From: Selaginella moellendorffii
Lineage: Eukaryota; Plantae; Lycopodiophyta
Length of the DNA: 64,000 bases
Direction of reading: 5' to 3'
NCBI RefSeq assembly: GCF_000143415.4
Contig: NW_003314297.1
Coordinates: 1,291,388 to 1,355,387, forward strand
Part shown: in pieces, positions 1 to 64,000 of the stretch
How the letters are laid out: the number at the start of each line of letters is the position of its first letter
Position numbering within the stretch: the first letter of the stretch is position 1
Notes under the pieces: model-generated
What the model was told of the DNA's origin: nothing
The model's input: only the letters and a program-made list of their open reading frames with translations
Databases searched by the model: none
Made by a program: the position numbers and the translations under genes

Positions 1-1356
1 CATCAAGTCGGACGCAAACCCGGAGCTGGCGATCTGCTGGTGGATCCGGCTGCCTTGCTCCAGATCTTTCAAGCTCGCACAGACATCGATGACGGTGTTG
101 AGCGTGAGCCTGTCCGGTTTCACACCTTCGAGCATCATCTCGCGGTACAAAACCAGCGCTTGCTCCTGCCGGGAGCAGCGAGAGTACGCCGCGAGCAGGC
201 AGTTCCACGACGAGACGTCGCGAGCTTCGATTTGCGAGAACACTTCCTGCGCTTGCTGGGCGTCTCCCCACCTAGCGTACATGTTCACGAGGCTCGTTCC
301 AACGCCGACGTCCGACTCGAGTCCCCTCTCTCGGATCAAACCGTGAAGAACTCCTCCAACTTGGCGAGCTTCCGGATGATCCTTGCAAGCTCGCAAGACG
401 GCCATGAAAGTCATCTTGCTCGGCCTGTCACCCTCGAGATCCATCCTCTTGAGCAGCTCGAATGCCCGATCGAGCTTGCCGAAGTGAGACAGAGAAGCGA
501 TCATCACTGTCCAGAGCTCCACGTCCCGAGATTCGATCTTCTCCATCACCTTCCAGGCCTCGTCCAAGCTCCCACACTTCCCATACATCTTGATCAACGA
601 AGTAGCCAGCGATGGCGCTATGGACTCCTGGAATCCAGCCTCCTCCAAGAGCCTGTGGAGTTTCTTCCCTTGATCCAAAGAAGCCGGCCTCGAGCAAGCG
701 TGAAGAAGCGCGATAAACGTACCCTCGCTTGGCCGGACGCCTTCCAGGAGAGATTTCTTGAAGAGGAGCAGTGCCTCGTTGATCCAGCCCCTCCTCACGT
801 ACGCGGAGATCATCACTGTCCAGCACTCTCCATTCCTCTCCACCGCCATGGAATCGAAGAGCTTGCGAGCGCTTTCGACGCTTCCACACCTCACATACAT
901 CCCCAGCAGCGCCACTCCAACTCTCTTCCTCTTCGATTCCACCAGGTTGAGGCAGCTCGCGACGCAGTGGATTCTCTCCCCGGCCTCGAGCATTCTGGGA
1001 GAGGAGAGGCGATTGAGAGCGGCCACGATCAAGCTCTCGCTCGGCACACTCTCTTCCTCCTCCAGGCACGTCTCCTCGATCATCCTCACGGCTTCCTCGC
1101 ATCGACCTTGCTCCAAGTACTTTAGAATCAAGGAGTTCCATGGAACCCACCTCTCGACGCCATCCTTCTTGGAAGCCCCGATAGCATCCTTCGATCGCTC
1201 CTCCTGGACGAAATCGGGGATTTGTCCTTGACAGATTCCACTCGCCCTGGAAGGAAATCGTCCAAGAACATCGATATTTCCACTGCTGCCACGATTTTCT
1301 TCCTTGCCTCTGTGAACTCTACCGAAAAAATGCCTCCCACAGCTATGATCTATCAT
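1..1356 (-). CDS. PLS-class pentatricopeptide repeat (PPR) protein, 5' part; runs off the window start
   Basis: Open minus frame from ATG 1356 to position 1 with PPR repeats: ALLGMYVRCGSVESARKLFDSM...WTVMISAY, SLIKMYGKCGSLDEAWKVMEKIESRDVELWTVMI, SLVNMYARWGDAQQAQEVFSQIEARDVSSWNCLLAAY. The + strand ORF 40..1125 is its antisense shadow. Confidence 0.92.
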   Translation of the reverse strand, partial: MIDHSCGRHFFGRVHRGKEENRGSSGNIDVLGRFPSRASGICQGQIPDFVQEERSKDAIGASKKDGVERWVPWNSLILKYLEQGRCEEAVRMIEETCLEEEESVPSESLIVAALNRLSSPRMLEAGERIHCVASCLNLVESKRKRVGVALLGMYVRCGSVESARKLFDSMAVERNGECWTVMISAYVRRGWINEALLLFKKSLLEGVRPSEGTFIALLHACSRPASLDQGKKLHRLLEEAGFQESIAPSLATSLIKMYGKCGSLDEAWKVMEKIESRDVELWTVMIASLSHFGKLDRAFELLKRMDLEGDRPSKMTFMAVLRACKDHPEARQVGGVLHGLIRERGLESDVGVGTSLVNMYARWGDAQQAQEVFSQIEARDVSSWNCLLAAYSRCSRQEQALVLYREMMLEGVKPDRLTLNTVIDVCASLKDLEQGSRIHQQIASSGFASDLM

Positions 1357-1438
1357 CACTGGGCACCTTCCATTTTAGGGTTCTTCGCTCCAAGGAAAGG
1401 GTTTAAGGGGTTTAAGACAGAAATGTTTTAGGGTCTTC

Positions 1439-3087
1439 ATGCTCGCCCTGGGCAGCCGATTTCTTCGTCCCGGTCTTCGTTTACAGTGCGGATCTGGTCC
1501 TCAGCATCGGCATTGCATTGCGACTACGGTGAGTTTGAGATACGGCTCGACCGCTTTCGATTGATCTCGTCTCTCTGACAGGCGAGCATGGTTTCCAAGC
1601 CATTTGTGTGGACTCCAAATTTTATTCCAGTGGAACACGACGACATTTCAGAGTTTCCAGAGAGTAAGAAGAGAGAACGAAGAAAACGATCGCATTGTCA
1701 CGAATTTTGATTTTGCAGCTGGAAGCTTTCGAGTGGTTTCATACAACATTCTTGCACAAGTAGTGATTTAAATCTTTTTTCTTAGCTTCGATCGATCGAA
1801 ACGTTTTGTGTTCTTGTTCTTTTGCAGGTCTATGTGAAGAGTTCGCTGTTCCCTCATTCGCCATCCTTGTGTTTGAAGTAAGTTTCTCATCATTTTCTTG
1901 TCAAGTTTTTGCATCGCCGAGCATTTCTTTCGAAGGTGGAAGACGCGCTCAGAGCAAGTTCTATCGCGTCTTTTGTCTCTGGACGCTGATCTCCTTTGTC
2001 TCCAGGTTTGCGTTCGTTTATTCTGTAAGCTCAAAGCCTCCCTCTTCGTTTTCTTTGCAGGAGCTAGACGAATTTGAGAGCTTCTACAAGCCTCTCCTTG
2101 AAAGCAAAGGCTACTCTAGCATCTACGTACAGAGAAGTGGCAAGAAACGCGATGGCTGCGGCATCATCTACAAGGCCAAATGGTTAGCCTCGGATTGATT
2201 TTGCGAGGTTTGTTTGATATTTCATTCTACTCAGGTGCCAGCTGCTAAAACAACAGTTTCTCGACTATAACGACATCGCGCCTGATGAAACCACAGCCGG
2301 AAGAGCGTCGGAATCCGTCGGTATATATCCACACACGCCGATGTATTGTCTCTGATTTCTCAGTTCCAGAGGAAGAGAACAACAGAGATGTGAGCGATCC
2401 ACGCGTGCGCTTTCGAAGGAACTGTGTTGGAATTTTTTCGGCCTTTCGCTTCAATCACGCGCCTAGTAACATTGTTGTGATTGCAAACACGCACCTATAC
2501 TGGTAAGATAGTTCTGCCGAGTTCTTTATATCCTTTTTCTTTCCCAGGGATCCAGCGCTGCAAGACGTGAAACTCGCACAAGCCAAGTACCTGCTTGCAA
2601 AGCTCTTGCAGTTCGAGAAGGAGATATCTCAAGAATTCAACTCCAATCCTGTCGTTCTAGTCGCAGGGGATTTCAACTCCACTCCGGGTGATCGGGTAAA
2701 GTCTTTCATTCAAAGCTTGGAAAATGGAACAAATGCCGTCTTCTCTCTTCTCAGGTGTACAACTATATCACCTCCGGGCGTCGCAACTCCGGCCCCGACG
2801 TCGAGCTCTCTAGTTTCAAGGTGCCCGACTTGGAGAGCTTGAAAGTCCCAGCGATCCCACTCGACAGCCTGTACGCCGCTGCACAAGGCGAGCCAGCGTT
2901 CACGAACTGCACCCCGGATTTCACAGGAACTCTGGACTACATCTTCTTCAGTCCCTCGGCGTCCATGAGACCAAAGACGATCTTAGAGGTGCCTCGGCCG
3001 GATGCTCCAGACGTCAAGGGAGGGCTCCCAAACCATTTCCACCCCAGCGATCATCTTCCCATAGGAGCGGACTTCAGCCTCTCGTGA
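1439..3087 (+). CDS. CCR4: CCR4/nocturnin-family EEP deadenylase (CCR4 homolog 4-like), multi-exon, copy 1
   Basis: Spliced exons give MLALGSRFLRPG (possible organellar presequence), VVSYNILAQ, LCLQ/ELDE, RDGCGI, ANTHLYW, GDFNS, FTNCTPDFTGTLDYIF, PSDHLPIGADF; GT-AG introns. Confidence 0.9.
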
Positions 3088-3115
3088 AGAAGCAGCTCGT
3101 CCAGCAAACCAAAGC

Positions 3116-4507
3116 TTATCTTCGCTCCTTGAAGAACGGGTGTCTTAGAGCTTCTTTCGCTGTCAGCCGATCGGAGGCTCCATATCTAAGGAGACCCTCG
3201 AGCAAGTCTGTCAAGGAACTGGCAGAGTGCTCGACATGCAGTTGTACAAGCTCCTATTGAGGGAAAAACACAGACATGAACGGGAAGGAGTTTTTATTTT
3301 TCAATGTGTACACTACCTTGAGCCGTGGTAACCTTTTCACTGTCCGGATACTCTCGAGAGAAGAGGCTGCATCGGGCCAGTTTAGTTCCCTCCCGTTTTT
3401 GAAGTACTTCTGAGCTTTTCTACTGTAGAAAGCACCGTGGGATGAGCCACAAGGTTTATAGATCCAGTACAAATCCGACTTACTCTACGTTATCGATTAT
3501 GCGTCTGGGAATGGGACCGAGAATTCTTTCCATCATTGCCAGGTGCTCGAGATTTTCGTGAGTCTGAAACAATGGATCTCCCTGGAAGCAGCCAAGAAAT
3601 ATGAGATTAATGGACTTTGCAGTTTTCTTACCGAGAAAAGCTCCACTAAGATGCAACCAACGCTCCACAAATCACACGCGTACGACCATCCAAGGCCTAG
3701 AAAATATGTATTGTCAAGATAACACTTAAGCAAAAGAAACACCCAACGTACCCAGGATGATCTCGGGTGCTCTATATTGCCTTGTAGACACTATGGACGA
3801 GTGGTGCTGGTTTTCAAACGTCGCACTCCCAAAATCTATCAGCCTTATTTCAGCTGATGTCGGTGTCCTGGTTAAGTGTTTATCCAGTCGAGCAGACTGT
3901 AACGGAAAAAGTGTTAATATTACTAGAAACGATCTAACAAAATGCACTACCTTGTAGTCGAGTGTCTTCACGTATGCCGAAGAGACCAGCAGTATGTTCT
4001 CCGGTTTTAAATCAGTATGAATCAAAGATAGCTCATGTAAGTCTATTAAAACAGGAAGCAAACAACAGTGCATCAATAACACGGGAGCTATAAACGAAAA
4101 CATCAAACGCGGCATACATGCTACAGAATTCAAAAGCTGCCAGCCGACATGTTCTATCGAGAATGGCCGGTAGCTATTCTTTTTCAGGAAATCGTACAGG
4201 CTTGGTCCAAGCTTTTCCGACACCTAAGTTCGCCAGTAAGTTTAGATGATGGTAAGGAAAATAAAATAAAATCGAGAAACTTACGATGCAGACATGATTC
4301 CGGTAATCGAACCACTCTTTCATCTGAAGACAGCCACTGCAAACAAAGGCTAAGAACTTTATGATGCTTAGTTGCAAGCTTTACCGTTTGCCATTCTTGT
4401 CATGCTTTTGAAGTGCTTTTAGAACGTCAATTTCAATCAGAGTGGCTTCTCTGTATTTTGGGACGTTTCTTATAACTTTAATGGCCACAAACTCCTGATA
4501 CTTCCGG
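3116..4507 (-). pseudogene. AFC/LAMMER kinase, 5'-truncated duplicate
   Basis: [21 protein letters not shown] and [11 protein letters not shown] are present. Homology to the intact copy stops at 4507, so the start exons and Gly-rich loop are missing. It also has a 9-bp deletion (EHV-GWQ vs EHVRDIGWQ). Confidence 0.85.
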
Positions 4508-4769
4508 CTTTGATTTACTACTAAATTGCTCTCTATGGACTTCGAAGTTCCTACCATGAGTATAATTCCTTCTTTAGTTTACTTCAAATTTGTGTCATTG
4601 AAACTTTTTCTTCTAGGTTTACTAGAAGACGTGGAAGAAAAGGAGGTGGATGGCCTTTCATCCAATTTTAGTGATTCGAACTGTGATTCAGGTGTGGATA
4701 ATGATAATGATGCTCTCCTAAAGGTTTGTTTAGTTTCCAGTCTCTTAGATTCATGATTTGCGATATTTC

Positions 4770-5795
4770 TAGGCCTTCTATAATTTTTTGCGATTGAGGG
4801 GATTTAGTAGTCCAGCTGCATTTAGCACCTAGATACACCTAAAGATCCTCAAGACTAAGACTATTGTTTACCTTGCATGCTATCTTAGAATTTCCAAGCC
4901 AACACTGTACAAATACATGTGGCTTGTTGATCCAAATTGGAGAAGTGTATATTACAGAGTACCACCTGAAAAGGTACTTTATCACATTCAGACTAACAAT
5001 GCCATGAATCGAGGTGGCACAAATTGAGGGATTATCAATTCTTTATCTAGTTGTCAAACTAGAGGATATTAGTTTAGCTGACACCAAATTTGTCAAGCCT
5101 TAACCACTCACAATCTAACTAGGCTGGAATAGAGGCACATGACAAGGATTTGACGATGGATTTATAAGAATGAGAAGGTTTATACACTTTGCTATATGGA
5201 TTGTGAGTATTCTTTCATTTTTGCTTTTTTGTCAGCATATGTGGTAACATGTTTATTGTAGTATATTGCAAGCTTGTAAGCTATGGTTTCTATGTATATG
5301 CCATTATTTGTAGGGCAACTCATTATATTGTAGCTTGTGAGCTAGCTACCTCCAAAGAATCCCATGCAATATTCAACATATGTGCGTAGGCTGTTTGTCA
5401 ATTTGGAAGGCTCAAGCGCATTCGGAGCAACAATGCTTTAGAGCACAATGAGGTTGAGAGGGACATGATTTGCTGTTTTCGTCCTGTAGCTAAGAGCTTC
5501 ATACGTGGGACATCAACACGTAACTAGGTACTCACAATGTTAGAGTTTTTTCAAATAAAAACTAAATCAAATTTGTTTTACAGCACATAGTGCATTTGTG
5601 GAGAGAGTTCTTTGAGTGCATGGTATGGTTTTATAAGCACCTTTTTAGTCCATGGAAGACATAGAAATTCTCAATGTATCTAATCCATGGCACAACTAGA
5701 GTCTACATTGTGTCTTTGCTCCGCACCTCAAGAAGGATATTTCACACTGGGTTGCAACCTAGAACTTCTATGATGTCCGTCCGTATCAATGTGGT
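4770..5795 (+). pseudogene. Integrase-like (rve/IS3-IS481-type) DDE transposase remnant with introns
   Basis: HTH YLACYLRISKPTLYKYM; then LCYMD|(intron 5203-5261)YCKLVSYGFYVYAIICRATHYIV...AVCQFGRLKRIRSNNALEH...FIRGTSTRN*|(intron 5528-5583)HIVHLWREF...FYKHLF...LHCVFAPHL. This is colinear with the recalled family consensus WHxDGxHKL..RSDxGxEN..HNQRIERLWRD..LHxVF. Confidence 0.8.
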
Positions 5796-8082
5796 AATTA
5801 TTTTAGACCATCTTATGTTCTTGCAAATTTATTTCAACTGATGGAACGAGAGCTTGGGTAAAAATTTTCGTAATGTTACAGAATTCTTTATAAATTATGC
5901 TTTTGTAAGATTATATCGGCTGTTGGTGAAAAAGATATTGAAGACATACCGGGACCTTTTCTCTCCAATGTTGAAGGTGCAACTCTGTCAAAGGTAATCT
6001 TTAGAGCAAGAATAGAACAATTTCTTTTAATCTATTTCATTGTGCTTGGCTACCTTATAAGCTCTTGGCACTGTTTAAAACCAAGCATTTTTTATGCATC
6101 GGGAGGGACTCAATTTGGATGAGTAATATTTACTTTATTTGGATCTAACAATGGAGTGTGCAATGGCTAATATTACGGGTGTAAATCTACCACTACATCG
6201 AGAGTGCTTTGCTTACAGCAACACCAGTGAAGCGACGAGCTTTGGAAAAATTATACTTGGCCATACTCGGAGAAAATTGAGTGTTCTTTAGTGTACATTT
6301 CAAATTTAAATTTAATTCTTGATTTCCTCAATTTTAGGGTTCCCACATTCGGGATTAGGGTTTACACCAAGTCCCAAATGTGCCTTGGATACAAGGCAAT
6401 TTCATTTTATGACATGATTTTGTCGATGGTTTGTTCATTTTTCCAATCGATTCGCATCATCTAATCAGAGGCAAGGCTTCTAGTGCACACTCCCCTAATT
6501 GCAAGACCACCACCCAAGCAAGAGCGCCACAGCTACGATGGTGGGTAGCTTCTCCTCGATTAGGTTTGCATAACCAATCCCTTGTGGTTTCCATGCTCGA
6601 AGGAAGAACATTGCACGCCTCAACAGTAGTAGACACTATGCAGGAAACACTTCAGAAGCATGCACCCAAGCACTTGATGTTCTGCAATCAGTACAGCCAA
6701 CAATCTCGTGAGACACACGCTAGCCACTTGATTTTCCAAACTCCGCAGCAGGGACATCAACTCCAACAACATCCCATCCACAGCTCCTGACTGCATTTGA
6801 GCAAGCAGAGTGCCACCTAACATTGCATACACTGCAACATATATGGAACCTCCAACATGTTTCGTTCTCTTCACCTTCCTTGGAAAGCAGCAGCCTAAGC
6901 ATCTGAAATGAGCAAGTCCGAATGCCTCATGCCCATGGTGTTATTCAATCTGGAATGCTACCACCAACACCAACTACAAGACGTGCTCACGGAAGCCCAT
7001 ATAGTGCCACTACTACCAGCCCCACAACTCCACTAGCCACTACAATTCTCGCAACTCCATCTACCAATACAAGTGCTAGTATCTGGCCATCTACCTCCCG
7101 AAGCAACAAGCAGTCTAGTTCGGTAAGTTTTTCATTTATACCCGTCTTTTTTCCATGTGTTTTTCTGAGTAGGGTGAGTTGGCAATGCCACCACACCAGC
7201 GAGCTCATAGTTCCCCATCAGCATTCCACAACTACTCCCAAAGATCAACATCATCATCTAGTGGAGCTTCGATATCTAGATATATTCAAAGTAAACCCTC
7301 AGGGGGGGTTGCCATGTGAGACACAGGTATACATGACCTTATGCACTCTTCAAATTTTTTTTCTTTAGATTTGTTTGACTCATTTTTGTTTCACTGTGCT
7401 AGACTCTCTCACCGCTTGTAGCTGCATTGCACACCTATACCGATAACAATCGACAGTCTTTATTTTGTCATCGTGGATGTCATGGCAGTCGATCCAAAGT
7501 CATTGGTGGAATGTCTTCTATGACACCCTTGGTCGCTCAGCTGTTCACCACAGTCTTTGTCACCAAGTGGATTGCAATCCCGAAGACTTGGCATGTACAC
7601 TTGTATAGGTAGAAAAAAGAGCCATCTATGAAGGTGACGAAACTTGATGAGCTAGCAGTGGACCTCCAAGAGTGTCTTATATGAGATGGCTTATACTCCA
7701 GTATTCGTTTCCAACCCGGCACGGCCCAACATGTGATTCTACTATTACTTCAAGCCTCAGGAATCCAACCTTAATCCATGAACAACCTAGGAGCATTTGT
7801 CTGGTGTGCAAGGCAATCCAATAGTGGTGAGGCCTATGCCGAGTCTGCAAAATTTGGCCTCAACTCTATCCGGCCTTGCTACTGGACTCCTCAAACATCA
7901 TAGGGAGCTATAGCAAACAAGGCCAATGGCAACTGGGCAATAGTAATATACCTATACAATGTTATGGAACATCTTATTGACAAACATTGGCTAAGTTATC
8001 AAAAGCAAGCCTGAGCACTCGAGGAGAAGGATGTTCATGAATGTAAGTCATTATTTTTTTTAAGTTCCCTCATAAATATATG

Positions 8083-10701
8083 TTATAGTCTTTGCAGTTG
8101 TGGCTGCTACAAATATCTTGACTGCAAATGATGATCCCTTGGTGATAGAGCCATTTCTCCCAAGGCTAACCACGTAGGAACCAAACCAAGATGAGATTAA
8201 TGAAGAAGAAGACTCTACGGATGAAGAGGACATTCTTCCATTATCAAAAGAAACTCTCCCCACATAAGACAATATGAACATCACTGAAGTAAAAGAACAA
8301 GGTGATGGTGGGGATGAACCACACTAAGGATCTCTAGAAACATCCTTGTCACCAGAGATAGTGGCTCTATGCCATGTGGCTAGTAAGAAGCATTAACATA
8401 AATGAATATTTCCTTCATTTTCTAATTTTTGAGTGCAGATAGGCCAATGGTAGTGTATGACAGTGACGGTAGAGGCCTTGAAGACCATGGTGTGCCTCCA
8501 CCCCCCTTTCTAGAGGGAAGTAGCTCCACTCCACTTACTCTTATGGAGTTGCTTGACAACTTTTCCACAGTAGAGTAAGATAATTGAAAATTGTGCTATT
8601 CGAAATTGAACTAATGTTTACATGTAAATTATTGGAGTGTCAACAACGATGGATTGATGCCACCAATGCATTTAATAAAGTTATTCAGTTAACCACTCAG
8701 AATAGTGCCAACTTCATCATGTTGCAGCATGAGGAGGTTTCTGCCTTACAGGATACCAGCATAGCCCTTGAGGTGAGGGCATAAAGGGATGTTAAAGTTC
8801 TTTCACAGGTGCAATGGTTGAAACACAAGCTTTTTGGTTGCTTTAGCATAGAGAGCACAAGTGACAAGGAGATGCTAGATGTTGTTACTAGACACTCTAA
8901 GTTCCATTGGGCTAGAGGTGAAATATTTTTTCGGCGCGTGCTTTTTAGCCAAGCCATGCCTCATTAGTAGAATTGAGAGAGTGTTCTCCTTAAGCTTGGC
9001 CTTTTAAAAGCATAGTATGAGGGTGTGTTTTGTGATAACACAATCTCCTTACTAAAGGAAGCATCAATATGCCTCCTTCAATTGTTGAGTTCACAATAGC
9101 ATGGTTTATTGAAAAGAGGTACGTGTATTTATTTTTTAGCATTTAGTACCATCTTATTGTTTTGTGCAGGGACCTACGTAGGAATTGGGTGGATGCACAA
9201 CAATTGAGAGAATTATTTGACACTGCTGAAACACTATATTGTAAGTTCTCCCATTTCTGCATCGAAAAGGCCATGCTTTGGCCATGCTTCGGCCATACAG
9301 ACTTGCTCATACACATTTGAGGCCATTTCACATTTTAGTAAGCAATGGATTGCCTATGAATTGGAGTTCCCTCACTTGTCCTTCCGGATTGCACCAAACA
9401 ATGAATTCAGTTGTTTCCACTTCGCCTTCAATACTAATCTCCACACACCAAATTACAAAGTGGTCTATGCATCTGAGATTGGAGGAGCTTTGGTGTGGGA
9501 AGAAGCCATAATAGATGTAGATGAGCCACATGCAAAAGCCATTAGGGAGGTTGTTCACCAGATTCCAGGATTGGTAAGTGTAATTTTTACTTAGCTCACT
9601 ATAGTAACTTTGTGTTACAGATGCATGGACTGTTTGTGCTTAGGGAAGGAGCCATGTATTGGCATCCCAGGATGCCAGTGCATTCTAAGATGTTGCAACA
9701 AGAAAAGTGGGATATGGTAAATCACAAGTTTTATATGCCTCTCATTTCTATATGCATAGGCTGTCTTTGTGGGCTAGTTGCATTCAAATGTAATACACAG
9801 GTGTCTTGCGGGTGTACAATTGCAACATTGGCAATTGCAGTTGGAGAGGTTCCAAATGAAAATGACTGACAACTTGCCTGAGGAAGATTATATGAGATGG
9901 ACCTCAAAGCATGCACGCCGCATATTTAGAATCCACTCAACCAATTGTGAGGTGCATCAAGCGTAAAGGAGGAGGGCAATCGGCACAAGTCTATAGATTC
10001 CATTCTAGAGAACTTTGCAATTACCAACTACAACACAATGCTTGAGTCTAGACTCACTAAACTTGGTGAAGGTTATGAGTAGGCTGTGGAGGCATGTATG
10101 GCTGCAGTGGTCTGGCGTTACCTATTCATCAAGCCAAACGTAATGGGAGACTTACTTTGAGATGGCTTCCAACACTCAATGTGTATGGAAACTTGTTAGA
10201 GGCTTTACAAGAGTCCAGTATTGCTAGGTGGGCTTTCACTCATTGGGACAGATGCTTTGTTACAGGTCTTCTGGGTAAGGACAATCATTCCTCCTACGGA
10301 GTTCATCAACTGTCTGATCTTTGATCAGGACTTTGGAGAGAACTTCCGCAGCTAGATTGTGGATATCATCCAAGGTAACTATTTACTTTCACAAACAACT
10401 AAAACTTTTGTATATTTGAACATTTTATAGATATAAGCTCGAAAGAGTTATCCAAGTTCCTTGATAAGGAGATCCTATTTGGTACATCATCTACTCAATT
10501 TCCCAGATTCTCCACATGCACACGAGAAGTTTTCTTCCCTTTAACATACCCGTTAATGGAGTAGACCAAACACAAGATCCATCAGGCACTCCAAAATCTA
10601 GAGAGCTTGTATGGATTGGGCTGATGTTGTGGAAGTACTATAATCGAGACACTTTCACAATAAAAATAGATAATTGTCTTGAAGTATGTTTCACACTTTG
10701 A
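8083..10701 (+). pseudogene. HECT-like E3 ubiquitin ligase remnant, copy 1 (transposon cargo)
   Basis: Exons give EEAIIDVDEPHAKAIREVVHQI, GLFVLREGAMYWHP, AVFVG*L, YEMDLKACTPHI, ELSKF, and C-terminal PKSR(fs)ACMDW(fs)LMLWKYYNRDTFTIKIDNCLE, in HECT motif order. Confidence 0.65.
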
Positions 10702-10919
10702 AAGAGACTCTTTCTAGTTCATTGGTGAAATTAAAGGTAAGAATATTCAAAATATTCTACAAATACCCATTATAGGCACTTGTGGCCCTTGGTACCCTTT
10801 TGGCTTATGCTTGTCTCACCAAAGGTAGCTTCCAAAGCAACTCCCAATTTAAGATCTGGGTCAAAACTATCAAGCTTGGGTGTTATATAATGCCTATCCT
10901 CACTTGAGGAACTCTCAAC

Positions 10920-11332
10920 TTATTTCATGGTAAAACCAAAATCATCCAGGTTTGTGAACTCGTCCTCTCTTGCATCTCGAGCAGTAATATATCCCTCGCT
11001 GTCGCTTTCTTTAACAGGACCTTTCCCCCCGGCGATTGGTACAACATTAGATGGAGTCTGAGGCTGCCTTGTCAGAGGGATTCTCAAGCCTTGAGAAGAG
11101 TAGGCATTATATAGAATCCTTGGTCCTATCCCCTGTTGGATCCATTGTTGTGCCTCAAAGAAGTCATAGAATCCTCTCCAATTTGCCATGCCAAGAGGAA
11201 ACCCAAAAACCTCAAACATTGCAAAAGGGTTAGAGTATATAGGAAACTATCACAAATTTACTTTTACCAAAGTGATCACAAGCTTCCAATCCCTGAAAAC
11301 TCCAGTTCTTCAGCCGTAAAACACAGCATATA
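10920..11332 (-). pseudogene. RNase H1 N-terminal hybrid-binding (Cauli_VI-type) domain gene, copy 1, cut by an LTR
   Basis: Two exons: YAVFYG*RTGVFRDWKLVITL|VFGFPLGMANWRGFYDFFEAQQWI. Matches YAVxxGRxxGxxxxWxxxxxxVxGFxxAxxKxFxxxxEAxxW. Confidence 0.75.
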
Positions 11333-12848
11333 TGTAAGCTCCTGAGTTTAGACTTCCTGGGATGTCACCTAGCCCAGTACTATTCAAGCCCAAAGACGCT
11401 TAACCCCAACTATCCCAAAACCCTTAACCGATTGGAAAAGGGGGTGCACTCTTGTTCATGGGCCCTTTCCCTCTATATTTGAACCCCTATGGATCGTCTC
11501 TCGAATCGTTCCCTTTGGTTGCTTACAATCCATCACGCTTCCCTGCAAGTTCAAGCCCTCGTGAACGGAAGCTGAAAGCCGCAGCTCTCCCGAGAGCCCC
11601 GCTCTCTTGACACCCTACCCCTCGGGTCGAGCCCAGCGGGAGCAAACTGGACTAGCCAGATGTCAATCAACATATGGTGTGATTCCCTTAAGCCAACCAA
11701 CAGATTTGGACCTGAGACCGCTCCAATACCAAGTGGTATCGGAGCCAGGGACCGAGACCGGGACCGAGACCGAGACCAAGGCCGAGGCCGAGACTGAGCC
11801 CAAGCCCGAGTCCAAGTCCTAGTCCGAGTCTGAGTCCGAGTCCGAGTCTGAGAGGGTGAAAGCCCAAAGCGTTTGTCTCCCAGACCCTAGGGGGTTTGGT
11901 GAGCTCCAAAAGTATAGTAGGGGGAGGACTGCAGTGGAGCTAGTTTAGCCAGGAAAGGCCAGTTTGGCCCAGGAAGGCTGTACCCAGTGTTGGGTGATGA
12001 GCTGCCCACTGGGAAGTCCAAGACTAGAGTGAACACGAACCGACAAGCAGGGTAGCTTGGTGAACTATTCAAGAGCTAGCTCTAGTTCCCCCGGGAAATC
12101 GACTGGCCGATGCTCCCAGTCCAAGTGTGGGTGGCACTACCTACTTGGATACCTAGCATGGCTCAATGAAACCTTGCTCTAAGCCCATGGCTAGAGCACC
12201 TAAAGGTAGAAGGTGGGGAGAGTACCCATGAGGCTCGCGTAAGGCCATGGTGTTTTGAAGTGTTGTCCCAAAGTCCCAGATGGTGAAAAGGAAGAAGAGC
12301 AATCGTCTAGTGTAGTGACCAAGGATATGGTCACAGGGTGAGGAAGTCCCGAAGGACAGTGGGACTTAGAGGTCGGGTCTGCGAGCCTTCATCCAGTGGC
12401 AGTGTTGGCGAACACGGCCATCGATAGAAAAGGGACTTGGTGGGGACCGGAAAAGAGATGCTGGGGAAGGCTATTCCCCATGTCTGTGAGCATCCTAAAG
12501 ATGCTAAGGAGTGGATCTGGGTTGATCACTCATGGATGGATGGCCTAGTCTTTGAGAGACAGGACTGTGATGCAGGTGGTGTTAGACCACCAGTGCGACC
12601 AATGTAAATGGGCATGGCCTTAGCATAACGGGCTGAGAGGTCGGTGGTACCTTGGGGTGTCGATCATGGGATCGGACATGTGGAGCACTTGGAGCAAGTG
12701 CAAAGGTTGAGTGGCATGGATGCCATTCTCGGGGCTAGCAAGCCCCAAGTCTTGAATGGGACTTATGGAGGTTGTGAATGAGACTCCTCCAAGTGGTCGA
12801 AGATGCGGTTAAGTGACTAAAGTAGAATGGAAAAATTAATCGCTTACA
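11333..12848 (+). mobile_element. Solo LTR (1516 bp) of a Ty3/gypsy family, TGTAAGC...GCTTACA
   Basis: 7-bp terminal inverted repeat with TG..CA ends. Shares the hexamer array, the agcccaaag and tccaaaagtatagtag blocks and the 3' end (gcttaca) with the LTR at ~37375-38409, which is followed by a PBS and gag. Confidence 0.8.
11749..11851. repeat. Degenerate hexamer array (CCGAGA/CCGAGT) inside LTR
   Basis: gaccga gaccgg gaccga ... gtccga gtctga repeats. Confidence 0.9.
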
Positions 12849-15500
12849 TTATAGTTGCTACAAATATCTTGACTACAAATGATGGTCCCTTGGTGATAGA
12901 GCCATTTCTCCCGAGGCTAGCCATGCATGAGCTAAACCAAGATGAGATTAATGAAGAAGAAGACTCTGTAGATGAAGAGGATATTCTTCCATTACCGGAA
13001 GAACTCTCCCCGCACAAGACAACATGAACATCACCAGAATCGAAGAACAAAGTGATGGTGGGGATGAACTGCACTAAGGATCTCCAGAGACATCGTTGTC
13101 ACCAAAGATAGTGGCTCCAGACCATGCGGCTGGTAATAAGTATTAACATAAATGAATATTTCCTTCATTTTCTAATTTCTGGGTGCAGATAGGCCAATGG
13201 TAGTGTATAACAGTGACGGTAGAGGCCTTGAAGACCATGGTGTGCCTCCACCCCCCTTTCTAGAGGGAAGTAGCTCCACTCCACTTACTCTTATGGAGTT
13301 GCTTGACAACTTTTCCACAGTAGAGTAAGATAATTGAAAATTGTGCTATTCGAAATTGAACTAATGTTTACATGTAAATTGTTGGAGTGTCAACAACGAT
13401 GGATTGATGCCACCAATGCATTTAATAAAGTTATTCAGTTAACCACTCATGATAGTGCCAACTTCATCATGCTACAACATGAGGAGGTTTCTGCCTTACA
13501 AGATGCCAGCACAACCCTTGAGGTGAGGGCACAAGAGGATGCTAAAGTTTTCTCACGGGTGCAATGGCTGAAACACAAGCTTTTTGGTTGCTTTAGCATA
13601 GAGAGCACAAGCGATGAGGAGATGTTAGACGCTGTTGCTAAACACCCTAAGTTCCATTAAACTAGCAGTGAAATATTTTTTCGGTGCGTGCTTTCCAGCC
13701 AAGCCATACTTCATTGGCAGGATTGGAAGAGTGTTCTGTTTAAACTTGGCCTTTCAGAAGTATAGTACAAGGGTGTGTTTTGTGACAACACAATCTAACA
13801 GCTCCTTATTGAAAGAAGCATCAATGTGCCTCCTTCAATTGTTGAGTCTATAATAGCATGGTTCATTGAAAAGAGGTACGTATATCTAGTTTTTAGCACT
13901 TAGTACCATCTTATTGTTTTGTGTAGGGACCTACGTAGGAATTGGGTGGATGCACAACAATTGAGAGAATTATTTGACACTGCTGAAACACTGTATTATA
14001 AATTCTCCCATTTTTGCATCGAGAAAGCCATGTTTCGGCCATACAAACTTGTTCGTACACGTTTGAGGCCATCTCACATTCTAGTAAGCAATGGATTGCC
14101 TATGAATTGGATTTCCCTCACTTATCCTTCCAGATTGCACCAAACAATGAATTCAGTTGTTTCCAATTCGCCTTCAATACTAATCTCCACACACTAAATT
14201 ACAAAGTGGTCTATATGTCTTAGATTGAAGGAGCTTTGGTGTGGGAGGAAGCCACAATAAAAGCAGGTGGGCCACATGCAAAAACCATTAGGGAGGCTGT
14301 TCACCAGATTCCAGGATCGGTAAGTGTAATTTTCATTTGGCTCACTAAAGTAACTTTGTGTTACAGATGCGTGGACTGTTTGTGCTTAGGGAAGGAGCTA
14401 TGTATTGGCATCCCAAGATGCCAGTGCATTCTAGGACATTGTGACAAAAAGAGTGGGATGTGGTAAGTTAATTTAAAGCACAAGTTTTATATGCTCCTCA
14501 TTTCTATATGCACAGGTTGTCTTTGTGGGCTAGTTGTTATTCCAAGTGTTCAAATGTAATGTACAAGTATCTTGCGGGTGTACAATTGCAACTGGAGAGG
14601 TTCTAGACAAGAATGACCGACGACTTGCCCGAGGAGGACTATATGAGATGGACCTCAAGGCATGCACACCGCATATTTGGAATGCACTCAACCAATTGCG
14701 AGGTGCATCAAGCCTAAAGGAAGAGGGCGATCGGCACAAGCTTGTGGATTCCATCCTAGAGAAATCTGCAATTACCAACTACAATGCAGTGCTTGAGTCT
14801 AGATTCACTAAACTTGGTGAAGGTTATGAGTAGGTTGTGGAGGCATGCGTGGCTATAATGGTCTGGCATTACCTATTCATCGAGCCAAATGTAGTGGGAG
14901 ATTTACTCTAAGATGGCTTCCAACACTCAATGTGCATGGAAGCTTGTTAAAGGCCTTACAAGAGTCCAGCATTGCTAAATGGGCTTTCACTCATTGGAAC
15001 AGATGTTTTGTTACAAATGTTTTGGGTGAGGACGATCATTTGTCCTGTAGAGTTCATCAACTACTTGATCTTTGATAAGGACTTTGGAGAGAACTTTCGC
15101 AGTTGGATTGTGGACATCATAGTGAGGTAACTATTTACTTTCACAAACAACTAAAACTCTTGTATGTTTGAACATTTTATAGATATAAGCCCAAAAGAGT
15201 TATCCAAGTTCCATCACTTTGTGGTTGATTCTCTACAGTTCTGATAGGGAGAGCCTATTTGGATCCAAGTTAAGAGACAGGGTACATCATCTGCTTGATT
15301 TCCTAGATTCTCCATATGCACACAAGAAGTTTCTTCCCTTTAACATACCTATTAATAGAGTGGACCAAACACAAGATCCACTAGGCACTCCAAAATCTAG
15401 AGAGCTTGTATGGATTGGGCTGATGTTGTGGAAGTACTATAATCGAGACACTTTCACAATAAAAATAGATAATTGTCTTGAAGTATGTTTCACACTTTGA
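12849..15500 (+). pseudogene. HECT-like E3 ligase remnant, copy 2
   Basis: EEATIKAGGPHAKTIREAVHQI, VVFVG*LLFQVF, LYEMDLKACTPHIWNALNQL, LL*DGFQ, FRSWIVDII, YKPKELSKFHHFVVDS; putative catalytic Cys codon TGT at 15407-15409 in a shifted frame. Confidence 0.68.
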
Positions 15501-15719
15501 AAGAGACTCTTTCTAGTTCATTGGTGAAATTAAAGGTAAGAATATTCAAAATATTCTACAAATACCCATTATAGGCACTTGTGGCCCTTGGTACCCTTTT
15601 GGCTTATGCTTGTCTCACCAAAGGTAGCTTCCAAAGCAACTCCCAATTTAAGATCTGGGTCAAAATTATCAAGCTTGGGTGCTATATGATGCCCATCCTC
15701 ACTTGAGGAACTCTCAGCC

Positions 15720-16153
15720 TATTTCATGGTAGAACCAAAATCATCCTCTGGGTCTATGAACTCATCTTCACTTGCATCTTGAGCAGTGATATATCCCTCA
15801 CTGTCGCTTTCTTCAACAAGACCTTTCCTTTCAGTGATTGGCACAACATTAGATGCAATCTTAGGCTGCCTTGTTGGAGGGATTGTCAAGCCTTGAGAGG
15901 AGTAGGCATCATATAAAATCCTCGATCCTGTCCCCTGTTGGATCCATTGTTGTGCCTCAAAGAAGTCATAGAATCCTCTCTAGTTTGCCATACCAAGAGG
16001 AAACCTAGAAACCTCAAACATTGCAAAAGGGTTAAAGCATATAGGAAACTATCACAAATTTACTTTTACTAAAGTGATCACAAGCTTCTAATCCCTGAAA
16101 ACTCCAATTCTTTAGCTGCAGCACACAACATACATTGGATAGTTTTGCCCCAT
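15720..16153 (-). pseudogene. RNase H1 HBD gene, copy 2 (retains ATG)
   Basis: MGQNYPMYVVCCS*RIGVFRD*KLVITL|V.RFPLGMAN*RGFYDFFEAQQWIQQG. Confidence 0.7.
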
Positions 16154-17134
16154 GCTTGGAAACCCTTTTTACAAATTTCAAAATTTGAAATGGTTATGAT
16201 TGGAAAATGTTAAAAGTGTCCATTGTTATCGCTTTTCATGTTACTGCATGCAATTGCAACTTCCATATTTTCAAATCTCCTTTAACATGCTCCTTTTGAG
16301 AGAACTCTAGGTCCAAACATTAACACTATACACCTTTGTGTAGTACATAATTGAAATATAAGCCCCACCAATTCATGGAATTGGTTAGACTTCAACTTAA
16401 TTTTGAGTCATATGCAAATCTTCTAAGCATCATGGTACAAAACTAAAGCATTGAGAGAGCTACACTAGAAATTAATGGCAACGAAGGATAAACTCAATGG
16501 GATGCATTAGAGATATGATTCCAAACAGTATATATCCATGGCTTTGCAATGGGGCTAGATGGAGTTCACTTATGCTTGCTATGAACACTATGTTAAAAGA
16601 GGTGTGCTAAAAAAGGATAATTCAATTTTTTTGCCAAGAGCAAAAAGCTCTAGATAAGGTAGTATAATATGCAATTTGGCCGATTGTCCATTTGGTTTGC
16701 AACATTAACAACTTGCTAGAATGCATGGGATGAATGGGTCTATTGAATGGGTCTATTGAATGGCTCCATTCTATACATAGCATGGGTCATTGCTATGGGC
16801 ATGATGCCCCATCTGGGGCATAAGGATTGGATATTTGTAAAATATTTTATGCTTGTGTTTTTTTCACACTCATAATACACATGGACCAATAGCAGGCATA
16901 CACATGGTGTGAGTGAAATCTGCCACAGTAACCCTTTTACGAATTGCACGCCATACATTTCTCTAGTGGAATGGAATCGCGAAATTTCTCACGGCTACTC
17001 GGACTCCACGTCACTGTCCAGATCACCGCAATGTCCTGCAATGGCACTGCCACGCGGCATCATGTGAGTGACGTGTTTGGAACACGTGTCAATCATGTAT
17101 CCTCCTCGCGCCGCGGGGGGCTTATGAATGCCAG

Positions 17135-17346
17135 GGCAGGCCGTGTCTTCCCTAGAGACTCGCTCAAGAGAGAGCGGCAGGCCGTATCTTCCCTAGAGAC
17201 GCGCGAGAGACGTGCCTTCCCTAGAGACGCGCTCAAGAGAGAGCGGCAGGCCGTGTCTTCCCTAGAGACGCGCTCAAGAGAGAGTGGCGGGCATCTTATC
17301 CTCCCTAGAGACGCGCTCAAGAGAGAGTGGCGGGCATCTTATCCTC
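17135..17346. repeat. ~41-bp minisatellite directly upstream of CCR4 copy 2
   Basis: Unit ggcaggccgtgtcttccctagagacgcgctcaagagagagc; five CCCTAGAGAC cores. Confidence 0.92.
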
Positions 17347-17398
17347 TCTCCCGCCCTCGTTGAGCGGGCATCGGCCAGGCGCGGCGGGCGAGCAGGAG

Positions 17399-20300
17399 AG
17401 ACACAAATGTTTTAGTTCTTCATGCTCGTCCTGGGCAGCCGATTTCTTCGTCCCGGTCTTCGTTTACAGTGCGGATCTGGTCCTCAGCATCGGCATTGCA
17501 TTGCGACTGCGGTGAGTTTGAGATACGGCTCGCCCGCTTTCGATTGATCTCGTCTCTCTGATCGGCGAGCATGGTTTCCAATCCATTTGTGTGGACTCCA
17601 AATTTTATTCCAGTGGAACACGACGACAATTCAGAGTTTCCAGAGAGTAAGAAGAGAGAACGAAGAAAACGATCGCATTGTCACGAAATTTGATTTTGCA
17701 GCTGGAAGCTTTCGAGTGGTTTCATACAACATTCTTGCACAAGTAGTGATTTAAATCTTTTTTCTTAGCTTTGATCGATCGAAACGTTTTGTGTTCTTGT
17801 TCTTTTGCAGGTCTATGTGAAGAGTTCGCTGTTCCCTCATTCGCCATCCTTGTGTTTGAAGTAAGTTTCTCATCATTTTCTTGTCAAGTTTTTGCATCGC
17901 CGAGCATTTCTTTCGAAGGTGGGAGACGCGCTCGGAGCAAGTTCTATCGCGTCTTTTGTCTCTAGACGCTGATCTCCTTTGTCTCCAGGTTTGCGTTCGT
18001 TTATTCTATAGGCTCAAAGCCTCCCTCTTCGTTTTCTTTGCAGGAGCTAGACGAATTTGAGAGCTTCTACAAGCCTCTCCTTGAAAGCAAAGGCTACTCT
18101 AGCATCTACATACAGAGAAGTGGCAACAGACGCGATGGCTGCGGCATCATCTACAAGCCCGAACGGTTAGCCTCGGATTGATTTTGCGAGCTTTGTTTGA
18201 TATTTCATTCTACTCAGGTGCCAGCTGCTAAAACAACAGTTTCTCGACTATAACGACATCGCGCCTGATGAAACCACAGCCGGAAGAGCGTCGGAATCCG
18301 TCGGTATAAATCCACACACGCCAATGTATTGTTTCTGATTTTCTCACTTCCAGAGGAAGAGAACGACAGAGATGTGAGCGATCCACGCGTGCGCTTTCGA
18401 AGGAACTGTGTTGGAATTCTTTCGGCCTTTCGCTTCAATCACGCGCCTAGCAACATCGTTGTGATTGCAAACACGCACCTATACTGGTAAGATAGTTCTG
18501 CCGAGTTCTTCTTTATATCCTTTTTCTTTCCCAGGGATCCAGCGCTGCAAGACGTGAAGCTCGCACAAGCCAAGTACCTGCTTGCAAAGCTCTCGCAGTT
18601 CGAGAAGGAGATATCTCAAGAATTCAACTCCAATCCTGTCGTTCTAGTCGCAGGGGATTTCAACTCCACTCCAGGTGATCGGGTAAAGTGTTTCATTCAA
18701 AGCTTGGAAAATGGAACAAACTTTTATGCCGTCTTCTCTCTTCTCAGGTGTACAACTATATCACCTCCGGGCGTCGCAACTCCGGCCCCGACGTCGAGCT
18801 CTCGAGTTTCAAGGTGCCCGACTTGGAGAGCTTGAAAGTCCCAGCGATCCCACTCGACAGCCTGTACGCTGCTGTACAAGGCGAGCCAGCGTTGACGAAC
18901 TGGAGCCCGAATTTCAAAGGAACACTGGACTACATCTTCTTCAGTCCCTCGGCGTCCATGAGACCAAAAACGATCTTAGAGGTGCCTCCAGACGTCGAGG
19001 AAGGCCTCCCAAACCATTTCCACCCCAGCGATCATCTTCCCATAGGAGCGGACTTCAGCCTCTCGTGAAGCAGCAGCTCGTCCAGCGAACCAAAGCTTAT
19101 CTTCGCTCCTTGAAGAACGGGTGTCTTAGAGCTTCTTTCGCTGTCAGCCGATCGGAGGCTCCATATCTAAGGAGACCCTCGAGCAAGTCTGTCAAGGAAC
19201 TGGCAGAGTGCTCGACATGCAGTTGTACAAGCTCCTATTGAGGGAAAAACACAGACATGAACGGGAAGGAGTTTTTATTTTTCAATGTGTACACTACCTT
19301 GAGCCGTGGTAACCTTTTCACTGTCCGGATACTCTCGAGAGAAGAGGCTGCATCGGGCCAGTTTAGTTCCCTCCCGTTTTTGAAGTACTTCTGAGCTTTT
19401 CTACTGCACAAAGCACCGTGGAAGGTTTACAGATCCAGTAGAAATCCGACTTACTCTACGTTATCGATTATGCGTCTGGGAATGGGACCGAGAATTCTTT
19501 CCATCATTGCAAGGTGCTCGAGATTTTCGTGAGTCTGAAACAGTGGATCTCCCTGGAAGCAGCCAAGAAATATAAGATTGGAATCAATGGACTTTGCAGT
19601 TTTCTTACCGAGAAAAGCTCCACTAAGATGCAACCAACGCTCCACAAATCACACGCGTACGACCATCCAAGGCCTAGAAAATATGTTTTGTCAAGATAAC
19701 ACTTAAGCAAAGGAAACAGCCAACGTACCCAGGATGATCTCGGGTGCTCTATATTGCCTTGTCGACACTATGGACGAGTGGTGCTGGTTTTCAAACGTCG
19801 CACTCCCAAAATCTATCAGCCTTATTTCAGCTGATGTCGGTGTCCTGGTTAAATGTTTATCCGGTCGAGCAGACTGTAACGGAAAAAGTGTTAATATTAC
19901 TAGAAACGATCTAACAAAATGCACTACCTTGTAGTCGAGTGTCTTCACGTATGCCGAAGAGACCAGCAGTATGTTCTCCGGTTTTAAATCAGTATGAATC
20001 AAAGATAGCTCATGTAAGTCTATTAAAACAGGAAGCAAACAACAGTGCATCAATAACACGGGAGCTATAAACGAAAACATCAAACGCGGCATACATGCTA
20101 CAGAATTCAAAAGCTGCCAGCCAATATCACGGACATGTTCTATCGAGAATGGCCGGTAGCTATTCTTTTTCAGGAAATCGTACAGGCTCGGCCCAAGCTT
20201 TTCCGACACCTAAGTTCGCCAGTAAGTTTAGATGATGGTAGGAAAACAAAAAAAAATCGAGAAACTTACGATGCAGACGTGATTCCGGTAATCGAACCAC

Positions 20301-20493
20301 TCTTTCATCTGAAGACAGCCACTGCAAACGAAGGCTTTAAGAACTTTATGATGCTTAGTTGCGAGCTTACCGTTTGCCATTCTTGTCATGCTTTCGAAGT
20401 GCTCTTAGAACGTCGATTTCAATCAGAGCGGCTTCTCTGTATTTTGGGACGTTTCTTATAACTTTAACGGCCACAAACTCCTGATACTTCCGG
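17399..20493. repeat. ~3.1 kb direct repeat, copy B
   Basis: Matches 1415-4507. Confidence 0.95.
17422..19068 (+). CDS. CCR4: CCR4-family EEP deadenylase, copy 2 (diverged)
   Basis: Same exon structure and catalytic motifs as copy 1. Differences include LTNWSPNFKGTLDYIF, a 12-bp deletion, and IQRSGNRRDG..KPER. Confidence 0.82.
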
Positions 20494-21095
20494 TCCCAGC
20501 ATTCCAAAACGCGACCAAAAGTACCTGCATTTACTCTGGTAAACAACGAGAAAGGAAACTAAACTATAAGCACCTTCACCCATCTTGCTGATGACTTTGT
20601 CTGCAACACACAAAAGAAAAAAGCTCGCATTAGAATGCGGGGAAACAAACAAGACAAGCAAAAGGATCACGCAGCTAAAGGCTCGACCCAAGGAAAAAAA
20701 AAGCGTAAAAGAAACGTAAAAAACGCAAGAAAAAAAAATTACAGCGAGGTGTAATGTTCTCTCCCAGCTCAAAAACGTAGTGACCATCCTTGTCATCTTC
20801 ACGCCAGGGAGGCGAAGCAGCAAGAGTATCGCTATGGAACCCGTTATAGTTAGCTCTCTGCTCCTTGTGGTGCCGACTAACATATGATGAGGGCTGGGCC
20901 TCCTACACACACAAAAAGAAAAAAAATTGCCAAATTCCCCCAAGTGTCATGTCTGGACGTTTTAGAATGCTAGATGCACTAATTCCCGCGGCGGACTCTA
21001 GAAATCTCACTATCCCTTTGCAGATCTTTGGCCAGCGAAGAATCACTAACCTCATCGCGGTAGGCGGAGCGCGGCCGCTTCCCTCGCCGCTCCAT
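19097..21095 (-). CDS. AFC: AFC/LAMMER (CLK-family) SR-protein kinase, intact
   Basis: MERRGKRPR...[29 protein letters not shown]|[41 protein letters not shown]; stop at 19097-19099. Confidence 0.92.
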
Positions 21096-21183
21096 TCACA
21101 GGCTCTTTAGGGTTCTTCGGTGTTTTAGACCTAAATAGTCGCCGCATCTTTTTTTCTTTTTTTTTTAAAAGCACCATTTGGGC

Positions 21184-23140
21184 TTAATAAAGTGGGGATG
21201 AGCCCAGGTTGGAGACTGGCCCTTGGAACCAGTATCGGGCGCTGAGGAGCCAGTAAGTCATGGTAAATGTGAAAACTCCCCCCACAGCGACGGGCGTGTA
21301 ATTGAAGGATTTACTGGTGACGGGGTAGACGATAGGGAGGCAGAAGAGCACGGTGATGAGGGCCACCCACACCACGGAGATCCAGCCCGTCACCAGGCCA
21401 AGGAATTTACCCAGGTGAAAGGGGCCCGGTACAAAAGAATTACGGGCAATAGTTACCCGGAAGAGGATGGGCAGTGCATAAGAGATGCACGATCCAATGG
21501 TGGCGATTGAGACCATCGCTTGGAATGCCACGGAGCTTCCCAAGTACTGCGTGTGTAGATGTGTAGAAAACTTGTAAGTTAAAAAGAGAAGTTTTACTTA
21601 CTGGAAGAGCCATGCAAAACGACACCACGACCGCCAGCCAGACGGCGTTGGATGGAATATCCCGCTTGTTGACTTTGTGCCACAGGCGCGACAGCGGTAC
21701 GGCTCCATCCCGGGAGAAAGCGTATGCCATCCTGAGATTATTCGGTTAGAATAATCACGGAATAATCATTCCATACATACGTTACCTGGAGTTGCTTGTC
21801 ACACAGCTCATGCAGCAGAGGAAGACGGCGACGGCCACGATTGCGAGGCACACGATGCCGCCGCCGCCGCTTCCGTACCGCATCTTAAAGGCATCATAGA
21901 ACGCCTGGGCCACGGCATATCCCCTTGCATCGTTGTCTAGGCTCAAGACATGATCCACGTCTGTGATGATAAATGTGATGCCGAGAAGGTAGATGGCGCC
22001 GATCACGACCGAAATTCCCACCGCACTGACGATTCCGTACGCGCCGTTCTTGTCCGCGGACTTGGTCTCCTCAGACTGATAGAAAGCGAGATTATTCCAG
22101 AGAGATTCGTGGAATCCCTTTACCATGTGAGCTGATGCGTCGTATCCGATCAGCGAGTACTGGCTCATCAATAAGCCCACGACGAAGACGTAGAGGCTAC
22201 TCCCGATGCCGCTTCCATTGTCTTTGTAGAAGTACGAAAATACGAACTTGGCACTTCGTCTCTCCGGAGCAACAGCGAGGACCAAAATGGTGATGAGGAA
22301 AACTCCTGTGATATCGCAAAGCAATTCACCAGTGATGTGAAACTATCTCCACTTACCAATGCAATTCCATATCACCGCCAGCGTTCCCAAGCGAGAAACC
22401 CACTTGATCTCCAAGTTATTAATCAGGCCATGCATAAGCAAGAAAATTCCATGGAATCCAATGACCACGTACTTGGAAGCGTAGTATCCTCCATCTCGCC
22501 CTCCGGTGGCGAGCAGAATAATCACTTGGACAAGTATCGCCATTGAGAAATTGGCACTGGTGGTCGTCGCCCACTACTCCAAATTCCACATCCATAAAGA
22601 ACAAACAAGAAAAACAATGGTGACGACCTTAAGAAATTGATTAAAAATTTCTCATCAGACCTGTCCAAATATGTTGAACCTGGAAAAGTTTTACTCCATT
22701 TTTTCAGGAAGAAGGGAGAAATTAAAAAATCAACTATACCATCCAGTGATCCATGAAGCAAATGGCCCCCATTTGGGGCCGGCAAGGCTATAGCTCCAAA
22801 AGTAGAGACCTCCAGAGGTGGGATACGCTGAGCAAATCTCCGCCATGGAGAGGGCAATGCACATAGTGAAGAAGCTGACGATAATCCAGCCATAGACGAT
22901 CGAAACAGGGCCTCCGTACGTAAGACCCGTGTTGTACGTAGTCGTGACGCCTGTGAGAATTGAGATGATGGCGAAGGACAATGCGAAGTTTGAGACAACC
23001 CTGGTTGCAAGAACACAGATTGGATTGAATCACAATCGTGTCTCCCTGTGAATTTCGGGAATGAAGTATACTTACGAGAGAGATCGCTTGAGCTCCTGTT
23101 TGTAGCCCAGCTCCTGGAGCCTCTTTTGCCCGGAGTCCAT
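21184..23140 (-). CDS. BAT1: BAT1-like amino acid/GABA permease (APC family)
   Basis: MDSGQKRLQELGYKQELKRSLS, SMAEICSAYPTSGGLYFWS, GYDASAHM|SEETKSAD, AYAFSRDGAVP, FNYTPVAVGG, SARYWFQGP. Confidence 0.92.
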
Positions 23141-23370
23141 TGATCTCCTCTAGAGATCAATCACGAATCAAGAAATATTTGCGCGCGGCGCGCGTTGCGA
23201 TAGCTCTTCCACGATTCAACGCGAAAAACATTGAAAATTGAGACACACAGCAAACACGCTTTCTTTCCAGCCATGTATTCTTTTCTCAAAGGCCACCCAC
23301 GGTCAAGATCGATCGGACCGCTCGAGCACAACGGATCGGACGGTGATCCCACGTTTTGGGAAGCTCCAAA

Positions 23371-25392
23371 TCAAGTAGCATAGAGGTTTGAAAGAAGAGC
23401 ATATGATTTTGGATCCAATCGCAAGAGCTCTCCTGCATTGCGATCGCCGCATCCAACATCTCCCTGGATCCGGCACGCGCCCAGCAGCGTGTTCATCGCC
23501 ACGTCGCTGGGAAGAAAGGGCATGTTTTGGAGGAGATCCTCCGATTGCTCGAGCATCCCAATTCGGCCCAGGAGATCCACGACGCAGCAGTAGTGATCCA
23601 GCGCCGGTTCGATCGAGTGATCCGATATCATCCAGTAGAAGCACTGGATTGCCGGATCGAGTAGCCCGGCGTGGCTGAAAGCTGCCAGGATTGCCACGAA
23701 TGTGGGTTGCGATGCTCGAACGCCCCCTTGGAGCATGGATCGAAAGAGGGATAGAATCTCTTGGAAAACCGAACCCGCCAGGGCATAGGCAGTGATTAAA
23801 GTGTTCCATCCAGAGGCATTGTGGAAGGGCATTCTCGTATCAAACAAAAGCTTGGCTGTTTTAATATGCCCACTTTGGGCATACGCAGCAAGAACAGTGT
23901 TCCAAGAAAAAGTGTCGTGTTTTGGTAACATTTCAAAACATCTCTCCACTTTTTCTACATGGTAACTTTGTAATGAAGAAAAAAGTAGAGCGTTCCATGC
24001 GACAATATCACGCTGCGGCATCTCGTAGAAGATTCTCTCCGCCTCTTTGATATGCCCTTTCGCGGTATATGCGGTAATAAGAGCCGTCCAAGAGAGAACA
24101 CTCCATTTGGGCATTCTGTCGAAGAGGGCTTTCGAAAATACTGTAATCACACACTCCCAAGACATGATTTGGCGCTCCGGCATTCTCTCAAACACAAGCT
24201 TTGCTTTCGAGAACTCCTCGTTTCGTACGAGACCGTGGAGGAGAATGTTCCATGATACTGAATCCCATCCCGGGGATCTCCCGTATACCTCTAGTGCGAA
24301 GTGTACATTGCTTCTCTGAGCATACGCATTGACGATTGAATTCCATGACACCAGGTCACGCTCTTTTCTCAGTGTAAAGACATTCCAGGCATCGTCTAGA
24401 TGCCCATTCTCGGCATAAGCCACGGCTAGTATATTCCATGACGCCGTGTCCCATCCAGGCATGGAATCGAAGATGCTTTTGGCGGCAAAAGGGTGTCTGC
24501 TCTGGGAATATGCCGAAAGAATTGAGTTCCAGGCAATTCCATCTTTATACAGCATTTGATCAAACAAGGTTTTGGCTTCAAATGTACAGGAGTTAGCGGC
24601 ATAGGCAGAAAGCAGTGTTGTGAGGCAATGGAGACAGTGCTCTGGCATCTTTTGTAATACGATCTTTGCAAATTCCAAGATTCCAGCTTGGATGTATCCT
24701 CTGACGAGATAGATCCAGGAATCTTTGTCTCTCTCCAGCATAGAATCAAACGTTCCTTTACCTTGTGACAAGACTCCTGACTGGAAATAACGCAACAGCA
24801 AAGAATTCCATCCCAGAACATTGTGTTGTGGCATCTTGCCTAGGAAACCTTCGAGCATATTCAAATTGCCGTGCACAGTATAGCAGGATAGTAGAATGTT
24901 CCACGAGGATAGAATTCTTACCGGCATCTGATCAAAGAGAATCTTTGCAAGATCCAGATTTCCAGCCCGGGCATATGCCATCAGCATGGCATTGAAAGCC
25001 AAGGAATCCCATTCTGGCATATTCTCAAAGATCTTAGACGCTTGAAAACAACTCCCACGTCTCGCAGTTCCTGCCAAGATAGTGTTCCATGTTACGGCAT
25101 CTTTCTGCGAGGCTTTAAAAAAGATACCACTTGCGTCGTCAAGATACCCGCTTTGGGCATATGCCGCTATTATCATATTTACAGAGTAAGCATTGGGCCC
25201 GTTGATGGAGTCAAAGACACTGCGGGCATCTTTGGGACTTCCACACTTGCCAAACATTTCAATCATTAAGTTGGCGAGGTATCTATCATGGCGGTGGTCA
25301 CTCCTGGATATCCAGTCGTACAGTTTCGTACATTCCGACAAGAGCCGTGAGTCACCGTGGAGCTTTATGCTCCCGGCAAGCTTAGCTTGCAT
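23371..25392 (-). CDS. PLS-class PPR protein with E domain, single exon, 673 aa
   Basis: Long array of short S-type repeats (FDxMPxxDxxSWNxxxxAY), HYCCVVDLLGR, MPFLP, LLGACRI, YALLSNLY; no DYW. Confidence 0.92.
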   Translation of the reverse strand: MQAKLAGSIKLHGDSRLLSECTKLYDWISRSDHRHDRYLANLMIEMFGKCGSPKDARSVFDSINGPNAYSVNMIIAAYAQSGYLDDASGIFFKASQKDAVTWNTILAGTARRGSCFQASKIFENMPEWDSLAFNAMLMAYARAGNLDLAKILFDQMPVRILSSWNILLSCYTVHGNLNMLEGFLGKMPQHNVLGWNSLLLRYFQSGVLSQGKGTFDSMLERDKDSWIYLVRGYIQAGILEFAKIVLQKMPEHCLHCLTTLLSAYAANSCTFEAKTLFDQMLYKDGIAWNSILSAYSQSRHPFAAKSIFDSMPGWDTASWNILAVAYAENGHLDDAWNVFTLRKERDLVSWNSIVNAYAQRSNVHFALEVYGRSPGWDSVSWNILLHGLVRNEEFSKAKLVFERMPERQIMSWECVITVFSKALFDRMPKWSVLSWTALITAYTAKGHIKEAERIFYEMPQRDIVAWNALLFSSLQSYHVEKVERCFEMLPKHDTFSWNTVLAAYAQSGHIKTAKLLFDTRMPFHNASGWNTLITAYALAGSVFQEILSLFRSMLQGGVRASQPTFVAILAAFSHAGLLDPAIQCFYWMISDHSIEPALDHYCCVVDLLGRIGMLEQSEDLLQNMPFLPSDVAMNTLLGACRIQGDVGCGDRNAGELLRLDPKSYALLSNLYAT

Positions 25393-25868
25393 GGACGAAT
25401 CTCTTCATCATCTAGCAGGATATATGCTGGAAGTGCTCCGGTAATATGCTCGAGAATATGCACGCGTACGGTAAAAGAACGCTCGAGCATCTTAAGATAT
25501 CCATTCGCATTCGCATATCCATATTTTTGGTACAGAGAACTTGGCCACTCTTCCATCGACCATGTAATTCATACAGTGTCTCCAACGACCAGCACAGAAT
25601 GTGGTGACCTGGCACGACCGTCGGATGCTCCATCTCCGGAATAGCCAGCGGATGGGGCCGTCCAAGCCGCCCGCGGGAGTATTAAACGTCAAAGGAGAGA
25701 GGAGCTTGGCGCATTTTACGGAAGACGCGAAATCTAGGTCTGTTTGATCCATTTTCGTGGTTTTTGGCTCCTCGCTCGCTCGCGGGCATCTTTGGCGCCG
25801 CGGCACCGAGATTTCGATCGAGCCAATCCCTCGCAGCGCTAGGTTTTAGCTGAATCGTCTCTTCCAGG

Positions 25869-26418
25869 ATGCCGACGCTCAACATTAGCACCAATGTGCC
25901 GCTCGATGGCGTCTCGACATCGGATATTCTCAAGGACGCTAGCAGGACGGTCGCGCGCGTTCTTGGCAAGCCAGAGAGTGTGAGTTTTCAATCCCTTCGA
26001 TTATTCTCAGGGAGATTTGGCTAGATTTCCATCACTTTTGGGGTTCTTCACTCGCATTTGATTTCGATTTTTATGTAACTTTGGCTCATTGGTTTTTTGT
26101 GCAGTATGTGATGATCATCATAAATGGTGCTGTGCCAATCTCTTTTGGAGGGAGTGAGGAGCCAGCAGCATACGGGGAGCTCGTTTCAATCGGCGCAATC
26201 TCCCCCGACTCGAACAAGAAGTTGAGCAAAGCCATAGCCGAGCTCCTCCAGTCCAAGCTCGCAGTGCCCCCGAATCGCTTCTACATCAAATTCTACGATG
26301 TCAAGGTTCTAAAAATCTCTCCTCCAACATTCCAACATTCCCAGAGAAAGATTTCAAGCTGAAGTCCTCCATTTTCTTGCAGGGAAGCAACTTTGGCTGG
26401 AATGGATCGACTTTTTAG
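25869..26418 (+). CDS. MIF: Macrophage migration inhibitory factor / D-dopachrome tautomerase-like (MDL), 3 exons
   Basis: MPTLNISTNVP (catalytic Pro) ...GKPES|YVMI...EPAAYGELVSIG...RFYIKFYDVK|GSNFGWNGSTF*. Confidence 0.93.
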
Positions 26419-27333
26419 GCAGAACTTTTTCTTGGTATGCATGCTTCTTTTCAGTTTCACTAGTCTTGGATCGTTTCATCGCCTACGCTTTGATCCTAGA
26501 TATAAATCTTTGCTCGCTCGTATCGTTGGTAAGAAAATTGTTACAATGGCAGGCGGGGCGATCTTCGTTTTGATCGTTTTAATCTAAAGAAAGAGATTTG
26601 ATATCTTTAGCTATGATCTTCTAGCCACACACATTGGATCGCCGGACGGATCTCCTCCGGCGCTTGTAAAGCCGTCGGGAGATTCTATCCGGCGTGGTAA
26701 TAATGTTGTGGGTAACGCGCGTGAAAAGACCGGCGCCGTAAGTCGGGACAGGTGAAAGCGAACGTAAATCGCGCGTACCGCGCGTGTGGAGAGCGATGTT
26801 ATAATACAAAAATGGGAACCGTAAACTACGAGACAAAGTAAGGCGGCGGCTACGTATAATTATACGATCCGTAGTGAAGCAGGGCTGCCAATACGCCGAC
26901 GGGCGAGGCTGACGGGAGTGAAGTTTTATTTGAATGCGCGAATGGCGAAGCTAGGGTTTTTGTGTGTTTTGTCTGGGATGAAGAACAGTGGTGAGATCGC
27001 CAGATCTTGTCCCCGAGCGGCGAGCTCTGGCAATGTGGCTACTGGATGAGGAACGCGCTGATCAGATGCATCGGAGAACACGCCAGCGGCGTATAAAATC
27101 GCGTGGAAGACGAGTTCTTCAAAGCTCGCGCTCGCCCGTTTCATTCTTTTGATCACAGATTCTAGACGAAGAACACACAGGCGGTATCGGCATTGGCATT
27201 GGCAAGGCGCATCGCGGCAGATTTTCATCGTGCTGTGCTTCGATTCTTTTCCTGAGTTTCGCCCGAAATATCCAGGGCGCTGCTCCTTTCTCCCTTCTTT
27301 CTTCGCAGATCGATCGAAATTTCCACCGATCCG

Positions 27334-29291
27334 ATGGCGCTAGGTACCGGATGGCTCCAAATTCATAGCGATCGGCTCCAGCAGCAGCCGAAACTCGAGA
27401 GCGATCACGTCCTGGAGCAGCATAATCTGATAGGGCGCCTGGATCATTTCGAGAACCAGGAGCCTCTCACTGCCGATCACAGCGGCGTTCATTCAAGGCT
27501 CGAATTCGATCCTTCCGCCGAGGTCTTGGCGGCCATTGCCGGTGCTAGCCAGCAGCTGCAAATGCCACAGGGTCATCAAATATCTTCCCAGTCGACGCCG
27601 GTGGTGAAGAGAAAGAGAGGGCCGGCTGGAACAAGCAGCAGGGAGAGGTCGTGCAAGATCCCCGCGCCCACCGCTGGCAAGCGAAGCTCGATCTATCGAG
27701 GTGTCACGAGGTACTATATCCTTTACACCGATCGATCTCCAAATATTTCGTTTCTTAATGTTTCTCTTCTTCCTCGTTTGCTGCAGGCACAGATGGACGG
27801 GTCGGTACGAAGCACATTTATGGGACAAAAGTACCTGGAATCATACTCAAAACAAGAAGGGCAAGCAAGGTAAGCTCGAGCTTTGTTTCAAACATGTATA
27901 ACCAGCTTCTTCGGACTTGCCAATGGATGCGTGCAGTCTATCTAGGTACTTTCGCGTTGCTCCCTTATAGTTCGCTATCAAGTGGTGTTTGTCTAAAGTT
28001 CTTTGGTGCTTGAACTTTTCTTGTAGGAGCTTATGACGATGAAGAGGCTGCTGCTAGAGCTTACGATCTCGCTGCCCTCAAGTACTGGGGTCCGGGCACA
28101 CTTATAAACTTCCCCGTAAAAAGCCTTTCAGTTTGACAAATTGCATACTAGCTGAAGAGCCTTTTGTAATTTGTGCAGGTAACAGACTACGCTAAAGACA
28201 TTGACGAGATGCAGAGTGTCACAAGGGAGGAGTATCTTGCGTCGTTAAGAAGGTACGCTTGGGGTTGAGCATTGTCTTGACCGGACTATAAGTTTGTTTT
28301 TCTGTGCACAGGAAAAGCAGCGGGTTCTCTAGAGGTGTTTCAAAGTACCGAGGAGTGGCCAGGTGCTTGCGTTGTCCGGTCATTATTTAAATATCTAGAT
28401 TGAGCTTTTCTCGTCTCTTTCGCTGCTTTCACAGGCACCACCACAATGGACGATGGGAAGCTCGTATCGGTCGCGTGTTCGGGAACAAGTACCTCTACCT
28501 TGGCACGTACAGTAAGTACAAATTGGATCCTGTTTATCTTGCTAATCAGCATTCATGCTTTCCATTTAGGTACTCAAGAGGAAGCTGCAGCAGCCTATGA
28601 CATGGCTGCCATAGAATACAGAGGCCTTAATGCAGTAACCAATTTCGATTTAAGTCGATACATTCGCTGGCTGAGGCCGAAAGCTGGGGCCGTGGCACCA
28701 GACGGCGAGGAGTTTCAAGGCATGCCCCGAGCAGAAGAAGCATCAAACCAGCAACTGTGGCCACCAATTCAACCCGGCAACTATGCAGAACAGCAGCTTC
28801 CGCTACTAGGATCGCTGGGCCTCGCTTCTTACGATCACGACAATAACAATCATCGTAGCAACAGCAACCAAGCTCAAAAGAAGGACGCGTCGCCAACGGC
28901 CCTGGGGCTGCTGCTCCAGTCATCAATGTTTAGGCAAATGGTCGAAAAGACGTCTGGTGCGAGCGGGCAGGAACTGAGCATGGACGTTGGTGGTCACTAT
29001 CTAGCTGCTTCTGAGGTGTACCAACCATCTAGTAGTGACGTCCCAGACGAGGAACCGGATGCCCGATACTCGTTCCAGCCGGAGACTTATACGTTTCTCC
29101 AGAGCGAAAGTCTCCATGGACAAGATGATGGCTCCAATAACCAGCAATCGGAGCAGCAACAGCAGGAAAACCAGGCCGAGCCAGCGGCTGAAGAAGTGAC
29201 TACAACAGATGATCAGGGCCTCTCATTATGGAGCACTTATAACGGATCAAGCTGCAGTACCCTGCCATTGACAAGCGCGATTGGCTCCTGA
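27334..29291 (+). CDS. Double-AP2 transcription factor, WRINKLED/ADAP clade
   Basis: [10 protein letters not shown]|[27 protein letters not shown]|VYL|[22 protein letters not shown] ... [26 protein letters not shown] ... [32 protein letters not shown]. Confidence 0.92.
27937..27945 (+). other. 9-nt VYL micro-exon of the AP2 gene
   Basis: gtgcag|TCTATCTAG|gtact restores Q-V-Y-L-G-A-Y in frame. Confidence 0.9.
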
Positions 29292-29461
29292 CACGAGACA
29301 AGCCTCATAACTTAAATCACTTCATCAATCAGGTACATCATTTACAGTTTGGATTGAGAGCAACTTGGTCAGATTCCGTTCTAAATTGAAGCCTCTGGTG
29401 CTTGCAGTTAACAGATCAATGTAGCCAGAGAGGAGGAAGAAGCATAGAATAGAAGTGACAT

Positions 29462-32400
29462 TCACGAGAAGTCGGCATCAGCAGGAAAAGCGACGCCTTG
29501 GATGGGATCAAGTTGGCGTAAATTAGAGCTGGCTCCTGTCGTCCGCCTCCTGTGAAGTTCACACAAACACAGACAGAGAAAGTAGCTTGTTTTGTGAGCA
29601 ACACAGTACCAGGGAGGTAACCAAAGGCACAGGTGCTTTTCTCCCTTTTGACTTACCGTTTCGAGTGCCGTGACAGATGAATAGATTGCTGGCCTGGCCG
29701 CGGACGAGTACTGCTTCAGCTTTGCAGAAAGAAGTGTCACCAGGTCCTTCATCATGGCCATCTGCAAATTATTGTACTGCTCCACGTCCTACATCGCGGC
29801 ACACAACACAAGCACCCGAGTTAAAACTTAAAAAGAGGCGAGGTCCATGGCCGTGGAAGAAGAGACTGGGCGTGGGCTGAGCTTTCTTCCTAGACTCGAC
29901 TACACAGGGAGGACAGAGTTTGATGTGTGTCACCTTCAGCCTTTGCTGCCGCTGCTCCAGCGTGAACTTCAACTCCTCCTGTCGCTGGAGCTCGTTACGG
30001 AGTCCGAGGCTGATTAGCGATCCCTGCTGCTCCTTGGAGACTGGACGTTAAAGGTTAAGACGCGAGGAGTTTAAGAGGAAAGAAAGCTGGCGCTTGCCTT
30101 CTTCCAAGGACGATTCCACGGCCTCGAGCTCTGCGCACTTGTCCTGGTACAGCTTGTTTTCCCGTGCAAACTCTCTCTGGACTGACTCCACTTCGTTTTG
30201 CAGCCTGCTTAGCTTCCTAAGAGACATCACCAGCACGCGACGAAACAAAAACTTAGAGGTCTTTACTCCACCGAGGAGGAAGAAGAAAAGGAAGAGACTT
30301 GGGATCCGACCTTTCATAGAGAGACGAGACTTCCAAGTGGTGGCGCTTCTTTTCCGCGTGGACGATCTCCAGGTCCTGCTTGGTCTTCCTCAGGCTCTGC
30401 AGGAGTTTGACCCTGGGGGCGACTTTCTCCTTGTTCTCCCGGAGCGACTCGTTGACCTCCGCCAGCAGCGAAGTCAACGTGCCGATGGCCTTGTCCAGCT
30501 CCTCGTCCCCGCCGCTCGACTCGAGCACGTCTTCCAGCATTCCTGTAACATTCCAGTTCGTGTAACATAGCTTTGGCTCTTGCCTTGTGAGTTTAGTTTG
30601 ATTTACCAGGAACGACGGGGTGTGGCATGGAGGAGGCCTGGTGCTGGAGAATTTGCAGCGTTCTTCGCAAGGCTCCAAACTCGGTGGCCATGTCGTCAGT
30701 CTCCTTTTTCATCGTCCTGTACGTGATGCTCTTCGCTCGCAGTGATTCCACAAACTGTTTGAGTTCTTCTCCTCGTAGAACTGTGCCTTTGACCTGAAAC
30801 AGATGAAACTAAGTTGGTAAAAAGAAAATCGAAATTGTAAACAAATAGAGAAAGATATTTGCCTCGTTGATAAAGTTGGTCTTTTGGGAGAAGTCGACTA
30901 TGAGTTGCTCTTTTCTTGCTGTGAGAGCCGTGACCTTGTCAAACGCTACTTTGAGCCTCTCGGCGACCAAAGCACTCTGCTGCCACTGCACAGAGTCGCC
31001 GTCGGGGGAGAGCTCGTTTCTCTTCTCCAGGCAGCTTCGTTTCCTCAGAGACTTGAGCTCGTTGTTTGCTGATACAAGCTTTGCCTGTGTCGAAAGAACC
31101 TCCATTGCAACAAAAAAGGATGAAAAAAACGAAGAGTACCTGAATTCGCGAGATTTTGTCATCGCTGTAGTTAGGATCATTCAAAACTTTGTCAAGAGCG
31201 TCTTTGTGTCGCTGTTTGTCTGCCAGCTCCTGAATAAGAGTTTGGAAGAGACAAGGTAAATCAACAGGAAAATGGAAGATATAAATCCCCCCACCTTTGG
31301 AAGTTTTGTGTCGGCGAGATAGCGTAGCATTGATATTTCCTGAGCAATTCTTTCGCTCATGAGCGGAGGTGGTGTGTTCACTAGGGCCTGCATGTACTCG
31401 AGCTTCAGCAGTGCTTTCCCGTGCTTCCCTGAGCGGCATATCGTTCCAATCAATCGACCAATTTGGAAGGAACTAGGAGGATGATTTAAATTTCTACCTG
31501 ACTCGGCAGCTAAAGCTCGCTTTTGTTCCTTTACATTGTTCGCCAAGTTCGTCTCATCCAGCTTTTCGACCCTGTGTTGCTCAACCAATGCAAGGATTTG
31601 ATCGAGCTTTGCTACATGCTGGCCAAAACCAAACAAAGCACAATCTAGCAGCAGGAGAAAGAGGGAAAAGAAACCAGATGCGAACGACTTACTTGGAGCT
31701 TGGCTCGCAGTTTGGAGACTTTTGTAGACAGGTGTTCTTTCTCGGCTTCTAGTTTGTGGACGTTTTCTCGCAAAGAGACCACGTCTTTCTCCGTCTGCGC
31801 CTCCTGGAGGCTTTGCAGCCGGCAATAGTTGGCTTTGAAATGGTCCCTCAGAGCTCCGCACTGCGCTTGCAAGATGTTGCAGTCCTCGTCCAAGAGAAGC
31901 TCTCCAGGAATCTCCACTTCGTTTAGAAATTGTGACAAGTATACGTGCTTCTTAAACACCACAATCTAGAAAACAATAACCAAGCAGCCACCAGCAAAAA
32001 GAAGTCAGAGTATGAGAAAGGAAGAAACAAAACTCACTTTGCATTACTGTTTAGATGGAAAATGACCTGAGGAAGCAGCCATGAGAGCAAAGGATAAATC
32101 ACGTCTCTGCTCCCGGAAGATAAACCTTGACGAAATGATATCCTGCATTAGTGGAGCGATTGAATCCAAGCGAAAAGAGTAGAAAACAATATTTTCTTCT
32201 TACGCATCCATGTTGGGGAAATAATAGGAGCGCAAGAGCTCCATCATGCAAGCAGTGGACGCCTCTAGCCCATTGCTCTCCAAGCATTTCTTCTGGAAGA
32301 AGAATGAATCGATAGGCATTTAGATGGATGCGTTACCTGGCTGGGACTGATGTAGCTCAAAACGCGGACAAGTAGCTGCCGCAGCTGCTGGGGACTCTTT

Positions 32401-32542
32401 TGGCTGCTCAAGAAAAGAAATAAAAAAAGAATAGTCTAGCAGTGATTCAGCGCAAATCCGCAAACCTAAATTCCAGAAGAGAGATCGTGTAGAAGAGCGG
32501 CGATGCATTGAGTTGAGAGACGATCGCTTGCACATCCGCCAT
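29462..32542 (-). CDS. IFT81: Intraflagellar transport protein 81, multi-exon (3' end approximate)
   Basis: MADVQAIVSQLNASPLFYTISLLEF, QKSPQQLRQL..ISP, YLSQFLNEVEIPGELLLD, VLRGEELKQFVESLRAKSITYRTMKKE..EFGALRRT; long coiled coils. Confidence 0.8.
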
Positions 32543-32779
32543 AGCATTAGGGCAAACTAAGGAGAAGATAGAATATTCTATATGCTTACTTTTAAGAATC
32601 CTAATTTCATAAAATTGGCGCCAAACGCTGTTTAAAGTTCTTTAGGAAGAGCTTATTGCAGAGATTGCGGCAAAATACTGTCCCCCCAGAAGATTAGTCC
32701 GCTAGATTGCATGCTTGTGTAGGAAATTTCTGGATTTAATTAGAGAGAAACACTCCAGTACCTTGTTCTTTGTACCTCT

Positions 32780-34385
32780 CACAATTACACCACAAGCTTT
32801 CTCGACTTGTCGGCGAACCAGCTCACTGGTGAGATTCCCGCAAGCTTGGGAAAGCTGGCGGGAGCTCAACTTGTCACACAACCGGCTGTCTGGAGCATTC
32901 CATGGACTCTGGGAGAGATTACGTCCATGGCAGTGCTGGATCTCTCTTTCAACCAGTAACACTGCCATGAACGCGTCTTGGGGAACCTCCACTCTTCCCA
33001 CCAATTTCATTCGTTTCTTGCCTTCGGCCTGCATCGAACAAATGAGTTGTGTATCAAGTGGCTTATCTACTTACTTGTTTCTTCAACAGCCTCTTCTTCC
33101 TCGTTATGTCTCCTCCTGCAGCATTGGAAGATTTTGAGAGCTGTACAAAGAGTTGAAAAGAGAGCACAGACCATAGCACTTGGCCAGCACGTCTTTGCAC
33201 ATGGCTGAGATTTGTTCACTGACAATGACTCTAGACCCAAGGCACGCATCTCAGGTTAGAGTTTTTGTAAAATATGGAAAACGAAAGATGGCACCTGAAT
33301 TGGTATTTTGAAGAGCTGGAGGGGAATCAAACTTTCGAGTTTCTCTGTCAGAGCCCGTCCTATGGTGTACGCCTGTCGAAATGGAGAGATTAAGTTGCGA
33401 TGTTGAGTAGAAACAGTGAACAAATACCTTATCTTTATGAACGATTGCCGATAGCGGCTCCACAGGCTCCCCATTGATTCTTATATCAAGTTTGACAATC
33501 GCTCATGCGATATCTGCATGATTAAACGTATGATTCAGTACCAGCCTGCTTTTGATCTACACGGTAATGGAGTACTTCATGCTCGCGCAGCCCTTGCTAT
33601 GTGACTTGAATGACCATTCAAGCAGAAGAAAATGCTTGAAAGTACTGTACCTCAGCCAGAGGAAGATCATAAACAACACAAGCATTTTCAGTAATATAAT
33701 TCATCTCTCTGAATTCTCCATGCCTTTCTTGCGAGCTCCATCAGAGTGCCAATGTACTCTTTCGGGATCAATCTGGCTTAACTTTTGCAAAAAGCTATAA
33801 AAGGCTCCATACTCTTAAAGCAGCATCATTTAGCTGCAATTTCCCCAGTGCTTCTCGTAACTCGGGAAACCTGTTGAAACAGGACGAGTTCAAGTATATC
33901 ATTAGTGCAACAAGTAGACGTACTGATCTGCATCAATAGGAAAGTAGAGCTCTCATTTTTGACAGGTTGAAAATGGTTTTTCTCATTTGCATGACTACCT
34001 TTTTGTTTTTGCAGTTACTACAATCCCTACTGCAGCGTTATCACGTACTTTAGAGCCGTAGATGGGAGCTTGCGTCAAGGAGAATCAGTAAAATTTATGG
34101 CTAGTGAAAGGTGGGGCATCTTCGCTCAGTCGCTGATGCAAGGTTTGGAGATACCATTACAGGTTCTTCTAGAAAAGCTGAAAAGGCGCTTCCTGGATAT
34201 CCGCAGGCAACTCCAATGGTTTTCTGTGGCCTCTTTCATTGATGCAGATCAGTAAGTTTACTTGTTGCACTAATGACATACCTGAACTCGTCCTGTTTCA
34301 ACAGGTGTCCTGGGGAAATTGCAGCTAAATGATGCTGCGGATTTCCTGGCCTTCTGCACATGGAAATAGTACAGGTAGTAATTAG
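32780..34385 (-). pseudogene. GUF1/LepA 3'-half duplicate, rearranged (deletions, inversion, LRR insertion)
   Basis: Matches 46850-48830. Segment ~33946-34385 is in the opposite orientation. Confidence 0.88.
32801..32956 (+). pseudogene. Plant extracellular LRR fragment inserted in the GUF1 pseudogene
   Basis: LDLSANQLTGEIPASLGKL..ELNLSHNRLSG..PWTLGEITSMAVLDLSFNQ with frameshifts; absent from the intact GUF1. Confidence 0.85.
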
Positions 34386-34672
34386 TAAACAATAAATTAA
34401 AAATCAACCTTTGGGAGAGGTTGTCAAACGCTGCTTTGAGCACTCTCGAGAAGTAGCCCGGGTCATTGATATATGGCTTTGCAAGAAGGCTTCCACAACG
34501 TGTCCTTGTTCAAAATCCGCAAAATCCGCAAAATCCGCTGGATGAGCACAAACTTTCCACGCAGCCCATTATAGCCACTAAATAAAGCCAGTTCTTCGCT
34601 TAGGGCAAAGAGCTCGGCATTGGTGCAGCTGGACCAGGGGCAGCGGCGGCGATTGGGTTTAAGCTCTTGAAA

Positions 34673-37119
34673 ATGGATGACGCATTAGAGGCAATTAACA
34701 AGTGGGTAGATCAGGGCTATATTGTAGATGAGAAGAAGATCATGGCGCTGACAATGTATCTCACAGAAGGCCCTGGTAAGCTCCAGCCACAGGAGTACTG
34801 CACTGAGCAGCCAAAGCCAACCTTGATGGCATCTGCAGCTGAATGGTGGAAACAGAATCGAGCGGAGTGGAAGCAGCAGAAATTGGAGTTTGAGAAAGAG
34901 TTTCAGAGAAGGAAATTGGAGTTTGAGAAAGAGTTTCAGAGAAGGAAATTGGAGTTCGAGAAAGAGTTTCAGAGAAGGAAATTGGAGTTTGAGAAAGAGT
35001 TATTGGAGTTAAAGAAAGGGAAATTGGAGTTTGAGAAAGAGTTTCAGAGAAGGAAATTGGAGTTTGAGAAAGAGTTATTGGAGTTAAAGAAAGGGAAATT
35101 CGAGTTGGAGTTGGATAAGAAAAGAATGGAAAAAGAAGAAGAGGAGAGGAGGAGGATAGAAACAGTCATAAAAAATGCTCATACCATTTCCGACATGGAG
35201 AAGTTCTCTGACAGTGAAGCTGCTGACTTCAACAAGCTTGTGCTGGATAAGTGGAATCCTTTGCATCAACTCCTGCGTGGCAATACTGATTTGCATGCAA
35301 TACGGTGGAGATCATTTCTGCCCAAGCAGCTCGGTATGTTTGTTTGTTTATTTTTTGTTTTGTTTAAAACTTTGTCTCCATAGTTGCATCAGAGTTCCAT
35401 AGGAGCCAAACCACGTTTGGAGGTCGATATGTGCTCGACAAACTCAACCAAGAGGGAATCCAAAAAGGCTGGGACCAGATCAAAAGAGATGTTTGTGCAG
35501 ACTATAAGGGAAGAGGCTTTGAACATTTACAAGTTTCATATCTGGAAGCTACGGAGCCTGATCAGCTTGGTACTGTTTTCTATTCTTCTTTCTTCTTTGC
35601 TACAAATCCTTGTCCTTGAATGCAGGGAAGAGCATGTATGCCTGTGATGAGACTTACGCAAAGGTCAGAGTCAAACACTACGCTGCCTATGGCGTTTGTT
35701 TTGCAGCGCTGTTGGAAAGTATCTTTCGGGTCCTTGACAAAGACAAAGGTCTGCCTACAATTTCGTTGAAGGTTCTGGCCCCAGTTCACACATCAAACGG
35801 GAAGCTAGAGGTTGAAGTCGAAAGGTCGAGTTTGAGGTGCAAGTTCCTAATAGAGATGAAGAATCTGAAGCGGCAGGGTGATGACATTCAGGAGGAGACC
35901 AGGGCGAAGAAAAACAGGGTGTTGTTGTCTGACCAGAAAAGCAACGAAAGTGAGGAGAACAAAACCATAAGCAAGAAAAAGCAACCTATTGTTCTCAGCG
36001 ACAATAATCAGAGTGAGCCTCTGCAAAAGGCTCGAGGCCAAATTGGCGAAGTTCACGTGGAAAGGCAATTTCAACAGGTTCAGAGCGGGTTTGTCAACGG
36101 CGTGCATGTTACAATCGTCCGCCGAACTTACTCCACCAAATCCGAAGATCATTTCAACGCCAGCCGGGTACTGAAAATCTTGGAGAGTAGCGACATAAAG
36201 ATAGGAGAGGCCAGGAGTTTAGATATGGATTCAAGGGGCGTCGATCAAGTCCTCAAAGAGCTAGTTATTGCTCTGATTAAAGCCGGGTTCCTGCCACAGA
36301 GTCTGCTTCAATGTGATGTTAGTGGTGCTGCAGGGTTGAGAGCAGAGAGAATGGAAGTAAGTGTTGATGAAGAACAGCTAGTTCAGCCGGTTAAGGCTGA
36401 GGTAGCTGAGGTAGAGCACCGGTATCTATTCCCCGTGACAATCCATGGATCGGGATTGAAAGCCTGGATTAAAGCAGCAACAGTAGGTGACCGGTACAAG
36501 CAGGTTCAGCGAGAGCTTTTAATTCGTCAGTATCTGTGTCCAGAGGACTCTGTGAAGGCGAGGGCAGTAGTCTGGAGGGGGGTTCCGGCGTTACTCTTGG
36601 AAGATGCGGGACAGAAAATCAACACAGACAGGATGACGCCTGAGGACGTTTTCAATATGACAAAGGCCATTTATATGGTACTTTCTCATGTGTATGGTGA
36701 GCATGGGATTTTGCACAATGATGTTGCACCCCGCAACATCTGCCAAGACGAAAAGGGATGTTACCGACTTATTGACTGGGGATTAGCAAGCCGGCTTCCT
36801 GATATTGATCATCCCACAAATATACCTGATTGGCTTTATTCAGGTACTTAACTTTTTTTCTCGAGTTCGGTAACTGATTGTTCTGTATGCAGGTTCTTGC
36901 TTTTTCTCTGGAAGTCAAACTCCAAGAATCCATTCTGATTTAGAAAGCTTGGTGTACGTGGCACTTGACTGTCTCCATGTACCGTTGCCATGGGTAAATG
37001 CAGCCAATGGTTCTGATGTTATTAAGATCCGCAAAAGATTCCGGAGCAACTTGAATTCCTCAGTGTTGAACGCTTTATATCGACCACTGCTCAAAGCATG
37101 GTTAGAATTGGAGATCTGA
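34673..37119 (+). CDS. Coiled-coil + degenerate PD-(D/E)xK nuclease-fold + atypical (FunK1/CK1-like) protein kinase, copy 1
   Basis: Introns 35334-35383, ~35570-35625 and 36844-36892 give one frame. Kinase motifs AWIK, RE, LLLEDAG, ILHNDVAPRNI, LIDWGLA, SDLESLVY, LPW; FLIEMK and ARGQ upstream. Confidence 0.8.
34879..35110 (+). repeat. Coding tandem repeat, 33/42-bp units (KLEFEKEFQRR / KLEFEKELLELKKG)
   Basis: aaattggagtttgagaaagag repeated six times. Confidence 0.95.
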
Positions 37120-37374
37120 ATACTGCATGATTATAATAAAAACGTGATGCTATTTCAAGTCAGTCTTTGTTACTCACACAAAAACATGTTTACGCTATGC
37201 AAAAGCTTCGGTTGTAGTTCTATTTACGGTTGCTACTTATTTATCTTATTTGTAAAAATAAAACATTTAAAGTGCTGGAACTTTCCAACTCTTTATATAT
37301 TTATGGAATCAGTTTATCTTTTATATGTTAAGAACTACCAAATGCATGAGTTAGTTGATTCTGATTCAAAGTTC

Positions 37375-39130
37375 AATCTCGGACCGGGTTTGAGATTGAG
37401 TCCGAGACTAACTCTGAGACCGAGTTCGAGATAGAGTCCAGAATCGAGCCTGAGGCCAATTCGGAGACTGAGTTTGAGATTGAGTTCGAGACCTGAGATC
37501 GGGTCCGAGACCAAGTCTGAGATCAAGTCTGAAGTCGAGTCCGAGATCGGGTCCGAGATCAAGTCCGAGATCGAGTCCGAGACCAAGTCCGAAGTCAGGT
37601 CCGAGATTGAGTCCAAGATCGAGTCCGAGACTGAGTCCAAGTACTAATACAGGTCAAGGGTTGACAGCCCAAAGTGTGCGTCTCCTTCCAAAAGTATAGT
37701 AGAGATAGTGAGGTCTAGGAACCAATCTTGAAGGAACTCTCTAATGGTGCTTCCAAACTGACTTGAGGTTGAGACTGGGGCCGAGGAGCCTTGGGTGGGA
37801 GTGAGCATGGACTCGGGTGGTGCTGGAGGGGCCACCCAAGGAAGTGCTCAAGAGCAGCTCCCACTCCTGAAAGGGAAACCGACTGCAGTGCTCCTGGCTC
37901 ATATGGAGTGGTGCCTCAGTTGAGTACCTCGTGGCTCATTGGTCCTCGCCCTTCCTAGGGGCTTGGGCCTTCCCTTCGGGATAGAAGTGGGGGGTAAAGG
38001 TACCCATACCGGGCCGTTAGGCCACAATGTTTCGCCCCGATGTCCCAAAGCAAATGTTGCACCCAAGACTTGGGATTTAGAGGGTCCTATGATCAAGTCT
38101 TGTGGTACCAAAGGATGATAGGAACCTGGAGGCTTGGTGTGCTTGGCTGCTTGTGCCTACGGGGAGTGTAGCCAAACCTTAAGTCCAGTCTAACTCGGGG
38201 AGGGGGATTGGGAGAGTTTTGGGAATCCATGGATGGATGGCTAACACTCCGTTGCTCATGCAGTGAGTAGTTGAAACCAAGTAGGACCAAGTAGGAGCTG
38301 GTACCATAGGCTAGAACCTTGGCGAGGGAACTTAGCTAAAGCCAAGGCAGTGTTGGTCAGATAGACGAGGTAAGTTGGCAAATTGGAAAGAAAAAATTTG
38401 TGGCTTACAATTTGGTATCGGAGCCTTCTCCTTAGTTTTAACGAAGGATAGAGGCGGATTGCTAGGAGATGGCAAAGGCAGGGCGTAAACGAACCAAGGC
38501 AGAGACGGAACCTCCGCCAAAGCTGGAGCCTTTGGTCGAACAAGAGGCTATGGATGAGGTATCCTTGCACAAGGAGGACTCCAATGAGGAAACTTCCAAA
38601 CAGGAGTCTGGTGGCAAGGTTCGGTCGTCCAAGGCTCGATTGGATGTTCTAGAAGGACAGTTGACACAAACCAATGCCCTGCTGGAGACTCTTGTACGCA
38701 AGCTAAAGCGTGATGAGAAGCGGAAGAAAAAGTGAAAGACTATAAATGCTGGCAACGCAGAAGGTGCAGACCCTTCGATAGGGATTGAGGCAGAACCAAA
38801 CAAGGTCAAACAGACCGAAGTGGAATCAGTCCCTCAAGTAGTTCCCAAGTACAAACTAAAACCCCCACCGATCTTCAAGGGAGTGAATAACTATAAGGTG
38901 GTGGAGGATTGGTTTTACGATATGGAGAACTACTTCCGAGCGTTGCGGTTACCAAGCTTGGAGAAGGTCCCATTTGCAAAACCATACTTGGCAGATAATG
39001 CCAAGTTTTGGTGGAGAACAACAGAGGCCAATGAAGGACCGGTGGCCACTTGGGAAATGATAAAAGCGAGAATCTGTGTAACATATGTTCCTCCGAATGC
39101 TACTCTGCACCTAAGGGATGAGCTGAGTGT
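37375..39130 (+). mobile_element. Truncated Ty3/gypsy retrotransposon: partial LTR, PBS, gag
   Basis: Hexamer array 37380-37640; LTR ends ggcttaca at 38409; PBS TGGTATCGGAGC at 38413-38424 (tRNA-iMet type); gag 38469-39130 with an in-frame stop, PPIFKG...VEDWFYDMENYF...EKVPFAKPYLADNAKFWWR. Confidence 0.85.
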
Positions 39131-39169
39131 GAGTGACAAATTTTTCCATTTTACTTTAGTCACTTAACC

Positions 39170-41073
39170 CCATTTCCGACATGGAGAAGTTCTCTGACAG
39201 TGAAGCTGTTGACTTCAACAAGCTTGTACTGGATAAGTGGAGTCCTTTGCATCAACTCCTGCGTGGCAATACTGATTTGCATGCAATACGGTGGAGATCG
39301 TTTCTGCCCAGGCCGCTTGGTATGTTTATTTGTTTATTGTTTGTTTTGTTTAAAACGTTGTCTCCACACTTGCATCAGAGTTCCATGGAGCCAAACCATG
39401 TTTGGGGGTAGATATGTGCTTGACACACTCAACCAAGAGGGAATCAAAGGCTGGGACCGGATCAGAAAAGATGTTTGTGCAGACTATAAGGGAAGAGGCT
39501 TTGAACATTTACAAGTTTCATATGTGGAAGGAACGGAGCCTGACCAGCTTGGCGTTCCTTTAGGTACTGTTTTCTAATCTTTCTTCTTTGCTACAAATCC
39601 TTGTCCTTGAATGCAGGGAAGAGCATGTATGCCTGTGATGAGGCTCAGGCAAATGTCAGAGTCAAACACTACGCTGCCTGTGGCCTTTGTTTTGCAGTGC
39701 TGTTGTAAAGTATTTTTCAGGTCCTTGACAAAGATAAAGCTCTGCCTACAATTTCGGTGAAGGTTCTGGTCCCAGTTCAGACATCAAACGGGAAGCGAAT
39801 TCCGGACATACAGGTTGAAGTTGAAAGGTCGAGTTCGAGGTGCAGGTTTTTAATAGAGCTGAAGAGTCTGAACCAGAAGGGTGATGACATTCAGGAGGAG
39901 ACCAGGGCGAAGAGAAGCAGGGTGCCGTCGTCTGATCAGAAAAGCGACGAAAGTGAGGAGAACAACAGCATGAGCAAGAAAAAGCAGCGTATTGTTCTCA
40001 GCGACGATAGTCGGGAGCTTCTACAAATGGCTCGAGGCCAAATTGGTGAAATTCACATGGCAAGGCAGTCTCAACACAGGGTTCAGAGCGGGTTTATACC
40101 CAACGGCGTGCATGTTATAATCGTCCGGACTGACTCCACCAAATCCGAAGATCATTTCAAAGCCAGCCGGGTACTGAAAATCGTGGAGGGTAGCGACATA
40201 AAGATAGGAGAGGCCAGGAGTTTAGATATGGATTCAAGGGGGGTCGATCAAGTCCTGAAAGAGGTAGTTATTGCTCTGATCAAAGCCGGGTTCCTGCCAC
40301 AGAGTCTCCTTCAAGGTGATGCCAGTGGTGCTGCCGGGTTGAGAACAGAGAGAATGGAAGTAAGTGTTAATGAAGAGCAGCTAGTTCAACCGGTTAAGGC
40401 TGAGGCAGCTGAGAAAGAGCACCCGTATCTATTCCCCGTGACAATCCATGGATCGGGATTGAAAGCCTGGATTAAAGCGGCAACAGTAGGTGACCGGTAC
40501 AAGCAGGTTCAGCGAGAGCTTTTAATTCGTCAGTATCTGTGTCCAGAGGACTCTGTGAAGGCGAGGGCAGTAGTCTGGAGGGGGGTTCCTGCGTTACTCT
40601 TGGAAGATGCGGGACAGAAAATCAACACAGACACAATGACGCCTGAAGACGTTTTCCATATGACAAAGGCCATTTATATGGTACTTTCTCATGTTTATGG
40701 TGAGCATGGGATTTCGCACAACGATGTTGCACCCTGCAACATCTGCCAGGACGAAAAGGGACGTTACCGACTTATTGACTGGGGATTAGCCAGCCGGCTG
40801 CCTGATATTGATCATCCCACCAATGTACCTGATTGGCTTTATTCAGGTACTTGCTTTTTTTCTAGAAGTCAAACTCCAGGAATCCATTCCGATTTAGAAA
40901 GCCTGGTGTATGTGGCACTTGACTGTCTTCATGTACCATTGCCATGGGTAAATGCAGCCAGTGGTTCCGATGTTATTAAAATCCGCAGAAGATTTCGAAG
41001 CAGCTTGAACTCCCCAGTGTTGAAGATCTTGTATGTACCACTGCTCAAAGCATGGTTAGAGCTGGAGATCTGA
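39170..41073 (+). pseudogene. Nuclease-kinase gene copy 2: N-terminus lost, 5' frameshift and stop, open 438-codon nuclease+kinase part
   Basis: Paralogous to 35184-37119. Acceptor changed tag>cac, 1-bp deletion, TAA at 39706-39708; GKRIPDIQVEV...FLIELK intact; ISHNDVAPCNI. Confidence 0.8.
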
Positions 41074-42467
41074 ATACCCTATGATTATAACAAAAACGTC
41101 TTAATTTGAATACTCACCCTTCCACAAAGATGTGTTTCAACCCTGAACTCATGGTTGCAGCTCTTCTGATGGCTGGTAAATAGTAGTAGTCCAAACTTTC
41201 ATCTCAGTTCTTGAATATCAAAATGCTTGTTTAAATATTATAAGAACTAATTAAAGCCTAACTAAAATGATTATCATCTAATATTTAACATGTAGTGTGT
41301 AATTCTAGTTTACTTCTTTAAACATGTACTTTGCTTATTAGTGAGGAGGCACATAGTGCAGGGCAAGGTGATAGGGGGTTGGAAAGTTAGAAAGCCAGGC
41401 AAGATCATCTAGGTGTTAAAGACACTTTTTATGGTGAACCTATAAAGGAGCATGTTGATCTCCATGGTGCGAAAGTTGTTTTGATGTCATGAATTAAATG
41501 TGTCCAAGGATATTAGGAAGACCAAAATTACACTTGTAGATTAGCAAAACAATGTCCAAAGCAATCCACTAAAGGTAATTGTTGAAACTTGAAAACAAAT
41601 GCAAAAGTACAAGTACAGCCATGAGCTGAGAGTAGATTTATTCTCTAGCAACTTCAAGGCCTTTTAGAACTCTAGACTCAATTGAAAATCTTAGAATAAA
41701 TAAGTTAACTATCACTATATTCTATATTACTTTGCAGTAATCACTTTGTTTCTATATTGTAGTAGAGTATTTTATATGATAGAGCATTCCTAAATATGCT
41801 AGTTTTTTAAGCTCATAATTCATTTCAAATACCAACCATCCATCCTTATGAGCATAAAATTCTGAAGGACTCCAAGATACTTCAAGATATAAGGCAAATG
41901 ATCAGCCTAAAAGATCAACTATGAATAGATGCAATTCTTTAGTTCTCCTTTAAACTTCAATTGAAAAATTATGTATAATATACTTGATATTTGGATAGAG
42001 CTCAGTGCTTTGTTGGGATCATCACCCATTATGTCTATTGATAACATGTTGATTCTCACCATCACTTTGACCTTTTGAAAAGAAATATACAATATTAGTG
42101 AACAAAACTGAATAAAAAACAAACAATGGATACAAAGGTATTAAAAGTAATAGCACCTCAAGTATGAACCATACTATGGATTTGGAAGTAGCTTGTTTGC
42201 TATTATCCAATGGTGAAAATAATAACAATTTTCACTAGATTTCTAACAATGATAATCTTGAGGAAGAGCCAAATAACACTCTTTTGCTACACTTGCTTTG
42301 CATGATGTATAGCTATATACCTCTGGCACAACTTATTGATTGCAACAACATCTCATCATTGTTCCTGGAGTTGTAAAAGCTAATCATAGTAGTGTTGTAG
42401 TTGGTATTAATTTGTTAAAATATAAAGTGGAAAATTTAAAATTAGTGACATTGATATAACCTTTAAG

Positions 42468-42573
42468 AGAGGTCAACTATGAGTTGCTCTTTTCTTGCCA
42501 TGAGACCTTGAGCTTGTCAAATGTTGCTTTGAGCTTTTTAGTGACCAAAGCACTTTATTACCATTACACAAAA
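42468..42573 (-). pseudogene. Decayed IFT81 exon fragment, left flank of element B
   Basis: Aligns to 30887-30995 with C>T/G>A changes; continues at 45406. Confidence 0.8.
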
Positions 42574-43214
42574 TATGGCATGTTATTTATAAAATGGTGT
42601 TGCATGAAAAATACCATACTGTGCAATATTGCATTTGCCAAGTGGCAACATTTGATTGGTCTATCATAACCATATTTCTATTATAAACATCCAATGGGCA
42701 TCCAATGTGATCAGATTTCCATACATGTCTATTATGCACATCCCAGTACATGTCTACTCATCCTTTGATTAGTGTCTGGTGAGGCCTACTTGTTGTTGTG
42801 TAGGGCACTATGGTGGAGTCTAGATCCATGGGTATTGGTACTAAAAAATCTAGGGCAATAACAAGGTAATTTATATTTAAAATAGTTAGATGGTTTTATT
42901 TTCTTTTGATGACAGGATTTGTAAGGAGGTTTTGACATATAGCATACATAATGAAGCTTAAGAAACATGAGTAAATTTCTATTGTCAATTTCAAACTTCT
43001 TTATTATAGATAACGACATTTTTTTGCTTGAGATTTTCGTTAGGTCTCATAGAAGAGCAAGATGGTATAAGTGGACAGTCTATCCCATATGATTTAGACT
43101 CTTCTTGAACATTTGAGAGTGATAACAAAGAGCAATACACAGAGGTATATAATTTCATGTTTAGAGTAAATTATTAAATATATGATTATAAGAATTCTAA
43201 CATTCCTTGGTTTC

Positions 43215-43805
43215 TAGATGTTTTAGCAATCCAATTGCTTTTTATTTGTGGATGCATTTGTGAGACCAAGACAATGGATTACTTAGCATCATATTTACAG
43301 ATTTCAAATCTAACATTGTATAAATATATGAGGTTCATTGATGTAAATTGAAGAGTAAGATACCATCATTAGAGGTGTTTCATCATATCCTCACTAACAT
43401 TGCCATGAGTCACAGTGATACAGATTGTAAATGGCCACTCAAGTTGTCAATATTATTTTAGTCAATGTCAAATTTGCAAAGCTTTAGCTATACAAGACCT
43501 TATAAGGCTCACTTTAAACTTATTTCTGTCATGCTTTACTCTAGCAGCATAATGTAAACTAGTATCATATGGATTTTATGTCCATGCTATGATTTGTGGT
43601 GCTACACATAACATCATCTTTTACGAGTTATCAACTACAAAGCAGTAATATGTAATTTTTAACATTTATGCACATGTTGTTTATAAATTTTGCTATCCAA
43701 AATAGATTAGAAGCAATCACACACTAAAGGCCAACGATGTGGAGAGTAGAATATAGACCTCCCAAGCTTCACCTTTTATCAGTGGCACTTCAACACAAAA
43801 CCAAA
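43215..43805 (+). pseudogene. Integrase-like DDE transposase remnant, copy B
   Basis: KTMDYLASYLQISNLTLYKYMRFID, FHHILTNIAM, CKLVSYGFYVHAMICGATHNII, YPK*IRSN, FISGTSTQNQ; homologous to 4770-5530. Confidence 0.82.
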
Positions 43806-44384
43806 TACAAAATATCTACTCAAATCTTTTTAAATTTTAAATTTCTTATATATATATATACACACACACACATTTTATTTTTTTCACAGCATAATCAGAG
43901 CATTAAGAAATAAAGATATTGAACTCTTGCTTAGATCATTTCTATGCAGTGTTGAAGGTGTTACTTTGCCACAAGTATTTAGTTTTATCTTTTTTGTGAT
44001 GTTCCCTATGTTAAGAATTTCTTTGTTTTGAACAACACATAACAACAATCCAGAATCAAGCATTTTCACTCTATTATACTAGGCGAAATCTAGATGAATA
44101 ATACCTTTTACTCTTGAATTTATTAATATTATGTGCACTAGCAAATATAAAAAGACATCCCACTCATAGACTACATTGCAACAACACTATGTATGGCAAC
44201 TCTAGTCATTAGAAGAGCTCTTGAAAAGTTGCAAATGACCATTCTCCATCTAGCTTAGTTATGAATTCTTTAAAATTTATTTGTTCTTTAAGGTGTATTT
44301 TAATTTTAAGTAGTGGAATTCAAATGTTATCACCAACTATGTATTAATATTATTGATTCACAAATAAAATATAATAAAGCATAA

Positions 44385-44700
44385 TTATATTCCTAGATTG
44401 GGAGATTGGCAAGCATGAAGTATAGATTTGAGCAATGTGTTTAGAATCATATAGCAAATCATAGAAGGTAACAATCTTATCTGAAAAATATACATCCTAT
44501 AAACTAGTATGAGAGTTAAGTGGCCTTCACCACTTTTAACATACCTGAAAAGTATAGTGTTCCATGAAACATAGTCCCAAATACACGTATGAATGTTGTC
44601 CAAGCCCATGTATGTGTCCACAAAGCTTCTACATTTGGAATACATGTCAACTACACAGTTTGCGATATAAACATCTTATATAAACCTCCTTCAAGTGGCC
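44385..44700 (-). pseudogene. Decayed PPR fragment inside element B
   Basis: MYSKCRSFVDTY..LDNI....DYVSWNTILFRYVKSGEGHL. Confidence 0.65.
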
Positions 44701-45405
44701 TTGTAAATAATATGATTTACAAGAGGTATAACTATCTTCGAAACATAAACCTCTTTCAGGCAGCTTTATAAATAATATGATTTACAAGAGGTATAACTAT
44801 CTTCCAATCTCGATAAATTTCTGTCCTTCTTCTATACATAGCATATAGTGGGAAATTTTGGCCCATTCTTCCAAATAAAAATAATAATTAAGTATCTAAG
44901 CATTTTGAAATCTCAAATAGTTATATTAACTTCCCCATGAAACAATGGAATTCCATAAAATTTCTTGCACTGCTCTAGAATGAGCGTCCAATGTTATTGA
45001 TAGTTGAAATATATGAAGTTAATCACTTTATTTGAGCTCCTCAGCCCTTGCTAAATTGTAATAGTGCTCAAAAGCTTTAATCAATTGAAATTAGAAAAGG
45101 CACTAGGAATCAGGGAAAAAATTCAAGGCTTATAGTTAGAAATATTTTGAAACAATAAATGGGTCTAATTAAATGGTTATGGATGGATAAGGGGCCATTT
45201 ACATGGCCATGATCCCCACATAATGGCCATTAGATTCTAGGGAATATCCTTCAAAAATCTAATTCAATTTCATGCGTAATCAATTTCACATAAGGAATAT
45301 ACCGTTTCATATCCAATTTTATACGTAGATTATTCTACTAAATGCCCCATGGCTTGTTTTTAGTACAGTCTTTTTTCATGCCAACACCAGTTTACGAATA
45401 ACATA

Positions 45406-46643
45406 GTCTCCGTTGGGGGAGAGCTCGTTTCCGTTTTCTCAGAGATTTGAGCTCGTTGTTTGCTGATACAAGCTTTGCCTGTGTTGAAAGCACCTCCATT
45501 GCAACAAAGAAAAGGAACTCGCAAGATTTTGTCATCGTTGTAGTTGGGATCATTCAAAACTTTGTCGAGGGCGTCTGGTGTCGCTGTTTTTCTGCCAACT
45601 CCTGAAAAGAGCTTGCAAGAGACAGGGTAAATCAACAGGAATAGCGTAGCACTGATATTTCCTGAGCAATTCTTTCGCTCATGAGGGGAGGTGGTGTTCA
45701 CTAGGACCTGCATGTACTCGAGCTTGAGCAGTGCTTTCCCGTGCTTCCCTGCGCGGCATATTGTTCCAATCAATAGACCATTTTGAAAGGAACTTAGATC
45801 TCTACCTGACTCGGTAGCTAAAGCTCGCTTTGGTTCCTATACATCGTTTGCCAAGTTCATGGAGAAAGAGGACAAAGAAACCAGATGTGAACGACTTACT
45901 TGGAGCTTGGCTCGCAATTTGGAGACCTTTGTTGACATGTGTTCTTTCTCGGCTTCTAGTTTGTGGACGTTTTCTCGCAAAGAGACCACGTCTTTGTCCG
46001 TCTGCGCTTCCTGGAGGCTTTGCAGCCGGCAATAGTTGGCCTTGAAATGGTCCCTCAGAGCTCCGCATTGCACTTGCAAGATGTTGCAGCCCTCGTCCAA
46101 GAGAAGCTCTCCAGGAATCTCCACTTCACTTAGAAAGTGTGACAAGTATACGTGCTTCTTAAACACCACAATCTAGAAAACAATAGCCAAGCAGCCATCA
46201 GTAAAGTATGAGAAAGGAAGAAAACAAAACTCACTTTGCACTACTGTTTAGATGAAAAATGACCTGAGGAAGCAGCCATGAGAGCAAAGGATAAATCACG
46301 TCTCTGCTCCCGGAAGATAGACCTTGACGAAATGATATCCTGCATTAGGGGAGCTATTGAATCCAAGCGAAAAGAGTAGAAAAAAATATTTCCTTCTTAT
46401 GCATCCATGTTGGGGAAATAATATGAGCGCAAGAGCTCCATCATGCAAGCAGTGGACGCCTCTAGCCCATTGCTCTCCAACCATTTCTACTGGAAGAAGA
46501 ATGAATCAATAGGCATTTAGATGGATGAGTTACCTGGCTGGGACTGATGTAGCTCAAAACGCGGACAAGTAGCTGCCGCAGCTGCTGGGCTCTTTTGGCT
46601 GCTCAAGAAAAGAAACAAAAAAAGAATAATCTAGCAGTGATTC
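45406..46643 (-). pseudogene. IFT81 5'-half duplicate, exon 1 deleted, internal deletions
   Basis: Matches 30995-32448; lacks the MADVQ exon. Confidence 0.88.
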
Positions 46644-46849
46644 GAGATGAGTATTTGCAAGAGCCCTAATTCCATAAAACTGGCGCCAAACGCTGTTTAA
46701 AGTTCTTTAGAAAGAGCTTATTGCAGAGATTGCGGCAAAATACTGTCTCCCCAGAAGATTAGTCCGCTAGATTGCACGCTTGTGTAGGCCATTTCTGGCT
46801 TTAATTCGAGAGAAACACTCGAGTACCTTGTTCTTTGTACCTCTTACAA

Positions 46850-49800
46850 TTAAACCACATCTTTCTCAAGCCTTAACACTGCCATGAACGCGTCTTGGGG
46901 AACCTCCACTCTTCCCACCGATTTCATTCGTTTCTTGCCTTCGGCCTGCATCGAACAAGTGAGTTGTGTATCAAGTGGCTTATCTGCTTACTTGTTTCTT
47001 CAACAGCTTCTTCTTCCTCGTTATGTCTCCTCCTGCAGCATTGGAAGATTTTGAGAGCTGTACAAAGAGCTGAAAAGAGAGCACAGACCGTAGCACTTGG
47101 CCAGCACGTCTTTGCGCATGGCTGAGATTTGTTCACTGGCAATGACTCTAGACCCAAGGCACGCCTGTAGAGAGATCTCAGGTTGGTGTTTTTGTAGAAT
47201 ACGGAAAATGAAAGAGGTGACACCTGAATTGGTATTTTGAAGAGCTGGCGGGGAATCAAACTTTTGAGTTTCTCCGTCAGAGCCCGTCCTATGGTGTACG
47301 CCTGTCGAAGCGGAGAGATTAAGTTGCTATGCTGAGTAGAAACAGTGAACAAATACCTTATCTTTGTGAACGATTGCCGATAGCGGCTCCACAGGCTCCC
47401 CATTGATTCTTATGTCAAGTTTGACAAGATCACTCACGCGATATCTGCATGATTAAACGTATGATTCAGTACCAGCCTACGAAGAGCTTTTGATCTACCC
47501 GGTAATGGAGTACTCCATGCTCGCATAGCCCTTGCTACGTGACTTCAATTGATCAAAGAAATCTCCAACCATCTACCAAAAGGTTAAACGGCATTCAAGC
47601 AGAAGCAAATGCTTGAGAGTACTGTACCTCAGCCAGAGGAAGATCATAAACAACACAGGCACGGTTTTCAGTGATATAATTCATCTCTCTGAATTCTCCA
47701 CGCCTTTCTTGTGCGAGCTCCATCAGAGTGCCAATGTACTCTTTCGGTGTTATCAGATCAATCTGGATCTTAAAAGTGTAAACTTTTGCAAAAGCCATAT
47801 ACAATTGTGCCCACCTTCACATAAGGCTCCGAAATACATTTGCGATTTTCAGGGAGTTCCGAAGGATTCGAGCATTCAACCTAGCAATCAAGATATCATC
47901 ACGGTTTTACCAAGAAAAACGGTACTTACAGTTTCTCCGTCAAGCCGTTCAATTTTGTACACAACACTTGGTGCGGTTGTAATCAAATTTAAATTGTACT
48001 CCCTTTCAAGTCTTTCCTGTAAGCGTTTCATGCCAGCTTAAGAAAAGAATGAAAATGCGCCAATTATTACCTGTACTATTTCCATGTGCAAAAGGCCAAG
48101 AAATCCACATCGAAATCCAAATCCCATTGCACTCGAACTTTCCGGTTCAAACTGCAGAATTCTAGATACAATGGCATCAGTGTTTAATAGGTGGCGACTT
48201 AGCATCGAGGCCATACTCTTAAAGCAGCATCATTTAGCTGCAATTTCCCCAGTGCTTCTCTTAACTCGGGAAACCTGTTGAAACAGGACGAGTTCAGGTA
48301 TTTCATTAGTGCAACAAGTAGACTTACTGATCTGCATCAATAGGAAAGAGTCCACAGAAAACCATTGGAGTTGCCTGCTGATATCCAGGAAGCGCCTTTT
48401 CAGCTTTTCTGGAAGAACTTGTAATGGTATCTCCAACCCTTGCATCAGCGACTGAGCGAATTGACGCCGCAAGATACCCCACCTTTACAAAGAAACATCG
48501 TCAAGACAAAATGTGTTTTGAAGTTGCGTACCTCTCCTGCGTACAGCTGCTGCACGGGCATTTGTGAAGGCGACAATACTCCGATTTCATCAACCTGGTA
48601 TTCCTGCATGCCAAATACACGTTCCGAGCAGCTGCATATGAGAAAAATACCCACCTTTCCACTAGCCATAAATTTTACTGATTCTCCTCGACGCAAGCTC
48701 CCATCTACGACTCTAAAGTACACGATGACGCCGCGGTAGGGATCGTAGTAACTGCAAAAAAATGTAGTGTTACACAGCGTGCGAAGGAGAAAAACCATTT
48801 TCAACCTGTCAAAAATGAGAGCTCTAAGAGGGTCAGCGGTTGTATCCTTCGGCGGGGGAATTTTTTTCACGACCGCTTCTAAAATTTCATAAATACCTAT
48901 CCCTTCCTGAGTAAGGCCAAAAACATGCTCGAAGAAACTTACAAGAACGGAAAAAGGTTACCTTTGCCGAGCACAAAATTGCGTCTGTACAATCTAAGCC
49001 TACTATCTGAAAATCCAAATTTAGCCACAAATCAAGCTATGAACCTGACCTCTTCGATCTCCTGGCGAACGCGGTCGGGATCAGCTCCAGGAAGATCTAT
49101 CTTGTTTAAAACCTGCAATACAGCGAATTGGTTTGCTGCATTGAACACAAGAGCGCAACTGCTATACTCACAGGTATTATCTCCAAATTGTTTTCGAGGG
49201 CTAGATACACATTTGCGAGAGTCTGAGCTTCCACCCCCTGCAAGAAGTGTTCGCATAAAGCGCTAGAAGAAACATAGAATCAAAGCAAACACTTACTTGA
49301 GAGGCATCCACAACTAAAAGTGCTCCTTCGCAAGCAGCTAGTGACCTCGAGACCTTCACAAATGGAAGAGTCACACGAAAACAACAAAACCAAAAGATCA
49401 ATACCTCGTAAGAAAAATCGACGTGACCGGGAGTGTCTATGAGATTGAGGCAGTATGGCAAAGAGTCCTCGCTAATATATCGCATTCTTGCTGTCTGTAA
49501 GTCTCCTTCCAGATTAAAGACACGAAACTAGAGATTCTATGAAGAAACTGACCTGGAGCTTGATAGTAATCCCTCGTTCTCTCTCGAGATCCATATTATC
49601 CAAGAACTGTTCCTTCATGTCTCGAACCTCCACGGTTCCAGTCAGCTGCAAGAGCTTGTCCGCCAGGGTCGATTTGCCATGGTCGATGTGCGCGATTATG
49701 GAGAAATTTCGGATTTGCGGCACTGGAACCTGCGTGGCCAACACCAGAGAATCGATCCAAGAGCCGCATTCTTCCCAAATATCTCACCTTGTCGAGACGA

Positions 49801-49955
49801 TCGCGCCCAGTCCGGATTGCCGGAGAGCTGCTCGGACTGCTCGTCACGGCTGCCGCAATCACGCTGAATCTCTCACGCAGTGGCGCCGCATTGGCGCTGC
49901 TGGCGCCGCTCCATGGAGACAAGAAGGCGCTGTGCAGTGGCGCCACTACCGCCAT
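46850..49955 (-). CDS. GUF1: Plastid translation factor GUF1/LepA (EF-4), multi-exon
   Basis: Transit-peptide-like [11 protein letters not shown]..., [76 protein letters not shown]...PQDAFMAVL. Confidence 0.95.
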
Positions 49956-50505
49956 AGCCACACAACGCAAAAACCTCAGATATTACGACGTGGCGGATGA
50001 CTCAGCACAACGTGCTTACGTGTCCTTGCTCCAATAGGCGCATGTCTCTAGGGCCACTTTGCCCTAATTTCTGGGATGGCGAGAGCACTGCATTGCCAGG
50101 TTTGTGAGACAGAATCTAGGAATCGCAGCGTTTCTGGAGGGCGCTGCTATGGCGCCTTCGACAAATCGAGCAAACCGAGCTTACGCGTGTTGGATGGATT
50201 GTCCAGAACGGGCAGTCGCGGTGCCCAGCGATGGCCTGACAGTGTGGAAAGATGGATAAGGAGTGTTGTAGGCAATGTGAGCAGCAGAGCTCGGCTGCGG
50301 GGGCATACTGGGCTCGTCTTTTCGTGGCGAATGCCGAGAGAAGGCCTTTAGTGCAAGCACTCGTAGATCATTCCAAGCAAAGCAGTGCCGATAAAAAGGA
50401 AGAACGGGAGAAAGAGAAGGAAAGATCACGAGAGAAGTGAAGAACTGGTTTCTCTCGGTGTTTCTTCTTCTTCTACTATAGCATTAGCTTCTCAGCTTTA
50501 CAAGG

Positions 50506-52610
<2,105 letters not shown>

Positions 52611-55081
52611 ATAGATAGAAATTTGTAAATCTCCCAATTTTGATGGTTTTCTTAGGTTGTTGCACGTCATCCACAAGCTAATGCACGATTGCCATGCTTT
52701 AGTTTACTCCAATTCAACGAGTTAATTTAATCCAGGGAGAGATATTTTCAATAACAATGGATACTATAATCTCATCCTTTAACTAGCACTTGCCTAGTAT
52801 ATGCTACCCAGTTAGCAAAATACTGTTTTGATTGTTATACTTTTGTTATATTAAAAAATAAATTAGAATAGTATAAAAAAAATTGTATTCCACTTTAAAA
52901 GAAGAATTAAGGGAATTGTGCCCAGCAAATGCTAAGTGAATATAAAAATCAATTCTTGTAAACTTGATAATATAAATATTTAGAACAAAATATATTCCTA
53001 GGCATAAGTAAGAATAAATATTCATTAATAAAATATTAGATATAAATTATTATTTTGAAATATGAATATATTTGGAAAAATACCCAACCCAGAAAAATTA
53101 AAAATTAAATTTCTATTATTAGTAGTATGCCGATCTCTTTGATGGGAGTATTCATTTTTGCATTGACTATGATAATATGTTAAATGTAAATTATATTTTT
53201 ACTTGGAATATAAAACAATAAATTTATATTAATATATTACTACCCAGATCCAGTCAAGAAAATAATTACTAACAAAATATTTTGTAAATACATATGCTAT
53301 AGAAACTGTAATTCCATAGTATTATGTACTAATAAACTATATTTACAGTTAGGAAAAATATTCTAAAATATTATTGCTTAATCAAATACTACACAATCAA
53401 ATACTACACAATCAAATACAGCTATTATTGCAAGATCTCACTCCTTTGTTTTTGCAAAAGCACATGCCATAGCTCACAAAACCTTAAATCAAGGGAAAGA
53501 GATTCACATATGAGCTTGAATCACAACTTGAAGGCATTATTAGTTAGGCTTGTTATCATCCCAAACACTCTTCATTAAATCTTAGAACTTACCCTCTCAC
53601 TTTCAGAGGGTTTTTATTGCAAAAGGTTGAGTGTTAATGCTAGTTAACACTTTGCATATGACATGTTGCTAGCAAATGCTAGATAAGTACAAAAATCAAT
53701 AATTTTATACAATTTTTTCCTTCTGATATCTCTACATACACACACATAATACTATACAACATAGACCATATATTTAGAATATTAATATATTCCCAAAGTG
53801 AGAAAAGAAGAATTAGTAGGTAAATATTATTGATAAAGATAATATATACAAAGTACTCTTGGGAATATGAATATATTTAGAATATTAAAATTTTAAGAAA
53901 CTTAATACCCAACCCAGAGAAAAGTAAAATAAAAATTGCTAAGAATAGTTTTTTAATAGTTATTAGATTATAAATATTTTTAGTACACTCCCAGAAAAAT
54001 AAAGCAAATGAAGAATTACTAAAAAATAATTGTTTTTACTTGGGATACAAATAAATTTAGAATCTCTGCAAGTAATTGCTACAACGCAAAAACCTCAAAC
54101 ATCCAACAAATAAAAGACCAAACTGCTCACTGTTTGCATCTTGATGTCCTCTTCAACTAGAAGTATAAGCTGCTTGAGTTCTCTTACAAATGATTGGATG
54201 TCTTCAAGTTTCTTGTCTATCTCATAAACTACAGCCCAAACCAATCTGTGAACTTCTTCAGCAAGTTCATCCACTTGTTTTGCATGGAGAAGTTTCTCTT
54301 CTATCTTCACCAGATCCTATTCGAGCACTTTAGAAGATTTCCTGTCCTTTTGAAGGCACTTTGTATTCATATCTAGCAATTTTGAGACTTTCTCCAAAAG
54401 TGTTGCCTTGAAATAAAACTACAGCATAAGTATATGTTAGACCATCTTTAGCTTGGAAACAAAAGCTATTGTTGCCTTGAATTTCTCTTTCTCACTACCA
54501 GCACTCAAAAAATCTCAACTCATGTCTTGAGACATAATCACACACGGGTTTTCCACGTCAATCTACAAAGAAAAAAGGTGACAGTAGGAAAGTAGAAAAT
54601 TTTAAAAATACAATCTTAACTTACATTGAGATGGTCAATCATATTGCACAAATCCTGCTTGTTTGAAGAAAGTTTTTCACCTAGAATATACAATACAAAA
54701 GAAGTAAATCTCTCATATGATAGAAAACCAACCTTGGTGATTTTTCAAGACAAAAATTTTTCAGCAGTGATTCTCCATTGAATCACTATTGTCTTGCCAT
54801 ATAGATTTGGCTTATAAGCATTTGACCCGTCGTTTTTTAACTCTACCACTACCAAAGCAGACCTGGAATTGAAACAATGCTTGAAGAAAGTGCGGACAAA
54901 TCAATTAGATCTTGACACAAACTGTACCAGGACATGGCTGACACATGCCAATTCCAATGGTGTTGACACAGTGCCTCAGATTTGGATAGCGAATCGGCAG
55001 CAGTGGCAGGGGCTCTCTTGCCATTTTATAAACCCTAGAAAAACATTACAAAACAAAACCAATTCACTCGATAGACCACAG

Positions 55082-57024
55082 GTGCAGTCACGGTCAGCAC
55101 ATTTGCATGCAACACGTGTTGTTGTGCCTTCCTCTCCCACCCGCCCCATGTAGTTTGGCCACCTCCTATTGGCTGGGAGCAAACATTAGTGCGATTATTC
55201 ACAAACACGTGGTTAAAAAAATAACCCCTTTATAGTTATCCCCCCCCCCGCCGATTGGACAGCTACAATTGGCTGGATCCGGTGGCCTAGAAAGTTCAAC
55301 AACTCCTCCTCAGGGGAAGCAATCAGATTCCATATGCCAAGGTCTAGAATGCTATATAATTTGTGCTTAGCTAAAAAATCCCATTACAAACCCATAACCA
55401 AAAAAAAAAAACATTCTAAAATTGAGTAGTACCTCCTACAATCCTATAGGGCACTTGGCTGAAAGTCTGTGTCTGAATGCCTAGATCTAGCCACAAAGAA
55501 GGTTTAAGAAGCAAAAAAACTAGGTGCCAATACTTGCTAAAATAACAAAGGGACTTTGAAAATGTAACAGTTATTTGAAGTCTTCTTGCACACCTATTCC
55601 TCAAGCTATAAAGCACTATATTGGAATAGACTAAGTACCCAAAGCACTAAGTTGTGTAGGGCACTCAGATCCTGGAAAAAAAGTGGATCTTGAATGAAGC
55701 AATTGATTAATTTTGGGTTAATCATAGCCATTGGCCCAAAGCTCTGCTTAATTTTTGCCACATCATTAGGCACATGCAAAACTCACAATAGCTTTTTTGC
55801 TCGACAGGATAGACAATAAGTGCAGTCATGGTCAACACTTTGCATGCAACACATGTCACAACACCTTCCTCTTTTGCCCATGCAATTTGGCTGCCTCCCA
55901 ATCCAGCAAACATCAACACTCCCTCCATCAAAGCCCCATTCTCTGGTTGGACGCACGATCCCACCTAACCTTTTTGCGCCGCAAGCCCAAGGGTGGCGGG
56001 ACTGGGAAATGCCCCTCATCTTTCTTCTATGAGATGCAGCTCTTGTGGCTCACCACGCAATCGTTGAATTTGTCCACCACCTTGTTTCTCAAACATGTCT
56101 CTACATTTTATCTGAAAGTATTTGTGAATCGATTGATCCAAAAGAAGTTTTACACAAAATCTTGAGACTTATCTAGCACTTGGTCTCCTTAGATTGATTG
56201 TTACAAGTTCGCAAGCATGAAGGATCTGCAATGCATCAAGCAAGCTCCAATCTAGAGAGAGAGAAAAGAAAACACTCATCTTTCTTGAAGGACAAAAGAG
56301 AAGAATAAAATTACCAACATTCTTTCAGGAGAGAGGAGCATGTCTTGAGAGCATCAGCCTCAAATGTGGGAGTTGTGAGCAAAATCACACCAACAAAAAC
56401 CATAGCTATGTGTGTTCTCTAGTTCAAATGTTTTCCTAGCAAAAATTCTCTCTTCTCAATGGATTTCTTGATGACCACATTGCTTCCTGAAAAACTCCTA
56501 GCGATCCTAGGAGATGATCTTGAGAAGTATAACCTGGTTATAGTTTTTCTTTCTACAGCCCTCTTGCTCGAGCAATGCTACTGTAGGGCAAGCTTAGTAC
56601 CTGGAGGAGTGCAAAATGCACTTACATTCATTGTCAAAACGGATAAAAGAAATAGAGAGAAAGATACTTGGTCACCACATCTAAAACTTTTCCGAACTGT
56701 CACACTATCATGAAATCCAGCACCTACCTGAAGATCTTAAACATCTCCACACCGAAGACTCTGTTGCCATGGCCAATGAACACTGCGTTCCGGATGCCCA
56801 GATGATGAGTGTAGTCACAGTCAATACATTTACATATGACACATGTTGCAGTGCCTTCCTCTCCTGCCCCACGCAGCTTGGCCGCCTCCCATTGGCTGGG
56901 AACAAACATCAGCGCGATTATTTGCAAACACGTGGTTAAAGAAATAACCCCTTTATAGTTACCCCCCATCGGACAGTTGTGATTGGCTGGATCCGACAGC
57001 CCAGAAAGTTCGGCAACTCCTCCT
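55082..57024. repeat. Dispersed ~230-bp repeat (55082-55310, 56809-57024, partial 55820-55915) in a decayed AT-rich region
   Basis: Shared gtgccttcctctcc, attggctggga, aaacacgtggttaaa, ataacccctttatagtta, ttggctggatccg, aactcctcct. Confidence 0.85.
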
Positions 57025-58187
57025 TATTGTGATAGATTGTTGCATCAATGAATGATTATGTAGAAGGCATTGTAATACTGGGAATTGTATCACTGCTTTC
57101 TCGAGAATTAAAGAATAACAAAAAGAATCTGAAAAAACACTTGAAATACCAATCTTTCATATAAAAGAAGATCAATATTATATATCCTGCATCAACTTAT
57201 CATGATTTTTGGTGATAATAATTTTTCTATTGATATGCATTTTTAAAGAAAAAGTATCACAAAAACAATGGAAATATCTAAGGATCAACAAATTATCTAA
57301 ATAAAAAATAATAAATAAATAAAAATTGTGCATGTTAATGCTTGGTTTGCTTAATCTTATTTATTAACTCAATTAATCAAATGGAAGTTTATAATTTTAA
57401 ACATATTTATAATTTATAAACACAATATTAATCTTATTGAATATCAACCATTAGATGGTAAAATATGCTAGAAAGTGTTTAGAAAAATTTATAAATTATA
57501 AATACAAATTAATCAATGAATAACAACCGTTAGATGGTAGAATATCCTAGAATATTCAAGCATATTCCAGGCATATTCATTACCATCTACAGATTTGCTT
57601 AAGCAAACCAATAAAAAACTTAAAGAGTGAATGAGAAGAAAAACAGGATAAAACATTTTATGGTCATTATCAATTGACAGGCATTCATAGAGAGAAAAAT
57701 TACAATCATTAACATCACATAACAAATTGTGTTTAATGAAATTTATAGGAGAAGTTTTTTCATCCTTTATAGTGAAACTTACTTTATCAATGGTTTTTTA
57801 TATTATTCAAACCTAAGTTTTTTTATCCCTAAAAAATATTCTTTTTTCTTAAATAAATGTCCAAATAATTTATATAATTGTTTTCCAACTGGTAGGCAAA
57901 TAAAATAAAATATAAGAACATGATTTTGGTATTAGTCATATCCCACCCACGCATTTATAAAATATGTTCTTATTTAAAATAATTTCAAGCGCAACAATCA
58001 TTTTAGATATTAAATGCTCCACCAACTTTTCTACTTTCAATTGTTTCTATTAAGGTTAACCTAAACCACATAACCACTCTGGACTTACGTGACTCCTAAA
58101 GTTGCCATGTCTACCTCTAAGAGCCATACATTCCTTTCAACGATGTTTATATTTTTCATGTTTCCTACCTACCCAATAAAGTCCTGG

Positions 58188-58355
58188 ACCACTTTGTGCT
58201 AAAACTAGAGGTTCGAATTTCACAGAAATTGGCCAGAAATTGTTCCGCATAAGACGAAATAGCCACTTTGTGCTAAAAGTAGAGGTTCGAACTTCACCAC
58301 AATAGTACTGGGCCAATTGCCGTGAAGTTAGAACCTCTACTTTTAACACAAAGTG
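58188..58355. repeat. Direct repeat plus 34-bp inverted repeat upstream of MTPSL
   Basis: Arms 58264-58297 and 58322-58355 differ at 2 positions; a direct copy lies at ~58189-58217. Confidence 0.9.
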
Positions 58356-58530
58356 TACTGGACGGAGTACATGTCCTCCAGCACTAAGACTTTGGAAGGA
58401 CCTCACCATCCAAACAACAGTCCGGCTACCTACGATATTATAAAGAGGAGGTCTGTGAAGATGGAAAGTTCAGGAAAATCCAGTGTCCATTTGCGAGTGC
58501 ATTTTGAGCTTGCTTGTTGTGTGGTTTCCA

Positions 58531-59489
58531 ATGGCTCCCTACGATTTCGTTCCAAATGTGCAGTGTTCGTTCCCTGTGAAGTGCCACCCTCTGTATTCTT
58601 TCATTCGTCCACGCTTGGAAGATTGGGCTGCAACTTTGGAGCCTGGGCATGGTGAAGGGAACCCCAAAAGTAGGAAATGCCTTGTTGCTGAGAAAAGAGT
58701 TCTAGCCACTTGCATGTTGATCCCTGTTGCTGATGATGCCAGAATTGAGAATATGTGCAAGCTTGCCTGTTGGTGCTTCCATGTTGATGATATCCTTGAC
58801 GACTTGCAGGGCCTGGGAGCTGACTCGGGAGGTGCCAAGAGGCTTGTTGATAGCTACCTTGGCATAATCCGTGCGTGGCAGATATGGAATTTCCACGGTT
58901 CTGTGATATGTGGAATGATCTGCGTGCAGATATGCCACTCAAGCAGTACCAGCGATTTGCCAACAGAGTGTCCGAGCTGTTGGAGGCAAGCGTGAATCAG
59001 GTGAAGCTAAGGAATCTGAAAACGGTGATGGGCTTGGAGGAGCTGCTGGCTCACCGTCGCGTGTTAGTTGGTGTATTTGTTATGGAAACTCTAATGGAGT
59101 ATGGCATGGGATTCGAACTCCAGGACGACGCCATTTCAAATCAGGACCTCCAAGAGGCTGAAAGTCTGGTTGCAGACCACGTAAGTTGTGTCAACGACTT
59201 GTTTTGCTTCCTGGTGGACAGTGCAACTGGCGATACTCAGTTCAATATCGTCCACACGATCATGTGCGGCAATTCGGATTCAAAGGGCTTTTCTTTCGAG
59301 TATGCAGCCGACAAAGTTCACAAACTGGTGCAGAGTATCGAGCATCGATTCAAGAAGCTGTGTGAGAATATCAGAAGATCAAGCTGCTACAATGGTGCAA
59401 TGGAGGCTTACCTGGAAGGCTTGTCTCATATTATATCCGGCAACCTTGAGTGGCACCGGCAGACAGGACGATACAAACTGGTATCTTGA
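58531..59489 (+). pseudogene. MTPSL: Microbial terpene synthase-like (MTPSL) gene, intronless, one frameshift near 58873
   Basis: FHVDDILDD (DDxxD), HRR, VNDLFCFLVD (NSE-like), GNLEWHRQTGRY (WxxxxxRY); single alpha domain, ~320 codons split over two frames. Confidence 0.85.
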
Positions 59490-61689
59490 AAATGTTGGTT
59501 CTTTTCAAGGTACCATTTACATTACTAAGCTGGTCATATTTTTAAGGGTAAATTTACATGTATACAAACGTATAAAAGATATAAACATCCATTTGTCAGT
59601 AGTTTCTGTGTAGACTGGAGCATCAATATTTCTGGAAAGAGTTCTCACAATGCCAAAGCCCAGCAAAGGGCAATCATCAAACACTTCACCTTTCTTCTCC
59701 CGTCCGTACGACGCGATTATTCCGTATGCGCGTTTATCATGTGTAATTTAGTTTTTTTCTCCAGTTTTTAAGGCGGTAAGCTAAATCCCTGTTTAGGATT
59801 ACATAAGTTTAGGATGTACAATTTGCAAACTGCCAACAGATGTCAGGTTAGTTGTTAATTTTTCTCTAGCGTGTGTTTATGCCAGAAGCAGCTCTGGAAG
59901 ACCCAAGTTCCTACAATCAGCTGGTCCGTTGACCTAATAGTGTTGATGTTGTCCACAGGGATAAGAAAACACAACCTGCTCTATCTTTTGCCCTGTCATG
60001 CAATGGCTCCCGCCTCCATCCTGAATTCCCCATCTCTGCCTTCTTCTAGCTGCGGTGGGTTGGTCGTGTTTTTCGAGCTCCTCTCATAGTATCCGAAATA
60101 ACTTTCTGATTCATCCATGTTCTAAAGAGGACATTGCAAGAATCTTTCCAATTCTTTCTCAGGTTTTGTAATTCTTCATTTGATTATTGTGAATTATACT
60201 TCTTTGGACTGGGACTGCATGTGATAAACAAACCTAGAGACGACCAGAGTCACCAGGACGCCTTGCTAGCATAGAATGTTTTGGTGGTTTCCTACAGATG
60301 GATATTTTATTATGTGCAAAGACTACTGTAAACGTTTTGAAGTGGTTTTTCTGCTGAATTTTGAAGGGAGTGTGGATGATCTCGGCCAGCTTCTCAGCAG
60401 CAGGCACTTCAGGCCTGCCAACCATTCCCTCATGTTTTGATCGTTCAAATCAATCCAAATTCAACCTTATTAAGCTCATCTAGATTGACTTTGTGTCTTT
60501 TGAAAATGATCTGAAAAACCATCTTTCCCACTGGAGTTGTATCAGACTAGGATTTACTAGCTCTTGATTCTATCTCAGAGTTCCAAAGTTTTCTTGTGAA
60601 TATCTCAATCGAGTGTTCCACATGGAAGATTGAGCAAGATTTTATAAAGTTTCCATTCAAAATGAGTTTTTCTCTTTCAGGCTTTCAAAGAGATCCAACA
60701 CCTTCTCACTAAAACAAAAAGATTGAGATTTGATGAGTCCCTAAGCTCTGGTGGTTCGAGTGGGCATGAACATTGGAGACACAGCCAGGTAGCACTAAAC
60801 TTTTCTGCCATACTCCATAGAAATTTTGCTAAGATCTCTTTTACTTTGGATCTAAGGGTGTTGCTTGGCACCATTCCTTTGCTCAATTAAGAATTCTTAA
60901 TAAGATTGTAAATTTTTTATATTACTTTATATTTTTTCTACATATTGTATACAATAACTTTAACCAAGCATATTCTAGGTATATCCACTACCATACAGTT
61001 TTTGCTTAAGCAAACTAAAAAATTTGCAAAGTCCAAACATAAAACTTACACAAAAGATTTTTTTTATAACTTTATAGAAAAATACATAAAAGTCAGAGCA
61101 TTTTTACTTTTATATACACCCAGAATTTGTATACTAATTTAATTACTTTTAGATATATAATACAATAATTTTATTATATCATTTTATTCTCATTTAAAAG
61201 CATTTTTTACTTTTGTATACACCCATAAAACTCTATTGCCCGACCTTCTAGAACTGTTAAATTTCACCCGGGTGAGCTTTTTAGAATACATGGTTTTGAG
61301 AAATATTTTCTTGACGTTTGCTCCGGCCAATGCTAGACAGACACTGAGCAATAGTATGCTCATGGGAAAGAAGAAGGAAATATCACACTTTTCATGCTTG
61401 GTTGTGTTGAGGAAGTCTGAGGCATCATCTGGGAAGAGTACAATTTCTCTCTGCCAAGAAACAGCATGCAGTGACGTTGAGTTTTGCCTGGTTTTTCTCT
61501 TGTCTTGTGTTATGCACTTCTCTTGAGTTACGCTGCATGGAAACATGCCAGTATAGCTCTATAGCCTCCATGCGATAATAGGAAGAAAGCTTGAAGGCCA
61601 ATTGTGAAAAATGCTTCCACTTTTGAAATTTGATTGCTTCCGGGTCGACCAAAAGATAGCCCCTGTGACATACATACTAATACTAGTGA

Positions 61690-62037
61690 TTTCCTTGCTC
61701 CGAGGATGGAGAGCAAGCTTCGACAACCTCACCAGCTCCTCTTGATTTAATAACGAAGCACGGACAAGACGCAAGACTGAAATAGTGAAGCATGAAAACA
61801 GGCCATCACATAGCCCCATCCAATTTCATTGACAGAGTAAGACGTCTCAGTCACCGCAAAATTGCACTGGGGATTTTTGGTGCTCCGAGGATGGTGAGGA
61901 GCTCCACACCAGCTTCGATCACCGCTAACAGCAGCTCCTCTTGATTTGATAGTGAAGCACGAATTGTTTTTTCTCAGCTGAAACGCAAGAACAAAATAGT
62001 TATAGCAGGAAAAGAGGCCATCACAGAGTGCCATCCC
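61690..62037. repeat. Imperfect tandem duplication, ~130-165 bp units
   Basis: tgctccgaggatgg...cagctcctcttgattt...gaagcacg...aggccatcaca...ccatcc occurs twice. Confidence 0.75.
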
Positions 62038-62441
62038 CTTCTATGCCCTGCTTGGAGTGGAAGAGATCTTCTCCTTGCTTCAATAGTAATGCAGGGTAAT
62101 TACCTACACATGCGGTTTCAATTGCATGATAAGCTGTGTGCTTTAAAATCCCAGCACTGGTAAAAACCAACTTAGCATTTCTCTAGTCTTAGATAAGAAT
62201 ATCTTTCTGTCATGTTGTACTAATGAAAATCAAGTAAGAAAAAAGTGATTTATAATAAAAATAAAATTTTACATCACTAATCAGGTGCTATTTCATCCAA
62301 TGTGGCTATTACAGCCACATCTGTCGCCATGGTCTCTTGCTTGCTAGCATGGCTTGCTCTTTGCATCACAGAGCCTTTCTCGATGGTACACTTGAAGAGG
62401 GTTTTCCACAAATTCCAGAGTGGATTTTAGGGCTGGGCGCA

Positions 62442-63670
62442 ATGGCGCCACGGACGAGCGAGGTGTTCTACGCGACTGTGTATCATCCCATTCAGGCTGG
62501 CAGCATCGATGGCACGGACATTGTCCCTCACGACAATGGCATCTACCGGGCTATGATCGCCAGGACCACTGGCCTCTGTGAGTACTTTAACTTATTTTCT
62601 CTCCCGCCTCTCTTGATGCGGAAGTGTTTTTCACGCAGATGATCCTACTGGCGACGCCAAAGCTCTGGGAGATCCCTATCGTACTCTGTTTGTTGGGCGA
62701 TTGTCTCGTGACACCACCGAAGAAACTCTCCGAGAGGCGAGTCTTTTCTACACCTTGAGCATTTGTGCTTCACGAGTTATTTGATCTTCCTTTGCAGGTG
62801 ATGAGCAAATATGGGACTGTTAAAAGCATGAGACTTGTCCGCCATATTGGTGAGTTCGATCCCATGAAAGAGACGAGGTGTTTTACAAGAATGCAGTTAC
62901 CGGAGCTTCTCGGGGCTATGCCTTTGTAGAGTTTGAGAACGAAAAGGATTTCTTACATGCCTACGAGGTGGAACTTCTCGTTTTTATTTGGTTTTTTTGT
63001 TTCAGTGATTGATTCCATCTTGCTTCTTTTTCTCCTTTCTCCAGGCAGCCCACAATATCACCATTGATGGGAACCAGATCATCGTCGACTACAATCGGCA
63101 GCAGCTTATGCGTGGATGGATACCGCGCAGACTTGGTGAGTTTGAGAAAAAATATCAACAATTACATTTTCTCTCGTTCTGATATTGTCCATCCTTGCAG
63201 GAGGAGGCTTAGGAGGCAAAAAGGAATCCGGGCAACTACGATTTGGCGGTCGCGATCGTCCATTTCGTGCTCCGCTGTAAGTCACCGGGATTTGCTTCTT
63301 GCGTCAATAACCACTTCCTTTTCTATCTTGCAGACGCGAAAATATCCCTCGCGAGGAGCTGAAGAAACTGGGAATTCCAGAGCCATCGAACTATATGTCG
63401 CGGTATCAGGTACGCTAGAGCCATCTATTCTCGAAGCGCGAGTGATGGTGGTTTCTTTGTCAGGTGCCTCCTCTTCCACGTAGAAAATCAGAAGCCCGGG
63501 ACCGGCACGACAAGAGACCGCGTCACGAAGAACAAACGGAAGAAGACCGCCATAGAAAAGACGATAAAAGGAGAAGAGAGGAACACAAGAGGCACGGGAG
63601 ACACCACGAGCGAAGGCACAGGGATGAACGCTCGCATTCTCGCGAGAGAAGCTCGAGATCTCATCACTGA
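62442..63670 (+). CDS. SNRNP35: U11/U12 snRNP 35 kDa protein (minor spliceosome)
   Basis: [71 protein letters not shown]; R/E/H-rich tail. Confidence 0.95.
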
Positions 63671-63877
63671 CCTTAGCTGAAAGATCTTTCGCGCTGCCAT
63701 GATGTGAATTCACTGCTCCTTCGAGCACAGCGTAGCTAGTCTGGAATGGGAAATGCTTTTGTATGAACAGAGAAAAAAAGAGATTTTTACACAGCATTCG
63801 TACCTTCGATCCATGACTGATCTTAGACATTTTTTCTGTGAACCAAAAAGTGATCACGAGCAAAACTTACAAGGGGA

Positions 63878-64000
63878 TCATCTTCTCTGGAGCTGCCGGA
63901 ATAAGTCCGAGAGCATCACGTAGGACGCCGACTCGCTCTGGAGCTGGAAAGGCGTCCTCGCCACGTCCACGTTGCTCTGGGTCCTGCAAGCCGCAAGCAA
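63878..64000 (-). CDS. 3' end (E domain) of a PPR gene entering from beyond the window
   Basis: LLAACRTQSNVDVAR...SASYVMLSDLF...* (TGA at 63878-63880). Confidence 0.75.
   Translation of the reverse strand: MLAACRTQSNVDVARTPFQLQSESASYVMLSDLFRQLQRR

Follow-up and report, generated by a model that had tools for sequence, protein, structure and literature searches.

A decayed GingerRoot/IS3EU transposon in Selaginella moellendorffii and its family layout of transposase, HECT-domain and hybrid-binding-domain genes

The window analysed here (the whole stretch of 64,000 nucleotides of Selaginella moellendorffii DNA) contains at 4508..16955 the remains of a GingerRoot/IS3EU transposon, a copy that is dead and has lost its left end. 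In this species, a transposase gene followed by a HECT-domain gene and a gene for an RNase H1 hybrid-binding domain (HBD) is characteristic of the family, and the predicted layout measures about 8 kb. The two genes for HECT and HBD are probably accessory genes belonging to the element itself, with a predicted function in the evasion of host control. The features are as follows, with the evidence used for each.

4508..16955, plus strand: decayed GingerRoot/IS3EU element lacking its left end and doubled internally (CpG o/e, contig cover, left break against the host duplicate)
4617..6280, plus strand: multi-exon DDE transposase pseudogene with an HTH and an rva_4 core (Pfam; tblastn with P0004/P0002; codons; stop at 6278-6280)
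6520..10624, plus strand: HECT-domain gene, copy A, with an uncertain 5' limit (tblastn, Pfam on paralogs, Atlas, hhalign)
10770..11332, minus strand: RNase H1 HBD gene, copy A, first codons removed by the LTR (Cauli_VI, translation, tblastn with P0017)
11333..12848, no strand assigned: high-copy solo LTR, TGTAAGC...GCTTACA, without a clean TSD and outside the family layout (depth, ends)
12849..15423, plus strand: second HECT-domain gene (copy B), its 5' part cut off at the LTR, 87% to copy A (tblastn)
15569..16153, minus strand: second HBD gene (copy B), running from ATG to stop over about 180 codons, acidic tail (tblastn with P0017/P0018)
16908..16955, minus strand: right-hand end with its terminal inverted repeat, which reads TATGGCGTG... 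on the minus strand; position of the inner limit approximate (depth drop, varied flanks)
30990..30995, plus strand: paralogous site without the sister element, ACAGAG, a candidate for its 6-bp target
42574..45406, plus strand: 2.8-kb sister element, diverged, starting with TATGG on the left, its inverted ends imperfect (42580-42620 and 45362-45404)

The element stands out from its surroundings by a CpG o/e of 0.35, against 0.97 and 1.0 for the flanks, and by a contig cover (contig depth) that is higher across the entire interval. Its right end is a mapped terminus: contig depth falls away sharply at 16955/16956, where further contigs exit with differing flanks. The sequence reads CGCCATA at 16955, which fits the TA..TA (TAYGG..CCRTA) ends of IS3EU/GingerRoot. 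The left-end counterpart of the terminal repeat was found as protein in the paralog P0002 (residues 72-79; 0 of 2000 shuffles). At position 4508 itself there is no TATGGCGTG-like match and no left terminal inverted repeat (TIR), and this position is the break point of a host segmental duplication (1415-4507 = 17399-20493, 96%). Of the two bounds given in the original prediction, only the right one therefore stands. When the window was scanned with three terminal sequences, the end of the main element was matched nowhere else, and the target site duplication (TSD) of the main copy is unreadable.

The region had also been described as one three-gene unit, a description that overlooked the doubling, the solo LTR and the left truncation and does not hold: the HECT and HBD block at 8105-11333 recurs at 12856-16135 (87%), on either side of the solo LTR. 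The depth of this LTR is about 100-1000 times that of the element, and its other copies run on into a TGGTATC primer-binding site at 12848. Contigs connect the HBD gene of copy A directly to the right-hand part. The undoubled unit would measure about 8 kb rather than 12.4 kb. We somewhat favour recombination between LTRs lodged in two separate copies as the origin of the doubling.

The integrase-type transposase that had been predicted is borne out, as every motif named was found, in order. Pfam rva_4 (PF24764) matches at 5264-5527 (E 8.7e-6, 26 bits, cut-off 26) and again at 5634-5834 (E 2e-6), while rve scores under its cut-off and the HTH matches are weak. The same rva_4 profile is at or above the Pfam cut-off in the paralogs P0002 and P0004. 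The window copy retains the first catalytic Asp, the second Asp being changed to Asn and the Glu to Val, with frameshifts and stops in addition; the two altered residues are intact in the paralogs. By eye, the transposase is near the GingerRoot DDE query printed in PMC6839031. The IS3EU assignment holds. We also considered a Gypsy LTR retrotransposon or Ginger1 and rejected both: P0002 and P0004 have no Pfam reverse transcriptase or HHCC/GPY integrase matches, the ends are TA and not TG..CA, and the sole LTR is an internal insertion.

The three genes are associated, in the same order, at several further loci. A HECT model occupies the adjacent SELMODRAFT tag for 6 of 9 HBD gene models, which none of 100000 random draws equalled; adjacent locus tags are here a stand-in for adjacency, and haplotype duplicates may be included. 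Gene models 424697 and 414985 both contain transposase and HECT-gene sequence, and 424696 (HBD) adjoins 424697. The paralog P0002 spans the left terminal repeat, the transposase, the HECT gene and, antisense, the end of the HBD gene, and depth is raised evenly over the three genes. This co-occurrence at further loci leads us to reject a chance nest of unrelated repeats or pseudogenes near a transposase, a reading that is extremely improbable even though the window copy is rearranged, carries a solo LTR and lacks its left end. Among the copies in the window, gene models and contigs, none was directly seen to be intact, with two ends and a TSD.

The two ab initio models that join transposase and HECT, which share a strand, could also be taken to indicate one fused protein, with the ligase riding along with the transpososome. 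These models include off-frame stretches, however, and they splice away the transposase C-terminal motif RRALEKL, which is common to the window and sister elements and is followed by a stop in both of these diverged elements (6278-6280 in the window copy). Moreover, when long transposase-HECT relatives were sought in a word-limited search, P0004 alone was recovered among 201 candidates. A fusion is therefore highly unlikely.

The HECT assignment of the original prediction holds. The N-terminal part of the gene in copy A is low-complexity and acidic, the HECT domain lying at about 9390-10624 with an S-T-C motif at about 10511. None of the nine scanned HECT-gene pieces of the window matched in Pfam, neither did the Cys-bearing piece nor the N-terminal exons at 6520-8041. 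On the better-preserved paralog P0001, Pfam HECT gives E 2.2e-4 and 21.4 bits, under the cut-off of 23.9, and scores are below this cut-off in even the best paralog models. The ESM Atlas gave residues 385-747 of P0001 a HECT score of 0.95, 29 of 30 matches being HECT (TM <=0.61 over about 300 residues). The class is defined by a bilobed domain of about 350 residues, which P0001 presents by its Atlas features, with a Pfam score under cut-off. In an hhalign alignment (probability 99), residue C713 of P0001 falls on the Cys of the H-T-C motif in P0032, which has a strong HECT C-lobe, and the predicted catalytic Cys codon is retained in both copy A and copy B. P0001 had no phmmer match against PDB sequences, the whole of P0004 no usable match in the ESM Atlas, and AlphaFold gave P0001 a low-confidence fold (16-row alignment, mean pLDDT 43, pTM 0.25) for which Foldseek found no match at E<=0.001.

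Among 1.84 billion representatives, phmmer found 21 matches, 19 of which are S. moellendorffii copies, the remaining two being 26-28% identical. None of these 21 matches among the representatives is a parent-like host gene. There are 20 more gene models of this HECT gene beyond the window, and no named host HECT matches at E<=0.001. Between copies A and B, its N/S ratio is 0.35 when transversions are counted (20 changes, p 0.03) and 0.76 when transitions are (p 0.06), a weak suggestion of purifying selection. Of 26 candidate stretches in metagenomes, a single one passed the scan, a 16-residue match ending an unrelated bacterial-looking ORF, which was discarded.

The convergent HBD gene was correctly predicted. 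Cauli_VI (PF01693) is above its cut-off of 21 on copy A, on the minus strand (11130-11336; E 1.4e-4, 22.4 bits), in a match limited to positions 3-20 of the 44 in the model. The read of copy B has no match in Pfam, and the HBD read none by phmmer against PDB sequences. Among nine HBD paralog models, which are mis-spliced, one exceeds the Cauli_VI cut-off and four more match weakly. The N/S ratio between copies A and B is 0.75-0.88.

The window also carries a sister element, whose inverted ends match in 35 of 43 columns (0 of 1000 shuffles). It contains a transposase remnant at about 43043-44255 and the start of a convergent HBD gene at 44866 on the minus strand, with no clear HECT gene: the protein score of a HECT remnant was reached by 293 of 2000 shuffles, there was no HMM match, and the nucleotide resemblance to HECT was reached by 3 of 300 shuffles for copy A and 38 of 300 for copy B. 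The HECT gene may therefore be dispensable or specific to a subfamily. The sister sits at the ACAGAG of the empty site, with ACAAAA as its left flank and about 10 bases missing from its right end.

The lack of a clear HECT gene in the sister also speaks for another reading, in which the HECT and HBD sequences would be host gene fragments captured passively (Pack-type), amplified with one successful founder and useless to the element. A single founder would equally leave every copy with one arrangement, the comparison of copies A and B gives a weak purifying signal, and GingerRoots capture gene pieces with introns, 22 of 77 of those of S. lepidophylla being Pack-type according to the main text of PMC6839031. 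The captures published there, however, are fragments of 84-1654 bp with 79-98% identity to their parent, whereas the HECT domain of the element is whole, Cys and C-terminal end included, and without a parent-like phmmer match. In addition, the HBD gene keeps the same place in the sister and in the main family, whose transposases are only about 58-61% identical. Passive capture thus appears quite unlikely, and accessory genes proper to the element remain our preferred reading.

In IS3EU/GingerRoot elements, the DDE transposase binds the inverted ends, excises the element and inserts it with a 6-bp duplication (PMC6839031, PMC10045372, in the parts covered). The standard layout of about 8 kb would comprise a terminal repeat, the transposase, the HECT-domain gene, the convergent HBD gene and a second terminal repeat. 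The cysteine of a HECT domain accepts ubiquitin from an E2, and the domain then transfers it to a substrate. The ligase would mark proteins that restrain the element, be they silencing or chromatin factors of the host or the element's own transposase. The HBD protein, which is small, would bind RNA:DNA hybrids or double-stranded RNA arising at transcribed copies; we put this pair of functions forward tentatively. It seems rather unlikely that HECT is an ancient core gene of plant, animal and fungal IS3EU/GingerRoot elements which, with HBD, would find the element's own R-loops or dsRNA and destroy the silencing factors gathered there. If true, this would represent a DNA-transposon counter-defence through targeted ubiquitination.

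The structure and function of IS3EU/GingerRoot elements were termed largely unexplored by PMC11934779. A whole HECT ligase gene together with a stand-alone HBD gene in a plant family adds a type of transposon-borne HECT, and the predicted cargo offers a possible route for a DNA transposon to act on host proteins. In practice, about 30 'hypothetical proteins' of S. moellendorffii can be flagged as transposon debris.

An IS3EU-like element in a lycophyte is not the novelty that had been implied, since GingerRoot was described earlier from Selaginella lepidophylla (Cerbin et al. 2019, PMC6839031) and belongs to the same lineage as IS3EU, with 99% bootstrap (Kojima and Bao 2023, PMC10045372). We found no HECT or HBD cargo for GingerRoot/IS3EU in the literature searched; Repbase entries may describe it. 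The GingerRoots of S. lepidophylla share with our family the genus, the DDE motif series, the TA termini, methylation-type decay and an average size (8.6-8.9 kb) near its 8 kb or so. Their TIRs measure 100-150 bp. They differ in that the main text of PMC6839031 gives only a transposase and captured host fragments, with no occurrence of HECT, ubiquitin, ligase, RNase H or moellendorffii; its supplementary tables S1-S7 could name more. One gene model of the S. moellendorffii HECT/HBD GingerRoot family has exactly the sequence labelled 'SL-Gypsy-003' in that paper, an identity that likely removes the support for its authors' suggestion that Gypsy elements arose anew from GingerRoot in plants.

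The IS3EU superfamily shares the TA..TA termini and the lack of an HHCC motif, and usually has a 6-bp TSD; the part of PMC10045372 covered presents no HECT/HBD cargo ('HECT' and 'ubiquitin' do not occur in it). The plant HECT ligases of subfamilies I-VI (Marin 2013, PMC3712016) show the same HECT fold and position of the catalytic Cys; this survey, as far as covered, lists nine S. moellendorffii genes, none under 'others', so that the HECT type of the element is uncounted. The N-terminal HBD of RNase H1 and CaMV P6 (PF01693, PMC3836500) share with the element the YAV..G..TGVF..W motif, above the Pfam cut-off, but the predicted protein of the element is small and stand-alone; it has an acidic tail and lacks a nuclease domain. 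In CaMV P6, local silencing suppression survived a deletion in a domain overlapping the RNase H-like region (PMC3836500, in part), and an HBD alone therefore does not imply anti-silencing. A parallel in organisation is given by the TET/JBP IS3EU elements of rust fungi (Kojima 2025, PMC12730594). Their accessory genes are different, namely TET/JBP and an alpha-kinase, and 'HECT' is absent from the covered text and supplement. These elements have the same TAYGG..CCRTA ends and also comprise three genes: besides the transposase there is an accessory gene in the middle and a terminal gene in convergent orientation. Their fixed accessory genes were proposed to counter silencing (PMC12730594).

The interval 4508-16955 is a real but dead member of a known superfamily of DNA transposons (GingerRoot/IS3EU) with a fixed pair of accessory genes, one carrying a HECT (ubiquitin-ligase) domain and the other an RNase H1 hybrid-binding domain (HBD). 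GingerRoot was reported from Selaginella lepidophylla in 2019 (PMC6839031) and belongs to the IS3EU lineage (PMC10045372). The element class was therefore already known in lycophytes, and the novelty that the original prediction implied for an IS3EU-like element in such a plant falls away. The HECT+HBD pair was not found in print. Literature searches on HECT or integrase with transposons, IS3EU with ubiquitin, HBD with transposase, and anti-silencing with ubiquitin ligase gave no description of this cargo among the matches listed. Moreover, the term "HECT" has 0 occurrences in the article text of PMC6839031, PMC10045372, PMC12730594, PMC11934779, PMC10853768 and bioRxiv 2021.09.26.461848; Repbase, the Kojima 2019 review, GingerRoot tables S1-S7 and the bioRxiv supplements lie beyond this scope and could affect whether the pair counts as new.

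The right end of the element, predicted at 16955, is a real terminus. At 16955/16956, summed contig depth drops in three runs of one sample (117 to 6, 807 to 34 and 1118 to 87), the fall is seen in contigs of two samples, and contigs exit there into flanks different from the window's own. Position 4508, put forward as the left boundary, is no terminus: in the window, the exact TATGGCGTG occurs nowhere else than at the right end, and 4508 is where a 96% identical host duplication (1415-4507 = 17399-20493) breaks off. By their motifs, the genes in this duplication are probably CCR4-like and a kinase of LAMMER/AFC type; the kinase is cut in the first duplicate (1415-4507) at the element's left break. 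Instead of a single three-gene unit, as had been supposed, the interval has 8105-11333 repeated at 12856-16135 with 87% identity (HECT+HBD copies A and B), on both sides of a very high-copy solo LTR (11333-12848) whose other copies continue, in contigs, into a primer-binding site. Since no clean TSD surrounds this LTR, the doubling probably arose through recombination between LTRs located in two separate copies. Some contigs run from the copy A HBD gene straight into the right-hand portion (11011 to 15842 and 11311 to 16158), which agrees with a unit of some 8 kb that lacks the doubling. Contig depth, which does not equal copy number, is elevated alike across the transposase, HECT and HBD genes (e.g. 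112-596 vs. 0-27 in run X3). The solo LTR, 1.5 kb long, contains a 12-bp-period repeat and, at ~11735, a TGGTATC motif that resembles a primer site; the window has related pieces at 37364-37685 and 39128-39180. Two tracts of copy A (8398-8697 and 10598-10797) are 97-100% identical to copy B, introns included, vs. 82-94% for the rest of the copies; they reflect either gene conversion or assembly collapse.

CpG o/e is 0.35 inside 4508-16955 vs. 0.97 and 1.0 in the flanks. The matched columns of the HECT gene contain 34 stop codons; in 24 of these, TGA replaces Arg, TAG/TAA replaces Gln or TAG replaces Trp, the pattern expected from methylation decay.

Two transposase exons match Pfam rva_4 at or above the cut-off, and the core resembles, by eye, the GingerRoot DDE printed in PMC6839031. 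The second catalytic Asp reads Asn in the window copy, as originally noticed, and the Glu reads Val; both residues are retained in the paralogous gene models P0002 (SELMODRAFT 414985) and P0004 (424697). The frame ends with RRALEKL, a motif common to a diverged sister element, before a stop at 6280. This motif is skipped in the ab initio models joining transposase and HECT, and such fusions are likely artefacts.

The HECT-like assignment holds. Pfam matches none of the single decayed exons of the window, and P0001, a better-preserved paralog, gives HECT with E 2.2e-4, short of the cut-off. In the ESM Atlas, P0001 residues 385-747 group with HECT clusters (score 0.95, 200 shared features, 29/30 hits; TM up to 0.61 across ~300 residues), and a profile alignment pairs C713 with the catalytic cysteine in the H-T-C motif of a strong HECT C-lobe. 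A PDB sequence search with P0001 gave no match, nor did Foldseek with its predicted fold (pLDDT 43). Among 1.84 billion representatives, phmmer returned 21 proteins at E<=0.001, namely 19 S. moellendorffii copies (query and the window's two included) and two unnamed proteins with 26-28% identity, without any named host HECT ligase. The named homologues returned are all S. moellendorffii gene models, two of which match the window's own HECT copies. A plant survey gives 9 HECT genes for this species, 0 of them unclassified (PMC3712016). Between copies A and B, N/S is 0.35 for transversions (p 0.03) and 0.76 for transitions (p 0.06), a weak hint of purifying selection on the HECT gene.

The convergent HBD gene, whose end lies 146 bases from that of the HECT gene, was correctly recognized: copy A matches PF01693 (Cauli_VI) above the cut-off over the N-terminal half of the model, the domain being split by an in-frame intron. 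The same search of copy B gave no match; among nine paralogous HBD models, one passes the cut-off and four match weakly.

For the family level, we used gene models, locus tags and contigs. With adjacent locus tags as a proxy for gene adjacency, 6 of the 9 HBD models neighbor a HECT model (one of 20 non-window models), a count that may include haplotype duplicates and was reached in 0 of 100000 random draws. All three genes are present at locus 424696/424697. P0002 reads first IWHAIRKR, then transposase, then HECT-gene sequence, and finally the end of the HBD gene in antisense; its IWHAIRKR resembles VWRAIRKR from the reverse complement of the main element's right end (0/2000 shuffles as good). 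P0002 is thus a copy in which a left terminal repeat accompanies the three genes, and these co-occur at other S. moellendorffii loci.

SL-Gypsy-003 (PMC6839031, Supplementary File 1) is identical, by eye, to P0002 159-254 (96 residues), including an off-frame read of a transposase exon. It is therefore likely a mislabelled S. moellendorffii gene model of the GingerRoot/IS3EU family rather than a Gypsy integrase. The branching of some Gypsy elements with GingerRoot, remarked on in PMC6839031, probably depends on this sequence.

The window also holds a relative of the main element:

42574-45406: sister element, 2.8 kb, left end TATGG, with inverted ends, an rva_4 remnant and a convergent HBD start

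Its inverted ends match at 35 of 43 columns (0/1000 shuffles reach this), and no clear HECT remnant was found in it. A paralogous empty site at 30990 locates the insertion at ACAGAG, and the left flank is ACAAAA; as some 10 bases are missing from the right end, these flanks are consistent with a 6-bp TSD without proving one. An AT-rich, CpG-free stretch (41000-42460) lies immediately to its left. The sister element and a duplicated pair of genes (35184-37145 = 39170-41099) are enclosed by long inverted repeats, rearranged and separated by about 14 kb (33807-34338 and 48062-48826), and this segment is flanked by direct repeats (30990-33781 = 45401-47773). On the minus strand, an end-like motif (TATGGCATGTG..TT..CAAAA) at 53463-53471 borders a stretch that is AT-rich and CpG-free, and may mark where another non-autonomous relative ends.

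As a member of this family (PMC6839031, PMC10045372), an element of this type would transpose through its DDE enzyme acting on TA-ended inverted repeats. The predicted ligase might ubiquitinate proteins restraining the element, and the predicted HBD protein might bind RNA:DNA hybrids or dsRNA where copies are transcribed; by analogy with fungal IS3EU, we infer that both accessory genes would serve the element. CaMV P6 has a domain related to the HBD. A deletion in a region overlapping this domain left local silencing suppression intact (PMC3836500), and the analogy with P6 is therefore weak. Fungal IS3EU elements (PMC12730594) share the three-gene layout, but their accessory genes encode TET/JBP and an alpha-kinase.

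What the first reader, a model, noticed from the sequence alone, without database searches (positions are those of the whole stretch)
42574..45405. Second, diverged family member reveals both TIRs and independently confirms the transposase
Seen: ~45-bp imperfect TIRs interrupt a duplicated IFT81 exon that resumes immediately after the right end. Its left terminus TATGGCATGTTATTTATAAAATGG matches the reverse complement of element A's right end, TATGGCGTGCAATTCGTAAAAGGG. Its peptides (YLASYLQISNLTLYKYM; CKLVSYGFYVHAMICGATH; FISGTSTQNQ) parallel element A while differing heavily at synonymous sites. The outermost right bases and the TSD appear lost by a small deletion. Inference: an old, diversified family with at least two subfamilies once under purifying selection.
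Basis: seen in the sequence. Interest (0 to 1): 0.8.

Follow-up and report, generated by a model that had tools for sequence, protein, structure and literature searches.

The report
Decayed IS3EU/GingerRoot-like transposon copy
A dead, internally deleted 2.8-kb cut-and-paste transposon of the integrase-like IS3EU/GingerRoot kind sits inside a duplicated IFT81-like exon of a clubmoss-type genome; it is an ordinary genomic fossil, of note mainly because its better-preserved relatives make 5-bp rather than the usual 6-bp target duplications.

Summary
Window 42574-45405 is a real transposon insertion (element B). It has significant terminal inverted repeats. Its two flanks are contiguous in an uninterrupted paralogue at 30991-30995. 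Five collinear coding blocks match element A (4600-6280).

The A/B divergence carries a strong codon signature (differences 0.37/0.21/0.55 by codon position; same for transversions only; introns unalignable). The two lineages therefore separated under purifying selection.

One A exon retrieved a Selaginella moellendorffii gene model carrying Pfam rva_4 (integrase core). Ten related loci from that genome gave intact copies: 8.5 kb, 63-bp TIRs, termini TATGG..CCATA, and two genes. These termini are the published IS3EU hallmark (TAYGG..CCRTA). GingerRoot, the same superfamily, was described from Selaginella.

All ten A-type copies are about equally distant from B, so B is a separate lineage.

B is non-autonomous. 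It has in-frame stops, lacks the exon with the catalytic E, lacks the second gene, and has lost the tip of its right TIR plus most of its target duplication in a ~9-bp deletion.

One departure from the literature: five independent insertions of the A-type relatives have 5-bp, not 6-bp, duplications.

The window is plant, not human.

The parts
42574..45405 (+). Element B: decayed, internally deleted, non-autonomous IS3EU/GingerRoot-like DNA transposon (2832 bp, GC about 32-35%)
   Evidence: TIRs. Empty-site paralogue. Coding homology to A and to S. moellendorffii rva_4 gene models.
42574..42611 (+). Left TIR of B, starting TATGG (the TAYGG terminus)
   Evidence: 22/26 identity to the terminus of intact relative L001, anchored at nt 1, 0/1000 shuffles.
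45372..45405 (-). Right TIR of B; the outermost ~6 nt (GCCATA) are missing
43256..43366 (+). Transposase remnant, N-terminal helix-turn-helix exon (contains YLASYLQISNLTLYKYM)
   Evidence: tblastx block 1 with A 4845-4955. Weak Pfam HTH_22, E 0.0012.
43553..43804 (+). Transposase remnant, integrase-core exon (CKLVSYGF... to FISGTSTQNQ). It has three in-frame stops, and the second catalytic D reads N.
   Evidence: tblastx block 2 with A 5267-5458. P0011 59% identity over 64 aa; P0012 HSP E 4.8e-31. The family carries Pfam rva_4.
43882..44246 (+). Transposase remnant, C-terminal exons (three blocks). The ~300 bp that in A (5584-5900) encode the NQRIE..LW exon with the catalytic E are absent between 43805 and 43881.
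44388..44675 (-). 96-aa stop-free stretch with a PLS-type pentatricopeptide (PPR) pattern: possibly a captured host gene fragment
   Evidence: Smith-Waterman against the window's PPR gene scores 65, shuffle maximum 59, 0/1000. Several weak tblastn hits to PPR repeats, and none in 10 A-type copies. Pfam is negative.
44781..45320 (+). 3' non-coding region of B, homologous to the 3' region of A (16065-16678)
   Evidence: Local alignment z=7.5, 0/300 shuffles.
42569..42573 (.). Left copy of the presumed target duplication (CAAAA, from CAGAG by two G>A changes). On the right only AG (45405-45406 region) remains.
   Evidence: Junction alignment. 5-bp TSD rule from the relatives.
30991..30995 (.). 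Empty target site (CAGAG) in the uninterrupted paralogous IFT81-like exon
4508..16955 (+). Element A: a 5'-truncated A-type copy. It lacks ~377 bp including the left TIR. Transposase remnant at 4610-6280. Internal 4.75-kb tandem duplication 8105-11333 / 12856-16135. Right TIR ends ...GCCATA at 16955.
   Evidence: Collinear with the intact element L001:9784-18324 at 85-89%..

Best explanation
B is the fossil of a cut-and-paste DNA transposon whose transposase is an integrase-like DDE enzyme (Pfam rva_4/rve). Its closest described kind is the IS3EU/GingerRoot superfamily.

Inferred mechanism for active relatives:
- An N-terminal helix-turn-helix binds the TIRs, which end in TATGG..CCATA.
- The RNase-H-type core (triad read from related copies as HMD ... 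56 aa ... IRSD ... 34 aa ... NQRIE) cuts out the element.
- It joins the 3' ends to a target cut with a 5-nt stagger. Repair of that stagger gives a 5-bp duplication.

History of B. B inserted at CAGAG in an exon of a partial IFT81-like gene duplicate, after that duplication. It belongs to a lineage that had long evolved apart from the A-type lineage while both transposases were under purifying selection.

B is now inert. It has in-frame stops, N in place of the second catalytic D, loss of the exon with the catalytic E, and no second element gene. It may carry a captured PPR fragment. A ~9-bp deletion removed the right TIR tip plus most of the right target duplication.

Shown: the TIRs, the empty site, homology, the selection signature, family membership of the relatives, and the 5-bp TSDs of the relatives.
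Inferred: the catalytic roles of the residues, the DNA-binding role of the HTH, the order of events, and the size of B's own TSD.
For: - TIR significance; precise empty site.
- A/B collinear coding blocks.
- Codon-position signature, robust to composition and to ascertainment; introns unalignable.
- A exon 5390-5524 retrieves P0001 (S. moellendorffii) at E 2e-9 out of 1.84 billion proteins.
- rva_4 hits above the gathering score on P0001, P0005 (E 2.7e-18), P0011 and P0012, plus rve at E 2e-7.
- P0012 aligns to B at E 4.8e-31.
- Intact relative L001:9784-18324 has 63-bp TIRs.
- Termini TATGG..CCATA in 10 loci, and 5-bp TSDs in 5 independent insertions: TTTTT, GAGAG, GCTCA, ACTAA/ACTAT, CGCCG.
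- Literature: IS3EU ends TAYGG..CCRTA with TIRs >30 bp (PMC12730594). IS3EU/GingerRoot has TA..TA termini and GingerRoot occurs in Selaginella (PMC10045372 and PMC6839031). GingerRoot captures gene fragments. An IS3EU-like element mobilises degenerate copies in trans (PMC10853768).
Against: - The published hallmark TSD of IS3EU/GingerRoot is 6 bp (rarely 7-8). The relatives here give 5 bp.
- B's own TSD cannot be read.
- No phylogeny against reference IS3EU/GingerRoot transposases could be made, so the link between Pfam rva_4 and that superfamily rests on termini, host and domain type.
- No intact transposase was found. All 13 gene models are fragmentary.
- Pfam hits on A's own exon pieces are sub-threshold (E 0.017 for rve, 0.11 for rva_4) and B's core piece gives none.
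- Only one B-type copy is known.
- The PDB profile search gives only E~0.7-1 to retroviral integrase cores.
Confidence: 0.85

Rival explanations
1. B is simply an old copy of the same lineage as A that decayed neutrally. On this view there was no separate lineage and no selection, and the resemblance at peptide level is what remains of one pseudogene.
For: Both copies share non-canonical states: N at the second catalytic D, and a TAA at the same codon of block 4. B is very AT-rich, so heavy C>T decay certainly occurred.
Against: - The codon-position pattern 0.37/0.21/0.55 also holds for transversions and at A/T sites. It is outside 200 neutral simulations with block selection.
- Introns are not alignable while exons are.
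- Ten A-type copies keep D and CAA at the 'shared' positions, so those changes are parallel G>A / C>T hits.
- B is equidistant from all A-type copies.
Confidence: 0.05
2. The elements belong to another integrase-type group that makes 5-bp duplications (Ginger2/TDD-like, or a derivative of an LTR-retrotransposon integrase) rather than to IS3EU/GingerRoot.
For: 5-bp TSDs in the relatives. TDD-4/5 and most LTR elements make 5-bp TSDs (PMC2836005 and PMC6839031). There is a weak rve hit.
Against: - Ginger1/2 and Gypsy ends follow TGTNR, and Ginger2 carries an H2C2 zinc finger. Here the ends are TATGG..CCATA.
- The region upstream of the core reads as an HTH, with no zinc-finger hit.
- There are no LTRs and no RT or RNase H genes in the 8.5-kb intact copy.
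- The best Pfam model is rva_4, not rve.
Confidence: 0.08
3. B is not a transposon insertion but a piece of DNA carried in by the segmental duplications that riddle this window. On this view the 'TIRs' are chance.
For: The window is a patchwork of duplications. The left homology with the paralogue is only 105 bp. No intact TSD is present.
Against: - The TIR score is far above shuffles.
- The flanks abut within 0-2 bp in the paralogue.
- The left end starts at nt 1 of the family terminus shared by 10 unlinked loci.
- The internal order (5' region, transposase, 3' region) mirrors the intact copy.
Confidence: 0.02

Closest known systems
IS3EU superfamily (Repbase; e.g. the TET+ IS3EU families of rust fungi, PMC12730594; overview in PMC10045372)
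   Same: Termini TAYGG..CCRTA (here TATGG..CCATA). TIRs longer than 30 bp. DDE transposase of the IS3/integrase type without an HHCC finger. Multi-kb elements that carry at least one further gene.
   Different: The published TSD is 'usually 6 bp'. The relatives here give 5 bp in 5 of 5 independent insertions. The second gene here has no Pfam domain, whereas the fungal elements carry an alpha-kinase or TET/JBP gene.
GingerRoot of Selaginella lepidophylla (Cerbin et al. 2019, PMC6839031); same lineage as IS3EU by phylogeny (PMC10045372)
   Same: Host genus Selaginella. TA..TA termini. Integrase-related DDE. Size range 3.9-12.9 kb (here 2.8, 8.5 and 12.4 kb). Many truncated copies or copies with a single TIR. 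Capture of host gene fragments (possible PPR piece in B). No currently active copies.
   Different: GingerRoot TIRs are 100-150 bp (here 33-63 bp). Its TSD is 6 bp (72/77), 7 or 8 bp, and never 5. The sequence relationship to the published GingerRoot DDE could not be tested because the supplement is not held.
Styx, an active IS3EU-like element of Zymoseptoria tritici (PMC10853768)
   Same: An element of about 8 kb with several genes and an integrase-type transposase. Cut-and-paste mobilisation. Degenerate copies are moved in trans, which is the likely way defective A-type copies (shared TAG stop in A and L001) spread.
   Different: Fungal host, 6-bp TSD, and demonstrated current activity. Here every copy seen is broken.
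Ginger2/TDD and Ginger1 (Bao, Kapitonov & Jurka 2010, PMC2836005)
   Same: Eukaryotic cut-and-paste transposons with an integrase-like DDE and TIRs of 40-270 bp. TDD-4/5 make 5-bp TSDs.
   Different: Their termini are TGTNR and they carry H2C2 zinc fingers (plus YPYY and GPY/F motifs in Ginger1). Their TSD is 4 bp in most families. None of these features is seen here.

Membership tests
IS3EU/GingerRoot superfamily | Integrase/IS3-type DDE transposase core | tested here: met
   Related S. moellendorffii copies carry Pfam rva_4 at E 2.7e-18 to 1e-7, above the gathering score, and rve at E 2e-7. A's exon retrieves them at E 2e-9. B aligns to P0012 at E 4.8e-31. The triad D-56-D-34-E was read from P0012/P0001; the catalytic role is inferred. 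B itself has N for the second D and lacks the E exon.
IS3EU/GingerRoot superfamily | TA..TA termini (TAYGG..CCRTA in IS3EU) | tested here: met
   B's left end is TATGG. A's right end is CCATA. 18 termini in 10 related loci are all TATGG/TATGA..CCATA. B's right tip is deleted.
IS3EU/GingerRoot superfamily | Terminal inverted repeats longer than 30 bp | tested here: met
   B: 33 nt at 88%. Intact relative: 63 nt at ~87%. These are shorter than the 100-150 bp of S. lepidophylla GingerRoot.
IS3EU/GingerRoot superfamily | 6-bp target site duplication (usual; 7-8 bp rare) | tested here: not met
   Five independent A-type insertions have 5-bp direct repeats, and no 6-bp reading fits. B's own TSD is unreadable: left CAAAA, right only AG. 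The literature words 6 bp as 'usually', so I treat this as a variant trait. It does lower the membership claim.
IS3EU/GingerRoot superfamily | No HHCC zinc finger; N-terminal helix-turn-helix instead | tested here: inconclusive
   There are weak HTH_22/HTH_17 hits on the exon upstream of the core in A and B (E 0.0012-0.1). No zinc-finger family appears on any gene model. All models are fragmentary.
IS3EU/GingerRoot superfamily | Placement inside the IS3EU/GingerRoot clade in a DDE-core phylogeny | not testable with these tools
Ginger2/TDD | TGTNR termini and H2C2 zinc finger | tested here: not met
   The termini are TATGG. No zinc-finger hit was found. Criteria taken from PMC2836005.

The most novel reading that the evidence does not exclude
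The Selaginella A-type and B-type elements may represent a distinct branch of integrase-type (rva_4) DNA transposons. They would use IS3EU-like TAYGG ends but cut the target with a 5-nt stagger, as LTR-retrotransposon integrases do, instead of the 6 nt reported for every described IS3EU/GingerRoot family. Like GingerRoot, they may pick up host gene pieces (a PPR fragment in B).
Probability: 0.4. Interest if true: 0.35.

Novelty: new variant of a known kind. Interest (0 to 1): 0.25.

Why it matters
For annotation, this stretch and element A should be masked as IS3EU/GingerRoot-like DNA transposons. The S. moellendorffii 'hypothetical protein' models SELMODRAFT_413916, 407701, 432255, 404837 and the rest of the set are transposase fragments, not genes.

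For transposon biology it adds three things:
- a second, deeply diverged lineage of this rarely described plant superfamily in a lycophyte;
- evidence that the lineages were once maintained by selection;
- a 5-bp target duplication, which bears on how stagger length varies among integrase-like enzymes.

None of this changes a major question.

Tried and rejected
- Pfam on single exon pieces of A and B gave only sub-threshold rve, rva_4 and HTH hits.
- The word-index protein search with the A exon ORF 5207-5386 found nothing. The length filter makes it blind to full-length relatives.
- Local alignment of B-left against A-right(rc) alone was not significant (53/1000 shuffles). The 24-mer match has a chance expectation of ~0.2 per window.
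- NG86 dS was undefined because of saturation, so I used codon-position and transversion counts plus simulation instead.
- Pfam failed to confirm IFT81. The PPR-like ORF also got no Pfam hit.
- A PDB profile search gave only non-significant integrase hits.
- The GingerRoot supplement with DDE sequences is not held. A paper search for PF24764/rva_4 was uninformative.
- The idea that hypermutation spreads from B into its flanks was dropped. Right-flank identity is 89-96%, and the left homology is only 105 bp.
- P0002, the second hit of the big search, is an unrelated repetitive piggyBac-like protein (DDE_Tnp_1_7) and was discarded.
- No B-type copy was found in the ten fetched loci. A genome-wide search of a plant assembly is not possible with the available collections.
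Full report
WHAT THE WINDOW IS. The window is eukaryotic and plant-like, not human. It carries PPR repeats (23900-25400, minus strand), an IFT81-like gene, spliceosomal introns, and many segmental duplications. All detectable relatives of the element studied here come from Selaginella moellendorffii. The window therefore most likely comes from that species or a close relative.

CHECK OF THE OBSERVATION.
- Ends. Element B (42574-45405) starts with TATGGCATGTTATTTATAAAATGG and ends with ...CGAATAACATA.
- TIRs. The two ends form an inverted repeat: arms 42580-42602 and 45382-45404 at 87%. The best local alignment is 33 nt at 88% identity, scoring 44 against a maximum of 29 in 1000 shuffles.
- Empty site. 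The flanks of B (42467-42570 and 45401-45858) match one contiguous stretch, 30888-31550, of a paralogous copy. At the junction the paralogue reads CACAGAG|TCGCC. The left flank of B reads CACAAAA|TATGGC and the right side reads GAATAACAT|AGTCTCC. This is a clean empty site with no excision footprint, so B inserted after the duplication.
- Host gene. It lies on the minus strand. The neighbouring exon ORF (31648-31962) matches IFT81 in the PDB (6IAN_C residues 125-202, E 0.0038). The interrupted coiled-coil exon gives no hit of its own. 'IFT81' is therefore plausible but only modestly supported.

RELATION TO ELEMENT A.
- Coding blocks. tblastx finds five collinear blocks between B and 4845-6268, same strand: 193 codons, 56% amino-acid and 62% nucleotide identity.
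- Terminus. The 24-nt terminus match to A's right end (16932-16955) is 18/24. It is the best non-self match in the window, but about 0.2 such matches are expected by chance. A free local alignment is not significant, so this claim is weak on its own.
- What rescues the terminus claim. (a) The 3' non-coding regions align in the same orientation: A 16065-16678 with B 44781-45320, z=7.5. (b) The intact relative described below matches B's first 26 nt at 22/26, starting at nucleotide 1 of both elements, with 0/1000 shuffles reaching that score.

PURIFYING SELECTION.
- Differences by codon position are 0.37/0.21/0.55. dN is 0.32 and dS is saturated; where it is computable, bootstrap dN/dS is 0.07-0.23.
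- Because B is very AT-rich, I checked that C>T decay is not the cause. With transversions only the pattern is 0.14/0.10/0.31 (position 2 against 3, p=8e-7). It also holds at sites where A has A or T.
- Because the blocks were chosen by peptide similarity, I simulated neutral divergence and picked the best five blocks by BLOSUM62. The simulated p2/p3 ratio was 0.77 (minimum 0.57), against 0.38 observed; 0 of 200 simulations reached it.
- Three of the four stretches between blocks are not alignable above shuffles. This is the behaviour of introns.
- Much of the A/B divergence therefore accumulated while the gene was functional.

WHAT THE PROTEIN IS.
- Exon pieces, searched by reference one at a time, gave only weak Pfam hits: rve at E 0.017, rva_4 at E 0.11, HTH_22 at E 0.0012. 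The word-index search was blank.
- The single full-library HMMER job, run with A's exon 5390-5524, returned P0001 (S. moellendorffii SELMODRAFT_413916) at E 2e-9 and 70% identity.
- P0001 and its paralogues carry Pfam rva_4 'integrase core domain' above the gathering score. P0005 has E 2.7e-18. P0012 has E 2.4e-11, plus rve at E 2e-7.
- From these models the triad reads HMD, then 56 residues, then IRSD, then 34 residues, then NQRIE. The catalytic assignment is inferred from motif position.
- A has N for the second D and a TAG where other copies have CAG.
- B has N for the second D and three stops in the core exon. It lacks about 300 bp that in A (5584-5900) encode the NQRIE..LW exon.
- The changes that A and B appear to share (D>N, CAA>TAA) are absent from other A-type copies. 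They are therefore parallel transitions, not inheritance from an already dead ancestor.

THE INTACT ELEMENT AND THE FAMILY CENSUS.
- The locus encoding P0001 (L001, GL377587.1) contains an 8.5-kb element, 9784-18324, that is collinear with A at 85-89%. This shows three things about A:
 - A's right end at 16955 is a true terminus.
 - A lacks the first ~377 bp including the left TIR. It is cut off at 4508, exactly at the end of a 3.1-kb direct repeat.
 - A holds an internal 4.75-kb tandem duplication.
- The intact copy has 63-nt TIRs and two genes: the transposase and a 733-aa gene with no Pfam domain.
- Nine further loci were fetched through other gene models. Every terminus found reads TATGG (once TATGA) ... 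CCATA.
- The five independent insertions with both ends present have 5-bp direct repeats: TTTTT, GAGAG, GCTCA, ACTAA/ACTAT and CGCCG. The last is seen in two duplicated loci, each with one transition. No 6-bp reading fits.
- A is 84-88.5% identical to all ten copies over exons and introns. B aligns to all of them only in exons, at 67-72%. B is thus a separate lineage; by the 80% convention it is a separate family.

COMPARISON WITH WHAT IS KNOWN.
[quoted passage not shown] GingerRoot, described from Selaginella lepidophylla, belongs to the same lineage (PMC10045372; PMC6839031).
- Rust-fungus IS3EU families 'have TIRs longer than 30 bp and end with TAYGG..CCRTA' (PMC12730594). That is exactly the terminus seen here.
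- GingerRoot elements are 3.9-12.9 kb, often carry host gene fragments, and are restricted in plants to lycophytes and bryophytes.
- Styx, an IS3EU-like element, moves by cut-and-paste and mobilises degenerate copies in trans (PMC10853768).
- Ginger1/2 differ: their ends are TGTNR and they carry zinc fingers (PMC2836005).
- The element therefore works like an IS3EU/GingerRoot transposon and is most probably one. The departure is the 5-bp TSD, together with shorter TIRs than S. lepidophylla GingerRoot.
- I could not place the protein in a phylogeny with reference sequences, so membership rests on domain type, termini, architecture and host.

B's OWN TARGET DUPLICATION. With a 5-bp rule the target was CAGAG (30991-30995). 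The left copy is CAAAA, reached by two G>A changes. On the right the TIR tip (GCCATA) and the bases CAG are gone, leaving ...AACAT|AG. One 9-bp deletion explains this. A 6-bp target (ACAGAG) with a 10-bp deletion fits equally well. It cannot be proved from one copy.

OTHER CONTENT OF B.
- Between the transposase remnant and the 3' region lies a stop-free 96-codon stretch on the minus strand (44388-44675). It follows the PLS-type PPR pattern.
 - For: Smith-Waterman against the window's PPR gene scores 65, with a shuffle maximum of 59 (0/1000), and there are several weak tblastn hits to PPR repeats.
 - Against: Pfam is negative.
 - It has no counterpart in the A-type copies. It is probably a captured host fragment, but this is not proven.
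- A 63-bp tandem duplication follows it.
- B has no trace of the second gene of the A-type elements.

LEFT OUT. Only exon-sized references were used.

VERDICT. The object is an ordinary decayed member (or close variant) of a known, though little studied, superfamily. The one mildly unexpected result is the 5-bp duplication of its relatives.

Noticed in passing
window 1415-4507 and 17399-20493; junction at 4507/4508: A 3.1-kb direct repeat (96% identical) carrying kinase-like exons on the minus strand brackets element A plus 444 bp. A's 5' truncation coincides exactly with the end of the first repeat copy, which suggests a rearrangement at the element rather than simple decay.
   Followed up: partly
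window 8105-11333 and 12856-16135: A 4.75-kb tandem duplication (87% identical) inside element A. The same region is single-copy in the intact relative L001:9784-18324. The spacer 11334-12855 holds 12-nt periodic GAGxCC repeats and a repeat that also occurs at L001:1-951.
   Followed up: partly
L001:12206-16209, L003:13548-16250, L004:13491-17512; window about 6400-11300: A-type elements carry a second large gene (733-787 aa gene models) with no Pfam domain. Published IS3EU elements also encode a second protein. Its function here is unknown.
   Followed up: no
window 44388-44675 (minus strand): A 96-codon stop-free stretch in B shows the PLS-type PPR pattern. It is absent from ten A-type copies and may be a captured host gene fragment. 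It is significant against shuffles but has no Pfam hit.
   Followed up: partly
L001, L002, L003, L008, L009/L010 element ends: Five independent insertions of the A-type family have 5-bp target duplications. The literature reports 6 bp for IS3EU/GingerRoot.
   Followed up: yes
L009:9637-19557 and L010:8667-16722: The same insertion, with the same flanking genes and the same target CGCCG, is present in two scaffolds of GCA_000143415.2. These are probably the two haplotypes or a recent segmental duplication. The two copies differ in length by about 1.9 kb.
   Followed up: no
window 5387-5389 and L001:11041-11043: A and the L001 copy share a TAG where other copies have CAG (Gln). A defective master was therefore still being copied, presumably mobilised in trans.
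   Followed up: partly
window 33807-34338 versus 48211-48826; 35184-37145 versus 39170-41099: Further inverted and tandem segmental duplications (81-97% identical) surround the IFT81-like copies. The region is a duplication hotspot.
   Followed up: no
S. moellendorffii gene models P0001, P0003-P0014: Thirteen annotated 'hypothetical proteins' are chimeric, fragmentary models built on decayed copies of this transposon. P0012 even fuses antisense exons of the second gene to the transposase.
   Followed up: partly
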